From IMG/VR virus record IMGVR_UViG_3300034091_000431: a stretch of DNA of 64,000 bases; one strand, given 5' to 3'. Position 1 is the first letter of the stretch. Every line of letters starts with the position of its first letter. The notes below the pieces were generated by a model, which made no database searches, had not been told where the DNA came from, and saw only the letters and a program-made list of their open reading frames with translations. A program made the translations under genes and the position numbers. The DNA is from an uncultured virus (IMG/VR IMGVR_UViG_3300034091_000431) (taxonomy: Duplodnaviria > Heunggongvirae > Uroviricota > Caudoviricetes). This document shows, in pieces, positions 1-64,000 of this stretch.

Positions 1-926
1 GCGATCGCACGGAGAAGCGCCTCCGCCGAAATGAACCCGATGTCGGTGCGCACCATGCCGGGAGGGGTCTGGACCTGCGGCTGCTGCGGCGCCGGAGGCG
101 GTTGCTGTACTGGAGTGGGTTGAGGCTGCTGAGGCTGATGCGCTCCCGCCGCCCGCTGCATCTCCTGAAGGAGCTCGAACTGCTGCCGCTGCATCGCCTG
201 AAACATCGACCACTGGTCCGCTGGTGACGCACTCGGTGGAGGAGCGGCCGGAGGCGGTGGTGGTGGGGGAGGCGGTAAAGGAGGCGGCGGCAGTTGCGCC
301 TGAGGCTGCTGCACTCCGGCGGCCCGCTGCATCTCCTGAAGGAGCTCGAACTGCTGCCTCTGCATCGCCTGAAACGCAGTCCAGAGGTCCAGGGGCGACG
401 AACCCGCCGGAGGCTGCTGAACAGGGGGTGTCGGCTGCTGCTGGTAACCAGACTGCTGGTACTGGGGCGGAGGCTGCTGCGCTGGCGGTGGCCACGGAGG
501 GGTAGGCATGGCTTGTCCTTGCTGCTGCGGCTCGCTGGCCGGCATCGTGATGAACCCGAACCCGAGAGGCTCCTTGCCGGCGCGAAACGAGACCTCGTAC
601 TCCGCTTCCTGGTGCCTGCCGTGAAACTGCTGGAGCTCCCTGTAAAGGCCCGAACCGAGAACGGGCTGGGTCTCGATCACCGTCTGCGCTGGCGTTCCCG
701 TTACGCGCCTGACGTAGATCGTGATCGGACCTTTTCTCGACCCGCAGAAATCCTCGTACAGAACGAGTACGTCCCCCGTTTCGCTCTTTTTCCTAAAGTG
801 CGGCGACTCCGCCGAGACCTCAACGGGAACCGGAACCGGAGCCGGAGCCGTAGCGACGACGGGCGCCGCGACGTCGTTCTGCGCGGGAGGGGGAACTCCC
901 TGAAGCGTTCTGCGTCTTGCGGCCAT
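1..926 (-). CDS. Pro/Gln-rich hypothetical protein, runs off the left window edge
   Basis: Manual translation from ATG at 926 (MAARRRTLQG...) stays open to position 1. Contains two copies of FQAMQRQQFELLQEMQRAAG. Absent from the ORF track because its stop lies outside the window. Confidence 0.8.
   Translation of the reverse strand, partial: MAARRRTLQGVPPPAQNDVAAPVVATAPAPVPVPVEVSAESPHFRKKSETGDVLVLYEDFCGSRKGPITIYVRRVTGTPAQTVIETQPVLGSGLYRELQQFHGRHQEAEYEVSFRAGKEPLGFGFITMPASEPQQQGQAMPTPPWPPPAQQPPPQYQQSGYQQQPTPPVQQPPAGSSPLDLWTAFQAMQRQQFELLQEMQRAAGVQQPQAQLPPPPLPPPPPPPPPAAPPPSASPADQWSMFQAMQRQQFELLQEMQRAAGAHQPQQPQPTPVQQPPPAPQQPQVQTPPGMVRTDIGFISAEALLRAI
142..375. repeat. ~62-bp direct repeat, 2 copies (about 142-204 and 314-375), inside the CDS
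   Basis: gcccgctgcatctcctgaaggagctcgaactgctgcc-x-ctgcatcgcctgaaac occurs twice. Confidence 0.9.
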
Positions 927-928
927 GT

Positions 929-1516
929 CTACGACGGCACGCTGCTGGAGATTGCCTGGGTGCCATTCGGCGCGGGCGGCGGCTCTGGATCTCCCCCTTC
1001 ACCGTCGTCCGCATCCGGATCGTAAGCGTTCACGACGGGCGCGGCCTCGTCGGCCTCTTCGAGCTCGCCCACGAAGACCTCGGCCCCCATACTTCTCTGG
1101 ACGAGGCGTACGGACCAGAACGGGAGCTCGTCGATGATGCAGGCCTGCATGTCGTTCGTGAGCGAAAAAATGTAGACGATCTCACCGAGGCGGTGCATCC
1201 GGACGATCTTGAGCCGACTCTCTAGGGGGTGCGGCTTACCGAGAGCCCAGTACATCGGCGGCGTCTCCGCGATATCGGCCTCCACCGAAGGCGGAGGCGT
1301 AGGTGCCGGGATGTAGATCGGCCCCTGACAGTGCGGGCACTTCGCCTGCTGTTGCAGTTGCTGCGAAGGAGGCGACGGAGGCGGCTTCGGCTTCGCCTCC
1401 GTCGGGAAGATTGGATCGGAGACCACGACCGTGACGATCGGGTAGTTGAAGTCCGGTTCCGGCAGCTCGATCTGAGCGGCGGCAGCAGCGGCGGTGACGG
1501 CAGCGGGCATAGTCAT
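929..1516 (-). CDS. hypothetical protein (Pro-rich, CPHC motif)
   Basis: ORF 929..1630; likely start MTMPAA at 1516 after GGAGA; abuts the downstream gene. Confidence 0.65.
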   Translation of the reverse strand: MTMPAAVTAAAAAAQIELPEPDFNYPIVTVVVSDPIFPTEAKPKPPPSPPSQQLQQQAKCPHCQGPIYIPAPTPPPSVEADIAETPPMYWALGKPHPLESRLKIVRMHRLGEIVYIFSLTNDMQACIIDELPFWSVRLVQRSMGAEVFVGELEEADEAAPVVNAYDPDADDGEGGDPEPPPAPNGTQAISSSVPS

Positions 1517-1577
1517 GCTGTTTCTCTCCAGGGAAAGTTGGTCTTGGCGAACTCGCCGAAGTAGTGGAGGTCTGCGA

Positions 1578-2192
1578 TCACAGCTTGCCGTCCTCCGCAA
1601 AGGAGTAGAAGCTTGGACGCTCTGCGTCACCTCCGGTAATTATATGATCTATAAAGTCAATTCCGACAGTCTCAAAAGCCTCTACGAAGGCCTTGGTTGT
1701 TTCCTTGTCGGCCTGAGACGGCTTTGCTTCGATGCCGGAGGGGTGGCAATGAAAAATAATTCCAGCGGAAGCCCCATCCATGATCGCCGCATGAAGGGTT
1801 GGGATCATGGGTGCCATCACGGCCGCCGACTCCCCCCGGCCCGTGATGAACATCTTTCTGTACCGCAGGTGTAGGTCGAGGGTCATGACACCGAAGACCT
1901 CGTACGGTTCATCGCCGATGGCCTCCTCGATGATGCGGAACGCTTTCTTGGGATCGTTGAGTGGTCCGATCTCGTCTGCCAAAGCGTTGCAAGCAGCAGC
2001 AGGTTCCGGGTCTTTCTCGATCCGAAAAGCCGGTCGACATAGCGCCCCCCTGACAGTTCTGAGTTCGATCGGCTCGATCTCTCGTTTTCGAGACCGACGA
2101 GACGGCCGACGCTCGGCGAGCACACGTCCGCCCTGCGGGGCTTCACGACAGCCGCAGCTCGACTCACCGAAATTTCTCGAGAGAGGATTCAT
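1578..2192 (-). CDS. RadC-like JAB/MPN domain protein
   Basis: HCHPSG-x-PSQAD and FIDHII motifs, plus upstream EVFGVMTLD segment typical of RadC/JAB. Confidence 0.85.
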   Translation of the reverse strand: MNPLSRNFGESSCGCREAPQGGRVLAERRPSRRSRKREIEPIELRTVRGALCRPAFRIEKDPEPAAACNALADEIGPLNDPKKAFRIIEEAIGDEPYEVFGVMTLDLHLRYRKMFITGRGESAAVMAPMIPTLHAAIMDGASAGIIFHCHPSGIEAKPSQADKETTKAFVEAFETVGIDFIDHIITGGDAERPSFYSFAEDGKL

Positions 2193-2202
2193 GCCCAGCA
2201 TT

Positions 2203-2538
2203 CTACCCCGGCAGCGCGAATTTGCCGTCCTCGGCGGGCTTGAGGGGCTTGCCGCCGACCGAGAGTCGGTCGAGAGGCAGATCCTCGACGACCGCGAGGA
2301 TGTCGTCTTCCGCCATGATGAGCTTGTGGTAGCCGCCGCGGAGGAAGATGTTGTTGCTCTTGTAGGGCATGACGACGTCGCCGACCTTGTAGCCCTTCAC
2401 ATCCGGGCCGACCGCCTCGATCAGGATGAAGATCGAAGCCTTCATTCTGTCCTGATCGGGCAGGATGATCCCGCTCGCAGCCACGGTGATCTCGACCTGG
2501 GTACCGAGGATCTGGTTTCTCTTGGGAACGATCTTCAC
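2203..2538 (-). CDS. GroES/Cpn10-like co-chaperonin
   Basis: GTG start overlapping the upstream stop; KIVPKRNQIL...SGIILPD...AVGPDVKGYKVGDVV...EDDILAVVE follows the Cpn10 pattern. Confidence 0.8.
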   Translation of the reverse strand: MKIVPKRNQILGTQVEITVAASGIILPDQDRMKASIFILIEAVGPDVKGYKVGDVVMPYKSNNIFLRGGYHKLIMAEDDILAVVEDLPLDRLSVGGKPLKPAEDGKFALPG

Positions 2539-2990
2539 GGGGTCTTCTCCTTCTCCGGCAGCGCCGGCACCTTCTCTGGCGGCACCGTCACCGCGCTTCC
2601 TCGAATCGCCTCGAGTTCCGCCTGCGCCATCCCGAGCTCCGCGATCACCTCGCTGAAATGCTCCCGAGACGGCGCGAAATACGGCTGCTTGGCCAGTTGT
2701 CGAGCATCGATCGGCGCGAACTGCCTCGCAGCGTTCAGGATGACGAGGGCGCTCATCCGGATCTCGCGGTCCGGGCACTCGGGCAGGCACATGGCGGTTT
2801 CGTGATCCTTCGCGGGACACTCCGGAGCGTGCTTGCACGCCTCCTCGATCGACTCCGCCTGCTTGAGAGCGATGTCCCAGGCGTACTTTGAACGCCAGAG
2901 AGCCAGCTTCAGGGCGTTCCAGTGCCCCACCTTGATCTTGACTTCCTTGTCGTCGGGGGACTCCCAACCGCCCATCTTCACGTAGTCCAT
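2535..2990 (-). CDS. hypothetical protein (Cys/His cluster)
   Basis: Start MDYVKMGG at 2990; coupled to neighbours on both sides. Confidence 0.6.
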   Translation of the reverse strand: MDYVKMGGWESPDDKEVKIKVGHWNALKLALWRSKYAWDIALKQAESIEEACKHAPECPAKDHETAMCLPECPDREIRMSALVILNAARQFAPIDARQLAKQPYFAPSREHFSEVIAELGMAQAELEAIRGSAVTVPPEKVPALPEKEKTP

Positions 2991-3187
2991 CAGGTGAGTC
3001 TCCCGTCCGGCTCTTTTATCCGGATGAACCCTTCTGCCGGCTGCCTCGTAGCTGCTTGACAGAGAATTGTCCGCATCCAGACCGATCGACTGACGCCACA
3101 ACGCTTTGCTCGCGCCTCGATGTCACGAACCTGATCGGCCGTGAACTTGAGCGAAACCACTCGGTCCTTGTGCGGCAGTGCTGCCAT
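2990..3187 (-). CDS. ribbon-helix-helix DNA-binding protein
   Basis: VVSLKFTADQVRDIEARAKRCGVSRSVWMR, an RHH pattern. Confidence 0.7.
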   Translation of the reverse strand: MAALPHKDRVVSLKFTADQVRDIEARAKRCGVSRSVWMRTILCQAATRQPAEGFIRIKEPDGRLT

Positions 3188-3283
3188 AAAGAGGTAATCC
3201 CCGGGGATGCCGTAGGGACTCTGCACGGCATACTGCGGGAAGTCGGATAGACCTGTCAAGCTCGGTCCGGTAGACTCTTCATC

Positions 3284-3703
3284 GTGCAGTTCGGCGCCGA
3301 CTCAAGTCTTGCAGCGCAGTGCGCTCAGGTGCCGACTCCGGACGGCTGGCGGCCTTGGGCAGATCTTGATGGGAACGTACCCGACGCTCTCGCCAAACGC
3401 GCCGCCGCTCTCGCCTCCGACCAAAGCCTGCCACTCGGGACGACCGAGAGTTTTCCGCTGCCCGGCGTCATCACGCTTATCCGGGTCGAACCGCGCGTTT
3501 GGGGCAAGGACGACAAGGGAAACCTCGTGCAGGGCTGCTTTCGAAGCGGCAGTGTCTATCTCCCATATGCCTCTGCCACGGGCGCGGGTATCCGACCGCC
3601 GCAGGTAGACCCCTGGTCGAGGACTGCAACCGTTCTGACCGTGGCAAGTCTTTCGGTCGGGACCGTCGCGACCCTCGTATCGCTGCACCGAGGTGCAAAA
3701 TGA
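3284..3703 (+). CDS. hypothetical protein with C-terminal hydrophobic anchor
   Basis: ORF track; C-terminal VLTVASLSVGTVATLVSL; first gene of a coupled operon. Confidence 0.65.
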   Translation: MQFGADSSLAAQCAQVPTPDGWRPWADLDGNVPDALAKRAAALASDQSLPLGTTESFPLPGVITLIRVEPRVWGKDDKGNLVQGCFRSGSVYLPYASATGAGIRPPQVDPWSRTATVLTVASLSVGTVATLVSLHRGAK

Positions 3704-3888
3704 GCGAACGTATCTGCAAAGACGGCAAAGAGGTCGTCGGCTTCGGCGATGGAACCGTTTCAGCGCCGCACATGGTTCGGCAGCCCTCGCCGTGGGCGGT
3801 CGCGATCACTACCAGCATCGTCGGTGCCGCGGTAGGATGGGTGATAGAAGAAGTCGCGACCCACGTTCGCGGAAGGAGACGCACATGA
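3700..3888 (+). CDS. small membrane protein with variant leader (ICKDGKEVVGFGD)
   Basis: ATGA overlap with the upstream stop; hydrophobic WAVAITTSIVGAAVGWVI. Confidence 0.7.
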   Translation: MSERICKDGKEVVGFGDGTVSAPHMVRQPSPWAVAITTSIVGAAVGWVIEEVATHVRGRRRT

Positions 3889-4028
3889 TTCGTCGTAACG
3901 GTCAACCGGTCCCCGGTTTCGCGCTCGGCCAGGTCACCGTCGATGGGCCCTCCATCGTCCACACGGCCGTCGGGATCGGCGTCATTGTGCTCCTCATCGG
4001 GGGCGTACTGTATTTCGTCCGACGCTAA
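3885..4028 (+). CDS. small membrane protein, GFALG-leader family
   Basis: MIRRNGQPVPGFALGQ...VLLIGGVLYFVRR; AAGGAG RBS; ATGA overlap. Confidence 0.75.
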   Translation: MIRRNGQPVPGFALGQVTVDGPSIVHTAVGIGVIVLLIGGVLYFVRR

Positions 4029-4041
4029 AAGGAGGACGCAC

Positions 4042-4197
4042 GTGAAGAGGGTGTACGACAGATACTACGAGGTCCGGTACCCAGACGGGCGACCGCGTCT
4101 CTGGACCGTGTCGAGAGACGAAGCGATTCGTTTCTCGGATCTTGCGTTCAAGGCGGAGGGCGTCGCCTGCCTGGTCACCGAAGTGTCCCGAGCATGA
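4042..4197 (+). CDS. small hypothetical protein
   Basis: AGGAGG RBS before GTG 4042; stop overlaps the next ATG. Confidence 0.6.
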   Translation: MKRVYDRYYEVRYPDGRPRLWTVSRDEAIRFSDLAFKAEGVACLVTEVSRA

Positions 4198-4619
4198 TCT
4201 CGCTCAACGGTCGCCAGGTACCCGGCTTCGCGCTCGGAAACATCGTCGCTCCCGATCTGCGCAGTACGAGCGAGGCGGAGCTGACACTCATGCGCGCCGA
4301 CGCGGCGCAGGCCAAGACGATTGCCGACTATAAGACCGTCGGTCAGTTCGGCGCCGAGACTCTGGGTCCCGACATCGACAACGTCGGACCCGCTGAGGTC
4401 ACACAACCCTTCACACACCGCGCGTGGGAGACCAACAAAACGCTCGCGGCGACCACCGACATCGTGGAAGCGAAGAATCTCGTCGATCTCATGCTGATCG
4501 ATTACCAGCAGGCGCTCGCGGCGAGCCGCAAGAAGGAGACGTCCGGAGGGTGGACGTCGTTCTTCGTCCCCTTGGGCGCCCTCGTCCTCATCGGCGGCGT
4601 CTGGTACCTCGTCCGATGA
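4194..4619 (+). CDS. tail-anchored protein, GFALG-leader family
   Basis: MISLNGRQVPGFALGN...SGGWTSFFVPLGALVLIGGVWYLVR. Confidence 0.8.
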   Translation: MISLNGRQVPGFALGNIVAPDLRSTSEAELTLMRADAAQAKTIADYKTVGQFGAETLGPDIDNVGPAEVTQPFTHRAWETNKTLAATTDIVEAKNLVDLMLIDYQQALAASRKKETSGGWTSFFVPLGALVLIGGVWYLVR

Positions 4620-5089
4620 ACCTTCATGGCCGACGGGTGCCCGGGTTCGCGCTTGGAGCGGATCCTCAGCCGAAGGTGTACGACCAGACAACGAAGTCGA
4701 TCGACGCGCGTCCCGGTGAGTCCTTCCTCGTGGCGTTGCCGGGCAACGTGACCACAGGCTACGAGTGGCGTGCGGATGCGCCAGCAGGCGTGATCACAGT
4801 TGCGAAGCCGACCTACGCAGCCGACCCACACCCTGCCGGCAGCGCCGGCTACGGGGGTACGTACACGTTCGCGGTCACCGCGATAGCACTCGGTTCGACA
4901 ACGCTCCATTTCGTGTACGTACGAGCTTGGGAAACCGCCCCGGTCCCCGCGAACGAGCTGAGAATGGAAGTCGCCGTCAGCGATGACGCGACACCGCCAG
5001 TTAGGTATCAGCAGTGGGCAAGAGTCCTCGTCCCAGCCGGTATCCTCGCTCTCGTCGGCATCGGCAGCGTCTGGTACGTTACGAGGTAG
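4616..5089 (+). CDS. chagasin-family (I42) cysteine-protease inhibitor with GFALG leader and C-terminal TM anchor
   Basis: ATG 4616 MNLHGRRVPGFALGA; GESFLVALPGNVTTGYEW, GxGG-x-F and YVRAWE match the chagasin NPTTGY-W / GxGG / RPW loops. Confidence 0.8.
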   Translation: MNLHGRRVPGFALGADPQPKVYDQTTKSIDARPGESFLVALPGNVTTGYEWRADAPAGVITVAKPTYAADPHPAGSAGYGGTYTFAVTAIALGSTTLHFVYVRAWETAPVPANELRMEVAVSDDATPPVRYQQWARVLVPAGILALVGIGSVWYVTR

Positions 5090-5092
5090 CCG

Positions 5093-5683
5093 ATGGAACG
5101 GATCTGCCTCAACGGTCGACAGGTGCCCGGGTTCGCGCTCGGAGACGCATCGTCCGACCCGTGCACGGCTTGGCCGTTCCAGGGTCTCTTCGGCTACACG
5201 ACCGAGCTCCCGGTCCTGAAGGCTGAGGACGAACAGAGCGACCAGTACATGAAGAGCCTGAACACGGCTCTCACCGGACCGTGCCCGTCGATGCGCGACG
5301 TGGACAAGGTTGCTTGGACGGCGCTCTACCAGAAGTGGCAGACCCTTCACGCAGCCATCCAGGACTTCCTCTCGAGCCCTAGGCTCACCGGCATCTGGCA
5401 GGGCTACAAGGTCATGGCCGCCGAGTACATGTGCCGGATCGCTGCCATCCGCAAGCAGGCCGACGACTACCAGAGCAAGGGGATCACGCAGTGCGATCCG
5501 AAGACCATCCCGAACGCGCCGCCTCCGCCTGAGCCTCCCCACAAGGACACCGACAAGAAGGATGGCTGGCTCGACACGGTCAAGACCGTAGCCGGCACGA
5601 CAGCGGTCATCGTCGCCGTCGCGGGCGGCGTCTACCTCGTCTACAAGGCGACAGAGTACCTGCCGCCGCCGAAAAAGCGATGA
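5093..5683 (+). CDS. tail-anchored protein, GFALG-leader family
   Basis: MERICLNGRQVPGFALGD; Pro-rich linker; C-terminal VIVAVAGGVYLVYK. Confidence 0.8.
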   Translation: MERICLNGRQVPGFALGDASSDPCTAWPFQGLFGYTTELPVLKAEDEQSDQYMKSLNTALTGPCPSMRDVDKVAWTALYQKWQTLHAAIQDFLSSPRLTGIWQGYKVMAAEYMCRIAAIRKQADDYQSKGITQCDPKTIPNAPPPPEPPHKDTDKKDGWLDTVKTVAGTTAVIVAVAGGVYLVYKATEYLPPPKKR

Positions 5684-6186
5684 GCCGAAGCCTCCGCCTC
5701 GCCCACCTACCCGCAGGCCACTCGCACCTGAGGTTCTCGGGGTACCTCACCGCACCAGTCACCGACCAGCAACTCTCCGAAGCGCTGGGCGTCTACTTCG
5801 TCAACCTCCGGTTGTACCGAGACCGCTCAACCCTCCCACCGGACTGGCCGACGCGCGACGAGGTCGCCGCTCCGGCAGGAAGGACCACGATCTGGGGCGA
5901 AGGCGACGACATCTCCTCGGCGACCGTCCTCGGTGACCCCGAGACGCCGTGGCGCTTGCTCGTCGGTCAGGGCCAGCTGGTGGTCGACAACATCTGGCTC
6001 TACGACGCTGCGGCGGATCCGTGGCCGGCCGGAATGACGCCGTGCCCGACGTGTCCGCCGTGCTTCCAGCAGGCGGTAAGGCCGCCTGTAGCGAGCGAAG
6101 GAGGGCATCCGGTCGCCATCGGTGTAGTTGGAGCTCTACTCGGAGCCGTTCTCGGGGGAGCCGCCGTTCTGGTGTGGAGAGGATAA
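5680..6186 (+). CDS. hypothetical protein with C-terminal Gly-rich TM anchor
   Basis: ORF track; VAIGVVGALLGAVLGGAAVLVWRG. Confidence 0.7.
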   Translation: MSRSLRLAHLPAGHSHLRFSGYLTAPVTDQQLSEALGVYFVNLRLYRDRSTLPPDWPTRDEVAAPAGRTTIWGEGDDISSATVLGDPETPWRLLVGQGQLVVDNIWLYDAAADPWPAGMTPCPTCPPCFQQAVRPPVASEGGHPVAIGVVGALLGAVLGGAAVLVWRG

Positions 6187-6188
6187 AA

Positions 6189-6269
6189 ATGAGCCAGATC
6201 TTCTTGGGCGGAGTCCCCGTTGTTGGATTCGGAGACCACATGGTCTGCGATTCTCCTGAGCAGGACTGA
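6189..6269 (+). CDS. 26-aa peptide consisting almost only of the variant leader (possible truncated remnant)
   Basis: MSQIFLGGVPVVGFGDHMVCDSPEQD; GAGG RBS; resembles the leader at 3700. Confidence 0.45.
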   Translation: MSQIFLGGVPVVGFGDHMVCDSPEQD

Positions 6270-6377
6270 GCGTGCGGGGACGCGTTAGCGCGAGACAACC
6301 GAGCACGATCACAAGGACGAACGCCACGCACAACTCGACAACGCTAGTAACCGTTGCGGGAGCATCCAAGAACGCGC

Positions 6378-6405
6378 TTGACATGATGCCGCATCATGCC
6401 AGGAT
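6378..6405 (+). promoter_or_regulatory. sigma70-like promoter with overlapping palindromic operator
   Basis: TTGACA-16-CAGGAT; perfect inverted repeat CATGATGC-C-GCATCATG at 6382-6398. Confidence 0.65.
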
Positions 6406-6667
6406 GGTCGTCGTGACGCAAGCTGGACCCTTGAAGATGCGCGCGCTATCGCTCGACGCCGCAGGTGAACGCGATCTGGCTCGTAACTCGTGGCTAGCTG
6501 CTGCGAAACTAGAGCTAGAGCGATTAGTTCCGGCCGAAGGTCCGGATTTCCGTAACGATATCGGCGAAGTTATCGCTTGCCTGGCGCAAGCATGCACACC
6601 GATGCCGAAAGATAAAGCACGTGCAGTCGTAGCCAGATTCATGCAGAGCGTGAAGCCTCGCAAATGA
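6404..6667 (+). CDS. hypothetical protein (start uncertain, 6404 or 6413)
   Basis: 3' part of ORF 6272..6667, downstream of the promoter; stop overlaps the next ATG. Confidence 0.5.
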   Translation: MVVVTQAGPLKMRALSLDAAGERDLARNSWLAAAKLELERLVPAEGPDFRNDIGEVIACLAQACTPMPKDKARAVVARFMQSVKPRK

Positions 6668-6834
6668 CCCGCTCCGACCCCCAAGTCACCCGCCTCGCCG
6701 TAGAGGCCGACTGCGACCCACGCACCGCCCTCGCCGTACTCGAGGGGCGCGCCGTACGGCCGCGCATCCGAGAACGGATCGAGAAGGCGGCGAAGAGGCT
6801 CAAGATGAAGCTACCTAAGACGGCCAAGGAGTAA
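6664..6834 (+). CDS. stand-alone LacI-like HTH protein, copy 1
   Basis: Manual translation MTRSDPQVTRLAVEADCDPRTALAVLEGRAVRPRIRERIEKAAKRLKMKLPKTAKE; paralog at 12277. Confidence 0.75.
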   Translation: MTRSDPQVTRLAVEADCDPRTALAVLEGRAVRPRIRERIEKAAKRLKMKLPKTAKE

Positions 6835-6836
6835 GC

Positions 6837-7073
6837 ATGTCAGTAACCCACACGTTCAAGTGCGACTGCTGCGGCAAGACAGCCAAAGACGTCCCGTCCG
6901 GGATGTTGCCCGAAGGGTGGTTCGGACTGGGAGGGAAAGAGGCTCCACACTTCAAGGAGCAGTTGTGCTCCGAAGCGTGTGTTCTCAAAGTTGCTGCCGT
7001 ATACGTGGAGGCTGGATTGAAGACGGACACGCAGTGGTCCACACCGTTCGAAATCAAGTTCTATCGACAATGA
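6837..7073 (+). CDS. small Zn-finger-like protein
   Basis: CDCCG...LCSEAC; AAGGAG RBS. Confidence 0.6.
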   Translation: MSVTHTFKCDCCGKTAKDVPSGMLPEGWFGLGGKEAPHFKEQLCSEACVLKVAAVYVEAGLKTDTQWSTPFEIKFYRQ

Positions 7074-7931
7074 CCACCATCCTCACCCCGGACAAACAGC
7101 GCCTCCTCATCTTCGACGAATTCCGCGAGGACTTCGAACTCCCCAAGTACAAGTTCCCGGAACAAGATGGCCCGGACGTCGTCCTCGCCTCCAGTCAGAT
7201 GTCTTCGGGACCTCGCATTACCGGAAGCCAACTCCGACGCTTTCACCGCCTCGCTGATGGAGACGCAGAGGCAAACGTTGGCATCGAGGAGATCGCGTCC
7301 GTCACGCAGCCGATGTCCTTCTGGAATCGCCTGTTCGGCAAGAAAGACACGAGGGAGACGACCGGTACCATGTCGGTCGAGGAATTCTTCTCGTCCGTAA
7401 AGAACACTGCCGAGGAGCTCCAGATCGTGAAGGAGCGGGCAAAGGGTTACGAGGAGGCGGTGAAAAAACGCTCGCGCGACTGGGCAGCGAGCACTCGTCG
7501 AGCGGCTCGAAGCGGGTCTCAACGCCGTCCGCATGGAGACGCAGCTCGTTGCGATGGGCCTGACCAAGTACCTCAGCGAAGAGAGTCTTGTCTGCTTCTA
7601 CAAGGCGTCGAAGAAGGGTCTGCGCCTCGACTGGGTCGCCAACTTCACGCGAACGATCCCTCCTGAAGTCACGACCAAGAAAGTGCGCGCCGACGAAGTA
7701 GGTGCGTTCGACAACTACGTAGTGCTCCACTACGACCCCGCCGAGAAAGCGTTCTCGGAAACCGAGTGGGAGCAACTTGCCCGAACGAGCAAGGACCCCA
7801 TCCTGTTCGGCCTCATGAAGGGCCGACGCATCCTCTACTTCGTCGGCGACTGGATCGACGAGGTCTGCGACCTCACGCTGGACCAGCTCGCAGACGTCAT
7901 CGGCAAAGATGCCGTAAAGACGATCGCCTGA
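7070..7931 (+). pseudogene. phage-type hypothetical protein split by a +1 frameshift at an A6 run (7463-7468)
   Basis: Removing one A joins MTTILTPD...EAVK to NARATGQRALVERLEAG...METQ...DPILFG...GDWIDEVCDLTL; the span is 861+1 nt. Confidence 0.65.
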
Positions 7932-8037
7932 CAGACGCGGGCCCGCTCGCGTCAAGACACGAGTCAAGCCCACGGGGCTGACGACTCGGCCTGCCGTCAG
8001 CAACCACACCGGCCTGGATGGCCGCAATGCCGGTGGG

Positions 8038-8328
8038 TCAAGCGCAGCCTATCCCAACACGTATCCGTTCCGCCACCCTGTAGAACACGGGATCCATCGA
8101 GAGCGGCTTCGTCACCGGCGAACCCATGCCGTCCAGGTTCATGAACGTGCTGAACTGTTTTTCCCACACCAGACGTACGAGCTCCGCCGACGGCTTTACG
8201 CCGCCATCGATCGCGTCCGCGATTAGCTTGGCCTCGTGATCGTACTCGTCCGGATCGCATCCCAGACGAAGGAGACCTTCGGGATCGAGGTCTACCAACG
8301 CAGTGCGCACTATCTCGAACGTGCTCAT
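8038..8328 (-). CDS. hypothetical protein (DP-x-DEYD-xE motif, DUF1871-like)
   Basis: LDPEGLLRLGCDPDEYDHEAKLI; start at ATG 8328, downstream of the tRNA-like genes. Confidence 0.55.
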   Translation of the reverse strand: MSTFEIVRTALVDLDPEGLLRLGCDPDEYDHEAKLIADAIDGGVKPSAELVRLVWEKQFSTFMNLDGMGSPVTKPLSMDPVFYRVAERIRVGIGCA

Positions 8329-8345
8329 TTCCACCAGCTTACCAG

Positions 8346-8420
8346 AGCGCCTGGCTGGACTCGAACCAGCTACCAACAACATCTACGGTGTTGCTGCTCT
8401 GCCATTTGAGCTACAGGCGC
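8346..8420 (-). tRNA. atypical tRNA, anticodon GTA (Tyr-reading), identity uncertain
   Basis: GCGCCTG/CAGGCGC acceptor, GCTC/GAGC D-stem, CAACA-CCGTAGA-TGTTG anticodon arm, GCTGG-TTCGAGT-CCAGC T-arm; no encoded CCA. Confidence 0.75.
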
Positions 8421-8424
8421 ATCG

Positions 8425-8507
8425 TGGGCCCCCGGGGAATTGAACCACCGGACCTCCCGCGGATCGCAAGCGACGCGCAGGTGCTCTGGCCTCTGAGCTA
8501 GGAGCCC
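8425..8507 (-). ncRNA. tRNA-like RNA with elongated anticodon arm and no canonical 7-nt loop
   Basis: GGGCTCC/GGGGCCC-A acceptor, GCTC/GAGC D-stem, GGTTCAATTCC T-loop; central arm CCTGCG-CG-TCG-CTTG-CGA-TC-CGCGGG. Confidence 0.7.
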
Positions 8508-8513
8508 TCGAAT

Positions 8514-8822
8514 TTAGCGAAGCCTCGGAAGACACGAGACGTATCTCCCTACCACCCCCTTCCTGCCGGGCTTCAAGCCCACGGCGGTCAGCTGGCCGGC
8601 GAACGGCCCGTCGTTTTCGACGACGCGAGAGAACACGACACCGGCGAGCTCCAATCGCGAAGCCTCCGCGAACAGGTGCGCTTCGTCTCTCACGGCCAGG
8701 ACGACGACGTACATCCCGTCCGGATGCGGCTCGATGAGCGACTGGCCGATGGCGTGACCAAGCTGCGCTTCTCGAAAGCCGTCCGGCAGATCGCGCCGAA
8801 CAATCACGTAGTGGCACAGCAC
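8514..8822 (-). CDS. peptidyl-tRNA hydrolase PTH2/PTRHD1-like protein
   Basis: YVIVRRDL...AQLGHA...VVVLAV-x-E...GQLTAVGLKP...LPRL pattern of the PTH2 fold. Confidence 0.75.
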   Translation of the reverse strand: MLCHYVIVRRDLPDGFREAQLGHAIGQSLIEPHPDGMYVVVLAVRDEAHLFAEASRLELAGVVFSRVVENDGPFAGQLTAVGLKPGRKGVVGRYVSCLPRLR

Positions 8823-8897
8823 GTCCGACTGGACGGGTGCGCGGCGCTCAGCCGCAGTCGTGTAGTCGAGAATCGGGAACGGGATCCATCGCGAGTG

Positions 8898-8926
8898 ATG
8901 GTGTGGTCTCCGGCGGAGGCTGTCAA
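8898..8926 (-). promoter_or_regulatory. sigma70-like promoter of the PTH2/tRNA operon
   Basis: TTGACA-17-CACCAT on the minus strand. Confidence 0.55.
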
Positions 8927-8928
8927 GC

Positions 8929-9168
8929 CTACGGCCCTCTTCTCAGATACTTGAACAGCACCCACGGACCGCACACCGCGGCAAAAAGAAGCATCACGAT
9001 CAAAATGCCGCGAGTGTTGCGGTCGTACTCCGCCTGATCATCGGAATCGGTAACGCGGTCTGCAAGATCATCGACCGTCGCACGAACCCTGTCTCGATCG
9101 AGAGCGAGGGGAAACAAGCCTGAGAAGCACCAGTAACCGATCAAGACAGGGACAATCGGAGCCATCAC
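8929..9168 (-). CDS. small two-TM membrane protein
   Basis: Two hydrophobic segments; overlaps the upstream stop. Confidence 0.55.
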   Translation of the reverse strand: MMAPIVPVLIGYWCFSGLFPLALDRDRVRATVDDLADRVTDSDDQAEYDRNTRGILIVMLLFAAVCGPWVLFKYLRRGP

Positions 9169-9398
9169 TTCGCCGGCAGCTGCGGATGCACCGTCGGTTC
9201 ACCCGCCATCGTCCCGGCAGCGAACGCCCCGACCACTGCACCCGCCGCCGCACCGGTCGCCATGGCGTCCGCGACATTCGTGCCGCCGTAGTACTTGCGA
9301 GGCGCGTGCTGAGCGACGACCTTCCCCGCGTACGCGCCGACGACGCCGCCGAAGAGGGCACCTACCGCGCTCCAGAGCCCTGTTTTGGCGTTCGACAT
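9165..9398 (-). CDS. glycine-zipper membrane protein
   Basis: MSNAKTGLWSAVGALFGGVVGAYAG...GAAAGAVVGAFAAG. Confidence 0.65.
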   Translation of the reverse strand: MSNAKTGLWSAVGALFGGVVGAYAGKVVAQHAPRKYYGGTNVADAMATGAAAGAVVGAFAAGTMAGEPTVHPQLPAK

Positions 9399-9519
9399 GA
9401 AGTCAAGCCTACGGTAGGCTTCTTTCACGCGCAAGAAGGGTGTGGTGCGGCGGGAAATCCGCCGCCGGGGTTGCCCCTTTCTAACCCAAGTGAATCCCCT
9501 TCCGGCGCGTATCCGAACC

Positions 9520-9756
9520 ATGGAAACCATCTCCCTCAACGGTCGCCGAGTCCCCGGCTTCGCCCTCGGTCAAGCCTCTGCCGACACGGTCAAGTTCGCG
9601 GTCACCCCCGCCGTCGCCGCCGTCTCGGTAGGCGTCACCGCGGGGCTACTCGCCGCCGTCCTTCATGCTCCCTTGTGGGCTACCCTCGTCACTGGCAGCG
9701 CTGCGGCGCTCGTGACGAAGGTCGGCATCGACAAGGCCGCCGATAAGACGGCCTAA
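9520..9756 (+). CDS. two-TM membrane protein, GFALG-leader family
   Basis: METISLNGRRVPGFALGQ followed by two hydrophobic helices. Confidence 0.75.
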   Translation: METISLNGRRVPGFALGQASADTVKFAVTPAVAAVSVGVTAGLLAAVLHAPLWATLVTGSAAALVTKVGIDKAADKTA

Positions 9757-9908
9757 CGGCGTTTGTCGTAGTCCGCCAGCCCCCGGAATACGCGATCTTC
9801 CCGCTTGAGTACCGCCGCGAAAGCGTGCCGAAACTCCTCGTCCGTCATGTACGCATCCTCGGGCTCCGGCTCGGACTCAATCGCGGTGGTTCTGTCGTTC
9901 TCGTTCAT
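9753..9908 (-). CDS. small hypothetical protein
   Basis: MNENDRTT... after GAGGGG; overlaps the upstream stop. Confidence 0.45.
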   Translation of the reverse strand: MNENDRTTAIESEPEPEDAYMTDEEFRHAFAAVLKREDRVFRGLADYDKRR

Positions 9909-10132
9909 GGTCGCCCCCTCTTCCACCGCCTCCACACCGCATCCGCGCACCACCCGACGCCTGCGCCCAGGACCGCTCCGGGCGGCCCCGCGATAGCGGC
10001 CCCGAGGCCGCACCCGACCGCCGAGAGCACGAAGCCCTCCCTGCCCATGTGCGGCACGGCCGGGGGAGGTGGCGCCTTGATCGGCTCGCGCTTGGCGAGC
10101 TCGAGGATGGGGTCGTCGGGAGGAGTGTTCAC
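9905..10132 (-). CDS. small glycine-zipper membrane protein
   Basis: GCGLGAAIAGPPGAVLGAGVGW followed by a basic tail. Confidence 0.6.
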   Translation of the reverse strand: MNTPPDDPILELAKREPIKAPPPPAVPHMGREGFVLSAVGCGLGAAIAGPPGAVLGAGVGWCADAVWRRWKRGRP

Positions 10133-10274
10133 GGATTGTTCAGATCCAGTAGCTCAGGTTTCCCGTCGAGCCAAATCTCCCCGCCCCTCTCTTCGACGTA
10201 CGTCAGACGGCTGACGCTCACGTTCCACTGCTTCGCCCAGAACGCGAGAATCTCGTACACGACGTCGGGAGGCA

Positions 10275-10697
10275 TCAGTTGAGCGTCACCATGTCACTTT
10301 CAGGCGTGCTCGCCGACGTCGTCTCGTACGGCGTCGCGTAGATGACGACCATCACGGGGATCCCCTGGTGCCTCGTGATGACGAGCCACATCGCCTCCGA
10401 CGTGAACGGCAACTTCATGATCGCGTGCGCCGTCCGCTCGGCGAGCGCCCGAGCGATGAGCGGTAAGGGCTTGCCGTTCAGGCCATCGCGCATCTCCTTG
10501 ACGAACGTCATGCGCGTCTTCGCACTGAAGCCGCTCGGGTCCGACTCGGAAGCCACGAGCACGATGTCGCCCGTCTTGAACGTCTGCCTGGCAGCTCGAT
10601 ACGAGGCGAGGATGTCCGTCGGCGTGAAGAGCTTGCCGACGAGAGCCTTGCAGTCGTCGGTCGTGCCGGGGGCGAACTCGAGACCCGTTTTGAGCAT
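10275..10697 (-). CDS. hypothetical protein
   Basis: 140-aa ORF with GC3-rich codon use; divergent from the helicase. Confidence 0.65.
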   Translation of the reverse strand: MLKTGLEFAPGTTDDCKALVGKLFTPTDILASYRAARQTFKTGDIVLVASESDPSGFSAKTRMTFVKEMRDGLNGKPLPLIARALAERTAHAIMKLPFTSEAMWLVITRHQGIPVMVVIYATPYETTSASTPESDMVTLN

Positions 10698-10737
10698 GAC
10701 CGGATGGTAGCGCGCCGCCGGTCGTAGGTCTACCGTC

Positions 10738-10766
10738 TTGACATGACGTCACATCAAGTCAACGAT
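10738..10766 (+). promoter_or_regulatory. sigma70-like promoter with imperfect palindromic operator (homologous to 6378)
   Basis: TTGACA-17-AACGAT; CATGACGTCACATCAAG at 10742-10758. Confidence 0.6.
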
Positions 10767-10772
10767 GCCGGA

Positions 10773-12290
10773 ATGCAAGAGGCTCCCGAACAACAGATCA
10801 CCAGAGAAAAACTGCGCGACTACCAGAAGCGCGCCGTTCGCGACGTCGAGCGAGCCTGGAAGGATCACCGAAGCGTTCTCCTCGTCGAATTCATGGGCGC
10901 TGGCAAGACAGTCGAAGCGGCCGAGATCATCCGCCAGCACGTGGCGCGCGGCGAACGAGTCCTCGTGCTGGCGCATCGAGGAGAAATTCTCAAACAAACC
11001 CGCCGCAAGCTAATCTCGGCCGGCATCCCTGCGGAGTCGATCGGATTCATCTGGGCCGACGGAACTCTCAACGCTGACGCACCGGTGCAAGTAGCGAGTG
11101 TGATGACTCTCGCGCGTCGCAGCGCTCCCGAGAACATCGGACTGTTAGTAGTCGACGAAGCTCACCACTCCCAAGCCAAAAGCTGGCGCAAGATCTTCAG
11201 CTGGTACCCAAACGCAAAGGTGCTCGGTCTGACAGCCACTCCAGAACGCCTAGACGGCAAACCGTTGCGCGAGTTTTTCGAGACCATGGTTCTGGGAGAA
11301 CCATGCGAGAGCCTCATCGAGGCCGGATGGATCACGCAGCCCGAAATCTGGACGCGCGAAGACGCGTGGCGCCCGACAGAGCTGCGAACGAATAAAGGCG
11401 ACTACTCCGCGAATAACGCAGCCAAGGCAATGGGTCGAAGCACGATCGTCGGGGGTATCCCCGCGGCGTACCTGAAGCACGCTCGAGGACTGCCGGCAGT
11501 CGGCTTCGCGGCGACCAAGGATCAGGCTACCACCCTCTGTATTGCCTTCTGCGCAAAAGGCGTCGCCAGCGAGACCTTGTTCGACAGTCACGACGAAAAG
11601 CAACGGGAGGCGATCCTGAAAGGCCTGTCGTCAGGGAAAACATCAGTCATCTGGACGTGCGACGTCATCAGCGAAGGGTGGGACTTTCCGAGCGCGAGAT
11701 GCGTCATCATGGCGCGCCCGACCGCAAGCGTTGCGAGGTACATGCAGTGGAGTGGTCGCTGTATGCGCCCCGGCAGTCGGTCAATCATCCTGGACCATGC
11801 GGGAAACTACGCCGTCCACGGACCTCCGTGGGAGGATAGGGAGTGGTCACTCGACGGACGTCCGCCTCCCACAAAAATGATCGCTCAGGTAGATGCAACT
11901 GGAGGGGTCTCGTTTCTGGAACCGATCGAGGTAGCAGGACGACTCGTTCGGGCCGACATCGCTCGGAGGCAGACGGTGTGTGCAGGATGGAATGGACCGT
12001 GTCCTAAAAATAAGAAACCGCCAAAAGGTGCATTCGACCCTAGCACCATTAGAAAAAGACATGACCGACCATGGAGATGTATCGGCTGCGGGTCGCGCAT
12101 GGCGATAGACTCTATGACCCCAGAAGAACTAAGCGAACGATCTCGAAAACCGAGTAAAGTCAAGACTTCCGATGAACTGAAAGAAATAGGCCGTACTTTG
12201 GCAAAATCGCGCACCAAAATGACTCAACAACAGCGAAGCGAAGCCTGTCGCAAGGCGTGGATCACGAGGCACAAAAATGACCCGAAGTGA
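10773..12290 (+). CDS. SF2 DEAH-type helicase with C-terminal Cys-rich/basic repeat extension
   Basis: GAGKT, LVLAHR, VVDEAHH, LTATPERLDG, ISEGWDFP, QWSGRCMR. Confidence 0.9.
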   Translation: MQEAPEQQITREKLRDYQKRAVRDVERAWKDHRSVLLVEFMGAGKTVEAAEIIRQHVARGERVLVLAHRGEILKQTRRKLISAGIPAESIGFIWADGTLNADAPVQVASVMTLARRSAPENIGLLVVDEAHHSQAKSWRKIFSWYPNAKVLGLTATPERLDGKPLREFFETMVLGEPCESLIEAGWITQPEIWTREDAWRPTELRTNKGDYSANNAAKAMGRSTIVGGIPAAYLKHARGLPAVGFAATKDQATTLCIAFCAKGVASETLFDSHDEKQREAILKGLSSGKTSVIWTCDVISEGWDFPSARCVIMARPTASVARYMQWSGRCMRPGSRSIILDHAGNYAVHGPPWEDREWSLDGRPPPTKMIAQVDATGGVSFLEPIEVAGRLVRADIARRQTVCAGWNGPCPKNKKPPKGAFDPSTIRKRHDRPWRCIGCGSRMAIDSMTPEELSERSRKPSKVKTSDELKEIGRTLAKSRTKMTQQQRSEACRKAWITRHKNDPK

Positions 12291-12441
12291 CCCCACCGTC
12301 CTCCGCCTAGCCGCCGAAGCCGACTGCGACCCTCGCAGCGCTCTCGCCGTGCTCGAAGGAAAAACCGTTCGTCAGCGCGTGCAGGCGCGCATCGAGGCTG
12401 CCGCCAAACGGCTCAGGATGAAGCTGCCGAAGTCTTTCTAG
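12277..12441 (+). CDS. stand-alone LacI-like HTH protein, copy 2
   Basis: Manual translation MTRSDPTVLRLAAEADCDPRSALAVLEGKTVRQRVQARIEAAAKRLRMKLPKSF. Confidence 0.75.
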   Translation: MTRSDPTVLRLAAEADCDPRSALAVLEGKTVRQRVQARIEAAAKRLRMKLPKSF

Positions 12442-12743
12442 GGATCTGTAGTCGGTCGCCTCACCCATCCCGCACGCTCGCAGGGAGCATTACACGCCTG
12501 AATGGTCCCCCCTTCGAACATGCAGGCCAGCCAAGGGTCTTTTCCTGTCGCGAGCTCGGCGGCGACCGCGTCGCTGCTGCCAGGAGCAAGGCAGCCCGAG
12601 TCTTCCAGCTCCACTGCGACTTGATCCGCCGTGAGCGGCGCCGCCGCGGGCTTGCACGCCAGCACGCACACCGCTCCGATCGAACCGGCGACGATGAGGA
12701 GCGCGATCGCCCCGAAGACGAAGTCCTTCACGACTTCGGCCAT
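12438..12743 (-). CDS. membrane/lipoprotein-like Cys-rich protein
   Basis: N-terminal hydrophobic stretch ending VLAC; several Cys. Confidence 0.55.
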   Translation of the reverse strand: MAEVVKDFVFGAIALLIVAGSIGAVCVLACKPAAAPLTADQVAVELEDSGCLAPGSSDAVAAELATGKDPWLACMFEGGTIQACNAPCERAGWVRRPTTDP

Positions 12744-14026
12744 CCTGCCGTCAGACCCGCCGTCACGGCTGCGATGGCGTCCGACTGGCGCTGAAGAGGG
12801 TCACCGGCCTGAATTCCTTGCGCAGCCCACGCGAGCGCCTGAGCCAGCGTCGGAACCGTTCCGGGAGCTCCCGGCGGTACCGGAGGCGGCGGAGTCGCCG
12901 CAGCGCCTGTCGCCCACGCCGCGACGGCGTCGATGAACCCCGCACCGTTCGGTGAGCCGAGCCCCGTCGCCGGATCCCACCCGGGGGTCGCAGGACTCCC
13001 GTCCGAACCGTTGATGATGTCGTTGCATGCGGTCGCCGATGCGAAGTAAACCGACAGTGCTGTCACGCCGCTACCGGCCGCCTTCGCGACGCCCTTCGCG
13101 ACCGCGATGAGAGCGGCCGTGAACGGCGAAGACGCCGACGTACCGCCGACGACCGTCCAGGAACCGTTGGCGGACATCTGCCAACCGCTGTTCGGGTCCG
13201 CATTGGCGGAGGTGTCCGGAACCCCTCGTCCGACCGCGCTGCTCGGGATGATCCCGACCTGCCAGGCCGGCACGGCAACGGTCGGGTCGAACCCGCCGCC
13301 CCCACCCTCGTCGCCCGGCTGGCCGTCGCCCCACGCCTCCTCATTCGCGCGGCTGCCGTCCGCGTTGACGAAGAGCTCCGTGCCGCCCACCGCCCAGACG
13401 TTCGGATCCGAGCACGGGTAGTCCGCGCTCGGCGCCGAGGTCCCGTCGTCGATCGAGTTGTCGCCGCTCGCGGCGCAGAAGCACACACCGGCAGCGACGG
13501 CGTCCGCGAACGCTTGCGCGAGGGTGACCCGCTCGGTCGGATCCCACCCGCTGGCGGCCGAGCCCCAGCTCCACGAGCAGACCTCGCAGCCGGCGGCGAC
13601 GAGGTCGTTCGTGACGTCCGTCATCCCTCCCGAAGCGTTCGGACCGAAGCAGATGGTAATGTCGGCCGCCGTGCCGGTGAGCCACCACCAGGTGAAGGCC
13701 ATGGTGGGGATCAGATCCAACATATTCTCAATATTGGAGTCCTGGTCAGACGGGTCGTTTTTCCCACCAGCCACCGTACGCACCGTGATGTTAGGAGCAA
13801 GCAGACCCCAAATGGCCACTGAGTTGTCTATGTCTTGCTGGACAACTCCACCTCCGAGTGAACCGATACCGAGCTTCATGGGCGCAGCGCCGGCGTACTG
13901 GTTTTGACGAAAACCGTACGCGGTCAGGATCTGCGCTGGAGACAGCGTACCAGCGGGAAAATTGACAGCGCTGGAGAGGCGAACACCACGAAGGCGCGGA
14001 TGATGACGCAGGTAATTGTGTTTCAT
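12728..14026 (-). CDS. S53 (sedolisin/kumamolisin-like) serine peptidase, catalytic domain only
   Basis: ENMLD (Glu/Asp), AASGD (oxyanion Asp), RGVPD, GGTSAS (Ser), GWDPATGLGSP Ca-binding motif. Confidence 0.9.
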   Translation of the reverse strand: MKHNYLRHHPRLRGVRLSSAVNFPAGTLSPAQILTAYGFRQNQYAGAAPMKLGIGSLGGGVVQQDIDNSVAIWGLLAPNITVRTVAGGKNDPSDQDSNIENMLDLIPTMAFTWWWLTGTAADITICFGPNASGGMTDVTNDLVAAGCEVCSWSWGSAASGWDPTERVTLAQAFADAVAAGVCFCAASGDNSIDDGTSAPSADYPCSDPNVWAVGGTELFVNADGSRANEEAWGDGQPGDEGGGGGFDPTVAVPAWQVGIIPSSAVGRGVPDTSANADPNSGWQMSANGSWTVVGGTSASSPFTAALIAVAKGVAKAAGSGVTALSVYFASATACNDIINGSDGSPATPGWDPATGLGSPNGAGFIDAVAAWATGAAATPPPPVPPGAPGTVPTLAQALAWAAQGIQAGDPLQRQSDAIAAVTAGLTAGWPKS

Positions 14027-14430
14027 GAACTCACTCCGTCTGGTTTGGACAACGTCGAAAACATCGGCCCTGCTCCACCTGGAGCTTCGGTCAGCTGCCC
14101 CGCGCGCAAGCCGCGCGCTAACACATTGAGCGCCGCATTGTGGTCACGGTGTGCGACGAAACCGCAACCGCAACGGTGTTCCCGTTGCCGCAACTGTTTC
14201 TTCACAACCGTTCCGCACGCGGAACACGTTTGCGACGTCCAGCGCGGATCTACAGGTACGCACCACACCGAGAAGCACCAGTTGCAGCGGACGACCGTGG
14301 AGTCGCCCCTCTTCGGGGGAGCCGGTTTCAACGACTCTAGCGCCTGCTCCCTCGCGAAATAGCACTCCTCGCACCGGCACGGACAGGACGCGCTGTCGGT
14401 GCAGTCGCCTACCAGGCAGTGGATGGTCAT
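14023..14430 (-). mobile_element. TnpB/IS605 OrfB C-terminal Zn-ribbon remnant fused to a Cys-rich N-terminus
   Basis: VDPRWTSQTCSACG...REHRCGCGFVAHRDHNAALNV; RuvC-I and RuvC-II absent. Confidence 0.75.
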
Positions 14431-14437
14431 CGGAAAC

Positions 14438-14695
14438 CTACTGTCCGCACGTGCAAACCGCCTCGCTGTCGAGCATCGCAGGACACGGCGGATGGTGTCC
14501 GGGCCGCACCTTCGGAAGCGCCCGCTCGGCAAGTAGCTGCGCCTTCAGCATGACGACGCAGTCCTCGGGACCGTGCGCCTTGCCGGTAAACTGCTCGGTC
14601 GGTACCCATCCACCGTTGCCCCAAAACTTGTCGTACAAGAGGGCGCCGCAGTCATGGCACGGCGGGCGCTGACGGTCTTTTAGCTCTTCACTCAT
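14438..14695 (-). CDS. small Cys/His-rich hypothetical protein
   Basis: ORF track; GAGGAG RBS. Confidence 0.5.
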   Translation of the reverse strand: MSEELKDRQRPPCHDCGALLYDKFWGNGGWVPTEQFTGKAHGPEDCVVMLKAQLLAERALPKVRPGHHPPCPAMLDSEAVCTCGQ

Positions 14696-14728
14696 TAGGT
14701 AGTCTCCTCGTGATTCTCTGCGCGCAGG

Positions 14729-14965
14729 TTATCGCCTCAGTTGCCGCTCGTATAGCCGCTCGAGAGCGTCGACCCGTGCGGTTAGCCTGAGGTTCTCGAC
14801 CTTGCAGTCGATCGCCTCGTAGAGCGCCTGCTCCTCAGCGTGAAACGCTTCACCGCTGACGCGCGAGTCGACCTCGATACGTAAGCCGGCCACCATCTCC
14901 GCGAGGCGTGGCCGGTACCAGGCCGACCACACCTCGAGCGCGTGCTCCAGCCGCAACCAGTTCAT
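14729..14965 (-). CDS. hypothetical protein
   Basis: MNWLRLEHAL... within a chain of overlapping minus-strand ORFs. Confidence 0.5.
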   Translation of the reverse strand: MNWLRLEHALEVWSAWYRPRLAEMVAGLRIEVDSRVSGEAFHAEEQALYEAIDCKVENLRLTARVDALERLYERQLRR

Positions 14966-15131
14966 CCTGCGGCCTTGAGCCTCACGCCGGACTTCTCCTC
15001 GACCGGCGGCTCGGTCGAGAACCGTTGCGCGCCCATCGGAACGACGAACGCGCGGAGCTCGGCGCTCGGCGGGTCGACCCGCAGGCGAAACGGAATGGGA
15101 GCGTCTTCGGTGAGCGTGTGAGGAACGGTCT

Positions 15132-15317
15132 TCATGTCGAATTCTCCTTGGCAACGGGTTTGAAGCTAAATGTGCCGGCCGCCGAAACATCGACGTGCCT
15201 CCCGTTTTCGTTCGACGCCAGGAAGTACGGCTGGCCGTGAACGTCGTTCGAGAGCGGCCAGCCGAAGGCGAGGCCATACCAGTCCACGCGAAGATTCCGC
15301 TTCTCGGCAGGACTCAT
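15132..15317 (-). CDS. small hypothetical protein
   Basis: ATGA coupling on both sides. Confidence 0.5.
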   Translation of the reverse strand: MSPAEKRNLRVDWYGLAFGWPLSNDVHGQPYFLASNENGRHVDVSAAGTFSFKPVAKENST

Positions 15318-15775
15318 GCCACACCTCGACCCAAGGCAAAGAGCCCGATGCCGATGGCGTCCATGACGTTGTGAAGTTGTTTCGCTGGTATGTCTAGGAC
15401 GTCCACAACCTCCTTCTCCTCAGGCGACAACCGGAACCGCACACGCGCCGCGCAATTCTCCTTGGACAGGTTCCCTTTCCACTGGTGCGGGAACACGGTG
15501 CTGACTTCACACGTCGCACGACCAGCGTAGCGACCGGCCAAGAAGGCGAGCGTGATGAGGTCGTTCGGGGGCACCGGGTGCGCCGGATAGATCTGGGGGA
15601 TCTCGATGACCACACGCAGCGCGAGCTCGGTTGGGGGATCGCCGAGGCCGCAGCCGAGGAGCTTCTCATCGAAAAGCGCCCAGCCCGTGTGCGTGCCTGG
15701 GTCGATGGCCAGTAGCACGCTCGTTCGTAGAAGAGGCGTCCCGCGACGCTTCGCGAACGGTTCCACGCGCGTCAA
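15314..15775 (-). CDS. RuvC-like Holliday junction resolvase (RNase H fold)
   Basis: LLAIDPGTHTGWA, VVIE, P-x-WKG, HNVMDAIGIG; directly follows the polymerase. Confidence 0.8.
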   Translation of the reverse strand: MTRVEPFAKRRGTPLLRTSVLLAIDPGTHTGWALFDEKLLGCGLGDPPTELALRVVIEIPQIYPAHPVPPNDLITLAFLAGRYAGRATCEVSTVFPHQWKGNLSKENCAARVRFRLSPEEKEVVDVLDIPAKQLHNVMDAIGIGLFALGRGVA

Positions 15776-18684
15776 GCTGCCCACGGTATCAACCTTCCTT
15801 CCTTGAACACCGGCTTCGCCTTCTTGCTCCAAATACGGGACAGCAGAGGCTCAATCCGTGCCGGTACATCCGGCAGAAACTCGTTCGCACCAAGGATCAT
15901 GAGCCTCCCGAGCTCCATGGCCTTGTCGTGCGCAAGATCGTTGTCATCAACTTCCAAGCTGGTCTCGTCATGAACCTGATTGACCGGACGAGATCCGTAA
16001 AGAACGTTCGTAGTCTCCGCGTAACACGCTCGGGCCACGAGATAGTGAGCTCTCTTCGCAGCATCAGCTCCCAAACCCTGGAAATAAGAGTTAGCCAACG
16101 CCGTATAACGACATCCACTGCGTATGCGTTGCGAAAAAAGCTGCGTAATCTGACCCTCGCCGGTGTCTTCGTCAAGGAGGTCACTCACGTGCTGGAAAAA
16201 CTTCTTCATCTCCGGCCAACGTTCCAGCCACTGAGCCTTTAGCTCCCGGGCACGATCCTCAGTCAGGATCACTCCATAAGACTTGCGAGCATATAGAACC
16301 AACTTCTCGGCTCCAAGACCGCCGCCCATCCCAAAATTGCACTGTCGCGTAATCACCGTTTTACCATTGGCTCTCACCAACACAAAACCAGATGTAGTAG
16401 TGAGGCAGTGAACAAGCCCTCCATAAGGCTCAGCCTTCACCTCAATATTACCTCCTCTCGTGTAGAGTCTTTGCTTGACAGTGACTACGTAGGCATTTGA
16501 GAGGTTCTCTCCAAAACGTTCGTAAAGATACACGGACGTCTTGTACCCAACCGTTGCACAAAGCGCTGTCAACACGTCTGCATTTCTCTTTATCGTTGAA
16601 CAGTAGCTCCAGCAATAGAGCCCTCTCGTCCACTTCGCTTCCTTGTTCACGTTGACGTGACCGTCCCAAAACCGTGTCTCTCTCACAAGTGTCAACCGGG
16701 ACTCAAAACTCCACGAAAGCATGCTCTCCGTCAGAGTCTTGTCAGGCATGTACCTCTTGATGTGATCGGCGAGCTCCCCTTCCACAACAAAGGTCACAAC
16801 ACCCCGAGAAGACACGCTTTCGGTATAGAACCCTTCAAACAGCCAACGAAACCGTTGAATCTTTCGCGCTTTTGTGAACCCGAAACGAATCTTTCCGGCA
16901 TCGGTGTACGAACCGTCTGCTTGCGTCGCTACCAACATACGAACGAATCGACGCGGTAACTCTTCACCTTCCACCAACTTGCCGGCGTTGGGGATGTACC
17001 GATAACGATTGGTCTCCGTAGCCTTCAGGGACTTCTCGTTCAAAGTCTTTCGGCCGCCCTGATGCACCACCTGCGCCCAACCCGCCATGTTGTGATCGGG
17101 CGTGACTCTCACGTCCATGGACTTGTTACTCACTCGAACCAGCTCCAATGCCGTACGACTGGTAACCCTCAATGGCTTCTCCCACTGCAAGGATACGTTC
17201 AAGACATGGGAGGCAAGCTGGGGCACGGCTATCTCCGTGTCCGTTGTCACTTGAGCTATTGGCACCCACCCTGTTCGAGTAAGAACCTCGGTCTCGGGAT
17301 GAAAACACACCTTCCCTGTCTGTCTTGCGTTGTCGAACTCTTCGTCGCCGGGGTCCTTTTTGCGCCTGGCTCCTTCTTCGTACGAGATCCCAAGGATATC
17401 CGCGGCGATTGCCGTGTGCGGATCAAGGCCCGCGTTCAAGACCTCGGCAAGGTGCGACTCCCCGAACAAAGTCACGCAACACTGCGCAAGAGTGTGCAGC
17501 TCAAGACCCGAAAAGTCCGCTTGCGCGAACACTTTCCCTGGACGAGGTATGAAGCATTCCCGAATGCCCACGCTCCTCCTCAAATTTTGCGTATTGGGCT
17601 TGCTCGATGTCACCCGACCCGACGCTGCCAGACCAAAGGACGTGTGGACCGGTTGTTCGGTCCCGGCCCTAAGCATCGGAATGTCTTTAGCAAGCACGGC
17701 TTTCAAGACTGAGAGCTCGGCATAATCCTCGAGCAAACTGTATTCCGACGCCTCGCACGCATCCGAATCGAGACACACCTGACCCTTAGCCGTCAACCGC
17801 ACCGGCTTCTTGAGCTTCTCACAAACCTGCACCATGAGTGCCCGAGCGGCCTTGATGTTGCGCTTGCCGTTGGCGCGCACGAGACCTGCTGCCTTCAAGT
17901 CTTCTTCAATCTCCGCAAGCGCCGCAAGCGTTTCACGTTCGAGCTTGTCGACGCCCGGTGCATGCGTTCGAAGACCCCACACGCTCGTCAGATGCAGCGC
18001 CAAGGCCGCCCGCGCCTGCCGGTACTGATCTGGGATGTACTGGACGTGCTCTTCCTGCTTGAGGAACACGTCGAGGGTCGCCCTGGCGTCCTCGAGAGGG
18101 TATGTACGAGCACCCTCAGGCCATTCGAAAAGAGGTACGTGCAGGAACTCGCCGTACCGCAGGCGCCAAGTGTCCTTGTCCAGGGGCTTACCGCCGATGC
18201 GGCGCACCAGATCCACGAGGTCGTACTTGTACGGCATCCAGCGTCCACTCTGCTTGATGCTCGTCGTCAGGTGCCCGAGAATCTTGCACGTCTCGGGAGT
18301 CTCGCAATCCTCATGAACGCTGCACTCGACGATCTCCTTTTCAAACCGTTGCAAGTATCCACGGAACTCACCCGCGGCGATGTCGAGCAGCTGCTGACGA
18401 ATCTTTGTGTCCGTCACCCGATCCTCGTCATACGCCCTGAAAACGAGTGGAATGAGCTCGGGCCACTTGGCGCAGAGAACGGCGAAGTCGTAGGGGACGT
18501 GATGCCCTACAAGAACCTCGGGACCCTCGAGCCAGCTCCGAACGAGCGGAAGTGCGCGAGGGTCGTTCACGTGCATGATGCCGGGCTCCTCACCGGAAAC
18601 CTGCCAGGTAAGGCACACGAGCTCGGGAGCCATTACCCCTGGGCGAAAAAGCGCCGTCTCGGTGTCGAAGACCCGAAAGGTCAC
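15772..18684 (-). CDS. polA: family A DNA polymerase with 3'-5' exonuclease and an intein
   Basis: FDTET (ExoI), YDF (ExoII), YPLED (ExoIII), SGRVTSSKPNTQN, ADFSGLE (motif A), RQTGKV/CNFG (motif B), VHDE (motif C). Confidence 0.93.
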   Translation of the reverse strand: MTFRVFDTETALFRPGVMAPELVCLTWQVSGEEPGIMHVNDPRALPLVRSWLEGPEVLVGHHVPYDFAVLCAKWPELIPLVFRAYDEDRVTDTKIRQQLLDIAAGEFRGYLQRFEKEIVECSVHEDCETPETCKILGHLTTSIKQSGRWMPYKYDLVDLVRRIGGKPLDKDTWRLRYGEFLHVPLFEWPEGARTYPLEDARATLDVFLKQEEHVQYIPDQYRQARAALALHLTSVWGLRTHAPGVDKLERETLAALAEIEEDLKAAGLVRANGKRNIKAARALMVQVCEKLKKPVRLTAKGQVCLDSDACEASEYSLLEDYAELSVLKAVLAKDIPMLRAGTEQPVHTSFGLAASGRVTSSKPNTQNLRRSVGIRECFIPRPGKVFAQADFSGLELHTLAQCCVTLFGESHLAEVLNAGLDPHTAIAADILGISYEEGARRKKDPGDEEFDNARQTGKVCFHPETEVLTRTGWVPIAQVTTDTEIAVPQLASHVLNVSLQWEKPLRVTSRTALELVRVSNKSMDVRVTPDHNMAGWAQVVHQGGRKTLNEKSLKATETNRYRYIPNAGKLVEGEELPRRFVRMLVATQADGSYTDAGKIRFGFTKARKIQRFRWLFEGFYTESVSSRGVVTFVVEGELADHIKRYMPDKTLTESMLSWSFESRLTLVRETRFWDGHVNVNKEAKWTRGLYCWSYCSTIKRNADVLTALCATVGYKTSVYLYERFGENLSNAYVVTVKQRLYTRGGNIEVKAEPYGGLVHCLTTTSGFVLVRANGKTVITRQCNFGMGGGLGAEKLVLYARKSYGVILTEDRARELKAQWLERWPEMKKFFQHVSDLLDEDTGEGQITQLFSQRIRSGCRYTALANSYFQGLGADAAKRAHYLVARACYAETTNVLYGSRPVNQVHDETSLEVDDNDLAHDKAMELGRLMILGANEFLPDVPARIEPLLSRIWSKKAKPVFKEGRLIPWAA
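16342..17307 (-). mobile_element. intein (322 aa) with LAGLIDADG-like endonuclease region, Gln-terminated
   Basis: Begins CFHPETEVLTRTGW, block B VTPDH, QADGS and FWDGH motifs, ends VITRQ/C; interrupts motif B; visibly lower GC. Confidence 0.9.
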
Positions 18685-19229
18685 GACTCAACCTCCAGTA
18701 TCGACCACCGCCCGCCGCGATTCGCTCCCCAGACCATCCAGCAATACTCCGTCGCGTCGGTGCCGCCGCCCGTGAACGAGGGTCTGCGGGGCAAGACGTA
18801 CACGTCCGACGGGTACATCCTATGAAATGCCGCCCGGCGCTGGGAGCCCAGGAAATTCAGCCTGAGCAAGAAAGCGACATCCGCGTCCGCAGGCGCCTCG
18901 GCAAGAGCTCGCTGGATGAACTCCATCGCGAGCGAGTACGGCGGGTTCGTAATGATCGTCCGATGACTCGGCCATGCCGCACCCCCGAGCGCGTCGCCCC
19001 GCCGAATAACCCCAGGAGCCTTGGCCGCGCGCTCGCCGTCGAGTTCGATACCGCATGGCCAGTAGTCCAGGCACACGCGCAGAATGGCCCCTTCGCCACA
19101 GCACGGATCGAGCACGGGCGGTTGCATCCGAAGGTGCGGCAGCACGGCACGCGTAGCCCAGGCGGGCGTCGCGTAGAAATCGTCCGGACGACGCTCGTTA
19201 CCGACAAGATTGCGACCGGTGGCGCTCAT
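18681..19229 (-). CDS. amino (N6A/N4C) DNA methyltransferase
   Basis: DFYATP, LDPCCGEG, ITNPPYS, FLLRLNFL. Confidence 0.85.
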   Translation of the reverse strand: MSATGRNLVGNERRPDDFYATPAWATRAVLPHLRMQPPVLDPCCGEGAILRVCLDYWPCGIELDGERAAKAPGVIRRGDALGGAAWPSHRTIITNPPYSLAMEFIQRALAEAPADADVAFLLRLNFLGSQRRAAFHRMYPSDVYVLPRRPSFTGGGTDATEYCWMVWGANRGGRWSILEVES

Positions 19230-19597
19230 TTTCCGCCTACGCAAAAATGCCCGTCTACCCCGACGGGCTCCTTCGCAGGATCCCACCCATCGCGCTCCAT
19301 CTTGCGCTCCAACGCCCGCTGCTCGTGAAACAGCAAGGCCAACCGGAGCTGCCGCTGCGCTTCGGACATGGCCTTGATGATCCGTTCGTTACCCTGCCAG
19401 GACAGACACCCGTCGCAGTGGTTCGTGCGATCAATGAGGACCTCGAGCGCGTCGATCTGCGCCCGCAGGACCTCCTGCGTCTGCGTCCCGGCGTGCTCGG
19501 TTCCGGTCTCCCGGTTGACGAACCGGAGCACCTCCGGCTTTCCGTCCCCGTCAAATGTCGCCAGCTCGTATACGTGGCCCGGCTCAATGACCTTCAT
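19226..19597 (-). CDS. possible Tad1/Acb2-like helical-hairpin protein
   Basis: GHVYEL...LRFV...GTQTQEVL...LIDR...N...ALLFHEQRALER resembles the Tad1-type pattern. Confidence 0.45.
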   Translation of the reverse strand: MKVIEPGHVYELATFDGDGKPEVLRFVNRETGTEHAGTQTQEVLRAQIDALEVLIDRTNHCDGCLSWQGNERIIKAMSEAQRQLRLALLFHEQRALERKMERDGWDPAKEPVGVDGHFCVGGK

Positions 19598-19661
19598 GAC
19601 AAGCACCTCCAAAGGCCCGGGGCGCATCGCGTCACGCCCCGGACCACTCGCCGAAAAAAGG

Positions 19662-20198
19662 TTACTGAGCCGCTGGCGCCGCCGCAGACTCGATGATCTG
19701 CCCCCACTTGTGGACGGTGAAATCGCCTTCCTTCTTGGTCTTCTTCATGTACGTCTCGACGGGAATCAGCATCCCGTTGATGACACCGTCGTTCACGACC
19801 GAGTCCATGAAGCCCTCGACAGCCTCCACGAACTCCGCGTCGTCGGGTTTCTGACCGAGGATGCTTGCGGCGAAATCCTTGAGGGCGCCGAAGCCAATCT
19901 CAGGATCCTGCGTGCTCTGAAACCACGACGCTGACGAACCGGGCTGGTTCGGCAAGAGCTTCTCGAGATCGGCGAGGCTGTATGGGGTCGTCCCGAACGC
20001 CGCGATGGCGGCCTTTTTCTTCTCCTCGTAGTTGGACTTCTCGACCGTGAACTCCAGGATGAACGCGTCGCCCTTGGCGCGAGTCTTCTTGTAGATCGCG
20101 CGCTTCACACGCACCTCGTAGAGGCCCTCCTTCAGGAAGGTGCCGCGTTCGAAGACCTTAGCCTCACGCAGGCCGCGAAACAGGTTACCGGTGGTCAT
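19662..20198 (-). CDS. putative ssDNA-binding/replication protein
   Basis: Located between helicase and polymerase; beta-rich GLYEVRV...FILEFTV; function inferred from context. Confidence 0.45.
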   Translation of the reverse strand: MTTGNLFRGLREAKVFERGTFLKEGLYEVRVKRAIYKKTRAKGDAFILEFTVEKSNYEEKKKAAIAAFGTTPYSLADLEKLLPNQPGSSASWFQSTQDPEIGFGALKDFAASILGQKPDDAEFVEAVEGFMDSVVNDGVINGMLIPVETYMKKTKKEGDFTVHKWGQIIESAAAPAAQ

Positions 20199-20219
20199 AT
20201 TGTGTCTCTTCTTTCTTGG

Positions 20220-22034
20220 TTATGCCCAAAGTGGGCCTTTTCGATTGTCGATGTCTGGCATAAGGATGTCACTAAGCAAAAGCTTCTGGTCGTGGCCAAG
20301 AGTATCCGCGGCAGCCCTGGCACCGTCGACTGCTCGGTAAAAGGCGTCATGGTGCTCGCGGCAGCCGAGCAGTATGTCGACCGTGACCGTGTCCGCCTCC
20401 TGGCCATCACGATGCGTCCGGCCGAAGAGCTGCTCCACGGTATGCGGACTCGGAGGGAAAGACGTGACTAGGTTTGCCGAGAACATCTGCAAGTTTCGCC
20501 CGATTCCGTTTGCAGGAACACTTGCAATGATCGCCTTACCGGCTTTCACACCGGTGATGCTCTCACCGCCGTCACTCAAACCGTTCGCACCATAGTACGT
20601 CACTCCAGTCAACTGAGCGAGACGACGGGCAAAGAAGACGTGCTCCGTCCACACAATGCCCTTCTCGCGCTCCATCCACTCCCCGCACACTCCGAGAGCG
20701 GTGTCGTCGTGCCAGACGTCTCTTGGCTGAATCTTGAACGTGTCACGGACTTCCCGCCACGCGTCGAGTGTTCGCGTATCGAGACGCCCCGCATCGACGG
20801 CGTTCGCAACTTGCAGCTCCGTATCGAGCGTGCGTGACCTCCCAAGCGTTTCACGTACGAAAACGGCCCAGTTTCGCCGTGCATTGATCCACTCAACCGG
20901 CGGCCGGGGATCCCAGATCGAGTGAAAGCCGAGTGCGAGCTGTCGAAGGTACATCCGAAACTCAATCGCTTGTGAGAAGGTCCAACCGTCGGGCGTCGAC
21001 CACGGAAGGACCGTGTACTCCCCTTGCGCGTCCTTCACACCGTGCCGCATGTTGCCAATGTGCTGCTCCGTGATTGGCGCAGGCTGATACTCGAGCGCGG
21101 ACACACGAAGACTACACGTTACGCCATCGGTTCGTGAAGAAGCGACGACGCCCTTGGTTTCGAGCAGACGTGACTGAAAAACGCGTCGTGCCCGAGTAAG
21201 GCTGTCGAGTTTCATCGCAGCGCGATCGACTAAATTTCCTAGCACTCCCTCTCGTAGTATCAGCGGCGGCTCCTCGTGCGAAACCGATGGCGGAATCGTA
21301 TCCAGCTCAAAAAGACCCTCCGGCTGCCTTCGCGACAGAGGATTCACCTTCTCGTCGAGGGCCTCGGCCCACGCTGTCGTCTCGTCATCCGTTACAGGAA
21401 TCGGCGCGCCACTCTTCAGCGCCCATCGAAGCAGGTGCGCAAAGTCCTTCACCGACCCCTTCATGACCGTGCCGCTCACGCCGACGAACTTCGTCTCAGG
21501 ATGCTCGCGCATGTAGCGCGTCACGCGACGCGTACGGCCGGCGCGATGGTTCTTGAGGTAATGACACTCGTCCGCGACGATCAGGTCCGGCCGGATATAC
21601 TCGAGCTTCTGGGCGCTTTGCACTAGTCCGAGGAGCTCGTACGAAATCAGTTGCAGATTGGTCGCGATCCGCCAGTGCACTCGAAGTGCCTTGAAGTCGA
21701 TGGCGGTCTTATCGAGGAGCGCCGCCGGCAATAGAAGAACAGGCCGCTTTGCCTCGAGCACGGCGGGTATCATCGCCGTCACAAGCGTTTTTCCCGATCC
21801 GACTCTCATCGGACCAAAGAGCCCTCCGCTTTCCATCGCCTCGAAAAGAGCGATGGCCTGCACGGGCCTCAGTCGCATGGTGCCCCCGGGAGTCTTGAGC
21901 TCCCGGGTCATCATCTCCGCCAACCGTTCCGACGCTTCCTCGGTCCAAACACGGCGCGGCAAGGCCGCGATGCGTTTGATCTCTGGAGTACGAAGAACGA
22001 CCTGGCTGCCGAAAGGCGACCGGCTCGCGTTCAC
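20220..22034 (-). CDS. SNF2-like SF2 helicase
   Basis: LRPVQ, VGSGKT, ADECH, VSGT, GRNLQ, EQLFGRTHRDGQ. Confidence 0.85.
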   Translation of the reverse strand: MNASRSPFGSQVVLRTPEIKRIAALPRRVWTEEASERLAEMMTRELKTPGGTMRLRPVQAIALFEAMESGGLFGPMRVGSGKTLVTAMIPAVLEAKRPVLLLPAALLDKTAIDFKALRVHWRIATNLQLISYELLGLVQSAQKLEYIRPDLIVADECHYLKNHRAGRTRRVTRYMREHPETKFVGVSGTVMKGSVKDFAHLLRWALKSGAPIPVTDDETTAWAEALDEKVNPLSRRQPEGLFELDTIPPSVSHEEPPLILREGVLGNLVDRAAMKLDSLTRARRVFQSRLLETKGVVASSRTDGVTCSLRVSALEYQPAPITEQHIGNMRHGVKDAQGEYTVLPWSTPDGWTFSQAIEFRMYLRQLALGFHSIWDPRPPVEWINARRNWAVFVRETLGRSRTLDTELQVANAVDAGRLDTRTLDAWREVRDTFKIQPRDVWHDDTALGVCGEWMEREKGIVWTEHVFFARRLAQLTGVTYYGANGLSDGGESITGVKAGKAIIASVPANGIGRNLQMFSANLVTSFPPSPHTVEQLFGRTHRDGQEADTVTVDILLGCREHHDAFYRAVDGARAAADTLGHDQKLLLSDILMPDIDNRKGPLWA

Positions 22035-22183
22035 GCCCCTGTCCTCTGAACCGGCACACGCTCTTCCAAAAAGCGTGCGATGCGCCGGACTATTTCAGGT
22101 CTACCTCCATCGTTGAGATACAGGTAGTCGTCCTCGATCCACTCCTCCAGTTTTCGAAGGAGTTCCTCCGCTGTCTGCTCCAC
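22031..22183 (-). CDS. small hypothetical protein
   Basis: Manual translation VEQTAEELLRKLEEWIEDD...QRTGA fills the gap exactly, with a GTGA overlap. Confidence 0.5.
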   Translation of the reverse strand: MEQTAEELLRKLEEWIEDDYLYLNDGGRPEIVRRIARFLEERVPVQRTGA

Positions 22184-23701
22184 TTACCGCACCACCAACC
22201 CGGCGCGGGCCATGAACTCAACCGTGATGATCTGCCCCTCGGGCGTCGTCGTATCGAGGCGCAGCGCCGGCAGTATCCCCTCGAGTGCATCGAGCTCCGC
22301 CGCTGCGGCGACGGCGAGCATCCCGGGACCGTGGCCGAACTCGGCGAACCGGTAGTCCGCTAGACCCTCGGCAGCAACGCGCTTCTTGGCGAGGGCGATA
22401 AAATCCGTGGCGTCGGCGACGGCCACGCCTACCGGACCGCAGTCGAGGTAGAGCACCTCGATCTTCGTCGCGAACCCCGTCGCCGGCACGACGGCCTTCT
22501 TCGGCCGCCCACGGCCCCGAGGCGCGTCCGTCGCTGCTGCGGGCGGGGTCTGACCGTCGGAAGCAGCAGGAGGCGCCTGCGGGGGCGCCTGCATCAACGG
22601 CACAACAGCCGGAACGCCTAGCGAAGAGGCAACCGCGGCGGGTGCCGTGGGAGGAGGCTGGTACTCGGGCGGGTTGATCGGATTTGTGTTCGCTGCCGGC
22701 GCAGCCGACGCTACCGGTGCAGCCGACGCCACGGGCGCGGGTGACGCCACCGGTGCAGCAGACGCCGCCGGTGCAGCAGACGCCGCCGGTGCAGCAGACG
22801 CCGCCGGTGCAGCAGACGCCGCCGGTGCACCGTTCGCCTGGAGTCGCGCGAGCAACTTGTTCCCCGTCGGTACAGCGGCGGGCAAGACGGTGCCGCCGCC
22901 ACCGGCGGCAACATCGGTAGCAGCAACCGGCATCGCGGAGGATTCCGCGGGCGGAGGCGGCGCGGCGCCGTTTTTCTTGGCTTGAAGCGTGAGCAATAGC
23001 TTGTTCTGTTCCATGTATGCCCTCATCTTGTCGAATGGTGAAAGGTTGCAGCGCCCCTGGTGGGGACACCCTCCAAAGGCGCTGCAATGGTTGGTACTGG
23101 GCGGCAACTCGAGAGCCTTCTTGGTGGAAGCCTCCTCCATCACCGCGGCAATTTGCTCGATCTCGAGAAACCTGTCCCAGGCCTCGGTCTGGTGTCGTAC
23201 AGCCTCGGTTACTGCGCTTTTTCTGGCCCCTTTGGTTTGGTAGTAGACCCAGCGGAGCCTGACTTCGAGCTCGTCAGGATGGTTGCGAAAATAATCGACG
23301 GCGTACAGGGTCGCTTGGATGTCCTTCAGCAGCTCTTCAGACGTCTTCTGCCACTTGAGATTGCTTGTGCTTTTGTGGTCGTACACGACACCGGGAATTT
23401 CTAGGTCCTTGTACCCGAGGTACGAGTGCCCTGAAGGGCCCTCGAAGTGAAACTCCGCCTCGGTCCGAAGGCCTGGGGTGCCCGGCTTGGGCAAATGCTC
23501 GAGACCAGACGCTGCGATGTAACCTACCTCGGTCGTGAAATCGATTTCGCCGCCACTCAGGTACTTCTCGAGCTCAGAGTGCACCGCACGCCCTAGATCT
23601 GCCGCAGGACTCGGCGGATCCTCAACACCCTCAACGTACCGCCATGCCCACTTACGCTGACAGTCGCTGAAGGTCTGAACTTGAGAGGCAGATAGACGCA
23701 T
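22184..23701 (-). CDS. PD-(D/E)XK (Cas4/RecB-like) exonuclease with Pro/Ala-rich linker
   Basis: LSASQ...CQRKW, LG-x-VH, GYKD, VYDHKS, QATLY, C-x5-C-x5-C. Confidence 0.85.
   Translation of the reverse strand: MRLSASQVQTFSDCQRKWAWRYVEGVEDPPSPAADLGRAVHSELEKYLSGGEIDFTTEVGYIAASGLEHLPKPGTPGLRTEAEFHFEGPSGHSYLGYKDLEIPGVVYDHKSTSNLKWQKTSEELLKDIQATLYAVDYFRNHPDELEVRLRWVYYQTKGARKSAVTEAVRHQTEAWDRFLEIEQIAAVMEEASTKKALELPPSTNHCSAFGGCPHQGRCNLSPFDKMRAYMEQNKLLLTLQAKKNGAAPPPPAESSAMPVAATDVAAGGGGTVLPAAVPTGNKLLARLQANGAPAASAAPAASAAPAASAAPAASAAPVASPAPVASAAPVASAAPAANTNPINPPEYQPPPTAPAAVASSLGVPAVVPLMQAPPQAPPAASDGQTPPAAATDAPRGRGRPKKAVVPATGFATKIEVLYLDCGPVGVAVADATDFIALAKKRVAAEGLADYRFAEFGHGPGMLAVAAAAELDALEGILPALRLDTTTPEGQIITVEFMARAGLVVR
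22695..22829. repeat. 18-bp coding tandem repeat (APAASA): 4 perfect copies at 22750-22821 plus degenerate copies
   Basis: ccggtgcagcagacgccg x4. Confidence 0.9.
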
Positions 23702-23728
23702 CAGGTCTCGTGTTCTCGTTTTTTGGGC

Positions 23729-23896
23729 TTATGCTGCAATCGTCTTTTTCTCGCGCTTCTTCTCATGCCGCTCGACTTCTCTTTCGGCAGCCGAGCGAAT
23801 GAACGACGACACCGTCGTACCTTGCGCCTTGGCCGCAGCCTTGATGCGCCGCAAGAGCTTGGGATCTGGCAAGTGTATTGAGTAGTTGACGTACAT
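23729..23896 (-). CDS. ribbon-helix-helix DNA-binding protein (below ORF-track cutoff)
   Basis: Manual translation MYVNYSIHLPDPKLLRRIKAAAKAQGTTVSSFIRSAAERE... Confidence 0.7.
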   Translation of the reverse strand: MYVNYSIHLPDPKLLRRIKAAAKAQGTTVSSFIRSAAEREVERHEKKREKKTIAA

Positions 23897-24015
23897 GGTG
23901 ACGGACGGTTGACTTGTTCTTGATCTTTCTGTTGCGTAGAGAGCTCATCCCATATATGTGAGATCTCCCCTGGGCACAAGCCCGAAAAAGTCGCCCCGGA
24001 GGGAGACATGCAATC

Positions 24016-26199
24016 GTGATGGCCGTGACGGAGCTACCGGACGTCTCGTTACGGATTTTTCCCCTCCACGGCATACTTCCAGGCCCCGCCTGCACATGCT
24101 CATTAGGAGCCGAGTGCAGAGACATCGGCAAGCACCCGATGGTGGCCTGGAGACGCCACGAAGAAAACGCGAAAGGACCTAGTGGAGGCTACGGCATCCA
24201 GACCGGCGCCTTCAACGGCATCTTCGTCGTCGACCTCGACAAAAAACCTGACAGAAGCGGCATCGACGCACTACTTGAACTCGCACAAGGTCGACCAATT
24301 CCTGAAACGACTGGTATCATCACACCGACGGGTGGCGTGCACCTTTATTTTCGTCTACCGCCAAACGTTTACGTGCCTTGCAGTCGTGGCGCTCTCGGAC
24401 CGGGCATCGATGTCAGAGGAGAAGGTGGATACGTCGTCGGTCCGGGCTCGCCACACAAGAACGGCGGAATCTACCAAGAGGTGCCTCACCCACTAGCCGA
24501 CGCACCTGACTGGCTACTCGATCTCATCGTCAAGGAGCCGCCAGCACCTAAATCACTCAAGACCGAGCATAGAACCATTGAGCCATCGTCACCCGAGGGT
24601 GTTCGAGCGATCGAATGGGTCAAAAACTACCTGACCACGAAAGCGGAACCGTCCATTGAAGGACAGGGCGGCAGCGATCGCTTCTTTCACGTCTGCTGCC
24701 ATATCTTGAGCTCAGCGCTGCCGCTCAACGTGCTCCGGCAACTGATCGAGGAGGTCTACAACCCGAGGTGCGTACCGCCGTGGTCTGGTCCCGAAATCGA
24801 CCACAAGCTCGAAGATGCCGATCAACGCCCGGATCAGCTACCACGAGGCCTGCCATCGCCAGGTTTTTTCGATCGTATGCGCGGGCGAACGAAGGACACA
24901 GACGCCAGGATCCCCGATCCAACGCACGAGTACACGTTTTCCATAGGAATGAGGTCAAATGAGGACGCCTCCAAAGCTTCTTTTGGAGAGGTCGTCGCTG
25001 ATCTCTTCGATCACGTCGACTGGGCCGGAGTGCTCATGTTCGACACTTTCCGAGATCGCGTCGTCGCCATCGACCCGCCAATGAAAATGGACGCCCAGAC
25101 CAAAGGCCTGTCTGACAATGACGTGCAGCTCGTTAGAGCCTGGTTCGAGTACCACGGAAAAAAGCTCAACTCGCAGGACATCCGCGCTGCCATCGAAACC
25201 GTTGCGAGAGGGAGAGTGTTTCACCCGGTCCAGGACTACCTGACGACACTCTACTGGGACGAGGTACCCAGACTTGACCGCGTTCTACCCGAGTATTTTC
25301 AGACCGCGGACGGTGAATACGAACGCTCCATCGGCCCGCGATGGTTCATTTCGCTCGTCGCCCGAGCCATAGAACCGGGCTGTCAGAGCGACTGCACCCT
25401 CATTCTCGAAGGTGTGCAAGGCATCGGCAAGACCAATGCGTTTCGAAATCTCATGCACGATCCAACATGGTACGCCGCGAGCACCGCAGGGGTTGAGTCC
25501 AAGGACTTCTACGAGAACCTTCAAGGTGTTTGGCTCATGAGCTTCGACGAGCTCGATTCGCTTTCGAAGGGTTCACTGACGAGGGTCAAAACGGTCCTCA
25601 CCGAAACGCGCGACAAGTACCGCAAATCGTACGGGCACTACTCAGACGACCACCCACGTGCATGCGGTTTTTGTGGAAGCACCAACTCGGAGCAGTACCT
25701 GAACGATTCTGAAGGGGCCCGACGGTTCTGGCCGGTGAGAGTGCTGAGGACCATCGATTTTCAACGCATTGCGCTAGAACGGGACCAAATCTGGGCCGAG
25801 GCGTACGTGCGCTACCGCAACAAGGAACCTTGGCACGTCGACACGCCGGAGCTCCGAGCACTCTGCGAGGCAGAACAAGAAAAGCGTCTCGCCATCGACA
25901 GCTGGGAAGAAATCATCCTCAAGTGGTTCAACGACCCCACCAAGTTCTCCCGCACCCCGGTCGTCAAGAACGAGAAAAAGGGCGGTGTATTCAAAGGGGG
26001 CATGAGTGTGTTCGACGGTTCTAAAGGGGTCACGACGGCCGACGTGCTCGAACACGCGATCGGCAAACTCAAGGGACAGTGGTCTCAAGGAGAGGCCCAG
26101 CGCATCGGAAAAATACTCCGACGACTAGGTTTGGAGAGGACGCAATTTCGGGTCGGAAAATTAGCCAGAGAATGGCGCTACGTGTTTTCAACCACTTAG
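24016..26199 (+). CDS. bifunctional primase-polymerase fused to a VirE/VapE-like P-loop helicase
   Basis: GKHP, VVDLD, TPTGGVHLYF, GIDVRGEGGYVV, FHPVQDYL, GVQGIGKT, FDEL, GSTN, RRFWP. Confidence 0.9.
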   Translation: MMAVTELPDVSLRIFPLHGILPGPACTCSLGAECRDIGKHPMVAWRRHEENAKGPSGGYGIQTGAFNGIFVVDLDKKPDRSGIDALLELAQGRPIPETTGIITPTGGVHLYFRLPPNVYVPCSRGALGPGIDVRGEGGYVVGPGSPHKNGGIYQEVPHPLADAPDWLLDLIVKEPPAPKSLKTEHRTIEPSSPEGVRAIEWVKNYLTTKAEPSIEGQGGSDRFFHVCCHILSSALPLNVLRQLIEEVYNPRCVPPWSGPEIDHKLEDADQRPDQLPRGLPSPGFFDRMRGRTKDTDARIPDPTHEYTFSIGMRSNEDASKASFGEVVADLFDHVDWAGVLMFDTFRDRVVAIDPPMKMDAQTKGLSDNDVQLVRAWFEYHGKKLNSQDIRAAIETVARGRVFHPVQDYLTTLYWDEVPRLDRVLPEYFQTADGEYERSIGPRWFISLVARAIEPGCQSDCTLILEGVQGIGKTNAFRNLMHDPTWYAASTAGVESKDFYENLQGVWLMSFDELDSLSKGSLTRVKTVLTETRDKYRKSYGHYSDDHPRACGFCGSTNSEQYLNDSEGARRFWPVRVLRTIDFQRIALERDQIWAEAYVRYRNKEPWHVDTPELRALCEAEQEKRLAIDSWEEIILKWFNDPTKFSRTPVVKNEKKGGVFKGGMSVFDGSKGVTTADVLEHAIGKLKGQWSQGEAQRIGKILRRLGLERTQFRVGKLAREWRYVFSTT

Positions 26200-26507
26200 C
26201 CCTATGACCGTCACCGATGACTTTTTCTACCTAAAAATAGGCAGAAAATAAAAACAATGTGTTTTCAAGTACTTAGCCACACTTTGTCACCGATGTCACC
26301 TGTCACCACCGAGTTGCGCGGAGTCCTGTAGAAGTTGTAGGCGTGGTAATATACCTGTATTTATAGACCTGTATATTACATTGCTAGCTGTAGGTAGTTC
26401 ATAGGTATAAAGTGACATGGTGACCTAGTGACAACCTAGAAATCATTCAGTTTTTTTGTCACCAGCCGTCACCAGGCATTTTTCGCATGGTAAAATAGGA
26501 GGGTTCG
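26200..26507. other. putative replication origin: AT-rich, with GTCAC(C) iterons in both orientations
   Basis: GTCAC(C) at about 26210, 26286, 26295, 26302, 26458, 26468; GTGAC at 26412, 26420, 26428; AT-rich core; directly follows the primase-helicase. Confidence 0.65.
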
Positions 26508-27083
26508 ATGTCAACGCCGTGGACTGATTGTGGTACGTTCGAATTGTGGCAAGAGCAGGTCGCGGCCAAAGCCAGCGTTAGGGTAGATGGAGGTATTCTT
26601 GACGTGACCTCCGCTCGTGCCTGGTGGGAGGCAGAGCACTTCGACTCACCGGCGGAAGCACGTGGTGCATTCAAGCTTGCCTACCAGCAGGGGATGGACG
26701 GCATGGGTTCGTCGCCTCGAGAGTGGATGGGTCTCGACGAGAAAGCATTTGATGCGTGGATGCGGAAGGGCACTCTTCCGAGCGACGAGCCTGCACCGGT
26801 GGATGGTGAGTGCTTGCCCGGCGAGTGTGTGTATTTTGTCCAAGCAGGCGAGCACGTGAAGATCGGTACGAGTACGCGGACGGAAGCGCGTCTGTCTCAG
26901 GCACAAACGATGAACGCGCTTCCGGTGAAGCTCATCGGAACGGTCCGAGGCGATCGACGTCTGGAGAAGGTCCTCCACAAACGTTTCGATCATTTGCGGG
27001 TGCAGGGTGAGTGGTTCGCGGCTTCTCTCGAACTTTTGGCTTTCATCGACGGGTTGCTTTTTGTGGAGTCCACTCATGCCTGA
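26508..27083 (+). CDS. T5orf172/GIY-YIG-like domain protein
   Basis: VYFVQAG-HVKIG...RL-x-QT...E-xLH-xF-x-GEWF. Confidence 0.8.
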   Translation: MSTPWTDCGTFELWQEQVAAKASVRVDGGILDVTSARAWWEAEHFDSPAEARGAFKLAYQQGMDGMGSSPREWMGLDEKAFDAWMRKGTLPSDEPAPVDGECLPGECVYFVQAGEHVKIGTSTRTEARLSQAQTMNALPVKLIGTVRGDRRLEKVLHKRFDHLRVQGEWFAASLELLAFIDGLLFVESTHA

Positions 27084-27321
27084 CTGCCCCACCTGCGGCC
27101 AACGCATCCCCGAACCCCGCCCCCTCCGGGACGCTTCCCCAGACGACCACAAGGCCGCCCGCGCGGTCCGGGCGGTCTTGAACGAGCTAGTGGGTCAACC
27201 GCCGATGGCGGAGCTGCCCAGGGTGGTCACGGCGCTCGTGGCGGACCGCCTAGCGAAGCTGGGGTACCGTGATGCCCGCGGGATGGCGGAACGGGCTGTC
27301 GCCTACGTCTTGGGGGTCTGA
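27076..27321 (+). CDS. hypothetical protein (CPTCG)
   Basis: ATG after GGAG, overlapping the upstream gene end. Confidence 0.5.
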   Translation: MPDCPTCGQRIPEPRPLRDASPDDHKAARAVRAVLNELVGQPPMAELPRVVTALVADRLAKLGYRDARGMAERAVAYVLGV

Positions 27322-27535
27322 CCGTCGTCGATGACGCGCAGGTGCGCCGGAGCGCCCTTCTTGGCGACCCGGCTCCGCAGGTACGCGATGACCTCGAAGC
27401 GGTGCCCTCCTCGGGAGCAGCACGTGTCAGCGTGTTCTCTACCGGTCTGCTCCGCCCCCTTGGCCGTCCGGTTCACGCGGAAGGCCCCGCACGTGTAGAC
27501 GGCGAGGTAGACGGCGGCGGGAGGGGCGCGGTGCT

Positions 27536-28558
27536 TCACGGTTCTTGCGTCGGCCCCGACCACCACTCAACCCAGAACACGGGCGATGAGCGATTCCGCT
27601 TCCTACGCCACTCGGCGAGTGCAGCGGCGACCTCGTCGGTCGTGATCGGTCGGTCCGGGCGGTTCATCGCGCCAGCCCAGACCGATCTACCTCCCGAGGA
27701 CATGTAGATGTGCGCCTGGTACGGGAGTTCTTCTTCGCGGTACGCCAGTACCGTGACTTCGGCGGCTTCGCAGACCTTGTCCTGCAAGACGGAGAGCTCG
27801 TACTCGTAGTCTTCAGCGCCGAACATGCACTCGGTGGGGCCGTCCTGCCAGCGCACGTCGAAATCGGGTCTCTCGAGCCACCGCCGTTCGATCGGTCTCC
27901 CTGCCTTTTCGGCGGCGTCGATGCCGAGCTGCATCCCGGGGCTGACGCCAAGGTCCATGTAGACGACCGTCGCTTCAGCGACTTCGGCCCATGCGAGCCC
28001 TGCCTGGATGCCGAGGGCACGCTCGGCTGGGTCGAGGTCGTCGAGGATGCCCGGCTGGGTGTAGAGAAGGTGGCTCGCGAAAGGGCTCTCTCCTCGCTGG
28101 AGGCAGTCGTGCATGCACCGTCTGGCGTAGGCGATGTTCTTCTGTACGTCACCCGCGTACGGGCTCTCCAAGTACACGCGTCTCATCTCGTTCGTCCGCT
28201 CCTTGTGCATCCACGGCTGCCTACCGATGATGTCGATGACGTGTGACGGGTCGCTCGACTTCACCTCGACCTTGTGCACCTTCTCGGCGCGGAACTCGAT
28301 TTTGGTCAGAGTGGCGATCTTGTCCGTTTCCTTGACGATGCGTTCTTCGGTGAAGTCTGCCGGCGCGGTCGCTGAGTACCAGTTCTTCACGTCCTCGGAG
28401 TCAAAGGCCTTGCTGTCTCCGTAGTACCGGAACCGCCACTGAAGCTGCCATCCGGCGTGCTCGTCATCGCGCCATAGACACGCCATCCAGTCCCTCGTCT
28501 CGCAGCCGACGAACCACCAGTGGGAGAAGTAGCGTCCGGGCTTGATCTCGATCGTCAT
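27536..28558 (-). CDS. multi-domain ORF containing a DUF4406-like / nucleoside deoxyribosyltransferase-like domain
   Basis: VYLESPYAGD...PFASHLLY...GVSPGMQLGI; internal RBS and ATG at 28186. Confidence 0.65.
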   Translation of the reverse strand: MTIEIKPGRYFSHWWFVGCETRDWMACLWRDDEHAGWQLQWRFRYYGDSKAFDSEDVKNWYSATAPADFTEERIVKETDKIATLTKIEFRAEKVHKVEVKSSDPSHVIDIIGRQPWMHKERTNEMRRVYLESPYAGDVQKNIAYARRCMHDCLQRGESPFASHLLYTQPGILDDLDPAERALGIQAGLAWAEVAEATVVYMDLGVSPGMQLGIDAAEKAGRPIERRWLERPDFDVRWQDGPTECMFGAEDYEYELSVLQDKVCEAAEVTVLAYREEELPYQAHIYMSSGGRSVWAGAMNRPDRPITTDEVAAALAEWRRKRNRSSPVFWVEWWSGPTQEP

Positions 28559-28727
28559 CGTTTTCTTCCAGTCGAGTACCTCGTCTTCCGCTTCCCCAAC
28601 GTCCGCACCCGCAAGGTGACGGTGTACTCGCCGTCCTCTCCAAAGAGGTCGATCGAGAACGGATGCCAGTGGGTGTCAGGCTTCTGTTGGCAATCTGGGT
28701 CCATGCAGAGCTCCTCGATGATGCGCT

Positions 28728-29078
28728 TCATCGTTCACGCAACCGTTCTAGGACCACCTTTGCGCGGCATCCGCCGTCGCTAGCGCACGCTTCGATCGCC
28801 TGAACGAGCTCCTGCACGTCGTCGGCCACGACGAGGTAGTGCGTCTTTTCCTGGCCGAGCGCTTCGCGCACGCCGTCGATGGTCTCCGCGAACGCTTTGG
28901 ACGCGAGCTTCACCGCTTCGAGGTCCTGCGATAGACGCTCGATCGCGTTGGCGCAGTCGCGCAGGATGTTCCGTACCTCCGGCTCCTGGGACGGTGTCTT
29001 GTTACCGCCCTCGCCGACTTCCCAGGCGGTGCCGGCGGCGACTCGAGTTCGGGTGACGAGGACGTCGAGGTCGGTCAT
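28728..29078 (-). CDS. hypothetical coiled-coil protein
   Basis: ORF track; ATGA coupling. Confidence 0.55.
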   Translation of the reverse strand: MTDLDVLVTRTRVAAGTAWEVGEGGNKTPSQEPEVRNILRDCANAIERLSQDLEAVKLASKAFAETIDGVREALGQEKTHYLVVADDVQELVQAIEACASDGGCRAKVVLERLRER

Positions 29079-29575
29079 GATACACCAGCCGTGACCCGTA
29101 CGAGTCGCACGTCTTTACCTCGATCTGGAGTGTCGAGTCTAAACAGCCACAATGCGGCCATAGCTGCCGCACGCACGGTGTATCGAAGACGTTTTCCAGG
29201 CTGTTGCGTTTTCCAGTCCTTACCTTCGCAGCCTTCGCAGAGCCAGCCCCATTTGTCGTTTTCGCGCCAAATGAGCACCCAGTAGCAGGCTCGATCGGTG
29301 TTTGTTTCCTGCACGACTTTGGTGGTTCGACCCTCGCGCTGAGCGTGTGCGGAGAAAATGAACGTGTCCGGTCCTTGCTTGTTCTTCACGCGCTTGATGA
29401 GCCCCTTACGGACTAGCGCATTGAGCAGAGCGTGTCCGCCCTGGGACCTCTGAGCGGAGGTTCTATGTTTGCGCTCCGGCCAGAAGAGATCAGCGAACTC
29501 GAGCGCAGTCATCGGCCGCGTGAGGATGGTGGTCACGCGAGCAATGTACTCGGGGGAGAGGTCGAGGTAGTTCAT
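29075..29575 (-). CDS. hypothetical protein, possible N-terminal winged helix
   Basis: PMTALEFADL...LNALVRKGLIKR. Confidence 0.5.
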   Translation of the reverse strand: MNYLDLSPEYIARVTTILTRPMTALEFADLFWPERKHRTSAQRSQGGHALLNALVRKGLIKRVKNKQGPDTFIFSAHAQREGRTTKVVQETNTDRACYWVLIWRENDKWGWLCEGCEGKDWKTQQPGKRLRYTVRAAAMAALWLFRLDTPDRGKDVRLVRVTAGVS

Positions 29576-29780
29576 GACGGCGGCCTGTCGCTGAGTTTTG
29601 CCATGGCGTCACGGATCATTGGAGCGCATTCCTCGCAGCAGTCCATTGACATCTCCACGCCGCTGGCGCCGACCAGCAGACCCTCGGCAAAGGTGGTTAT
29701 TGCGGCCTTCTTTGGGTTCGTCAATGCGTCGTGCGCGTACTGACAGAAGGCGCATCCGTTGATGTTGCTCATGTCCGTGG

Positions 29781-29816
29781 GTTCTACTTGCAACGGACGA
29801 CTACGTCAAGTACAGT
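29781..29816. promoter_or_regulatory. overlapping divergent sigma70-like promoters
   Basis: Plus strand TTGCAA-17-TACAGT; minus strand TTGACG-17-TAGAAC; located at a strand switch. Confidence 0.6.
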
Positions 29817-29825
29817 GCCCGTCAG

Positions 29826-30008
29826 ATGCCTACGGAAGAAACACAAGACGTCGTCCTCGGGAGCATGCGTATCAGTAAGCGCCTCCACGCCGAAATCGTC
29901 GCTGAGCAGCAGCGACTCAAGAAGTTGACCGGCGGGATCGAGCCGTCCCTCGTGGACGTCATCCGGATGCTCATCGAGCGAGGTCTCGCGAACGGAAAAA
30001 AGAGGTGA
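29826..30008 (+). CDS. small RHH-like DNA-binding protein
   Basis: SMRISKRLHAEI...VDVIRMLIERGL. Confidence 0.6.
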   Translation: MPTEETQDVVLGSMRISKRLHAEIVAEQQRLKKLTGGIEPSLVDVIRMLIERGLANGKKR

Positions 30009-30340
30009 AAAAGCACCTCCTCGCCCGCCTCCCCTTCGGCTTCGAGCTCCGCATGCACATCTGGCCGCGCGGGGCCGAGGGGCCGGACGACGACCTCCAC
30101 AAGCACACCACGTGGCACGTGGCGCTCCCCTTGTGGGGCTCATTCGTCGAGAAGCGTTTCGAGCCGAACGACCGTCCGCGGGACATCGCTGAGATCGCTC
30201 GTGGTCCTTTCCGGTTCACTGGCGATCGCTTTCGCTGGCCGCTCCACCCGTACTTTTGCTCGAAGAAGACCATTCATACGCTCGCGCCGCTCGACGACAA
30301 TCCGGCGGCGTCGATCGTGCTCTCGGGGAGGTCGCGATGA
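30005..30340 (+). CDS. cupin-like protein
   Basis: LRMHIW...DLHKH-x-W...GSFVE...IHTL. Confidence 0.5.
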   Translation: MKKHLLARLPFGFELRMHIWPRGAEGPDDDLHKHTTWHVALPLWGSFVEKRFEPNDRPRDIAEIARGPFRFTGDRFRWPLHPYFCSKKTIHTLAPLDDNPAASIVLSGRSR

Positions 30341-30587
30341 AAAAGAAACGTCCAGTCCGTCGTCGTCGACACGCGAAGCTCTACAAGACCCTCGGTATCC
30401 CGAAGACCTGGATCGCGGTCCTCGACGAGTACCCGAACCCGCTTGAGGTCCTGCCGATCCTGATGGCGACGCGGAGCATCTCCGTCGCCGAAGAGATGAT
30501 CGACTCGATGGACGCCTTGGCCGACGCGCTTCTCGACGCGATCGGTGACGAGGAGTCGCGGGAGACTGAGGAGCTTGTGAGGCTTCA

Positions 30588-31013
30588 ATGAAGGCGTTGT
30601 CGCTCAGAAATCCGTGGGCGGCGCTCGTCGTCCATTTCGGCAAGCGCATCGAGAACCGCACCTGGAACACCCGCTTCCGCGGGGAGTTTCTCATCCACGC
30701 CGCGAAGGGGATGACCCGCCGCGAGTTCGACGAGGCGTACGAGTTTGCTCGGCCGGTCCTCGGAGGTTCGCTCCCGACGGCGGAACGGTTGCAGTCGATG
30801 CTTCAGTTTGGGGGCATTGTGGGACACGCCCGCCTGGTCGACGTGGTCCCGCCGTGCGCCTCAGCTTTTTGCTCCTGCAAGGCTGCGCTGTCGTTCGGTC
30901 GATCTTGGCACATGCCGGAGCAGTACGGGTTCGTGCTCGAGGACGTCGTCCCGCTCCCCTTCCGGCCCTGCAAGGGTGCGCTCGGGTTCTTCGAGCTCAA
31001 GGAGGCGGCGTGA
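30588..31013 (+). CDS. ASCH domain protein
   Basis: MKALSLRNPWA...GKRIENRTW...RGEFLIHA...GIVG...KGALGFF. Confidence 0.9.
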   Translation: MKALSLRNPWAALVVHFGKRIENRTWNTRFRGEFLIHAAKGMTRREFDEAYEFARPVLGGSLPTAERLQSMLQFGGIVGHARLVDVVPPCASAFCSCKAALSFGRSWHMPEQYGFVLEDVVPLPFRPCKGALGFFELKEAA

Positions 31014-34000
31014 GCGACATCGACTACGAGCCGATTCCGCCCGTCCCGTGGGCGCTCGAGAAGTCGTGCTCGCCGCGAGCCTGGTGCGCCGGCATGAAGA
31101 TGGCGCTCGAGGGCAGCCGAGAGAACTCGGGGGCGAGGGGTCTCTCCGTCATGCGCGGCTGGACCGGCGGAGAGAAGCATCCGCGGCTGCTCGGCGTGAA
31201 GTACAACCCTGGCGCGAAGCGTGACAGCATCGTGCTCAGTTTTTGTCCGTGGTGCGGACGATCGCTTCGATTCGAGAAGCCGAAGGAGGAACCGCATGAT
31301 TCGTGCTGAAGATATCCACGTGAACGAGAAGTACCCTTGTGAGATTTGCGGTGCACGTTGCGGGGTACGCACTACGCACCGAGCCCTCGGAACGCCGGAG
31401 GCGGTCGAAGCTGATAAGGTCGTGAACGCCGGGTTTGGGTACGTTGTCTACTACCAGATGCTCGGTGGTCCTTTGAAGACTCCCATCCCGATGCGGTTGA
31501 CGTGTCCGGAGTGTGGCAAGCTGCACGTGGACGAGGGGGAGTTCGCGACCAAGGTCCATCATACGCACTCGTGTCAATTTTGTGGGCTCACGTGGCGGCC
31601 CGCAGTCGAGCCGACCGTCGGCGTGCGGTTCTTGCCTGGGTTCAAGAACCCATGAAGCTCTGGTGGCACCTTCTCCACGGCTGGGCGGGCCAAGCCGCCG
31701 GCGCGGTCGTCTGCTGGTGGCGGAACGACCACGTGGTCATGTGGCAGGCCGGCATGCTTCCGACCACCACGTGGGGCGGCTTCACGTTCGACGATTTCTC
31801 GTTGAATAACGACCCGGACGATCCGTCGAACCTCTACTGGGAGCGAACGTACTGCACCCGCTGCGGGGTGACGCTCAAGGAGGAGACGCTGTGAGTGATT
31901 TCTTCATCCTAGCAGGAACGGTTTTGGTCGCCGTCTTCGGGGTGCTCGTCAGCGAAGTCCAGCGCCTTCGAAAGGAGCTCGAGACCTTGCGGGTCGCCAA
32001 CGACTACCTCGCCAGGAGGCTCACGGGAGAGATTTTCTACCGAACGGTTGCCTACCAGGATCCGGATTCGGACGCCGAGGTACGCGCGGTGCGGGCGGAG
32101 ATTGATCGAGAGCTCCGTGACTACCTGCACGGCGACTTCGACACGAATCCCGAGGCGTGGGAGAAGCGCGGAAACACGCGGAGCTACCGATGATCGATCT
32201 CAGAGTGAGCGGCGCGACCCGCATCGAGATCCGTTTCGGACCCCACGTGCGCGTCCTCTGGCAGTCCTACCGGAACGCGTGGGACGTGTTCACCGACAGT
32301 CAGTACCTGATGTCCTTCTCGACGTTCCAGGGCGCGTGTGATTGGGCGGAACGGTACGCCGAGGCGCGAGAAGCGGCTCTCCGGGTGGCATCATGAGACC
32401 GAAGGTCATCGAGTGCGGCGCCTGCGGGCACCCGGACTACCACTGTCCTGCGTCGGGCTGTAACCACGACGAATGCGAGTGCGAGGCGTTCCAGCGGGTG
32501 ACGGAGCTGGAGCTTCACGTGCTGGAGAAGGTAGGTTCCGGAAAGAGCCCATGGCCGCATGGCGTCCCGTCCAGGGTCACGAGCCAGACGCTTGCCCGTT
32601 TGGTGCGCAAGGGCTGCCTCAAGAGCTACCCGTACGCCGTCACCGACTCCGGCCACGCCGTCCTCCTCGGCACCCCGCCCGATACCTTGCAGAGCATCCT
32701 CGGGCTCGTGACCGAGACCCCGCCGACAGTCGAAGCGCTCGCGGCCCTGACGCGCGACCAGCGCGAAGAGCTCCGGGAGTGGGCGGGGAGAGAGCACCTG
32801 CGGGCGAGCGACAATCCGGTGAGGAGGAAGCCTAGGCCGAAGTGGCTGGATGCGTTGCCGAAGGAGCCTAGAAGGGGCGACGAACTGATCGATGGACTGT
32901 TCCGGAGAGATAAGCAGGTCTTCGAATGAGCACCGACTGGGACGTCCACTGCCTCGACTGCGACGACTCTCTGGGTCTTGACGGGACCAAGAACTCGGTT
33001 CTCGTTCTCATTGGAGACGCACCATCGCTGGTGGAGTTGTACGAGACCATTTCGAGCCTGCCCGATCTCGACATCGAGACCCGTGTCTACGGTCGTCAGA
33101 TAGCTCTGTCCTGGTTCGGGAAGCACGGCAAGCACCGCCTCATCGCGAAGGACGAGTACGGCCACCTCGACGACGAGTGCGGCGCTCGGTTCAAGTGCGG
33201 GCACTGCGACGTCGACAGTTACTGCAAGCGCGCTCGGGGGCACGGTGGCGAGCACGCGAACCGGCGCGACGGAGGGTGAGATGCCGAAGAGGGTGAAGCA
33301 GTACACGATGCGGCTGAACGACAAGGAGTATGCGCGGATCAAGCAGCTTGCGGAGCGCGACGGGGTGAGCATGTCCGATGCGGTGCGGATGCTCGTGAAG
33401 CGCGAGGACGACCGGTTGAAGGCTGAGAAGGAGGCGAAGAGGTGAGAACGAAACCGTTGCGAGAAGTCGTCTCCGGCGAGACCTTCCGCCCTGCCGGCTC
33501 TCCCGCCGCCTGGCAGACGGCTACCGCCGACGCCCAGGCGGACAAGCAGCGTGGCATTTGCGTCGTCGCCTGCCAGCCTCTCGGTGAGGTGCGGGGGCTC
33601 GGGCACTTGATGTGTGAGGTCAATCATGGGTGAAGAAGTAGAAATGCTGGACGTGACCGGCCGCCTCGTGCGCGTCAACGTCGTCGTCGCTCTCTTGGCG
33701 GTCGGCGAGACCCTGACGAGTGACCACCTGCGCGTGCCGTGCGGTTCTCAAGACGCCAACTACCCGAACTGGGTGGAAGCCCGGATCATTGGGCCGGAGG
33801 GGGCGTGATCAAGATCGGGGAGCTACGGGGCGAACTGCTGTCTGTTGCGACCAGCAAGAGCAAGTCGAGCAGGCGGGTGACTCACGCGAAGATCCAGGTA
33901 CTCGGCGAGTCTCCGGAGGCGGTGACCGTGCTCGTTCCGATCGAGCACGACCAGTACGGCGAGCTCGCCGAACATGTAGGCCGCCAGGTCAGGGTCTCCT

Positions 34001-36191
34001 TCGAGGTCTTCCCGGTGAAGGAATGAAGAAGAAACGTCCGTGCCTGCCGGCCTTCGACTACTGGTTCACGACCGCTGAGTGGGGAAGTGATCGGCGAACC
34101 GGAACGTTTGCGTTCCTCGTTGAGCGTCGGAGGAAGCCCGAGGATCGTCCTGGGAAGGCGAGTACGGTCTGGAACTGGGTGGTCGTGAACAGCAAGGGCG
34201 GCGACATCGTGCGAGGCGTCGCTCAGAATCAAAGAGGGGCACGTAGTGCGGTGCGAGAGTTTGTGCGAACGCTTCCGGATGTTGCAGGTTACAAAAGATG
34301 ACCAACGAAGAGCTGGACGCGAGGGTGCTTGAGCTAATTCGGTCTGGTGTAGCCCGCGCAGGGTTCATCCGGGACCGTCTCAGCGAAGGCGTGTCGATGC
34401 GTGATGTCGACAAGTCGCTCCAACGGTTGCGACGACGCGGGTTCATCCAGTACGGAGCGGCAAGCCGGGAGACGGTGTTCTTTGGGTGGAGGATTGTCGT
34501 ATGACGGATGAAAAGGACGCTCCGCTCAATCGACACGAACGAAGAATTCTTGCAAAGCTGCAACGAGAAAAAGCACCAGTCAATACTCCGGGAGCTCCAC
34601 CCGGGATGACGGCGGATCGGGTGTTTTCTTTAGTGACTCACAATCTGACAGAAGAGGATGTGGCCATGGTTGGCTCAGAGGTTTCGCTAATAAAAGATGG
34701 GGTTCTTGGGGCCGGTACAGATGACAGGGCTGTCATTGTCAAAGAGTACACTCAGGAGGTTCGACAGACCATCAAAGAGATACTCACTGGTACTCTACGC
34801 ACTCCAGCCTTTCGTGACATGCTTGTGAAGCTAACGCGAGAAGCGGCTGTTGAGATCGCCAAGGAGATCTTGGCCGAGGAGGGAGCTGAGCTGGAGTCTC
34901 GCGTACGCGCTATCGTGAAGGAGCGTTGGGATACGGAGGTGACCAATGCGGCACACGCCTTCATGCAGTCCAAGCTGGACGAGGTAAAGAGGAAGTTGTG
35001 AGCAAGCACGCCGCCGAGTTCGTCGCGCTCGTCACCGACGGTCAGGTCATCGACGGCTTCGGTGCTCGTTGCGAGAAGTGCGGGCAGCCGACCGAGACGG
35101 GAGACGGGCGGAAAGACAAGTTCCTGAAGCTCGGTCGGGCGGTCATGAAGGACCTCGCGAAGGCGCTCGGTATCGATCCGAAGGAGGTGAGCGTGAACCC
35201 GGCGGGGCCGGCGGTGTCGGGGGACATTCTTGCCAAGGACGGGCGGGGACTAGAGATCGTCATGTCGCACCGTATGCCTAGAACCGCGTACGGTGATTTC
35301 TTGGCTCGGCATAATGCGGGCCATAGAGATGGTGGGTACATCTGGATGTACTGGGAGGAGCTTCTCGATCCGCTGAAGGTCGTCAAGAAGATTACTGCGT
35401 TACGCACTTTGCATGCGAAGGAGGCGGCAAATTGACCGTCAAGTGCGTCCCCACCAGTTGGTCCATCGCTCACGTCTGCGACCGCTGCGGCGCTGTCGGT
35501 CCAACAGTCGGCTACTATACGGCACCTCAGGACGAGGTCGACTGGAAGGAACGGTGTACGCGTGACGGGAGATGCGCGGCAGCTACGGCGGGATGGCTTG
35601 TAGGCGAAGAGGACCTGTGTCCTGCCTGTCGCAAACGCTTTGAGCGTGAGGTTCAGGAGACGCAGAAGAAGATAGACCTTATCGTCCACACGGACCTCTT
35701 CGAATTGCGAGACCCTTACCGATGACCGACCTCATGAAGGAGATTGACCTGGACGCGGTCTGTTGGGCTCTAGACAAGCGCTCGGACGAGGACCTCTACG
35801 AGTGCGCACGAGAGACCGTGCTTGCGTTCATGCCTGGTACGCCGTGGGGCTTGATAGAGACAGTAAATGCGTGGCCTCAGATCGACGCCGCCCTCGCCAT
35901 CGTCGTCACCACCGCCGAGCCGTGGGATGCCATCCTGAACGCGGCAGCTATCCTTCAGGAAGCGAAATGAAGGGCCTGGACGGAGAGGAGCTGGAGATCA
36001 TGGCGCTCATCGCCATGGGGTACGCCATCGACCTCAGGAGCACGTCGGGTGGGGTGGGTCGCCTCCTCAAGCGCGGCCTCGTCACCGAGAGTACGGTCAG
36101 CTGCGGCGCGCGTGACTGCGTCGGACACCAGTCGCTCGACATGACGAGCGTGGGTGTGATGGTGTGGAACGCCGTCAAGTGCTGCGGGTAA
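31010..36191 (+). other. run of about 18 small translationally coupled hypothetical genes, many with Cys-pair motifs
   Basis: Chain of ORFs with ATGA/GTGA overlaps, e.g. 31891-32193, 32926-33279, 34501-35001, 35432-35725. Confidence 0.7.
33281..33445 (+). CDS. CopG/RHH DNA-binding protein
   Basis: YTMRLNDKEYARIKQLAERDGVSMSDAVRMLV. Confidence 0.8.
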   Translation: MPKRVKQYTMRLNDKEYARIKQLAERDGVSMSDAVRMLVKREDDRLKAEKEAKR

Positions 36192-36265
36192 AAATGCCGG
36201 CCTCATCGGAGGTCTCGGGCCGGCGTCGAGGTACACAAGGCAGGAGTAGCCCCCTCCGAGTCCTT

Positions 36266-36775
36266 TTATGGTGCGTTTTCGAGGTCCTTGACCGTATTGT
36301 CAGCGGCGGGAGCGTCGAGGTCCCAGTCGAGGACGAAGACGTCCACTTCGACATATCCGGGCCCCTTGACGCCACTCAAGTAGTCCATAGTCTCGAACAT
36401 CTCGACGTAGAACTCGGCAAACGGCGACCACCGCAGGAACTCCTCGCGGGTGAACCACGTGACGGGGTGACCGATCTCCATTTCTCTCGGAGCCCCCTCG
36501 TAGAGGAGCCGGCCGGGAGAGACGCGGAAGACGTAGACCATTCGTCCTCGGTCCTCAGGAGCGTCCTTGACGCACGTTTCGGACGTGTAGAGCGGCGTCG
36601 CTTTCAGTGTTCGGAGGCCGGTCTCCTCGTAGAGCTCCCTCGCTTGCGCCGCTTCGACAGTCTCACCCTCCTCGACTTTGCCGCCTGGGAGCGTCCAGCC
36701 GCCGTACCGCGAGTTCCAGACGCACAAGATGTGGCCGTCACCGCGCTCGACGTAGGAGACGGCGGCGCGGTTCAC
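36266..36775 (-). CDS. NUDIX hydrolase
   Basis: PGGKVEEGETVEAAQARELYEETGL Nudix box. Confidence 0.92.
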   Translation of the reverse strand: MNRAAVSYVERGDGHILCVWNSRYGGWTLPGGKVEEGETVEAAQARELYEETGLRTLKATPLYTSETCVKDAPEDRGRMVYVFRVSPGRLLYEGAPREMEIGHPVTWFTREEFLRWSPFAEFYVEMFETMDYLSGVKGPGYVEVDVFVLDWDLDAPAADNTVKDLENAP

Positions 36776-37061
36776 GGTGCGTCCTTCGTCGGAACCTGGG
36801 CGTACCACTTAGCTACAATCTCAATCCCGCCTACGATGGGCAGGTCTTTGGTCGGATCGTAAGGACCTCCGTAGCCCTGCATGAGCTTGACGATACCAGC
36901 GTCCAGAGCTCCGGAGAGCTCCCGGATCTCGGCCGGCAAGCATGCTCCGCAAACGGTCGATTCATCACGTAGATAGACCTCTCGGTGCACCGTGATGATC
37001 TTACTCGTCAGAGTAAAGCCGTAGGCGACCGACTCGCCGCAGAGCGGGCAGGTCCACTTCT

Positions 37062-37286
37062 TCACGTTGCAATCTCCGGAGGTATCAGAGCGATGGCGGG
37101 TGTGGGCTGCTCCGGCGCGACCAACGCGAGCGACGCCGGCGCGAACTCCCCGTCTTCGAGCTGCGCTCCGTCGAACCAGAAGCAGAAGACGCTCACGGCC
37201 GTCCCCTTCTTCTCGATTTCATCGACGGTCATGGCGGGTCCGCCGCTCTTCAGGCGCACGACGTCTCCAGGCTTGAACTCTGACAT
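37062..37286 (-). CDS. YodC/DUF2158 family protein
   Basis: FKPGDVVRLKSGGPAMTV...CFWFDG. Confidence 0.85.
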   Translation of the reverse strand: MSEFKPGDVVRLKSGGPAMTVDEIEKKGTAVSVFCFWFDGAQLEDGEFAPASLALVAPEQPTPAIALIPPEIAT

Positions 37287-37453
37287 GGAAGTCTCCTCTT
37301 TCTCCATCGGCTTCAGGGCATCGCAGCCCCAGCATCTATCACGCGTACGGTCGTTCGCGAGCTCTTCGCCGCGCGGGTGGTTCCGGCAGTACCAACCGTT
37401 CCAGGGTATGTTTTCGGCCGTCGCTAGTAACTCGGCGCTCGTTACTAGGCCGT

Positions 37454-37819
37454 TCATTCGCCAGTCCAGACCCATCGGCCCACGCGCCAGAGACCCAGTA
37501 GCGGAAACGCGAACGGAGCCCATGAGGCGAGCAGCGCAATTTCCGACCAAGAGCGTCTCTCGAACCAGTTGTCCGGGTCGCGATGGCGAGGCTGGGCTGA
37601 TTTGGCAATAATAGAGACGAGGGAGCCAACGATGTGAACCGCGGTCACTATTACTGCTGCGCCAGGACCCAATAGGCATAGACCGAAGCTGGCCGTCGGC
37701 CCTGTTGCGGCTAGGACCAGAATTCCGAGTCGCCCTAGTGCGGCACGGATGCGCGGCCACACCGGTTCGGACGGTTCGACCGGCATCTCTGCTGGTTCCC
37801 TGTACGGCGTCTCGCTCAT
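37454..37819 (-). CDS. membrane protein
   Basis: MSETPYRE... with three hydrophobic segments. Confidence 0.55.
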   Translation of the reverse strand: MSETPYREPAEMPVEPSEPVWPRIRAALGRLGILVLAATGPTASFGLCLLGPGAAVIVTAVHIVGSLVSIIAKSAQPRHRDPDNWFERRSWSEIALLASWAPFAFPLLGLWRVGRWVWTGE

Positions 37820-38318
37820 TTTGCGGTCGCCATCTCGATACCGATCGCGATGTCGCGAACGATGTCGTCGACCGGTGTGGGTTTGCCCGTCGAGTCGACA
37901 ACGTCGTCCTTGATGCACCAGCTGACGGCGGTCTCGCCCTCGCAGAGGACGCCAGCGACGACGCCGAGCGCCTGGAAGTCGGCGGTCTCGAGTTCGTCCA
38001 TCATGGCCGCCAGGTGCTTGTCGATGACGGCTTGGGCGGCAGCGGGGATCTTGGGGTCGGTCATTCTGGCATCTTCCTTTTGACGATGTTCGCGATCGCC
38101 TGCTTCACGCAGTCCTTGCTGCATGCGTGACCGACGGTGTCCGGGATGACGGCTTCCTTCCCGGCTTGGGCGCTGACCTTCAACGTGACCCAGGAGGCAA
38201 GTTCCTTGGTGAAGGTCTCCATCTGGGCGGCATTCGACGTGTCGTAAAAGTCGAGGACCTTGGTCTTGTCGCAGCCGTCGCAGCGATAGGTTTTGGTGTC
38301 CTTGACCATGCGTCAGGC

Positions 38319-38394
38319 AGGATGCCTTCGTTGCCCAGGTAGTGTCAAGCGTCGTCACCCACCGCTTGACCTTTCATGGTGCCAAACGTAGGCT
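38319..38394. promoter_or_regulatory. divergent sigma70-like promoters
   Basis: Plus strand TTGACC-17-TAGGCT (38366-38394); minus strand TTGACA-18-CATCCT (38348-38319). Confidence 0.6.
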
Positions 38395-38401
38395 CCTCTC
38401 G

Positions 38402-38572
38402 GTGGAGAAACAGAAAAAGGTCCAGATCCAGATCCGGATGGATCCGCGTATGAGGCGGCGCGTGCGCGAGTACATCAAGAAGGTCGAGAGGGAATCTGGG
38501 GTAGAAATAGGCTTCAGCGAAGCCGTGCGCTCGCTCTTGGAGCGTTCGCTAGAACGAATGGAGGGAAAGTGA
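38402..38572 (+). CDS. RHH-like DNA-binding protein
   Basis: IQIRMDPRMRRRVREY...FSEAVRSLLERSL. Confidence 0.65.
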   Translation: MEKQKKVQIQIRMDPRMRRRVREYIKKVERESGVEIGFSEAVRSLLERSLERMEGK

Positions 38573-38967
38573 GCGTATACTTTGCCCAGCGCAGAAGTGG
38601 CGGGTTGATCAAGATTGGGTGGAGCACTGGCGTACATTCTCGCATGATTGCGTTGAGGACCAGGTTGCTGGGGTCGATGCCGGGTAGACGCAAGGAAGAG
38701 CTCGCCGTTCATGAGCGTTTCAAGCATCTGCGCGCGAAAGGGGAGTGGTTTAGGCCAGACGCTGAGCTTCTGGAGTTCATTCGGACGAAGGCTCAGCAAC
38801 ACGAGCCGGAAAATGACGGCACACAATCGCCGATCCGGATGAGCGAGTCTTTGAAAGAGAGAATTCGTGAATACCGGCAGCAGGTAAAAGACAACCGAGG
38901 ATTCGAGATCAGCTATTCAGAGGCGATTCGGAGTCTGATCGAGAGGGGGCTAAAAGCAGTGTCATGA
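38569..38967 (+). CDS. T5orf172/GIY-YIG-like domain fused to an RHH-like domain
   Basis: VYFAQ...IKIG...HERF-x-GEWF, then IRMSESLKERIREY...YSEAIRSLIERGL. Confidence 0.75.
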   Translation: MSVYFAQRRSGGLIKIGWSTGVHSRMIALRTRLLGSMPGRRKEELAVHERFKHLRAKGEWFRPDAELLEFIRTKAQQHEPENDGTQSPIRMSESLKERIREYRQQVKDNRGFEISYSEAIRSLIERGLKAVS

Positions 38968-39130
38968 GCTACCCCATCGACGAGCAAGCTCTCCGCCGTG
39001 CTCAGGCGAAGGTCGCGGAGGCCGCCGAGAAGTTCGGGCCGCTCGGCAGGCCGGCGGACAGTTCGTGTATCTGCCTGGAGTACCCTTGTCCGTGTGCGTG
39101 CCACAAAGACCGGTCTCGAAAGCCTAAGGA

Positions 39131-39496
39131 GTGAAGATGGCAACGGTTGAAGCGCTCATGAAGAAGACGGCGTCGGACATCGAAAAGGTCTCCGCCGACG
39201 TCGAGTCGGTTACGGCTGCTATCGTGGCCGACAAGTCTGAGGACCAGAGCGAGATTCGCGCTGAGATGACCAAGCTCCATGAGCAATTCACCGCGCTCAT
39301 CGAGAAGGCAAAGGCGCTCGAGGCGCGAGCGCAGAAGCTATCTGAGAAGGCCGACGCGGAGCAGGAGAACGCGCAGAACTTCTTCGGAAGTGCCGAGGAG
39401 CTCGTGACCTCGCTCGAGGGGGCATCGGAGGCAATGGACCCGGCCCAATGGGACTGGGGTGATGACGAGGAGGAGCCGGAAGATGGACACGCGTAA
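39131..39496 (+). CDS. coiled-coil protein
   Basis: Heptad-rich acidic ORF; AAGGAG RBS. Confidence 0.6.
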   Translation: MKMATVEALMKKTASDIEKVSADVESVTAAIVADKSEDQSEIRAEMTKLHEQFTALIEKAKALEARAQKLSEKADAEQENAQNFFGSAEELVTSLEGASEAMDPAQWDWGDDEEEPEDGHA

Positions 39497-39800
39497 CGGC
39501 GCTGAGCGCATCGCTGATGAGCGATTACGGCAGATCATGGCCGAGGGCTACACCGCCGAGCACGATGACGGGCACATTCACGGAGAGCTAGCCATGGCAG
39601 CGGCTTGTTACGCGGCGCCAGAGCGACTCTACGAGATGCGCGAAGGATTTTGCGATCCGTGGCCGTTCGAGGAGGAGGATGACAAGAGGCAGCCTCCAGA
39701 CAGGAGGACTTCTCCGGCAGCTCGCATCCGCCTCCTCGAAAAGGCCGGCGCTCTCATCGCAGCCGAAATCGACCGCTTACTTCGCAAGCAAGGAACGTAA
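39483..39800 (+). CDS. conserved phage-type helical protein
   Basis: ERLRQI-xEG-x-EHDD-x-GELA-x-AACYA...WP...KAGALIAAEIDR pattern, recalled from phage genomes. Confidence 0.7.
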   Translation: MDTRNGAERIADERLRQIMAEGYTAEHDDGHIHGELAMAAACYAAPERLYEMREGFCDPWPFEEEDDKRQPPDRRTSPAARIRLLEKAGALIAAEIDRLLRKQGT

Positions 39801-40380
39801 TGCTGATCAACTACGCGGAGGTGTTGCCAGAGCAGCTCGCCCGAACGCGCGTCCGAGACGGTCGCTGGGAGCGTCTCGAGAACGGCGAGTGGGTCCCCTG
39901 GCCTGTTCTCCGGCTCGACAGGCTTGGACGCTTGGAAGCGTTGCGGTGCCACGGGCGTACGCCTCGTACCGAGGCAGCGTGATCGAGTTCGAGCAGGGTC
40001 GTTACCGAGGTCGCTGCATTCTATTGAGAGAGCCGGTGCTTGGCGTCGTCGGTATCGTCGAGTGTTCTGCGAACGGTTGTCTGGCGCAGTACGTCCTCAC
40101 TGTCGAGGGCGGTCACGAAGACCCTGTAGAATTCGCTGCTGCCGTCCACGTTTTTATCACCGAGCACGAGTGCGCGTCATGATCCGTTGCCGATCGAGCG
40201 TCCCACCGAACGGCGACGACTGCCCCGCGGAGGCGGACCGGCTGCTCGTCTGGAAGGATACGCGCCGTCCGGACGACGATCGACCGCTGGAGCCCAAGAC
40301 GCCAGTGTGTGCGGAATGTGCGCTCCAGATGCAGCAGCGGCTGCCTGGAGCGATTATCCGCGTCGAGCGCATTACACTGG

Positions 40381-40409
40381 TTGACAAGCGGTAGCGCTCG
40401 TCACATGCT
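40381..40409 (+). promoter_or_regulatory. sigma70-like promoter
   Basis: TTGACA-17-CATGCT, followed by AGGAGG and ATG 40436. Confidence 0.6.
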
Positions 40410-40435
40410 GCGACCTCAGCAGGAGGTCACGACGC

Positions 40436-40666
40436 ATGGCGATCAGCAAGGCAGAGATGTGGGTGCAGTTCGCGACGGCGGCGGTCGCTCGGTACGTCGT
40501 CCCCGAGGAAGTCGAGGACGCCGACGAGCTCGTCGATGACATGAGCGAGGTTGCGACGCAGTTCGCCGATCAGATGCTCGACGAGTACGACGAACGGTTC
40601 TTGGGCGGCACGGAGCGCAAGCCCAAGACGCGCAAGCGTAAGCATCCGGCCCAGACGGAGGACTGA
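40436..40666 (+). CDS. hypothetical acidic protein
   Basis: Strong RBS; ORF track. Confidence 0.65.
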   Translation: MAISKAEMWVQFATAAVARYVVPEEVEDADELVDDMSEVATQFADQMLDEYDERFLGGTERKPKTRKRKHPAQTED

Positions 40667-40670
40667 GTCG

Positions 40671-41672
40671 ATGCCCAAGGATAAAGGCACCGAGACGCAG
40701 CGAAAGAAGGCGTCGCGTCAAGAGGCTGGCGCTCAAGGCAAGCGCGATGCGTACATGTACGATCCGGAGACGCTCGTTCTCGTCACCGACGAGAAGTCAC
40801 CGCTATATGACGAGAGGGTGCATCTGCCGGTCAACGAGAAGCTCGTCGCGAACATGATGTTTCAGCCGGACGGTCCAGACAGTGCCCCGTTGGGCGTCAT
40901 CAAGCCGGTGGTCGTACGTCGCAACCCGGAGACTACGGACATCGAAGTAGTCGATGGTCGGCAGCGCGTAAAGGCGGCCGTTGAAGCAAATAAGCGCCTG
41001 AAGAAAGAGGGGCGCAACACAATCCGAGTCACGACCGTTACCGAACGCGGTCGAGATTCTCGCCTCATAGGGATTTCTATCAGCGCGAACGAGTTCAATC
41101 AGGACGAGACGCCCAGCGGGCGCGCTCGCAAGATTCAGAACTACATCGATCACGGCCACGACAAGAAGGAGGCCGCGAACATGTTTGGTGTCAGCGAGGC
41201 CACCATCACCAACATGCTTGCCGTTCTGGGAGCACCCAAGGTGATCAGGAGTGCTGCCGACGCCGGGAAGATCTCCAACGCAGACGCCTACAAGCTCGCC
41301 AAGATGGAGCCGGACGAGGCGAAGAAGAAGCTGGAAGAGCTCCTCGAGAAGGCTCCGCGCACTCCTGGCAGGAAGCGGAGCAAGAACGCGAAGAAGGCAC
41401 GCCAGGTGATGGGGCGCCCAGAGGCGGGGCGTGCGGAGACGGGACGTCCGGAGCCCGAGTCGGCGCCCGGACTGGCGCTGGCCGGCGGGACTCCCGAACC
41501 CTCTTCGAAGAAGAGCATGAAGAAGCTCGAGGACGCCGTCGCCGAGGCGATCGCCGTCTGGGTCGAAGCGAACTGGGCGGATGGCAACTGGAACGGTGCG
41601 CCGCAGGACATACCGATCCTGATTCGGAAGGGGGACTGGCGCGAGCATCGAGACAAGACGGCGAAGGAATGA
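40671..41672 (+). CDS. ParB/Srx-like nuclease domain plus HTH protein
   Basis: GVIKPVVVRR...VVDGRQRVKAA...ANE; HTH AANMFGVSEATITNML. Confidence 0.8.
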   Translation: MPKDKGTETQRKKASRQEAGAQGKRDAYMYDPETLVLVTDEKSPLYDERVHLPVNEKLVANMMFQPDGPDSAPLGVIKPVVVRRNPETTDIEVVDGRQRVKAAVEANKRLKKEGRNTIRVTTVTERGRDSRLIGISISANEFNQDETPSGRARKIQNYIDHGHDKKEAANMFGVSEATITNMLAVLGAPKVIRSAADAGKISNADAYKLAKMEPDEAKKKLEELLEKAPRTPGRKRSKNAKKARQVMGRPEAGRAETGRPEPESAPGLALAGGTPEPSSKKSMKKLEDAVAEAIAVWVEANWADGNWNGAPQDIPILIRKGDWREHRDKTAKE

Positions 41673-42160
41673 GCGGTCCCGGTTACGCCAAGGGTACGAC
41701 GGTCGACGTCTCGAAATCGCGAGCGGAGATTGACCACGTCCTCGTGAAGAATGGGGCGTCGTCCGTCGGTATTCTGAACGACTCGGACAAGGCTGTCGCG
41801 GTAGTCGCGTTCACGATCCGGGGCGCGAAGTTCCGACTCGAGATTCCTATGCCGTTGATGGCTGAGGTCGAGAAAGTACCGAGGCCTCGGCAGTGGTCAT
41901 ATTGGGACGAGACGAGGCGTAGCGCGTGGAAGCGTTCTGAGCTCTCGCAGTTGGAACGTGAGCGCTGGCGAGCCGTCTTATTGCTCATCAAAAGCAAGCT
42001 CGAGATCGTTCGTATCGGTCTCTCGAGTGTCGAGCGGGAGTTCATGGCCGATCTCGTCTTACCTAGCGGTCAGCGCGCGGAAGCGTTTTTCGCGGAGGCG
42101 ATCCGTCGCGGGCTCGAGGGTGGCGACGCGTCACCGATGCTGGGCGAGGGGGAGAAGTGA
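41669..42160 (+). CDS. conserved phage-type hypothetical protein
   Basis: YAKGTTV-x-SRAEI...WRAVLLLIKSKLE...EREFMA. Confidence 0.7.
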   Translation: MSGPGYAKGTTVDVSKSRAEIDHVLVKNGASSVGILNDSDKAVAVVAFTIRGAKFRLEIPMPLMAEVEKVPRPRQWSYWDETRRSAWKRSELSQLERERWRAVLLLIKSKLEIVRIGLSSVEREFMADLVLPSGQRAEAFFAEAIRRGLEGGDASPMLGEGEK

Positions 42161-42461
42161 TGGGTCTTCCGAAGCTGAAACGCATCAATCCTCCCGAGGA
42201 CATTGGCGGAGGCTTGGAGCGTTACGCCGAGATAATGGACGGGACTGGCGCGAGCGCGTATCGATTCAAACAACCCAAGGAGAAGAAGATGGTAGCGAAG
42301 AGCAAGAAGTCGAAGACAAAAACCCCGACGGTCAGGAGCCTCAAGGGCATGCGAGGCGGCTCGGTCGCCGGTGCGCCGCGCGTGTGCGGGGTGTGCGACA
42401 AGCCGGGGCACAACTCGCGCAGTCACGAGCCGGGCGGGAAGTTGGCGAAGGGGGCTGAGCG

Positions 42462-43343
42462 GTGGCGTACGAGGCGAAGATAGTGCTGGACAGCGTGGGG
42501 CCGAACGGCGCGCGGCTGACGACGTTCGAACTCGAGTACCCGCGCATCGTGCACGCGGAACTGATGACCCATCGGGTCTTCTCCCGAAACAGCGCCTCGT
42601 CGCGCGCCATCCCGACCGAGAAGCTCCTCGCGCGCATCGAGAACGATCCGGCGATACCGGTCTGGTGGGGGAAGAACCAGGCCGGCATGCAGGCGCGCGA
42701 GGAGCTGGAAGGCGAGGATCTCATCCGGGCGAAGGACCGCTGGCGGTCGGCCGTGCTCTCGGGCGTCTGGCATGCGCGGCGGCTCGGGGAGACAGGCCTC
42801 CACAAGCAGATCGCCAACCGCGCCGCCGAGCTGGGAATGTTCATCACGGTGGTGGTGACGGCCACCGAGTTCGACAACTTCTTCGCGCTCCGGGACCACG
42901 CTGCGGCGCAACCGGAGCTGGCCGACGTCGCCGGCAAGGCGCATCGGTTGTGGCTGAAGAGTGAGCCGAACCAGCTCCTGGCCGGTTCGTTCCATCTGCC
43001 GTACGTCGCCGGCTACGATGCCGAAGAGTGCTTTCGAGAGTACAGCCTGGACGGGGTGTGCCGTGTCTCGATCGGCCGGTGCGCGGCCGTCAGCTATCTG
43101 AACCAGGACAAGCGCGACCCCCCGGCCGACATCGCGCGCGCCGACAAGCTCTCGGCGGCAGGGCACATGAGCCCGTTCGAGCACGTCGCGCAGGCGCTGA
43201 CGGCCGACGAGTGGAAGGTCTACGCGCGGACCGCTTGCGAGCTTTGGGTGCGTGACCGCGTACCGGTCGGAAATCTCTGGGGCTGGAGGCAATACCGGAA
43301 AGAGCTGCCGAACGAGCACGACTTCTCGAGAATCGGAGCCTGA
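42462..43343 (+). CDS. thyX: flavin-dependent thymidylate synthase
   Basis: ELMTHRVFSRNSASSRAIP, HKQIANR, NFFALR, HMSPFEH. Confidence 0.9.
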   Translation: MAYEAKIVLDSVGPNGARLTTFELEYPRIVHAELMTHRVFSRNSASSRAIPTEKLLARIENDPAIPVWWGKNQAGMQAREELEGEDLIRAKDRWRSAVLSGVWHARRLGETGLHKQIANRAAELGMFITVVVTATEFDNFFALRDHAAAQPELADVAGKAHRLWLKSEPNQLLAGSFHLPYVAGYDAEECFREYSLDGVCRVSIGRCAAVSYLNQDKRDPPADIARADKLSAAGHMSPFEHVAQALTADEWKVYARTACELWVRDRVPVGNLWGWRQYRKELPNEHDFSRIGA

Positions 43344-43570
43344 CGTGTCCGACGGCGGCTGCCAGCACCCCGAGTCCGAGGTCGACATCCTCGAAGTGCT
43401 CGAGATGCACGCCGTCTACTGGTGTACGCTCTGCGGGTCGGTTCGGGTCGGCGGGGGCGCCTGGCGCGCTCCGACCGGGATCGTGCTCCCGGGCTGGCGG
43501 TGTGCTCACTGTCGGGGGTTCAACGGGTCGGCTAAGGAACTGTTGACCGAGTGCAGGTGCTGCGGAACAA

Positions 43571-44996
43571 GGAGGAAATCATGAGCGACGTGCGACAGAA
43601 AGCGAAGGACCTCTTGCGGCTCGCCCTCAACGAGGGGACGAGCCAGCAGGAGCGGGACACTGCCACCAGGCACCTGCTCACCCTGATCGAGAAGTACGAT
43701 CTCCTCTCCGCAGGCGGCAAGCCCATCAACGTCGCCGCCGAGATCCTGAACAAGGTCATCAGCGGGGACTTCCTCGAGCAGGTCGCCGCCGGTGCCGAGC
43801 GGGCCGCGAGCGGTCTCGAGCGGATCATGGCGGCGGGCAAGCGGATGTCGGACGCGCGGGGGGAGCCTAAGAAGCGGCGGAGGACGTATCGGTGAGCGAC
43901 GATAGGAAGCCGTGCACGCTCGAGAACTGCGGTCACATGAGGCAGCTCGACGCGATCGTCGACTTTCTGGGTATGACGCGTGGAACGAGGTCGGTGCTCG
44001 ACGAGCTCCAGTCTCGATTCAAGTATGGCGCGATCGCGTCTGCGCAGATCACCGTCCAAGCCTTCATCGAGCGTGTCGAGCTCACCCGCCAGCGCGCCGG
44101 CAGCGCGTCGGTCGCGAAGGCGTACCTCGTGCTCGCGGACGACGCCGACGACCACGAGTTCAAGGTCGCGGTGCCGCGCGACTTCGCGGTCGCCGTCGGC
44201 AAGTACCTCGAGACGTGGGACGAGACAGACCAGTCGCCGAGGATTTCGATTACGTTCTCGATCAAGGAAGAGGAGTAAAGTGTATGCGTTGGACTACCAG
44301 ATTGAAACGACACGGGGGTTTGGCCGCACTTCAGGCAAGACGCAAGGAGAGTTTTACGCTGCTTGCAAAGGCCGAAGTCAAAGCTGTTAGGGAAGGGCGC
44401 AGCGTCGATCATATCAAAGAGGCACGTAAGTGGCTCGAATGGCACCATTTACGGACTCTTTAGCCCACGGAGGAACTCTATGACCGATCTAAAGAACGAC
44501 ATCTGGGTGGCTTCCGCAGGCGGCCGAAAGCTCCTCATCGGGTGCGAGGTGAACGACCTCACGTGGTACGAGGTCCGGACGATCGTCTCGAAGAAGCTCG
44601 GCGTCGAACCGTTCTCGCAGGACCTGACGATCGAGCGCAATCCGGCGACCGCAGTGCCGGCCCGTGTCGAGGTCCTGGAGGTTCGGTGGACCGGGGACGA
44701 TTACGCGAAGGGCGGTACGCCAGGCAAGAGGAGGATGCAGGAGCGGGCGCCGGGCGGGGAGTGGGTGGATGTCTAGCGGGACGTGCAGCGTTTGCGGCGG
44801 GGCAATACCGGAACGTGAGACGGTAATCGGGCACACGGCTTTGTGTGCGGAGATCGTGCGTGTGCGCGCTAGGGCTCATGCGCTTGAGGAGGTCGTCGAA
44901 GTGCTCGAAGCACAAGCTACCAATCCGGCGGCTTCAGCAGCTGATCGCATAGGCATGCTTGGTGCCGCACGTATCGTGCGCGGAATGCTCCCGTGA
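43571..44996 (+). other. several small hypothetical genes (43571-43895, 43892-44278, 44480-44776 and others)
   Basis: Coupled ORFs with RBS-like sites. Confidence 0.6.
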
Positions 44997-46381
44997 GCAC
45001 CCGCCTCGACTCCGTCCTACAGAAGCATCCCGACCACGAGGAGGGCATTCGCTTGCTCGCCGAGCGCGACCCGTCGGGGAACCTCAAGTACCTCGCATGG
45101 GGCGCGAAGATGCTCGCGGCCGGGCAGGCGCTCGCGCCGGAGATCGCGGACGTGCTCGACCTCTTCCACCGGTTCGCGGGGCAGCGGCTCGAGAGGACCG
45201 GTGCTCAGGTTCGACGACGAGATCGTCGAATGTATCAAAACGGCGACGGCAACCGAGTCCACCCCGACGTCAACACGTACCGCCCCCAGGACTTCGCCAA
45301 GTTGCGCGACCTCCTGAACAAGCTCAAGCGAGCGCAGGACAAGAAGCGTAAAGAGCGAGAAAAGCTCTACCGGATCGAGGGCTCGGTCGAGGCCGACGTC
45401 GTCTACGACTCGGACGACCTCATCGTCCGGCACATCAAGAACAAGAACGCGAGCATCCACTACGGTCACGAGACGAAGTGGTGCATCTCGATGACCCAGG
45501 AGGGGTACTTCGAGGACTACGAGACGCACAACGCCACGTTCTTCTTCTTCGAGCGGAAGAAGCCTCAAGACGATGAGTTCGACAAGACCTGTTTGATGCT
45601 GTCTCGTAGCGGGGCTCGCGAGTCTCGCCATTTCGACGAAGGCGCCTCCGTGTTCAACGCGCTCGATCAGCGGGTCGACATGTTCGCGCTCGCCAAGGTG
45701 CACGGGTCGCGAATCTTCGACATCTTCCGCCAGTGCTACGAGGCGAGTGAAAAGTACCCCGGCTCCGTTCTGTTCAACGTCTTTGCAGGTATTGCGACCA
45801 GAGAGCAGCTCGAGACCGTGTTCAATAGCGTGACCGTTGATCTCTCCCAGACGGACGCGCTGCTGGAATCAATCGTCTGCAACGACGCGGCGTCCCCGGA
45901 GATGCTCGAATACATCTTGAGGTCGGCGGTTGCGTTGTCGGCTGCGGCTTGGAAGGCAGCTAAGCGGCGCGGACGGATATGGCGACGCGGTCGTCGAATG
46001 AGTCAGGCGAGCCACGACGCGGAGCTCACCCGCACGATCATGTCCGCCCTGGTCATCCACCCGAACACGCCCGGTGAGCTGCGCGAGCGGGTCGTCAAGG
46101 ACTTGCGGCGCCGGCACGTCACGATTAGCGAGATCCGTCGCACGACGGACGACGGTCGAGTGGGTGTGGCGTACCGGAACCGGAATGCGGTCAAGGGACT
46201 AAGGCGGCGCAGGTTCAGGCGGATGCACGTCAAGTATCTGCCCGTCAGTGCCTTGAATTCGCGCATCAGGCGGCTCGAGAAGCAGATCGTTCAGACGAAG
46301 AAGTGGCTCGAAAAGCGCGTCGAGGCAGACAAGAAGAAGGCCGCGAAGAGAGCAGCAGCCAAGCAGAAGAAGAAGCGGTAA
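44993..46381 (+). CDS. large hypothetical protein with YG-xTKWCI motif and basic C-terminus
   Basis: 462-aa ORF with GC3-rich codons. Confidence 0.7.
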   Translation: MSTRLDSVLQKHPDHEEGIRLLAERDPSGNLKYLAWGAKMLAAGQALAPEIADVLDLFHRFAGQRLERTGAQVRRRDRRMYQNGDGNRVHPDVNTYRPQDFAKLRDLLNKLKRAQDKKRKEREKLYRIEGSVEADVVYDSDDLIVRHIKNKNASIHYGHETKWCISMTQEGYFEDYETHNATFFFFERKKPQDDEFDKTCLMLSRSGARESRHFDEGASVFNALDQRVDMFALAKVHGSRIFDIFRQCYEASEKYPGSVLFNVFAGIATREQLETVFNSVTVDLSQTDALLESIVCNDAASPEMLEYILRSAVALSAAAWKAAKRRGRIWRRGRRMSQASHDAELTRTIMSALVIHPNTPGELRERVVKDLRRRHVTISEIRRTTDDGRVGVAYRNRNAVKGLRRRRFRRMHVKYLPVSALNSRIRRLEKQIVQTKKWLEKRVEADKKKAAKRAAAKQKKKR

Positions 46382-46406
46382 GCTCTTCCGCTAGGAGGTC
46401 ATCCCC

Positions 46407-46904
46407 ATGTTCGCTCGTATCCTCGCGCTCACCATCACCCTCACTGCCATCGTCGTTTTGCCGCCCGCCGCTCTCACCGGTTGCCCTGCCCCCGCCGGCA
46501 CCGTGACGAACGCCATCGCCACCGCCCAGCAGGCCGCCCAGACGGCCGCTACGGTCGTCGCCGATGCGCAGGTCGTCTGGCCGATCGTCTACGCCGCCAT
46601 CCCGGCCGACAAGCAGGCTGCCGCGCAGACCGCCTTCAACGAGTCACTCTTTACGGCGAACCATGCGATCCTGACCCTGAACGATTTGATCGCTGCGGCG
46701 ATCGCGGCGAACAACCCCAATCCGGACTTCACCGCGGTCATCGGTCAGCTCTCGGGCGCGGTCGCTCAGGTCGTCGCCATCGTCCAGCAGTTCCTGACGA
46801 CATCGGCGGTTGCCTCCCATGTACGTACCGCGGGGGGAGTCGACGCCGTCGCCGACATGAGTGCGGCGGCTGGTAGGCTGAAGGCGCTCACGGTTCAGCG
46901 GTGA
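46407..46904 (+). CDS. putative lipoprotein
   Basis: Signal peptide with LTGC lipobox; AGGAGG RBS. Confidence 0.7.
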   Translation: MFARILALTITLTAIVVLPPAALTGCPAPAGTVTNAIATAQQAAQTAATVVADAQVVWPIVYAAIPADKQAAAQTAFNESLFTANHAILTLNDLIAAAIAANNPNPDFTAVIGQLSGAVAQVVAIVQQFLTTSAVASHVRTAGGVDAVADMSAAAGRLKALTVQR

Positions 46905-47161
46905 GTCTGCTCGAGGAAGCCCGCCTCGAGCTCTCGCAGAAGACGCTCAAGGACATCGAGCGCGACACCGCGTGGAAGTGGGCGGCGCGGGCGGTCGCGG
47001 CCTATGAGCGTTGGGTCGGTGGAGAGCGAGCGATGTACCACGACATGATCTGTTTTGTGGGGGAGGCGCTCGAACACTCGGTGTTCGCCGATGATACCGG
47101 AGAGACGCTCCGGGCAGTTCGGAATTGGATGCGGCAGTACATCCCGCGGAGCGTGCTCTGA
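46901..47161 (+). CDS. hypothetical protein
   Basis: GTGA coupling. Confidence 0.6.
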   Translation: MSLLEEARLELSQKTLKDIERDTAWKWAARAVAAYERWVGGERAMYHDMICFVGEALEHSVFADDTGETLRAVRNWMRQYIPRSVL

Positions 47162-47526
47162 ACGTCCTCGTCTACTTCCCCTCCGGCGCTCGCGTGCTCG
47201 CCGAGCTCGTCACCACGCGGCCGGACATCGAGCGCGGTCTCATGTACCGCCAACGCGTGTCGGACGGTACCGGCATGCTCTTCGACATGGGCCACGTAGC
47301 CCCGCACAAGTTCTGGATGGTGGGGACCGCTGTCCCCTTGGACATGGTGTTCATCGGAGTGGTTGGGCAGGTCGTCGGCATCGTCGAGAACACGGTGCCG
47401 TACGACCCCACTCTTCGCGGGGTCGATGCAACCTCGCGGTACGTGCTCGAGGTCCCGGGCGGGTGGTGCGCCAGGAACGTAGTCGTCGCGGGTCAGCGGG
47501 TGACGGTGGTGCGGGTGCCGGGCTAG
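47125..47526 (+). CDS. DUF192 family protein (start uncertain)
   Basis: RGLMYR...GMLF...FWM-x-T-xPLDMVF...YVLEVPGG. Confidence 0.9.
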   Translation: MDAAVHPAERALNVLVYFPSGARVLAELVTTRPDIERGLMYRQRVSDGTGMLFDMGHVAPHKFWMVGTAVPLDMVFIGVVGQVVGIVENTVPYDPTLRGVDATSRYVLEVPGGWCARNVVVAGQRVTVVRVPG

Positions 47527-47527
47527 C

Positions 47528-48370
47528 TCATTTCCATTTCCATGTACGATTGCGCTTAGCCCAGCTTTTACGTACCGATTCGCTTCGTTCTTCGGCGCTT
47601 CTGGAAGATGCAGCCTTTTTGGCGGCCGTTGATCTTCGCTCTGGAGATGTGGATTCGTGTACTCGTCGAGCGATCTCCTTGCGCTCCTCTGGTGAGCGCC
47701 TGGCATGGATCTGTTTGGCGGTTTCACTGCGACGATTACGTACCTGTTCGTCGGCGTTGGCTAGTCTGAGTGCACACGTCGTGCAGCGCCACGGTCCGTT
47801 TCCTCTGGCTAGAACGCGACGGGGAGTGAAAGCATTACGAGGCGGCGGCCATGCGGGGCGATCGCCCGGACCGGATGAGCACTTGTGCTCGCCGTAACCG
47901 GGACATTCTGTTTGTCCGCGACCCGTGCGGCAAAACTCGCACTGGACCGGTAACGGTCCCGGTTTGCGACGTACTGGTGTGAACCATGTCGGACAAGTTG
48001 CGCAGCGAACAGTCTTCGCTTTCGCTGAGTGAACGACATCGAACTCGACGCCAGCTCGTTCGTGAATCTTGATAATCGCCTCTTCGACCGAGATCTCGCG
48101 CACGACTTCACCGCGTGCGTTGGCTACCTTGATTCGACGCCCACTTTCGTTACGCAGTCTGGGAGCCGTGAAAGCTGCGATGCGCAACTTCTCTAGTCGA
48201 GTCAAGGTGGGCGAGCTTGTCAGAATTGTTGAGGCGGGCGGATCTTCCAGGTCACGGATTCGACGTTCCTCATCGCACAAGTCATCGAGTGAACGCGGGG
48301 CAACGATAGCGATCCATCCGTGAGTGACGCCCCGCGCGAACATGATCTCGATCGGGCCAGCGTCGCACAC
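47528..48370 (-). CDS. Zn-finger plus basic SPEER-repeat protein
   Basis: CxxC pairs and RSPEERKE/TSPERRST/RSAEERSE repeats; C-terminal module shared with the helicase at 10773. Confidence 0.65.
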   Translation of the reverse strand: MCDAGPIEIMFARGVTHGWIAIVAPRSLDDLCDEERRIRDLEDPPASTILTSSPTLTRLEKLRIAAFTAPRLRNESGRRIKVANARGEVVREISVEEAIIKIHERAGVEFDVVHSAKAKTVRCATCPTWFTPVRRKPGPLPVQCEFCRTGRGQTECPGYGEHKCSSGPGDRPAWPPPRNAFTPRRVLARGNGPWRCTTCALRLANADEQVRNRRSETAKQIHARRSPEERKEIARRVHESTSPERRSTAAKKAASSRSAEERSESVRKSWAKRNRTWKWK

Positions 48371-48380
48371 GTTCGAGCCT

Positions 48381-48866
48381 CTATTCCTGCGTCAGCTCCA
48401 GCGACTCGACGACCACTCCCGCCTTCTGGATGTCGAGGTAGATCGCGTCCTGGTCCATTTTGCGACAGAGCTCCTCGCCGAGCGCGGACATCTCGTCGAT
48501 GAACGTCTCCTGATCGAGCTGGTCTTCGTTCAGGACGAGAATCTGCGCGCCCTGCTCGTCGGGCTCCCGACGGCCGCCGAGCGGCTGCCAGATCCCGCGC
48601 TGGGTGAGAAAGCTCGCGCCCGCGGAACGGTTTTGCTTCGAACGGATCTCGACGAAGAACTTGATGAGGTCCTCTTCGGTGAAGTGCGGCTTGCCGTGGA
48701 CGTTGAAGCCCACGAGGAAGCGAGCGGAGAGGAGACGATTTCCGGTCCGCTGCTTGCGAGCGGACAGGAAGTGCTCCTTCGGACCGTGCACGGTGTGGCG
48801 GCCTACGGGGCGGAAGCGCCCCTTCTCGGGGATGGTGATGGGACGGAGGTCGGCTTGGAGTTGCAT
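48381..48866 (-). CDS. hypothetical protein
   Basis: 161-aa ORF with GC3-rich codons. Confidence 0.6.
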   Translation of the reverse strand: MQLQADLRPITIPEKGRFRPVGRHTVHGPKEHFLSARKQRTGNRLLSARFLVGFNVHGKPHFTEEDLIKFFVEIRSKQNRSAGASFLTQRGIWQPLGGRREPDEQGAQILVLNEDQLDQETFIDEMSALGEELCRKMDQDAIYLDIQKAGVVVESLELTQE

Positions 48867-49019
48867 GGTGGGTTCCAGTTTATACGATGAGGCCGCCGTG
48901 TGCGCGTACCGGACAGTCGCAGACGTCGTCGCCGTCGATGCCGGCGTAGCCGTCGAAGTAGACGGGATGGAGGTCCCCGCACTCGGTGCAGCTCACTACG
49001 GTCCACACGCCTGCGTGCA

Positions 49020-49550
49020 TCATGTTGCCTCCAACGCTTCGCTGCCGGTCGCCCGCGCGATTCCTACGAAGAGCACTCCGACGGCGAATCCGCCGATGTG
49101 CGTCCCGAACGACACTTCCCCGCCCCCGCCCGCGAGCGCGTACCAGACCTGGACGAGCACGAACCCGACGATGAACCCCAGGAGCCGAGGTCGGAGAGCC
49201 CCCAGAACCGCCAAAACGCCCAGGATGGCCCCGGAAGCGCCGACCATGGGGTCCAGGGCTGCCGGGTCGACCAGGACGTGAAGAAGCCCTCCGAGGGCTC
49301 CCGCGGCCAGGTAGAGGGCCAGGAAGCGGAGACTGCCGAGCGCCCGTTCGACGACGGCGCCGGCCCAGGCCAGGCACACCATATTCCCGCCAAGGTGGAT
49401 CCAGCCGGCGTGTAAAAACATGCTCCCCAGGAGTCCCTCGGCGGTCCAGTGCGCGGGGACCAGCCCGTAGGTCTCGCAGGTGGGCTCAACGCCCCAGGCG
49501 AGCTCGAGGGCGAAAGCCAGAAGGTTCAGGGCGACGAGGAGGGCGGTCAT
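49020..49550 (-). CDS. rhomboid intramembrane serine protease
   Basis: SMFLHAGWIHLGGNM, VGASGAI (Ser), THIGGF (His). Confidence 0.92.
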   Translation of the reverse strand: MTALLVALNLLAFALELAWGVEPTCETYGLVPAHWTAEGLLGSMFLHAGWIHLGGNMVCLAWAGAVVERALGSLRFLALYLAAGALGGLLHVLVDPAALDPMVGASGAILGVLAVLGALRPRLLGFIVGFVLVQVWYALAGGGGEVSFGTHIGGFAVGVLFVGIARATGSEALEAT

Positions 49551-50049
49551 GATTGGATAGACGAGGTGAGATGTTGTTTATTCACCGAATAGCGCCAAAC
49601 GCGTCGGCTGCCGCAAACGGAACTGTGCCTCTTCAGGTGCCCGTGTTGGACGGATCGAATCAACATGTTCGATATCGCGCTTGGCGAAAGATTTGTGGCT
49701 ACCTGTATTTCGCGAAGGGTCGCGCCAGGGTTGGCGTTTACGAATTCGAGGATGCGTGAGGCATTTGAGCCAGACATGAATCGACCTTTGGGTCTGCCCG
49801 GACCAGGTTCCGCCGTCCGAAACACGCTCAGATTCACCCGCTTCGCGCTCGTCTCGAGCGGCCCCGGCTCGTCGGCCGACACCGCCTCGATTTCGGGGTA
49901 CGTCGCCTCGACCTCGCGCGCCATCTTGCGCAGGCGCGCGGGCGCGGACGGGTGCACGGTGCACTTGCCGGTGCGCGGGTCGGTTTTGACGAGCCCCAGC
50001 CAGATGAGGACGAGGCGGAGGTCGATGGGGAGTTTGTCCCAGGTGTTCA
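49547..50049 (-). CDS. protein with C-terminal winged-HTH
   Basis: RILEFVNANPGATLREIQVATNLSPSAISNML. Confidence 0.6.
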
Positions 50050-50099
50050 TGGTCGGTGAGACGTATGGTAGCCACGGGTATTCAAAACGCAACCCCGGG

Positions 50100-50128
50100 T
50101 TGACAATCGGTACGTCCGGGTTTACCTT
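50100..50128 (+). promoter_or_regulatory. sigma70-like promoter of the UvrD operon
   Basis: TTGACA-17-TACCTT, followed by AAGGAG and ATG 50163. Confidence 0.65.
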
Positions 50129-50162
50129 GCACTCACCCTCTCGGGAAAAGGAGATCCCCCCA

Positions 50163-51599
50163 ATGCGTACCTGGAGCACCTATCAACTCGCCGTCTTCGA
50201 AAACGTCGCCAACGGAACCGGCCACACCGTGCTCGACGCGGTCGCCGGCAGCGGCAAGACCACCACCATTGAGGAAGCGGTCAAGCACGTCCCCGCGGGC
50301 AAGCGGACCCTCTTCGTCGCCTTCAACAAGTCGATCGCGACCGAGCTCGCGAAGCGCCTCAGCGGCGCTGCCGGCGTCGAGGTCTCGACCCTCCATTCGT
50401 ACGGTCTGAAGTGCGTGTCGGCCGCGCTCGGGCGCTTGCGCATCGACCAGTACCGCGTCCCCAACTTCATCGAGGCCATGCACGGAAACGATCCGAAGAC
50501 CTTCGAGATGCGGCGCGACCTCGCGAAGATCGTCTCGCTCGCGAAGGGCGCCTTGACCTCCTCCGAGGAGGAGATCGACGCGCTCATCGACGCCTTCGGC
50601 GCCGACAGCGTCAACGGTAACCGCGTCCAGTTCGTCAAGGACGTTATGAAGCTCCTCGAGCAGTGCACCGGCACCCAGGACGGGTGCATCGACTTCGACG
50701 ACATGATCTGGTTGCCGGTCGTGCTCGACTTGCCCCAGCGCAAGTTCGACCGCGTTTTCGTGGACGAGACCCAGGACCTCAACGCCGCGCAGATCGAAAT
50801 GGTGTTGCGGGCCGTCAAGGTGGATGGGCGCATCCTCGCCGTCGGCGACCCTCGCCAGGCCATCTACCGGTTCCGCGGCGCGGACGAAAACGCTTTCTCG
50901 AACGTCCAGGAGCGCCTCAGCGCGACCAGGCTGCCGCTCTCGGTCTGCTACCGCTGCTGCAAGGCCGTCATCCGCGAGGCTCAGGAGCTCGTGCCGCACA
51001 TCGAGGCCGCTCCGGACGCCGAGGAGGGGGAGGTTCTGAGCTCCTCGTACGAGCAGATGAAGAAGAACGCGAAGGCGGGCGACTTCATCCTCTCGCGCAC
51101 GAATGCGCCTCTCATCTCACTTTGCATGTCGTTTCTCAAGGAAGGTCGCCGAGCGAACATCCAGGGGCGCGACGTCGGCGCTTCGCTGAAGGCCTTCATC
51201 AAGAAGTCCAAGGTAGAGAACGTCGAGGCGCTCCGTGACTACGTCGCCGCCTGGAGGGACAAGGAGTGCGCTCGGCTCGCCGCCAAGCGCCGCGACACCC
51301 AGTCCGTCGAGGACCGCGCGGCCTGCATCCTGGCGCTCAGCGACGGCGCCGCGACCGTGGCGGACGTCGTCGAGAGCATCGAGTCGATCTTCGCCGACAA
51401 GGACGAGAAGGCGATCATCACCCTCTCTTCTACGCATAAGGCCAAGGGTTTGGAGCGCGACAAGGTGTGGGTGCTTCGCGCTACGTACCTGCGCCGGCCG
51501 GAGACAGAGGAGAAAAATCTTTTGTACGTCGCCCAGACACGCGCTCGCAAGACCCTCGTCCTCGTCAAGGACCTCGGGAAGAAGGAAGACGACGAATGA
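50163..51599 (+). CDS. UvrD/Rep-like SF1 helicase
   Basis: AVAGSGKTT, AFNK, VDETQD, VGDPRQAIYRFRGA, HKAKGLE, YVAQTRA. Confidence 0.92.
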   Translation: MRTWSTYQLAVFENVANGTGHTVLDAVAGSGKTTTIEEAVKHVPAGKRTLFVAFNKSIATELAKRLSGAAGVEVSTLHSYGLKCVSAALGRLRIDQYRVPNFIEAMHGNDPKTFEMRRDLAKIVSLAKGALTSSEEEIDALIDAFGADSVNGNRVQFVKDVMKLLEQCTGTQDGCIDFDDMIWLPVVLDLPQRKFDRVFVDETQDLNAAQIEMVLRAVKVDGRILAVGDPRQAIYRFRGADENAFSNVQERLSATRLPLSVCYRCCKAVIREAQELVPHIEAAPDAEEGEVLSSSYEQMKKNAKAGDFILSRTNAPLISLCMSFLKEGRRANIQGRDVGASLKAFIKKSKVENVEALRDYVAAWRDKECARLAAKRRDTQSVEDRAACILALSDGAATVADVVESIESIFADKDEKAIITLSSTHKAKGLERDKVWVLRATYLRRPETEEKNLLYVAQTRARKTLVLVKDLGKKEDDE

Positions 51600-54500
51600 G
51601 CACCTTCGTTGCAGTTCCCGCCGCCGCGATCCGTAACAGGCTCGCGGCGGCGAGGTTCCGCCTCACACCCGGTTCTTCGCGCGAGGAGGAGGTTTACGAG
51701 CGTCCGCACGACAAGGACGACCAGTACGTCGTCCGGGTCTACACGTCGATTCTGAGGGGCGCCGACGAGGCGCGGGACTGCGGGGCGGACGCTATCCGGG
51801 TGGTCGCCCTCGTGAAGGACGGAAAGTTTCATTACCCGCCGAGGGTCGTTCCAATCTTCAAGGCGATCCGGATACACCGCACCGGGAGCGTGGAGAAGGT
51901 GCTCGATCGCATGATCGAGCGAGCCAGAGAGGCGTACGCGGCATGCAACCAACACCGGAAGGGGGCAGCATGAAACGCAAGATGAGTTTCGCGAAGTGGA
52001 AAGAAGTAGCTCAGAAATGCGCAAACGATCTCGGGCTGCCTGACGACTTGTGGTCCGACGGGGACATGTACGAGCTTTCGGAGCCGGCGAAGCGCGCTTT
52101 TCAGGCGGGGCAGTCGTCGAAAGCGTTTGTTCTCGAGATGTTCGAGGAGGACCTTGCGAAGATCGAGCTCGAGAACGAGCAATGGGCGCAGTCGCTGTTC
52201 GAAGAGGCCATGAGTTTGAAATTGTTACGCGACTTCGCCGATGCGTATGCCGAATACAACCTTGGAGTACGCGATCGGGTCGAGGAAACCGCCGTCCGGT
52301 TGACGGAGCTCGCCGTCCAGCTTCTCGGCTACGATAGCATCGCCGAGCTGGAAGCGTTCCAGAAGGCGCAGGAGATGCTCCTGGACGGGGATCTGGCCGA
52401 CGAAGACCGCCCCATGGTCGAGCGCTTGCGCGCAAACGCGGCGCTCCGCTTCGCACGCAAGCTCGCGCTCCTGCTGCCGACGGAGAAAGACGTGACCCCC
52501 CGGGGGCAATAGGAGAGGAGACGAAAAATGGCGAAGTTTGGATTGTCCGAGAATGAGAGGTCAGCGTTGCGAGTGTTTGCCAGCGGGCTCACGGCGCTGA
52601 TCGGTCTCGATGCGGAGTCGATCGGCCACATCGCTGACTACATCGGTCAGTTCGGTACCGAGAACGCCCCTGAGTTCGCCGACGCCGTGCTGATGGAGTG
52701 CATGAAGGTCATCATCGATGCGAAAGCGAGACAGGGATGAGTACCGAACAAGAAGAGATTGTGCAGACCGCCATCCGAGTCCCCAAGGCGCTACTTGAGG
52801 AACTCGACGAGATTGCCGAGAACATGTCGCAGCCAGGGTTGAAAGTCACGCGCACCGAGGCGCTGCGCTTGGCGATTTACCGCGGGGTTGAGCAGCTCAA
52901 GAAAGAGGGGAAGAAGCGATGATCTCGTCAAATGGCGTTCCCGAGGAAGTAAACGAAGTTCTCCGCAATCTGGTGCGAGCCATCAACGAGACCAGCCAGA
53001 GGTGCGTCGGGGTGGTCGCGGTCGTGGTCTTCGACGAGATAGAGGTAGTCCTTCCGATCATGGACACGGGCGTCGTTCCCAAGAGCGGCGACAATCCTAT
53101 CTATGCGCTCATCGAGACGGCAGCAGCTGCTGCGCTCAAGACGCTGGAACAAATACCCAAGGAGATAAGCCCGGGAGAGCTGTCGTGAATCCCGCCGTCG
53201 GTCGGTTCCCAGTCTGCATGCACGGCTACATGACCCCGTGCCCCGAGGGGTGCGGTTCGGCGAAGACTGCTCCGCCCATTCCGGGACTGCCGGCGCTGTC
53301 CGAGCTCACGCTCGATATCATCGACGCGCACGTCAGATCGCTCGGCTTGCGGGCGAAGATTTCTTGGCGCGGCGGTGAATGGAGCGTCGCTCTGACCAGT
53401 CGAAAGGAGGAACACCAGAAGTCGGCCACGAGCCGGCGGGCCGTTGGGCGGAGCAAGTTGATCGAGGAAGCGTTCGCGAAGGCACTCGAGGAGTGGGAGA
53501 AGAAGTGATGGATATGATCGACATCCATATGGCGATAAAGTTCTCGGGAGTCCAGTTGGATAAACTGGATGAGCCCACACACGGGTACCACGTGCAGACG
53601 CTCGATCTGGAGTTTTTTGGGTACGACGACGAAACAGACGAAGAGCGGCGGATTGGTTCTCTCGAGTGTTTTCTGTTTGACGTGGTAGGAGCCAGCTCGG
53701 ATGAGATGGGCAGCAATCTGTTTGAGGAGGCGGACGCCGACTCGGAAAGCATGGAGTTTTACGAATTTCTGTTCAGTGAAGGCCTGATCAGGGGTCGACT
53801 TCTGCATCGTCTCAACCCAGAGCACTACGAGAACGATGACGACGAGGAATTTGAGGTCGCTAACGTGTTATGCGTGAGTGGCGGTTGGTGGGGCTGTACT
53901 CCGGAAGTGCTCATGCGCGCCATTTCAAGGGCGGCTCGGTTTCTACGATTTGATTATGCTTGCGTTGATTCAGCGTGCATCCGTTTGGGGTCGAGCAAGA
54001 TGAATTGGCGCGATCGCAAGCCGCCCAATGAAGACGGTATGAAGTTGCCGGAACCGTTCATCAAGGTTGTCTGGAAAGAGATCGTACCTGAGGAGCACTT
54101 GACTCATCCGGACAGGTGGTTTTACTTCTGTCAAGTACCAGAGGACGAGATTGAGCTCGATGAGAAGGCGGAAGTAACCATCCCGCCAAGCAAAGAAAAA
54201 CCTCGTTCTCCAAAAGAGGGCGACGAAAAGTACAATTGAAGGGTAGAACACCATGTCATCGCACAATAATCGTCGCGTCCGCGCCCAGCGCAAGCGCCAC
54301 GCAAAGACCATCCTGCGCCTCCGGGACCGCATCCGGACCTTGACGGAGCAGGGGCGGATGAAGGAGGCCAAGAAGGTGGTGGAGCTCGCCGCCGAGCTCA
54401 TCTGGCAGAACCGGAAGCCGGACCCGGTCGCGGCGCCGGTGGCGCCGTACGTGCCCAAACACACCTACCACCACAAGATCGGCACGCCGCTCGGCCTCAC

Positions 54501-55512
54501 GCCGACTTCGCCCGTGCTCGAGAAGCAGGAGCCGAAGGTCCACGGCGTCAACGCCCAGCGCGAGACGCGCTCCAGGACGAAGGTCGGAGGCGCTGGTGGG
54601 AAGAAGACGTGATCCGGCTCGTCTGCTTTCGCGATCGGCCGGATTGTATGGCCATGTTCGCTCGAGAGGGCGACCCTCCTGCCAATATCGGTTTGACGCC
54701 GCCGTTCACGCGCTCCCGAGTCCTTGAGGCGGCGCGTGAAGCCGGTGTACCCGTACGCGTCGTCGAGATGGCCTATGTCGGGAGATTCAAGCCGGTTCTG
54801 GATCGTCTACTCAAGGACGAGAAAGCTGAGCGCGGGCAGCAGCAGCACTTGCGTGAAGTGATGATGCTGGGCGCGACAGATCCGACGGAGAGGACTCGTG
54901 CTGAGCTCATTCAGGAGAAAAAGAACGTAGACGACGAGCTGCGTAAGCTGAAAGTGAAGCTAGGAGAGGCTAAGAGCCTTGCGGCCCTGCGTGGGCAGTA
55001 CATGCCTCCGAGCGAGTATCGCCGACTGGAGAGGCGTGTTGCCGACCTCAAGGACCGGTCGCTGTCGATGCAGAACGAACTCGGGCGGTTGCGGGACGAG
55101 CAGAAACAGAAAAATATCTCGGCCAATATCGGTCGTGAGCGCGTCTTCCAGAAAGCGGCCCACGATCTGTTACCCAAGCATGTATTCGATCAGATAATGC
55201 AGGAGATGGAGCGGCGACTGTCTCTGGATGCGGAGCCTCAAGATGAGCGCCCGTAACCGTTCCGTCCCCTGGTTCCGTACCCCCGGCGCCCGCTACGAGC
55301 TCGAGGTTGCGCAGTACGAGTTTCCGCGTCGGCGCGAGCGAGCGCTCTTCAACGGTACGATGAAGATGATGCCTCTCGAGGTCCGCTTCTACAACGGTCT
55401 CTGGTGCGACCGGTGCTATCTCGTCAAGGACGACGTCTGCGAGCGACAGGGCGTGACGGTGCACGGGGTCATCAGGCTCCGAGCGATGCTCTGTGATGAG
55501 TGTGCGTCATGA
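51596..55512 (+). other. run of hypothetical genes (51596-51973, 51970-52512, 52528-52740, 52919-53188, 53508-54239, 54253-54612, 54609-55256 and others)
   Basis: Coupled ORFs on the plus strand. Confidence 0.65.
52737..52922 (+). CDS. RHH/CopG DNA-binding protein
   Basis: TAIRVPKALLEELDEIA...TRTEALRLAI. Confidence 0.75.
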   Translation: MSTEQEEIVQTAIRVPKALLEELDEIAENMSQPGLKVTRTEALRLAIYRGVEQLKKEGKKR

Positions 55513-56081
55513 GCTTCGGCCAACTGAACCGTTCGCAGATTCACGCCCTCCGACCGCTCATCCGAGGGCAGGTCGTACACGATCTCGGGTGCGGTGACCG
55601 GCAGCTCGCGAAGCAGCTTGCCGCGCTGGGTGCGAAGACCGTGGTTGCGGTCGATAAAGAGCCGTACGGCTACTGTCTGAGATCTGACGTCATCACGGTC
55701 GAGGAGTCCTTCGAAAGGTACCTGAGGATGAGGCCGACCATCGACGTCGCGTTCGTCTCGTGGCCCGCCACGGGTCCTCTCTCGTTTGAAGGTATCGGGA
55801 GCCCTGTGTATGCGCTTCTCGGGCTCGTCATTTCGGCTGCCAGGGTCGTCTACCTCGGTAAGAACACCGACGGCATCATCTGCGGGCACCCGCATCTCTT
55901 CCGGCACCTCGCCCGCCGGCCGCTCCTGGCGCACGTGCCGGATGAATGGAACACGCTGCTAGTGTACGGATCGGGTGTCGTCACGCGCGAGCCGGTGCTC
56001 GAGGAACAGGCGGGGATGGACATGTCGAGGGTCTATCGGTCGGTGCCGGCAAAGTGTCCGGCGGAAGCGGAGGAAATGTGA
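55509..56081 (+). CDS. class I SAM-dependent methyltransferase-like protein
   Basis: VHDLGCGD...VVAVD...FVSWP. Confidence 0.7.
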   Translation: MSFGQLNRSQIHALRPLIRGQVVHDLGCGDRQLAKQLAALGAKTVVAVDKEPYGYCLRSDVITVEESFERYLRMRPTIDVAFVSWPATGPLSFEGIGSPVYALLGLVISAARVVYLGKNTDGIICGHPHLFRHLARRPLLAHVPDEWNTLLVYGSGVVTREPVLEEQAGMDMSRVYRSVPAKCPAEAEEM

Positions 56082-56319
56082 AGCACTCGGTTCCGGCGAC
56101 GATCGATCGTCCTGGCTGTTACGCCATGTCGGCTTGCAGGCACTGCGGCTGCTTCGGCGCGAAGGACGGTGCGGAGGGGTGTGAGGGCAAGGCGGGGCTC
56201 GATGCCATGTTGGCTCGAGTTGAGCAGTACCTGCGCGAGCATCCGCCGCAGTTGGTGTGCGTCTTCGGGACGGTAGAGAGCGTGGACGAGGACGGTAGAT
56301 TCGTCGTCAAGGTGAAGAC

Positions 56320-56559
56320 ATGAGCCAGCGCGAAGCCGACCTCTCGATGCTCAAGGAGCTCCTCGAGCACCACGCCGACGAACTCTCCGAGACCGAGCTC
56401 GAGGCGTTCGCCAGCATGCGGTTCGACCTGGGGGTGTACGGCGGGACGACGATCCCCAGTAAGGGTAAGTTCCAGACGCTCACCGACAAGCAGCACACGT
56501 GGGTGACGAGCGTGCACGAGCGCCTGGTCCCGCAGCAAAACTCTCGTCGTGGTAGCTGA
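56320..56559 (+). CDS. hypothetical protein, 3' end probably rearranged
   Basis: Overlaps the convergent gene by 80 nt. Confidence 0.5.
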   Translation: MSQREADLSMLKELLEHHADELSETELEAFASMRFDLGVYGGTTIPSKGKFQTLTDKQHTWVTSVHERLVPQQNSRRGS

Positions 56560-58222
56560 TGCGGTCCGCGATGTGCGTGCACTCGTGGATCGCGGCGGCG
56601 TAGAGCCACTTGAGGTCGGTGTCCTGGGCCGGTCGCCAGATCTCGCTTCGAGTCGTCACGTCCTTGAAGGGGTTCAGCATGATCCACTTCTCGGTTCTGC
56701 CTTCTCGATCTTCGTCCGTAATTGCTTGGGCGGCGGCGTCCTCGGAGAACACGAAGCCGACGCCGAAGTGCTCCTCGCTCCCGAGCTGCATGAGCACGTA
56801 CCGACAGAGCTCGGTCCAGGTCTTCGCGAGCTTCAAGATCGTGGGCGTCATCGACTCCGGGTAGAACTTCTTCGGGACGCGGTAGCCCTCGACCTCGTTC
56901 ACGAGGAAGAAGTCTGGCTCCCAGACGAGCTGCTTGACCGCCGCTTCGAGGTGGTTCGGGCCGAGGAAGTGCTGGTCGAGCATGACGTGCGCGACCGCCG
57001 CGGAGGGCGTCGACTGGAGCCGCTCCTCTTCGCCGCGGGCGTACGACGCCACCGTGTGGATGATGGCGTCGGCGTCGCTGGCGGATAGCTCCCCGGCGCC
57101 GTACGAGCCGATCTGCTCTAGGGCTTGCGCTGCGCGTTCCCGGGCGTGGAACTTCCCCGTCCCTTCGAACTTCTGCCGGATGAGGCCCGCCTTGCTCTTG
57201 AGCGCCGAGAGGTTGTCCTTTGCGATGCGCTCCGCGAGCTTTTCGATGGCGCTCGAGAGGTGGTAGTCGCGGAACCCGTCGCGATTCGCGGTCAGGATCT
57301 CGATCGACGGCGCAATGAGCTCGACCAACACAAAACCCGGGACTTCGCCGATATAATTGGAAAACATGTAGAGTCCGCGCGTGCGGACGTACATGTACGA
57401 CTGCTTCGAATCGGCCGGAGTGAAGTAGATGTCGGCCTTGTCGGGCACTTGGTTGACGAGGTTGACGCCCCGCAGGTCCGCGCTGGCTAGTGCTCCGTTG
57501 ACCGTGAAGTGGATGTTGGGGAGGTCGCACTTTTGGAGGAACCCGAGCGCGATGGCGTCGGTCGTGCACTTGTCCGGCGGCATGACGACGTCGAGCCTCG
57601 TGCCCTGACGCATCGGTCCTCGGGTCACGGTGTAGTCGATGCCGGCGCCCTCGACGATCGTGTCCCTGGAGTGCACTCGCCAGGAGATCCAGGGGAGCAG
57701 GAGGAGCTCCTTCGCCTTGCCGAACCCGCCGGCGGCGCCGCTCGGGCCGGTTTTCGTCGTCCCGCCGAGCACGAGGAACTTGTTGACGATGGTGTCCTCG
57801 TCCATCCCGCGGCCGTCGTCGTCGCACGAGACGAGCTTCGTCCCGTCGTCCTGGTCGACCGCGCTGAGAGCGATGTTCTTGCCGCCGCCGTCGACCGAGT
57901 TCTGTACGGCCTCGCGCCACCACTTGATCGGCCAGTCGTTGTAGTCCTTCAGGGCCGTGATGAAGAACTGGGCGCCGATGGTGATCGTGCGCTTTTCGCC
58001 CTCGCGGACTAGCTGTTCGCGCGTGCCCGGGTGCGGCGACGTCGTCACCTCGACCGTCACGAGGCGTCCCCGATCGTCGTAGACCTCCCCGCGGAAGACG
58101 GCGTGGCCGGCCTCCAGCATGGCCATCATCGGGAAGTACGCGCCGGAGCCCGAGCGCACGGCGTAGAGGCCTGGCGTGGCGGCGGTGACTTGCAGGGCAG
58201 TCTCGAGGATGGTTGCTTTCAC
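56480..58222 (-). CDS. GHKL (Hsp90/MORC-like) ATPase with C-terminal HEXXH zincin-like domain
   Basis: REAVQNSVD, DDDGRGM, GGFGKA, QGT; AIHECTH...YHDE. Confidence 0.8.
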   Translation of the reverse strand: MKATILETALQVTAATPGLYAVRSGSGAYFPMMAMLEAGHAVFRGEVYDDRGRLVTVEVTTSPHPGTREQLVREGEKRTITIGAQFFITALKDYNDWPIKWWREAVQNSVDGGGKNIALSAVDQDDGTKLVSCDDDGRGMDEDTIVNKFLVLGGTTKTGPSGAAGGFGKAKELLLLPWISWRVHSRDTIVEGAGIDYTVTRGPMRQGTRLDVVMPPDKCTTDAIALGFLQKCDLPNIHFTVNGALASADLRGVNLVNQVPDKADIYFTPADSKQSYMYVRTRGLYMFSNYIGEVPGFVLVELIAPSIEILTANRDGFRDYHLSSAIEKLAERIAKDNLSALKSKAGLIRQKFEGTGKFHARERAAQALEQIGSYGAGELSASDADAIIHTVASYARGEEERLQSTPSAAVAHVMLDQHFLGPNHLEAAVKQLVWEPDFFLVNEVEGYRVPKKFYPESMTPTILKLAKTWTELCRYVLMQLGSEEHFGVGFVFSEDAAAQAITDEDREGRTEKWIMLNPFKDVTTRSEIWRPAQDTDLKWLYAAAIHECTHIADRISYHDESFAAGPGARARSSPTCAACR

Positions 58223-58223
58223 A

Positions 58224-58898
58224 CTAGAACCCCAGCGTAGCCTCGACGATGGCGAGCTCCGTATCGAGCTCCTTTTTCGTGATGCTGGGGTTGTCCCGCC
58301 TGAGCTCCTTGGAGAGCTCGCGCCGGACTTCGGCGGGCCTGTCGACCATCTCCTGCACGAACCGCTTGCGCTCCTCTTCGGTCTTCGGCTTCCTGAACTC
58401 CATGTGTTCTCTCCTCAGCGTATAGTAGTCGGGTCTGTTGAACCGTGTGTAGTCCCAGTTTGGTGGAGCGTACTCGTCGTTGAATGGTGAGACGCTCTCC
58501 ACGACGAAACCGTTTCGCACGTAGAGCTTCACGAGTCCCTCGCCGAAGCACTCAAGGTAGTTTACCCCGTCGTGCTCGACGACGTAGTGAAGGAGGACCT
58601 GCCCCATACCATCCTTCGCTGTGCTGAAGAGTGCCGTGCCTTCGATGCGGCCGTCACCGTGATCTTTTACCGCGATGCCGGCGGTGGCGCTCGAGGACAA
58701 GTAGCGGGCGAGCGTGTCCTCAAGCTCGCGCTGGGAGTAGTGCGAGACGAACGCTCCGTAAGGGTTACTAGGTCCCATGGCGCGTTCGAAGACGTTGTAG
58801 AACTCGTCGGCGTCGACTTCGACGATGCGCGGGTCGTCGGTGGGTTGGCCGATTTCACGGAGTCGGCGACGTCGTTCCCGTGCGCTGAAAGGAGTCAT
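58224..58898 (-). CDS. GNAT-like domain protein with in-frame small C-terminal module
   Basis: ALFS...GMGQVLL...LECFGEGLVKLY-x-GF...YAPPNW; internal RBS and ATG at 58403. Confidence 0.5.
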   Translation of the reverse strand: MTPFSARERRRRLREIGQPTDDPRIVEVDADEFYNVFERAMGPSNPYGAFVSHYSQRELEDTLARYLSSSATAGIAVKDHGDGRIEGTALFSTAKDGMGQVLLHYVVEHDGVNYLECFGEGLVKLYVRNGFVVESVSPFNDEYAPPNWDYTRFNRPDYYTLRREHMEFRKPKTEEERKRFVQEMVDRPAEVRRELSKELRRDNPSITKKELDTELAIVEATLGF

Positions 58899-60043
58899 CG
58901 CTTGGAGTAGTAGGGGGCGATGGGGCGGCGACCGCGTCGCGCTTCGCGCGCCTTCCCCGCCGGCACCAGTGACGGTTCAACGTAGTACCTCGAGCTGAAC
59001 CCGAAGCTCTCGCCGTACCCGAACCCCGGGTATTGGTAGAAGAGCGCGACCGGTTCGTTACCCTTGCGCGGGTCGTTGAGCGATGCGATCAAGACTTCGT
59101 TATCCCTCGGCGGCACCTGGAGTCCGCGAGAGCGCAGGTCCTGGCCGTCGATCTCGACCAGGCCCGCTTTGAGCGGGTCGGTCTTGGCTCGGTACTCGGC
59201 GGAGAGGCGCTTCCACTCCTCCTCGTAGCGCTTGTACTTCTTGACGGCGTCGCTGTCTCGGCGGGGGTAGCGACCTCGACGGCCGTAGGCTTCGCACGCT
59301 TCGTTGGCGTGTGTGACTCGTCCACCTCTGAGTTTCCAGGATAGGGCTCGATCTCCAGGCCCGTACAGGAAGCGCTCTCCCTTGTGAGGCGACATGTTCG
59401 ATTCGAAGCCTACTGCGGCCCAACTGCCGTCCGGCAGTTTGACGGCGTCAGCGTCGGAGTAGATCAGGTGTTTTGAGTAAGCGAGTGCTTCGCTTCGTGT
59501 GTTGAATCCTTGCTGTCCTACTGTGGGCGTGCGTTTCGCTTCTCGAGCTTCCGGCGCCGTCTTCTCCCGCGCCTCCCTGTTGAAGTCGAGCACCATCTCC
59601 GCCAGCCACTCTTCCTGCGACTTGAGCATCTCCTCGAAGCCCTCGAAGAACTCCTTACTCTCCGAAACCTCTCGCTTCGTGTCCCACGTGAGCTGCTGGA
59701 ACATATTGCGCGCGATCTTGAGGGCGTGCGCCTTGGTCTCGATGGGTAGGACGCTGTTCGGGTCCCTCTGGCGCATGCGCTCCGCCTCGATCATCTGGTC
59801 CCACACCCAGTCCTGGAAGTAGGAGCTGGCGATCTGTTCGGCGGCGTAGTTGGAGCCGCGCTTGCGGTCGTCGTTCTCGGGTTCTCGTCGTTTGCGTGCC
59901 ATCGTCTCCTCCTTGCCTCGGTAACCGTGAGAGTACGCCGCTGCGGCCTGTTTCTCAGCCTTCTTCCTCGCCCCCGGGCCGCAGTAGACGTGTCCGTGCT
60001 CGCCCCACTGGAAGCACCCGGGCCGGGGAGAATGGATGGGCAT
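58895..60043 (-). CDS. multi-module hypothetical protein
   Basis: Short N-terminal QWGEHG-x-Y module; further modules separated by AxEA-basic linkers. Confidence 0.7.
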   Translation of the reverse strand: MPIHSPRPGCFQWGEHGHVYCGPGARKKAEKQAAAAYSHGYRGKEETMARKRREPENDDRKRGSNYAAEQIASSYFQDWVWDQMIEAERMRQRDPNSVLPIETKAHALKIARNMFQQLTWDTKREVSESKEFFEGFEEMLKSQEEWLAEMVLDFNREAREKTAPEAREAKRTPTVGQQGFNTRSEALAYSKHLIYSDADAVKLPDGSWAAVGFESNMSPHKGERFLYGPGDRALSWKLRGGRVTHANEACEAYGRRGRYPRRDSDAVKKYKRYEEEWKRLSAEYRAKTDPLKAGLVEIDGQDLRSRGLQVPPRDNEVLIASLNDPRKGNEPVALFYQYPGFGYGESFGFSSRYYVEPSLVPAGKAREARRGRRPIAPYYSKR

Positions 60044-63000
60044 CTACCGCTTCTTGGGTGGAGCGTGGTGGGCGCTCCGCGTGGGCGCCGGAGCGGGAGC
60101 CGGACGCGCGGGCGGATGGTGCGGTGGCTGGAGCCGTTGCATGTACGCACGGCGTCCAGGCAGCGGATTACCGCGGGAGTCGAATCCAGGGCGCCCGGCG
60201 CGGCGGGAGGGGCGGTGGCGAGCCTCGCTCAGAGGCACCTCGTGCATCACTGCCTCCTCTTCGTGCACCTTCCCCTTCGGGCTCCGACGCACCTCGTACT
60301 CCCCGTCATCGCGTTGGGCGTAGCTGACCGCTTCTTCGATGGCGTCGGCGACTTCCGGCGGAGGCGCCCATTCTGGTACGTCGTCACCGCGATTTATGCC
60401 CGAGTAGTACGAAGCGAAGCTGACGGCGCTACCGGCCATCTTGTCGTACGCCTCGGGCGAGTCGTCCGGGTATCCGTAGCCGCGTCCCGACGAGACGCCT
60501 CCGACGCCGCTGGCCAGGTCGTCGAACTTCCAGGTGTACTTACCCACCCGGACGGTACCGGCGTAGTTCGCTCGGTTGTCGTCGGTCCGGCCGACGTTCT
60601 CGATCGTGATGACTGCGTCACCGATGTATCGCTTGGCCATCATCGCCTCCGTGCTGGCGCGCGACGGCGTGCGGTTGGTGCCGGTTTCGGAGCGGATGGT
60701 GGAGGGGGAGGCGGCGCTGGTGCTGGCTCAGGCTCTTCCTCTTCTTCATCGTCCATGAGCCCCGCGACGAGGTCCTCGACGTCCTGCTTGTCCTGGATCG
60801 CTTCCAGAACGCGCCCGAGCTGGTCGAGCTCGTGCCACCCCAGGTTCCCGATCGGCTCGTAGCCCATGTCCTCGAGCCGGTCGCCGCCAGGGGCGGCAGC
60901 GAGCGTGCGAAAGAGGATCGTCGGGTAGTCCGTCGGTCCGTGGTCGTAGTTCGGGAGCCAGCTCTTGAGCTCTCCGATGAGTGCAGCGATTTCTTTGCGG
61001 GGCTTGGACATGGTCAATCTCCTACGTTGCTGACGAACTCTTCTTCACCGCCGTAGTACGCCAGGTAGGCGATTGCGGCTGCGACGAGGGCCTTCTCGCG
61101 ATCCTCGTCGTCCATGTCGGCGAACTCCACGATCGAGACGCTCTTGTCGTCGCCGCTGTACGAGCCGCGGTGCTTGCCTTTCGGGTCGAGCAGCTCGTCG
61201 AGCTCGACCTCGGCGTACTGCTTGCTGACCTCTTCGCCCTCCGGCTGCTCCTCGCCGTTGGCGGCCTCGATGTCGGTCCACTCCGTGATTTCTACGGAGT
61301 GCCCGCGGGTCTGCACCTTCAAGCCGCTGGTCGGCTCGTCCTTGTCGGGACCGTAGGATTCGTAGTCGACGTCGAGGTCGCCGAGTAGGACCTCGTTCCG
61401 GAACGCTTCGTCTTCGTCGGCGAGATATTCCGCTCCCGCGATCTTGCCGCTCGACCATTTCACCCCGTCGGGGATGTCGATCTCATGGGACCACCCGCCA
61501 GGTCCTTCATCGGCCACGCCATAGTCGAGTAGCGCCTCTGCGATGACAACCGCGCGCTGAGTTGGTGTGAAATCGGCTTCGAGCGTCTCCTCGCTCATGC
61601 CGACGGAGTTGAGTGCACTCTGTACGTCGTCGTTCTCCAGGGCCAGGTCGGCGGCATCGAAGTACGCCACGCGGGTCCAGAACGGGAAACCGACGTCGAA
61701 CGCTTCTCCGTCACCGACGTGCTCGCGTACCGGCTGGATCTTGATGAGCTCGATGGAGCGTCCGTCGGCGGTAGCGATGGTAGCGCCGTACGCACTAGGG
61801 TTCATGTCGCCGCTGATCTGCTCCCAGTCCATCGTCGGAATGGTGATTTCGAAACTCTTACCTGTTCGGCTTCGTCGAGCCATCAGTTCACCCTCCAGTA
61901 CACAAGCCCCGACCCCGTCTCGTGCGAGTTGCCGTCGTAGCGCGCCAGGAAATGCTCCCAGCCGTCCGTGTCGACGGCGTCCTCGGCGGCGGCGTCGATG
62001 TCGATGCTGGCGATTTCGATGGCGTGTTTTGCAGCCTCGTCGCCGTAGATGTCTTCGAGGTACCGCATGGGGTCCTCGAGTTCGACTTCGATCTGCTTTT
62101 CGGCGAGCTCCTCGATTTCCGTGCTTGTGGGCTCCGGACGTTCCCCGTCTTCGTCTTCTTCCGGGGCATCGAACCCTTCTCGTTCGTAGTCCTTCCAGAA
62201 GTTTTCCGGGTTTCGCTCAGCCTCGTAGGTCAGATCGTCGATGCGCGAGTTGAGTGAATCTCCTTTCAATTCATCGCGCAGCTTATCCGTGTTGATGTGG
62301 CTCTCGATGAAGTCCTTGTTGAACAGTTCCGGTTCCTGTTCCAGGTCCTGCTTCACGACCGCCACTGCCAGGGCGTACGCCTGGTCGTAGTTCTGGGCGA
62401 CGTGGTACTCCTCGACGCCCCACTCGACCTGGTACACGGTACCCTCGCCGAAGCTCGACATGCCGCGATCCTCCCCGATCACGCACTCCTCGATGTCGGC
62501 CTCCATGTCGGCCGCGACATCGACCAGGACCGCCTCCTCGTCGCCGTAATCGATCTCGGTCTTCTTTTTCTGACGGGGCATCACTCTCCTCCTTCGACGG
62601 GTTCGGTTGCGACGATCTGACCGCTCGCGAGGTCGACGAACCCCACGTGCCTGAACTTCCAGCCGATGCCGACTTCCGTGTCGGGCATCGCCTCGGGCGG
62701 CGCCTTGAACGTGCAGTCCGGGCCGTACTTCAAGAACTGGACCGCTCCCAGCTGGGAGCTATCGAGCGCCACGCACTGGTACGCGGCCCACTTGCCGCCC
62801 CGGCGAGCGATCGCCGTAAACGTCTGCCGGTTGATCTTGCCGTCACCGATAAGCCTGTCCATCACGCCCTCCACTCTATCTCGCCCTGAAACGCTTGCGG
62901 GAGCTCCGACGTCGGCACGCCGATCGTCTTCAAGATCTTCCGGAGCTCCTCGTACTCTTGGACGGCGACCTCCTCGAGATATTCTTTCTCCGAGTCGCTT

Positions 63001-63254
63001 TCAATCCCCCAGAGCCCACCGCTCGTCAGGGTCTGGACGACCCCCTCGATGACGACGTCGGCCTCGGCGTGGACGCCGACGAACGAGAACTCGCCGGCCT
63101 GAAACGCCGCCAGGCGCTCCTCGAAGTCCTCTTGCTCGAGGTACGAGACGTCCGGGTCGGGGTCGTGCTCGACGACCACGCGTACCTGTTCCAGCTTGGC
63201 CGGCGCCCGCCGAGCGGGAGCCTCGACGACGCCCGGGCGGCGCGTAGCACTCAT
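60044..63254 (-). other. six coupled hypothetical genes, mostly acidic with basic termini (60044-60643, 60640-61017, 61014-61883, 61883-62584, 62581-62874, 62862-63254)
   Basis: ORF track; overlapping start and stop codons. Confidence 0.7.
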
Positions 63255-63338
63255 CTTGTACGCGGAGTGTCGCTCAGTTTTAGCGGGGGTGCAACCGTCC
63301 TTGACCGAGACCACAACCGGGACTACATTTTTCACATC

Positions 63339-63548
63339 ATGCAGCTTACGGTTGAATTCGATCGCGAAGTGGACGGGCGCCACATCGCCGAGGTGCTGGA
63401 GCTTCCAGGCTGCCTCGTCTATGGCCGAACGCGTTCAGAAGCGGAAACTCGTGTGCGCGCATTGGCGCTTCACATCCTTGCCGATCAGGTGGATCACGGC
63501 GAGCGGGACGCGCAAGACATCGAGGAGCTCTTCTTCGAGGCGGCATGA
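63339..63548 (+). CDS. hicB: HicB-family antitoxin (short, no DNA-binding domain)
   Basis: EVDGRHIAEVLELPGCLVYGRTRSEA. Confidence 0.85.
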   Translation: MQLTVEFDREVDGRHIAEVLELPGCLVYGRTRSEAETRVRALALHILADQVDHGERDAQDIEELFFEAA

Positions 63549-63760
63549 GTCGTCGTTGGCCGGCAACGAAAGCCACGCGTGTACTTGCGGCGCTCAAACG
63601 GATCGGTTGGCGAGAGACCAGAGTTGTTGGCTCGCACCGAACTCTTGAACGCGAAGGGTGGGAACCGTATTCGTTTTCGTTTCACGACAAGGAAGAGATT
63701 GGTCCTCGCATGCTTGCGAGGATCGCCAAGCTGACCGGGCTGGAGCCGGGGGATCTATGA
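63545..63760 (+). CDS. hicA: HicA-family mRNA interferase toxin
   Basis: L-xIGW...GSH...FH-x-EIGPRMLARI-xK-xGL. Confidence 0.88.
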   Translation: MSRRWPATKATRVLAALKRIGWRETRVVGSHRTLEREGWEPYSFSFHDKEEIGPRMLARIAKLTGLEPGDL

Positions 63761-63954
63761 AGCGGCAGTCGCGCACTATGTCGCTCCGCGATGTCAAAGC
63801 GAGATTGAGTGAAGCGATCGACTCTTCGCAGGGCAGCTACGTGCTCGTGACCCGTCACGGTAAGCCGGCGGCCGTAATTGTGGGAGTAGAAGGTGCCGAC
63901 GTACTGGATGTGCTTAGGCGTTTTGAAAAACATGCTCACCCGATTCCGCGCTGA
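63757..63954 (+). CDS. Phd/YefM-family antitoxin
   Basis: SLRDVKARLSE...VLVTRHGKPAAVIV. Confidence 0.85.
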   Translation: MKRQSRTMSLRDVKARLSEAIDSSQGSYVLVTRHGKPAAVIVGVEGADVLDVLRRFEKHAHPIPR

Positions 63955-64000
63955 CCCGCGCAAGGTGAGGGTCGCTATCCGGCGCGACGGGGCCGAGTGG

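Follow-up and report, generated by a model that had tools for sequence, protein, structure and literature searches.

Seven genes in a viral genome begin with nearly the same leader of about 15 residues and continue into different proteins: what is this leader for? They lie in a window of 64,000 nucleotides, which is half of the circular ~121-kb genome of a tailless bacterial virus. An initial annotation had listed the seven ORFs, all of which were recovered at their places (Table 1), and had proposed a portable tag. Our best explanation, towards which we lean, is that the leader is a particle-loading propeptide cut by a transglutaminase-fold enzyme, docking and cleavage being what we infer, and that the virus belongs to a so far undescribed group of 80-125-kb tailless bacterial viruses.

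Table 1. The leader cassette and its borders (window positions)
Position	Strand	Feature	Basis
929..3187	-	start of divergent conserved core module, including a JAB/RadC-like gene	
3284..3703	+	first cassette gene, 139 aa, tail-anchored, bare F-G end only	gene call
3700..3888	+	62-aa membrane protein, short-form leader 3700-3747 (ends GFG), basic tail	profile
3885..4028	+	47 aa: leader (3885-3929) and C-terminal anchor joined by a short spacer; nearly empty leader-plus-anchor frame	
4042..4197	+	51-aa leaderless gene within the cassette; only in some close relatives	
4194..4619	+	141 aa: unknown domain between leader (4194-4238) and C-terminal anchor	
4616..5089	+	157 aa: chagasin (I42) domain between leader (4616-4657) and C-terminal anchor	PF09394, E 5.6e-19
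5093..5683	+	196 aa: leader (5093-5143) followed by an unknown domain, a Pro linker, a C-terminal anchor and a basic tail	
5680..6186	+	168-aa tail-anchored cassette protein without leader	
6189..6269	+	truncated remnant of 26 aa that has lost its anchor; short-form leader at 6189-6233	
9520..9756	+	hydrophobic protein of 78 aa with leader at 9520-9570	
10275..10697	-	conserved gene (21 records), far-side boundary of the variable leader cassette in most relatives	

The leader in the window

There were 5 matches to the codon pattern for G-x-x-V-P-G-F-A-L-G in the window, and none of 100 shuffles contained a match. When 34 leaders from other genomes were made into a 15-column profile, it exceeded 8 bits at exactly 7 places in the six frames of the window, all of them the seven gene starts; matches in the genomes that supplied the seeds are partly circular, those in the window are not. 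This search, suggested by the initial annotation, gave nothing else in the rest of the window, and matches of the bare motif elsewhere were mostly due to chance, lying off-frame or within cellular genes. The list of genes needed some revision. ORF 6189 is a truncated copy of 26 aa, identical at 18 of 25 residues to the 73-aa tail-anchored protein P0138, and gene 3284, which begins with the bare F-G end, had been missed; as called, 13 of its 14 orthologues have [FY]G among their first 6 residues. The family of the 62-aa protein (gene 3700) counts 10 members in relatives, 5 above the profile threshold and the rest degenerate. Among orthologues of gene 4194, G11-F12-A13-L14 is invariant (15/15) and is followed by a variable, gapped spacer.

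The leader was said to be conserved as protein, with synonymous codons varying, and the codon counts agree: for all seven leaders, 66 of 153 same-residue pairs used identical codons, against 61 expected. The five GFALG copies taken alone do share an excess (48/88 pairs, 30.5 expected), which points to common ancestry; a DNA-level constraint is not needed. A DNA element or promoter was rejected, as synonymous sites are free and positions 2900-10000 hold no sigma-70-like site. The cargo had also been described as unrelated beyond the final Gly. Conservation does end sharply there, but three window cargo pairs share a C-terminal anchor (3885/4194, 4194/4616 and 3885/5093; z 5.0-6.3, 0/300 shuffles, a level reached by 3 of 28 pairs), with scores inflated by hydrophobic segments.

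A tag on many cargoes in related viruses

Related viruses were compared in a set of 28 records, from which G011, G015 and G016 were left out; for the low-GC record G027, gene calling gave 12 genes only. The leader profile matched 77 proteins in 20 of 26 records, 60 of them N-terminally, spread over 32 cargo families, and the consensus of ~15 residues reads x-E-x-I-x-x-G/N-G-R-P-V-x-G-F-G/A-L-G. With a whole-library profile search, 15 of 18 matches were N-terminal. C-terminal anchors were found in 62 of the 77 leader proteins, against 414 of 3182 other proteins; 39 of the 62 have basic tails, and 11 of the 77 have no membrane segment on the scale used here. Peptidoglycan-binding and lectin-like domains are among the cargo. 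In relatives, the leader cassette is a variable region adjoining core particle genes, and the core module runs past window position 1, where L023 shows LysM-like, Arg-rich and transglutaminase-like genes, the last of these at L023 9667-10293. The idea of a portable protein-level tag on particle proteins is supported by the 32 cargo families, by the capture of a chagasin domain and by a co-occurring Cys enzyme (see below). In P0125, a homologue of the chagasin protein, a lipoprotein-type signal stands where viral gene 4616 has its leader.

Could these genes be mere paralogues of one small membrane protein, with the leader a leftover hairpin or a copied gene start rather than a signal? Anchors common to several cargoes and empty leader-plus-anchor frames such as P0128 would fit, as would the slightly greater likeness of leaders within genomes (0.53, versus 0.49 between genomes; permutation p 0.0015; the leaders of G009 and G010 are identical, and G009 was omitted). 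We nevertheless find this origin very improbable, in view of the protein-level conservation with free synonymous sites, the leader on the captured chagasin domain, and its retention, in 20 records, both on soluble cargo and within a core gene.

Contrary to what had been thought, the leader is not strictly N-terminal: 17 of the 77 matches are internal, 12 of these in one core gene, and tandem copies occur too; P0123 has a doubled GFALG. Internal positions had been named beforehand as evidence against the idea, and in part this evidence has turned up. It excludes an export-type signal bound strictly to the N-terminus, while a docking or cleavage motif is compatible with these positions. A virus-specific signal taking cargo across the membrane would explain why the leader stands in for a lipoprotein-type signal on the chagasin domain, and basic tails with surface-binding cargo fit an N-out topology. 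Yet internal and tandem copies, the same ending in the capsid candidate described below, and the lack of a transporter among the core families scanned leave export hardly probable at all.

Within the leader, the G-F pair is the most constant part (97% each) and the last Gly is kept in only 73%; the residue after it is A, D, E, Q or N in 44 of 60 leaders. In one family, 4 of 10 orthologues have dropped the front half and kept the hydrophobic-Gly end. The leader consists of an optional hairpin-like half, probably a beta-hairpin as judged by eye, and a retained Phe/Leu-Gly end.

Comparison with known signals

Class III (prepilin) signals have basic residues and then G-F, features that the leader has in common with them, but no hydrophobic helix follows its G-F. 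The initial claim that the leader lacks the hydrophobic core of known signals and the prepilin helix was borne out by a simple-rule scan of 60 leaders: none had the prepilin H-region (~20 hydrophobic residues directly after G|F), a lipobox Cys or a Tat twin-Arg motif, only 4 had the prepilin-type Glu at +5, and in 3 the first 35 residues included a hydrophobic stretch of Sec type. In the segments scanned, it also fell outside known domain and signal families: Pfam at E 10 matched the leader in 0 of 8 N-terminal segments, and NCBIfam in none of 11 proteins.

A candidate enzyme

A co-occurring protease had been named as something to look for, and a candidate is present: 27 of 28 relatives encode a transglutaminase-fold Cys-His-Asp enzyme, with the triad invariant in 17/17 aligned sequences (one truncated row omitted). 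Its model matches 3kd4 best (Z 12.7, rmsd 3.0, 142 aligned), and true transglutaminases are among the top structural neighbours (Z 8.5-9.5). By sequence, Pfam PF01841 alone stayed below cut-off and a profile of the enzyme found nothing below E 0.2 among PDB sequences. By predicted fold and triad, the protein is a transglutaminase-like cysteine enzyme. Intein-like inserts sit exactly at its catalytic Cys in 4 records. LapG, which trims an N-terminus, belongs to a type of enzyme that resembles the candidate in fold (4fgo, Z 8.1, rmsd 4.0, 126 aligned) and triad; the candidate differs in being viral, with no signal peptide seen. Cross-linkers, amidases and acyltransferases also have the transglutaminase fold.

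Such an enzyme might cut at the Gly and transfer or cross-link the cargo to capsid or lipid, as a sortase or transglutaminase does. The transglutaminases among its neighbours argue for this, and the shared C-terminal anchors weakly resemble sorting signals; these anchor matches are sub-threshold, however, and the leader has no conserved Gln or Lys acceptor. We regard covalent sorting as very unlikely.

The hydrophobic-Gly end in particle proteins

The end of the leader recurs in other proteins. In the presumed capsid protein, the basic N-arm lies in a variable region where pLDDT is low; it closes with FG in 120/120 cases, with FGLG in 99 and RRVPFGLG in 32. A Phe/Leu-Gly end is also found in linkers of other particle proteins, and a leader-like ending in the candidate enzyme's own tail and, in G026, between the enzyme and a fused anchor. 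Outside membrane segments, G-hydrophobic-G was counted 159 times in 127 particle-core proteins, versus 84 expected (1.9-fold), and 73 times in 135 enzymes, versus 85 expected; homologues in these counts are not independent. In distant relatives the enzyme and the GLG motifs are retained, and the long leader is absent (0/5 loci above 7 bits). Rather than a stand-alone system, the leader represents the long version, specific to one clade, of a more widespread hydrophobic-Gly motif in the particle module. A register matching the distant capsid arms (N-P-x-R-hydrophobic-hydrophobic-G-L-G) to the leader was dropped, 1 of 5 scoring above shuffles.

The capsid candidate, a gene known from relatives and not from the window, encodes 444 aa with large insertions, modelled as a beta-sandwich (pLDDT 72.7). 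Its identification as capsid protein is weak: the best fold match has Z 5.6, Foldseek gave none with E <0.001, and annotated phages, Pfam and PHROGs gave no match. Atlas features (0.83) point to single jelly-roll coats, and a double jelly-roll is not indicated. The top viral match, capsid chain 6oj0_T of SPV1 (Portogloboviridae), is not above background (Z 5.4, rmsd 4.1, 136 aligned). No head, portal, terminase or tail family was found among 71 proteins compared with Pfam (67 of the 153 called in G001) and 29 compared with PHROGs. These proteins contain no packaging ATPase either, as in SPV1 and other membrane-containing viruses without one. The 444-aa candidate with its insertions and the bacterial host set this virus apart from SPV1, and its genome is 4-6 times larger. 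As to the host, the cluster look-up led to no organism; the only hint comes from two 5.7-kb contigs, both in one MAG titled Candidatus Binatia and possibly misbinned.

Proposed docking and cleavage

From these observations, the following course may be proposed. The leader would stay on the cytoplasmic side of a host-derived membrane, as leader proteins lack export signals, and dock on the assembling particle, where its I-x-x-N/G-G-x-x-V half would strengthen the grip. The enzyme would then free the cargo by a cut at the hydrophobic-Gly end, in the simplest case just behind the last Gly. New genes could arise by copying of the leader-plus-anchor frame and insertion of cargo, captured domains included. 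Several observations count against parts of this reading. By the positive-inside rule, the basic tails would put the cargo outside, contrary to a cytoplasmic leader, and so does the nature of the peptidoglycan-binding and lectin-like cargo. The internal matches, the leader proteins without membrane segment, the absence of the long leader from distant relatives that keep the enzyme, the weak identification of the capsid protein and the other activities covered by the enzyme's fold weigh against it too. In gene 3284 the motif lies at residues 3-4, and a cut would remove almost nothing.

That last gene would suit a tag that only binds: leader and capsid arm would plug Phe-Gly into the same shell pocket and stay uncut, the enzyme having some other role. 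A conserved 15-residue module, longer than a protease site needs, fits such binding, as do the internal and tandem copies and an invariant pair that is G-F rather than the last Gly. Binding alone does not account for the sharp end of conservation after the Gly, for the dispensable front half, or for the same ending in the enzyme's tail and before its fused anchor, and we consider it possible, if doubtful. A complex prediction of capsid candidate, enzyme and leader gave a score of 0.00 with partner pLDDT <50 and unfolded controls, i.e. no evidence either way.

Proteolytic maturation and cargo-loading tags are textbook matters for tailed phages and adenoviruses, and a particle-loading propeptide would resemble both, the preferred reading being that the leader acts like the capsid targeting sequence (CTS) of T4 or the pVI/pVII arms of adenovirus and is a member of neither. 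As outlined in PMC9026906, the T4 CTS is a short N-terminal peptide common to divergent internal proteins and removed by gp21; its targeting and its processing depend on different halves of the peptide, and it is proposed as a route to load varied proteins. T4 is a tailed phage of the HK97 type whose cargo is soluble and whose CTS has 10 residues, whereas the present leader has 15 residues with a hydrophobic-Gly end, occurs internally as well, and goes with tail-anchored cargo and a candidate enzyme of the Cys-His-Asp type. The adenovirus protease AVP is a cysteine enzyme with Gly-based sites, and the pVI and pVII N-terminal peptides are described as using one capsid pocket before being cut (PMC4246237, 10.1101/857581). 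Its consensus, (M/I/L)XGG/X or (M/I/L)XGX/G, where the slash is the cut (PMC4246237), fits 4 of 60 leaders (0/7 in the window), or 24 of 60 when P4 may also be Val. AVP differs from the present case in that the candidate enzyme's best structural matches are transglutaminase-like and the host is bacterial. Among titles in search listings, none pointed to a maturation enzyme with a transglutaminase fold, or to a tag of this kind, in tailless bacterial viruses.

A broader possibility, which we rate as unlikely, is modular sorting in large single-jelly-roll, membrane-containing bacterial viruses: address and tail anchor would frame any cargo, and the enzyme would cut and possibly join it covalently to the shell, as a viral counterpart of sortase. 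If the propeptide reading is true, it would add a new protease specificity, show how surface proteins can turn over quickly, and help to pick out particle proteins in a group of viruses that is widespread and unclassified (390 capsid-candidate clusters). The set in the window is unusually clean, with five near-identical leaders on different cargo and the enzyme gene on the same contig, which makes the idea testable without culturing the virus.

The leader in the window

All seven leaders of the initial annotation were re-found at their positions, and the leader is real. The GFALG codon pattern occurred five times in the window and never in 100 shuffles. A profile was made from 34 leaders of other genomes (in a shuffled proteome, scores over 14 bits came up 0.33 times on average and scores over 16 never); scanned over the six frames of the window, it returned precisely the seven leader starts. 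The synonymous codon variation claimed between copies holds for the seven together (66/153 identical, 61 expected), but the five GFALG copies are more alike (48/88 against 30.5), an excess that shows shared descent. Leftover paralogy, in which the leader would be a relic of such descent, is a minor alternative. ORF 6189 is the truncated remnant of a longer protein. The cargo, described as unrelated, is not wholly so: 3 of 28 window pairs have a C-terminal anchor in common. P0128, a database protein, is leader plus anchor and nothing else. Because of these two observations, the leader genes look like a single frame carrying varied inserts.

Leader anatomy and the wider motif

The leader columns read I/V/L, x, R/L/F, G/N, G (93%), R (68%), P, V (78%), x, G (97%), F (97%), G/A (93%), L/V/D, G (73%). 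Columns beyond this last Gly lack conservation, so that similarity does end sharply there, as first noted. The front half, which by eye looks like a beta-hairpin, is optional: orthologues retain just a hydrophobic-Gly start, as does window gene 3284, the first of the cassette. The back half matches the end of the basic arm of a 444-aa protein of the relatives (FG in 120/120, FGLG in 99). This presumed capsid protein has 390 homologous clusters and was found at 32 viral loci; it was modelled as a beta-sandwich, which matches single jelly-roll structures weakly. Five distant relatives have GLG motifs and not the long leader. The G-hydrophobic-G motif was enriched 1.9-fold in particle-core proteins, against 0.86-fold in enzymes. 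The leader is thus the long version, specific to one clade, of a motif that is spread more widely. In the distant loci L327, L329, L330 and L331, a basic-x-Asn-Pro motif recurs in capsid arms as well as at the ends of proteins.

Distribution and cargo

In 26 records (25 fetched relatives and the window), the profile matched 77 proteins from 20 records. The leader is not strictly N-terminal: 60 of the 77 matches, in 32 families, lie within the first 10 residues, but 17 are internal, 12 of these in one core gene directly downstream of the capsid block, where modules are in tandem. Four of the six records without matches hold clear sub-threshold copies; two distant ones lack even these. Among 1.84 billion representatives, 18 matches were found: 15 at the N-terminus, one internal and in tandem, and two that are low-complexity repeats. 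A C-terminal membrane segment was present in 62 of the 77 matched proteins, against 414 of 3182 others. Over 86 residues, the chagasin cargo of gene 4616 shares 57% identity with P0125, a protein that lacks the leader and has what by eye is a lipoprotein-type signal; the cargo is probably of cellular origin. Among the other cargo are domains that bind peptidoglycan or resemble lectins. In the database protein P0144, the leader precedes a soluble-looking domain without anchor or Pfam match.

Candidate enzyme and proposed mechanism

The co-occurring protease suggested for a search has a candidate, a transglutaminase-like enzyme found in 27 of 28 relatives, with an invariant Cys-His-Asp and a transglutaminase/LapG fold. 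In four records intein-like inserts, with Hint matches below cut-off, fall at the catalytic Cys, which suggests that the active site is essential. In G024, another related record, the gene is split at the position that the insert takes in these four. The Gly motif is also present in the enzyme's own tail. In distant relatives (G026, L329, L331) the enzyme continues into a long fused tail with a terminal membrane anchor, and Gly motifs lie at the G026 junction.

In the reading that we favour, as slightly more likely than not, the leader would dock its protein on the assembling particle, and this enzyme would cleave the leader at the Gly end. It would then work in the manner of the capsid targeting sequence of T4 (PMC9026906) and of the adenovirus pVI/pVII arms (10.1101/857581, PMC4246237). 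The adenovirus AVP consensus, as given in PMC4246237, fits only 4 of 60 leaders. That the leader binds without being cut is the main rival, and a rather unlikely one; covalent sorting of the proteins is a minor one. Export is minor as well. The 60 N-terminal leaders failed the tests for prepilin, Sec, Tat and lipoprotein signals, in line with the initial annotation. The lack of such a signal favours a leader on the cytoplasmic side, whereas basic tails and surface-binding cargo argue for the opposite topology.

The leader matches no Pfam or NCBIfam model. We found no description of it in the published literature, in a search with poor reach into subscription journals, and the accessible part of PMC5894146 mentions neither transglutaminase nor protease. 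We regard it as a new form of the leaders that serve particle targeting or maturation, in a virus group without description, its mechanism being a proposal.

Genome and gene neighbourhood

The window matches viral locus L023 at 7228 of 7229 bases and L028 at full identity. Both lie on one 120,782-base contig, circular since its ends overlap by ~141 bases. Window genes include DNA polymerase A, primase, helicases and ThyX. The related record G001 is syntenic with the window virus and runs on into the 444-aa protein. Head, tail and packaging families were absent from the portion of the proteins that was scanned. Leader genes are grouped in a variable cassette adjoining the core module, in relatives as in the window. 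Pfam LysM and peptidoglycan-binding matches are on a relative's protein, not on the L023 copy; judged by the peptidoglycan-binding genes, the host is bacterial.

Coordinates of features in the window and in related loci
Locus	Position	Feature	Remark
Window	3700, 3885, 4194, 4616, 5093, 6189, 9520	leader starts	
Window	1578-2201	JAB/RadC-like gene	core gene of particle-side module, 23 records; second candidate peptidase
Window	6664-6834, 12277-12441	paralogous small proteins	54-56 aa, near-identical
Window	7070-7931	two ORFs overlapping in different frames	look like one frameshifted gene, A run at ~7465
Window	8345-8420, minus	tRNA-Tyr	within variable region
Window	12728-14026	subtilase-family peptidase	
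Window	49020-49550	rhomboid protease	12 records; could act on tail anchors
Window	15772-18684	DNA polymerase A	long intein-like insert (by eye); two Pfam stretches
Window; L023	58000-63400; 10533-13330	Glu-Ala then Arg/Lys-run repeats	several proteins
L023	upstream	LysM-like, transglutaminase-like, Arg-rich genes	LysM-like label by eye
L283	14851-16503	transglutaminase-like gene	example of Hint/LAGLIDADG intein-like insert right before catalytic Cys (G002, G006, G007, G019)
G026	30373-32007	enzyme-tail fusion	

The Glu-Ala and Arg/Lys repeats may be a second motif, on DNA-binding core proteins.
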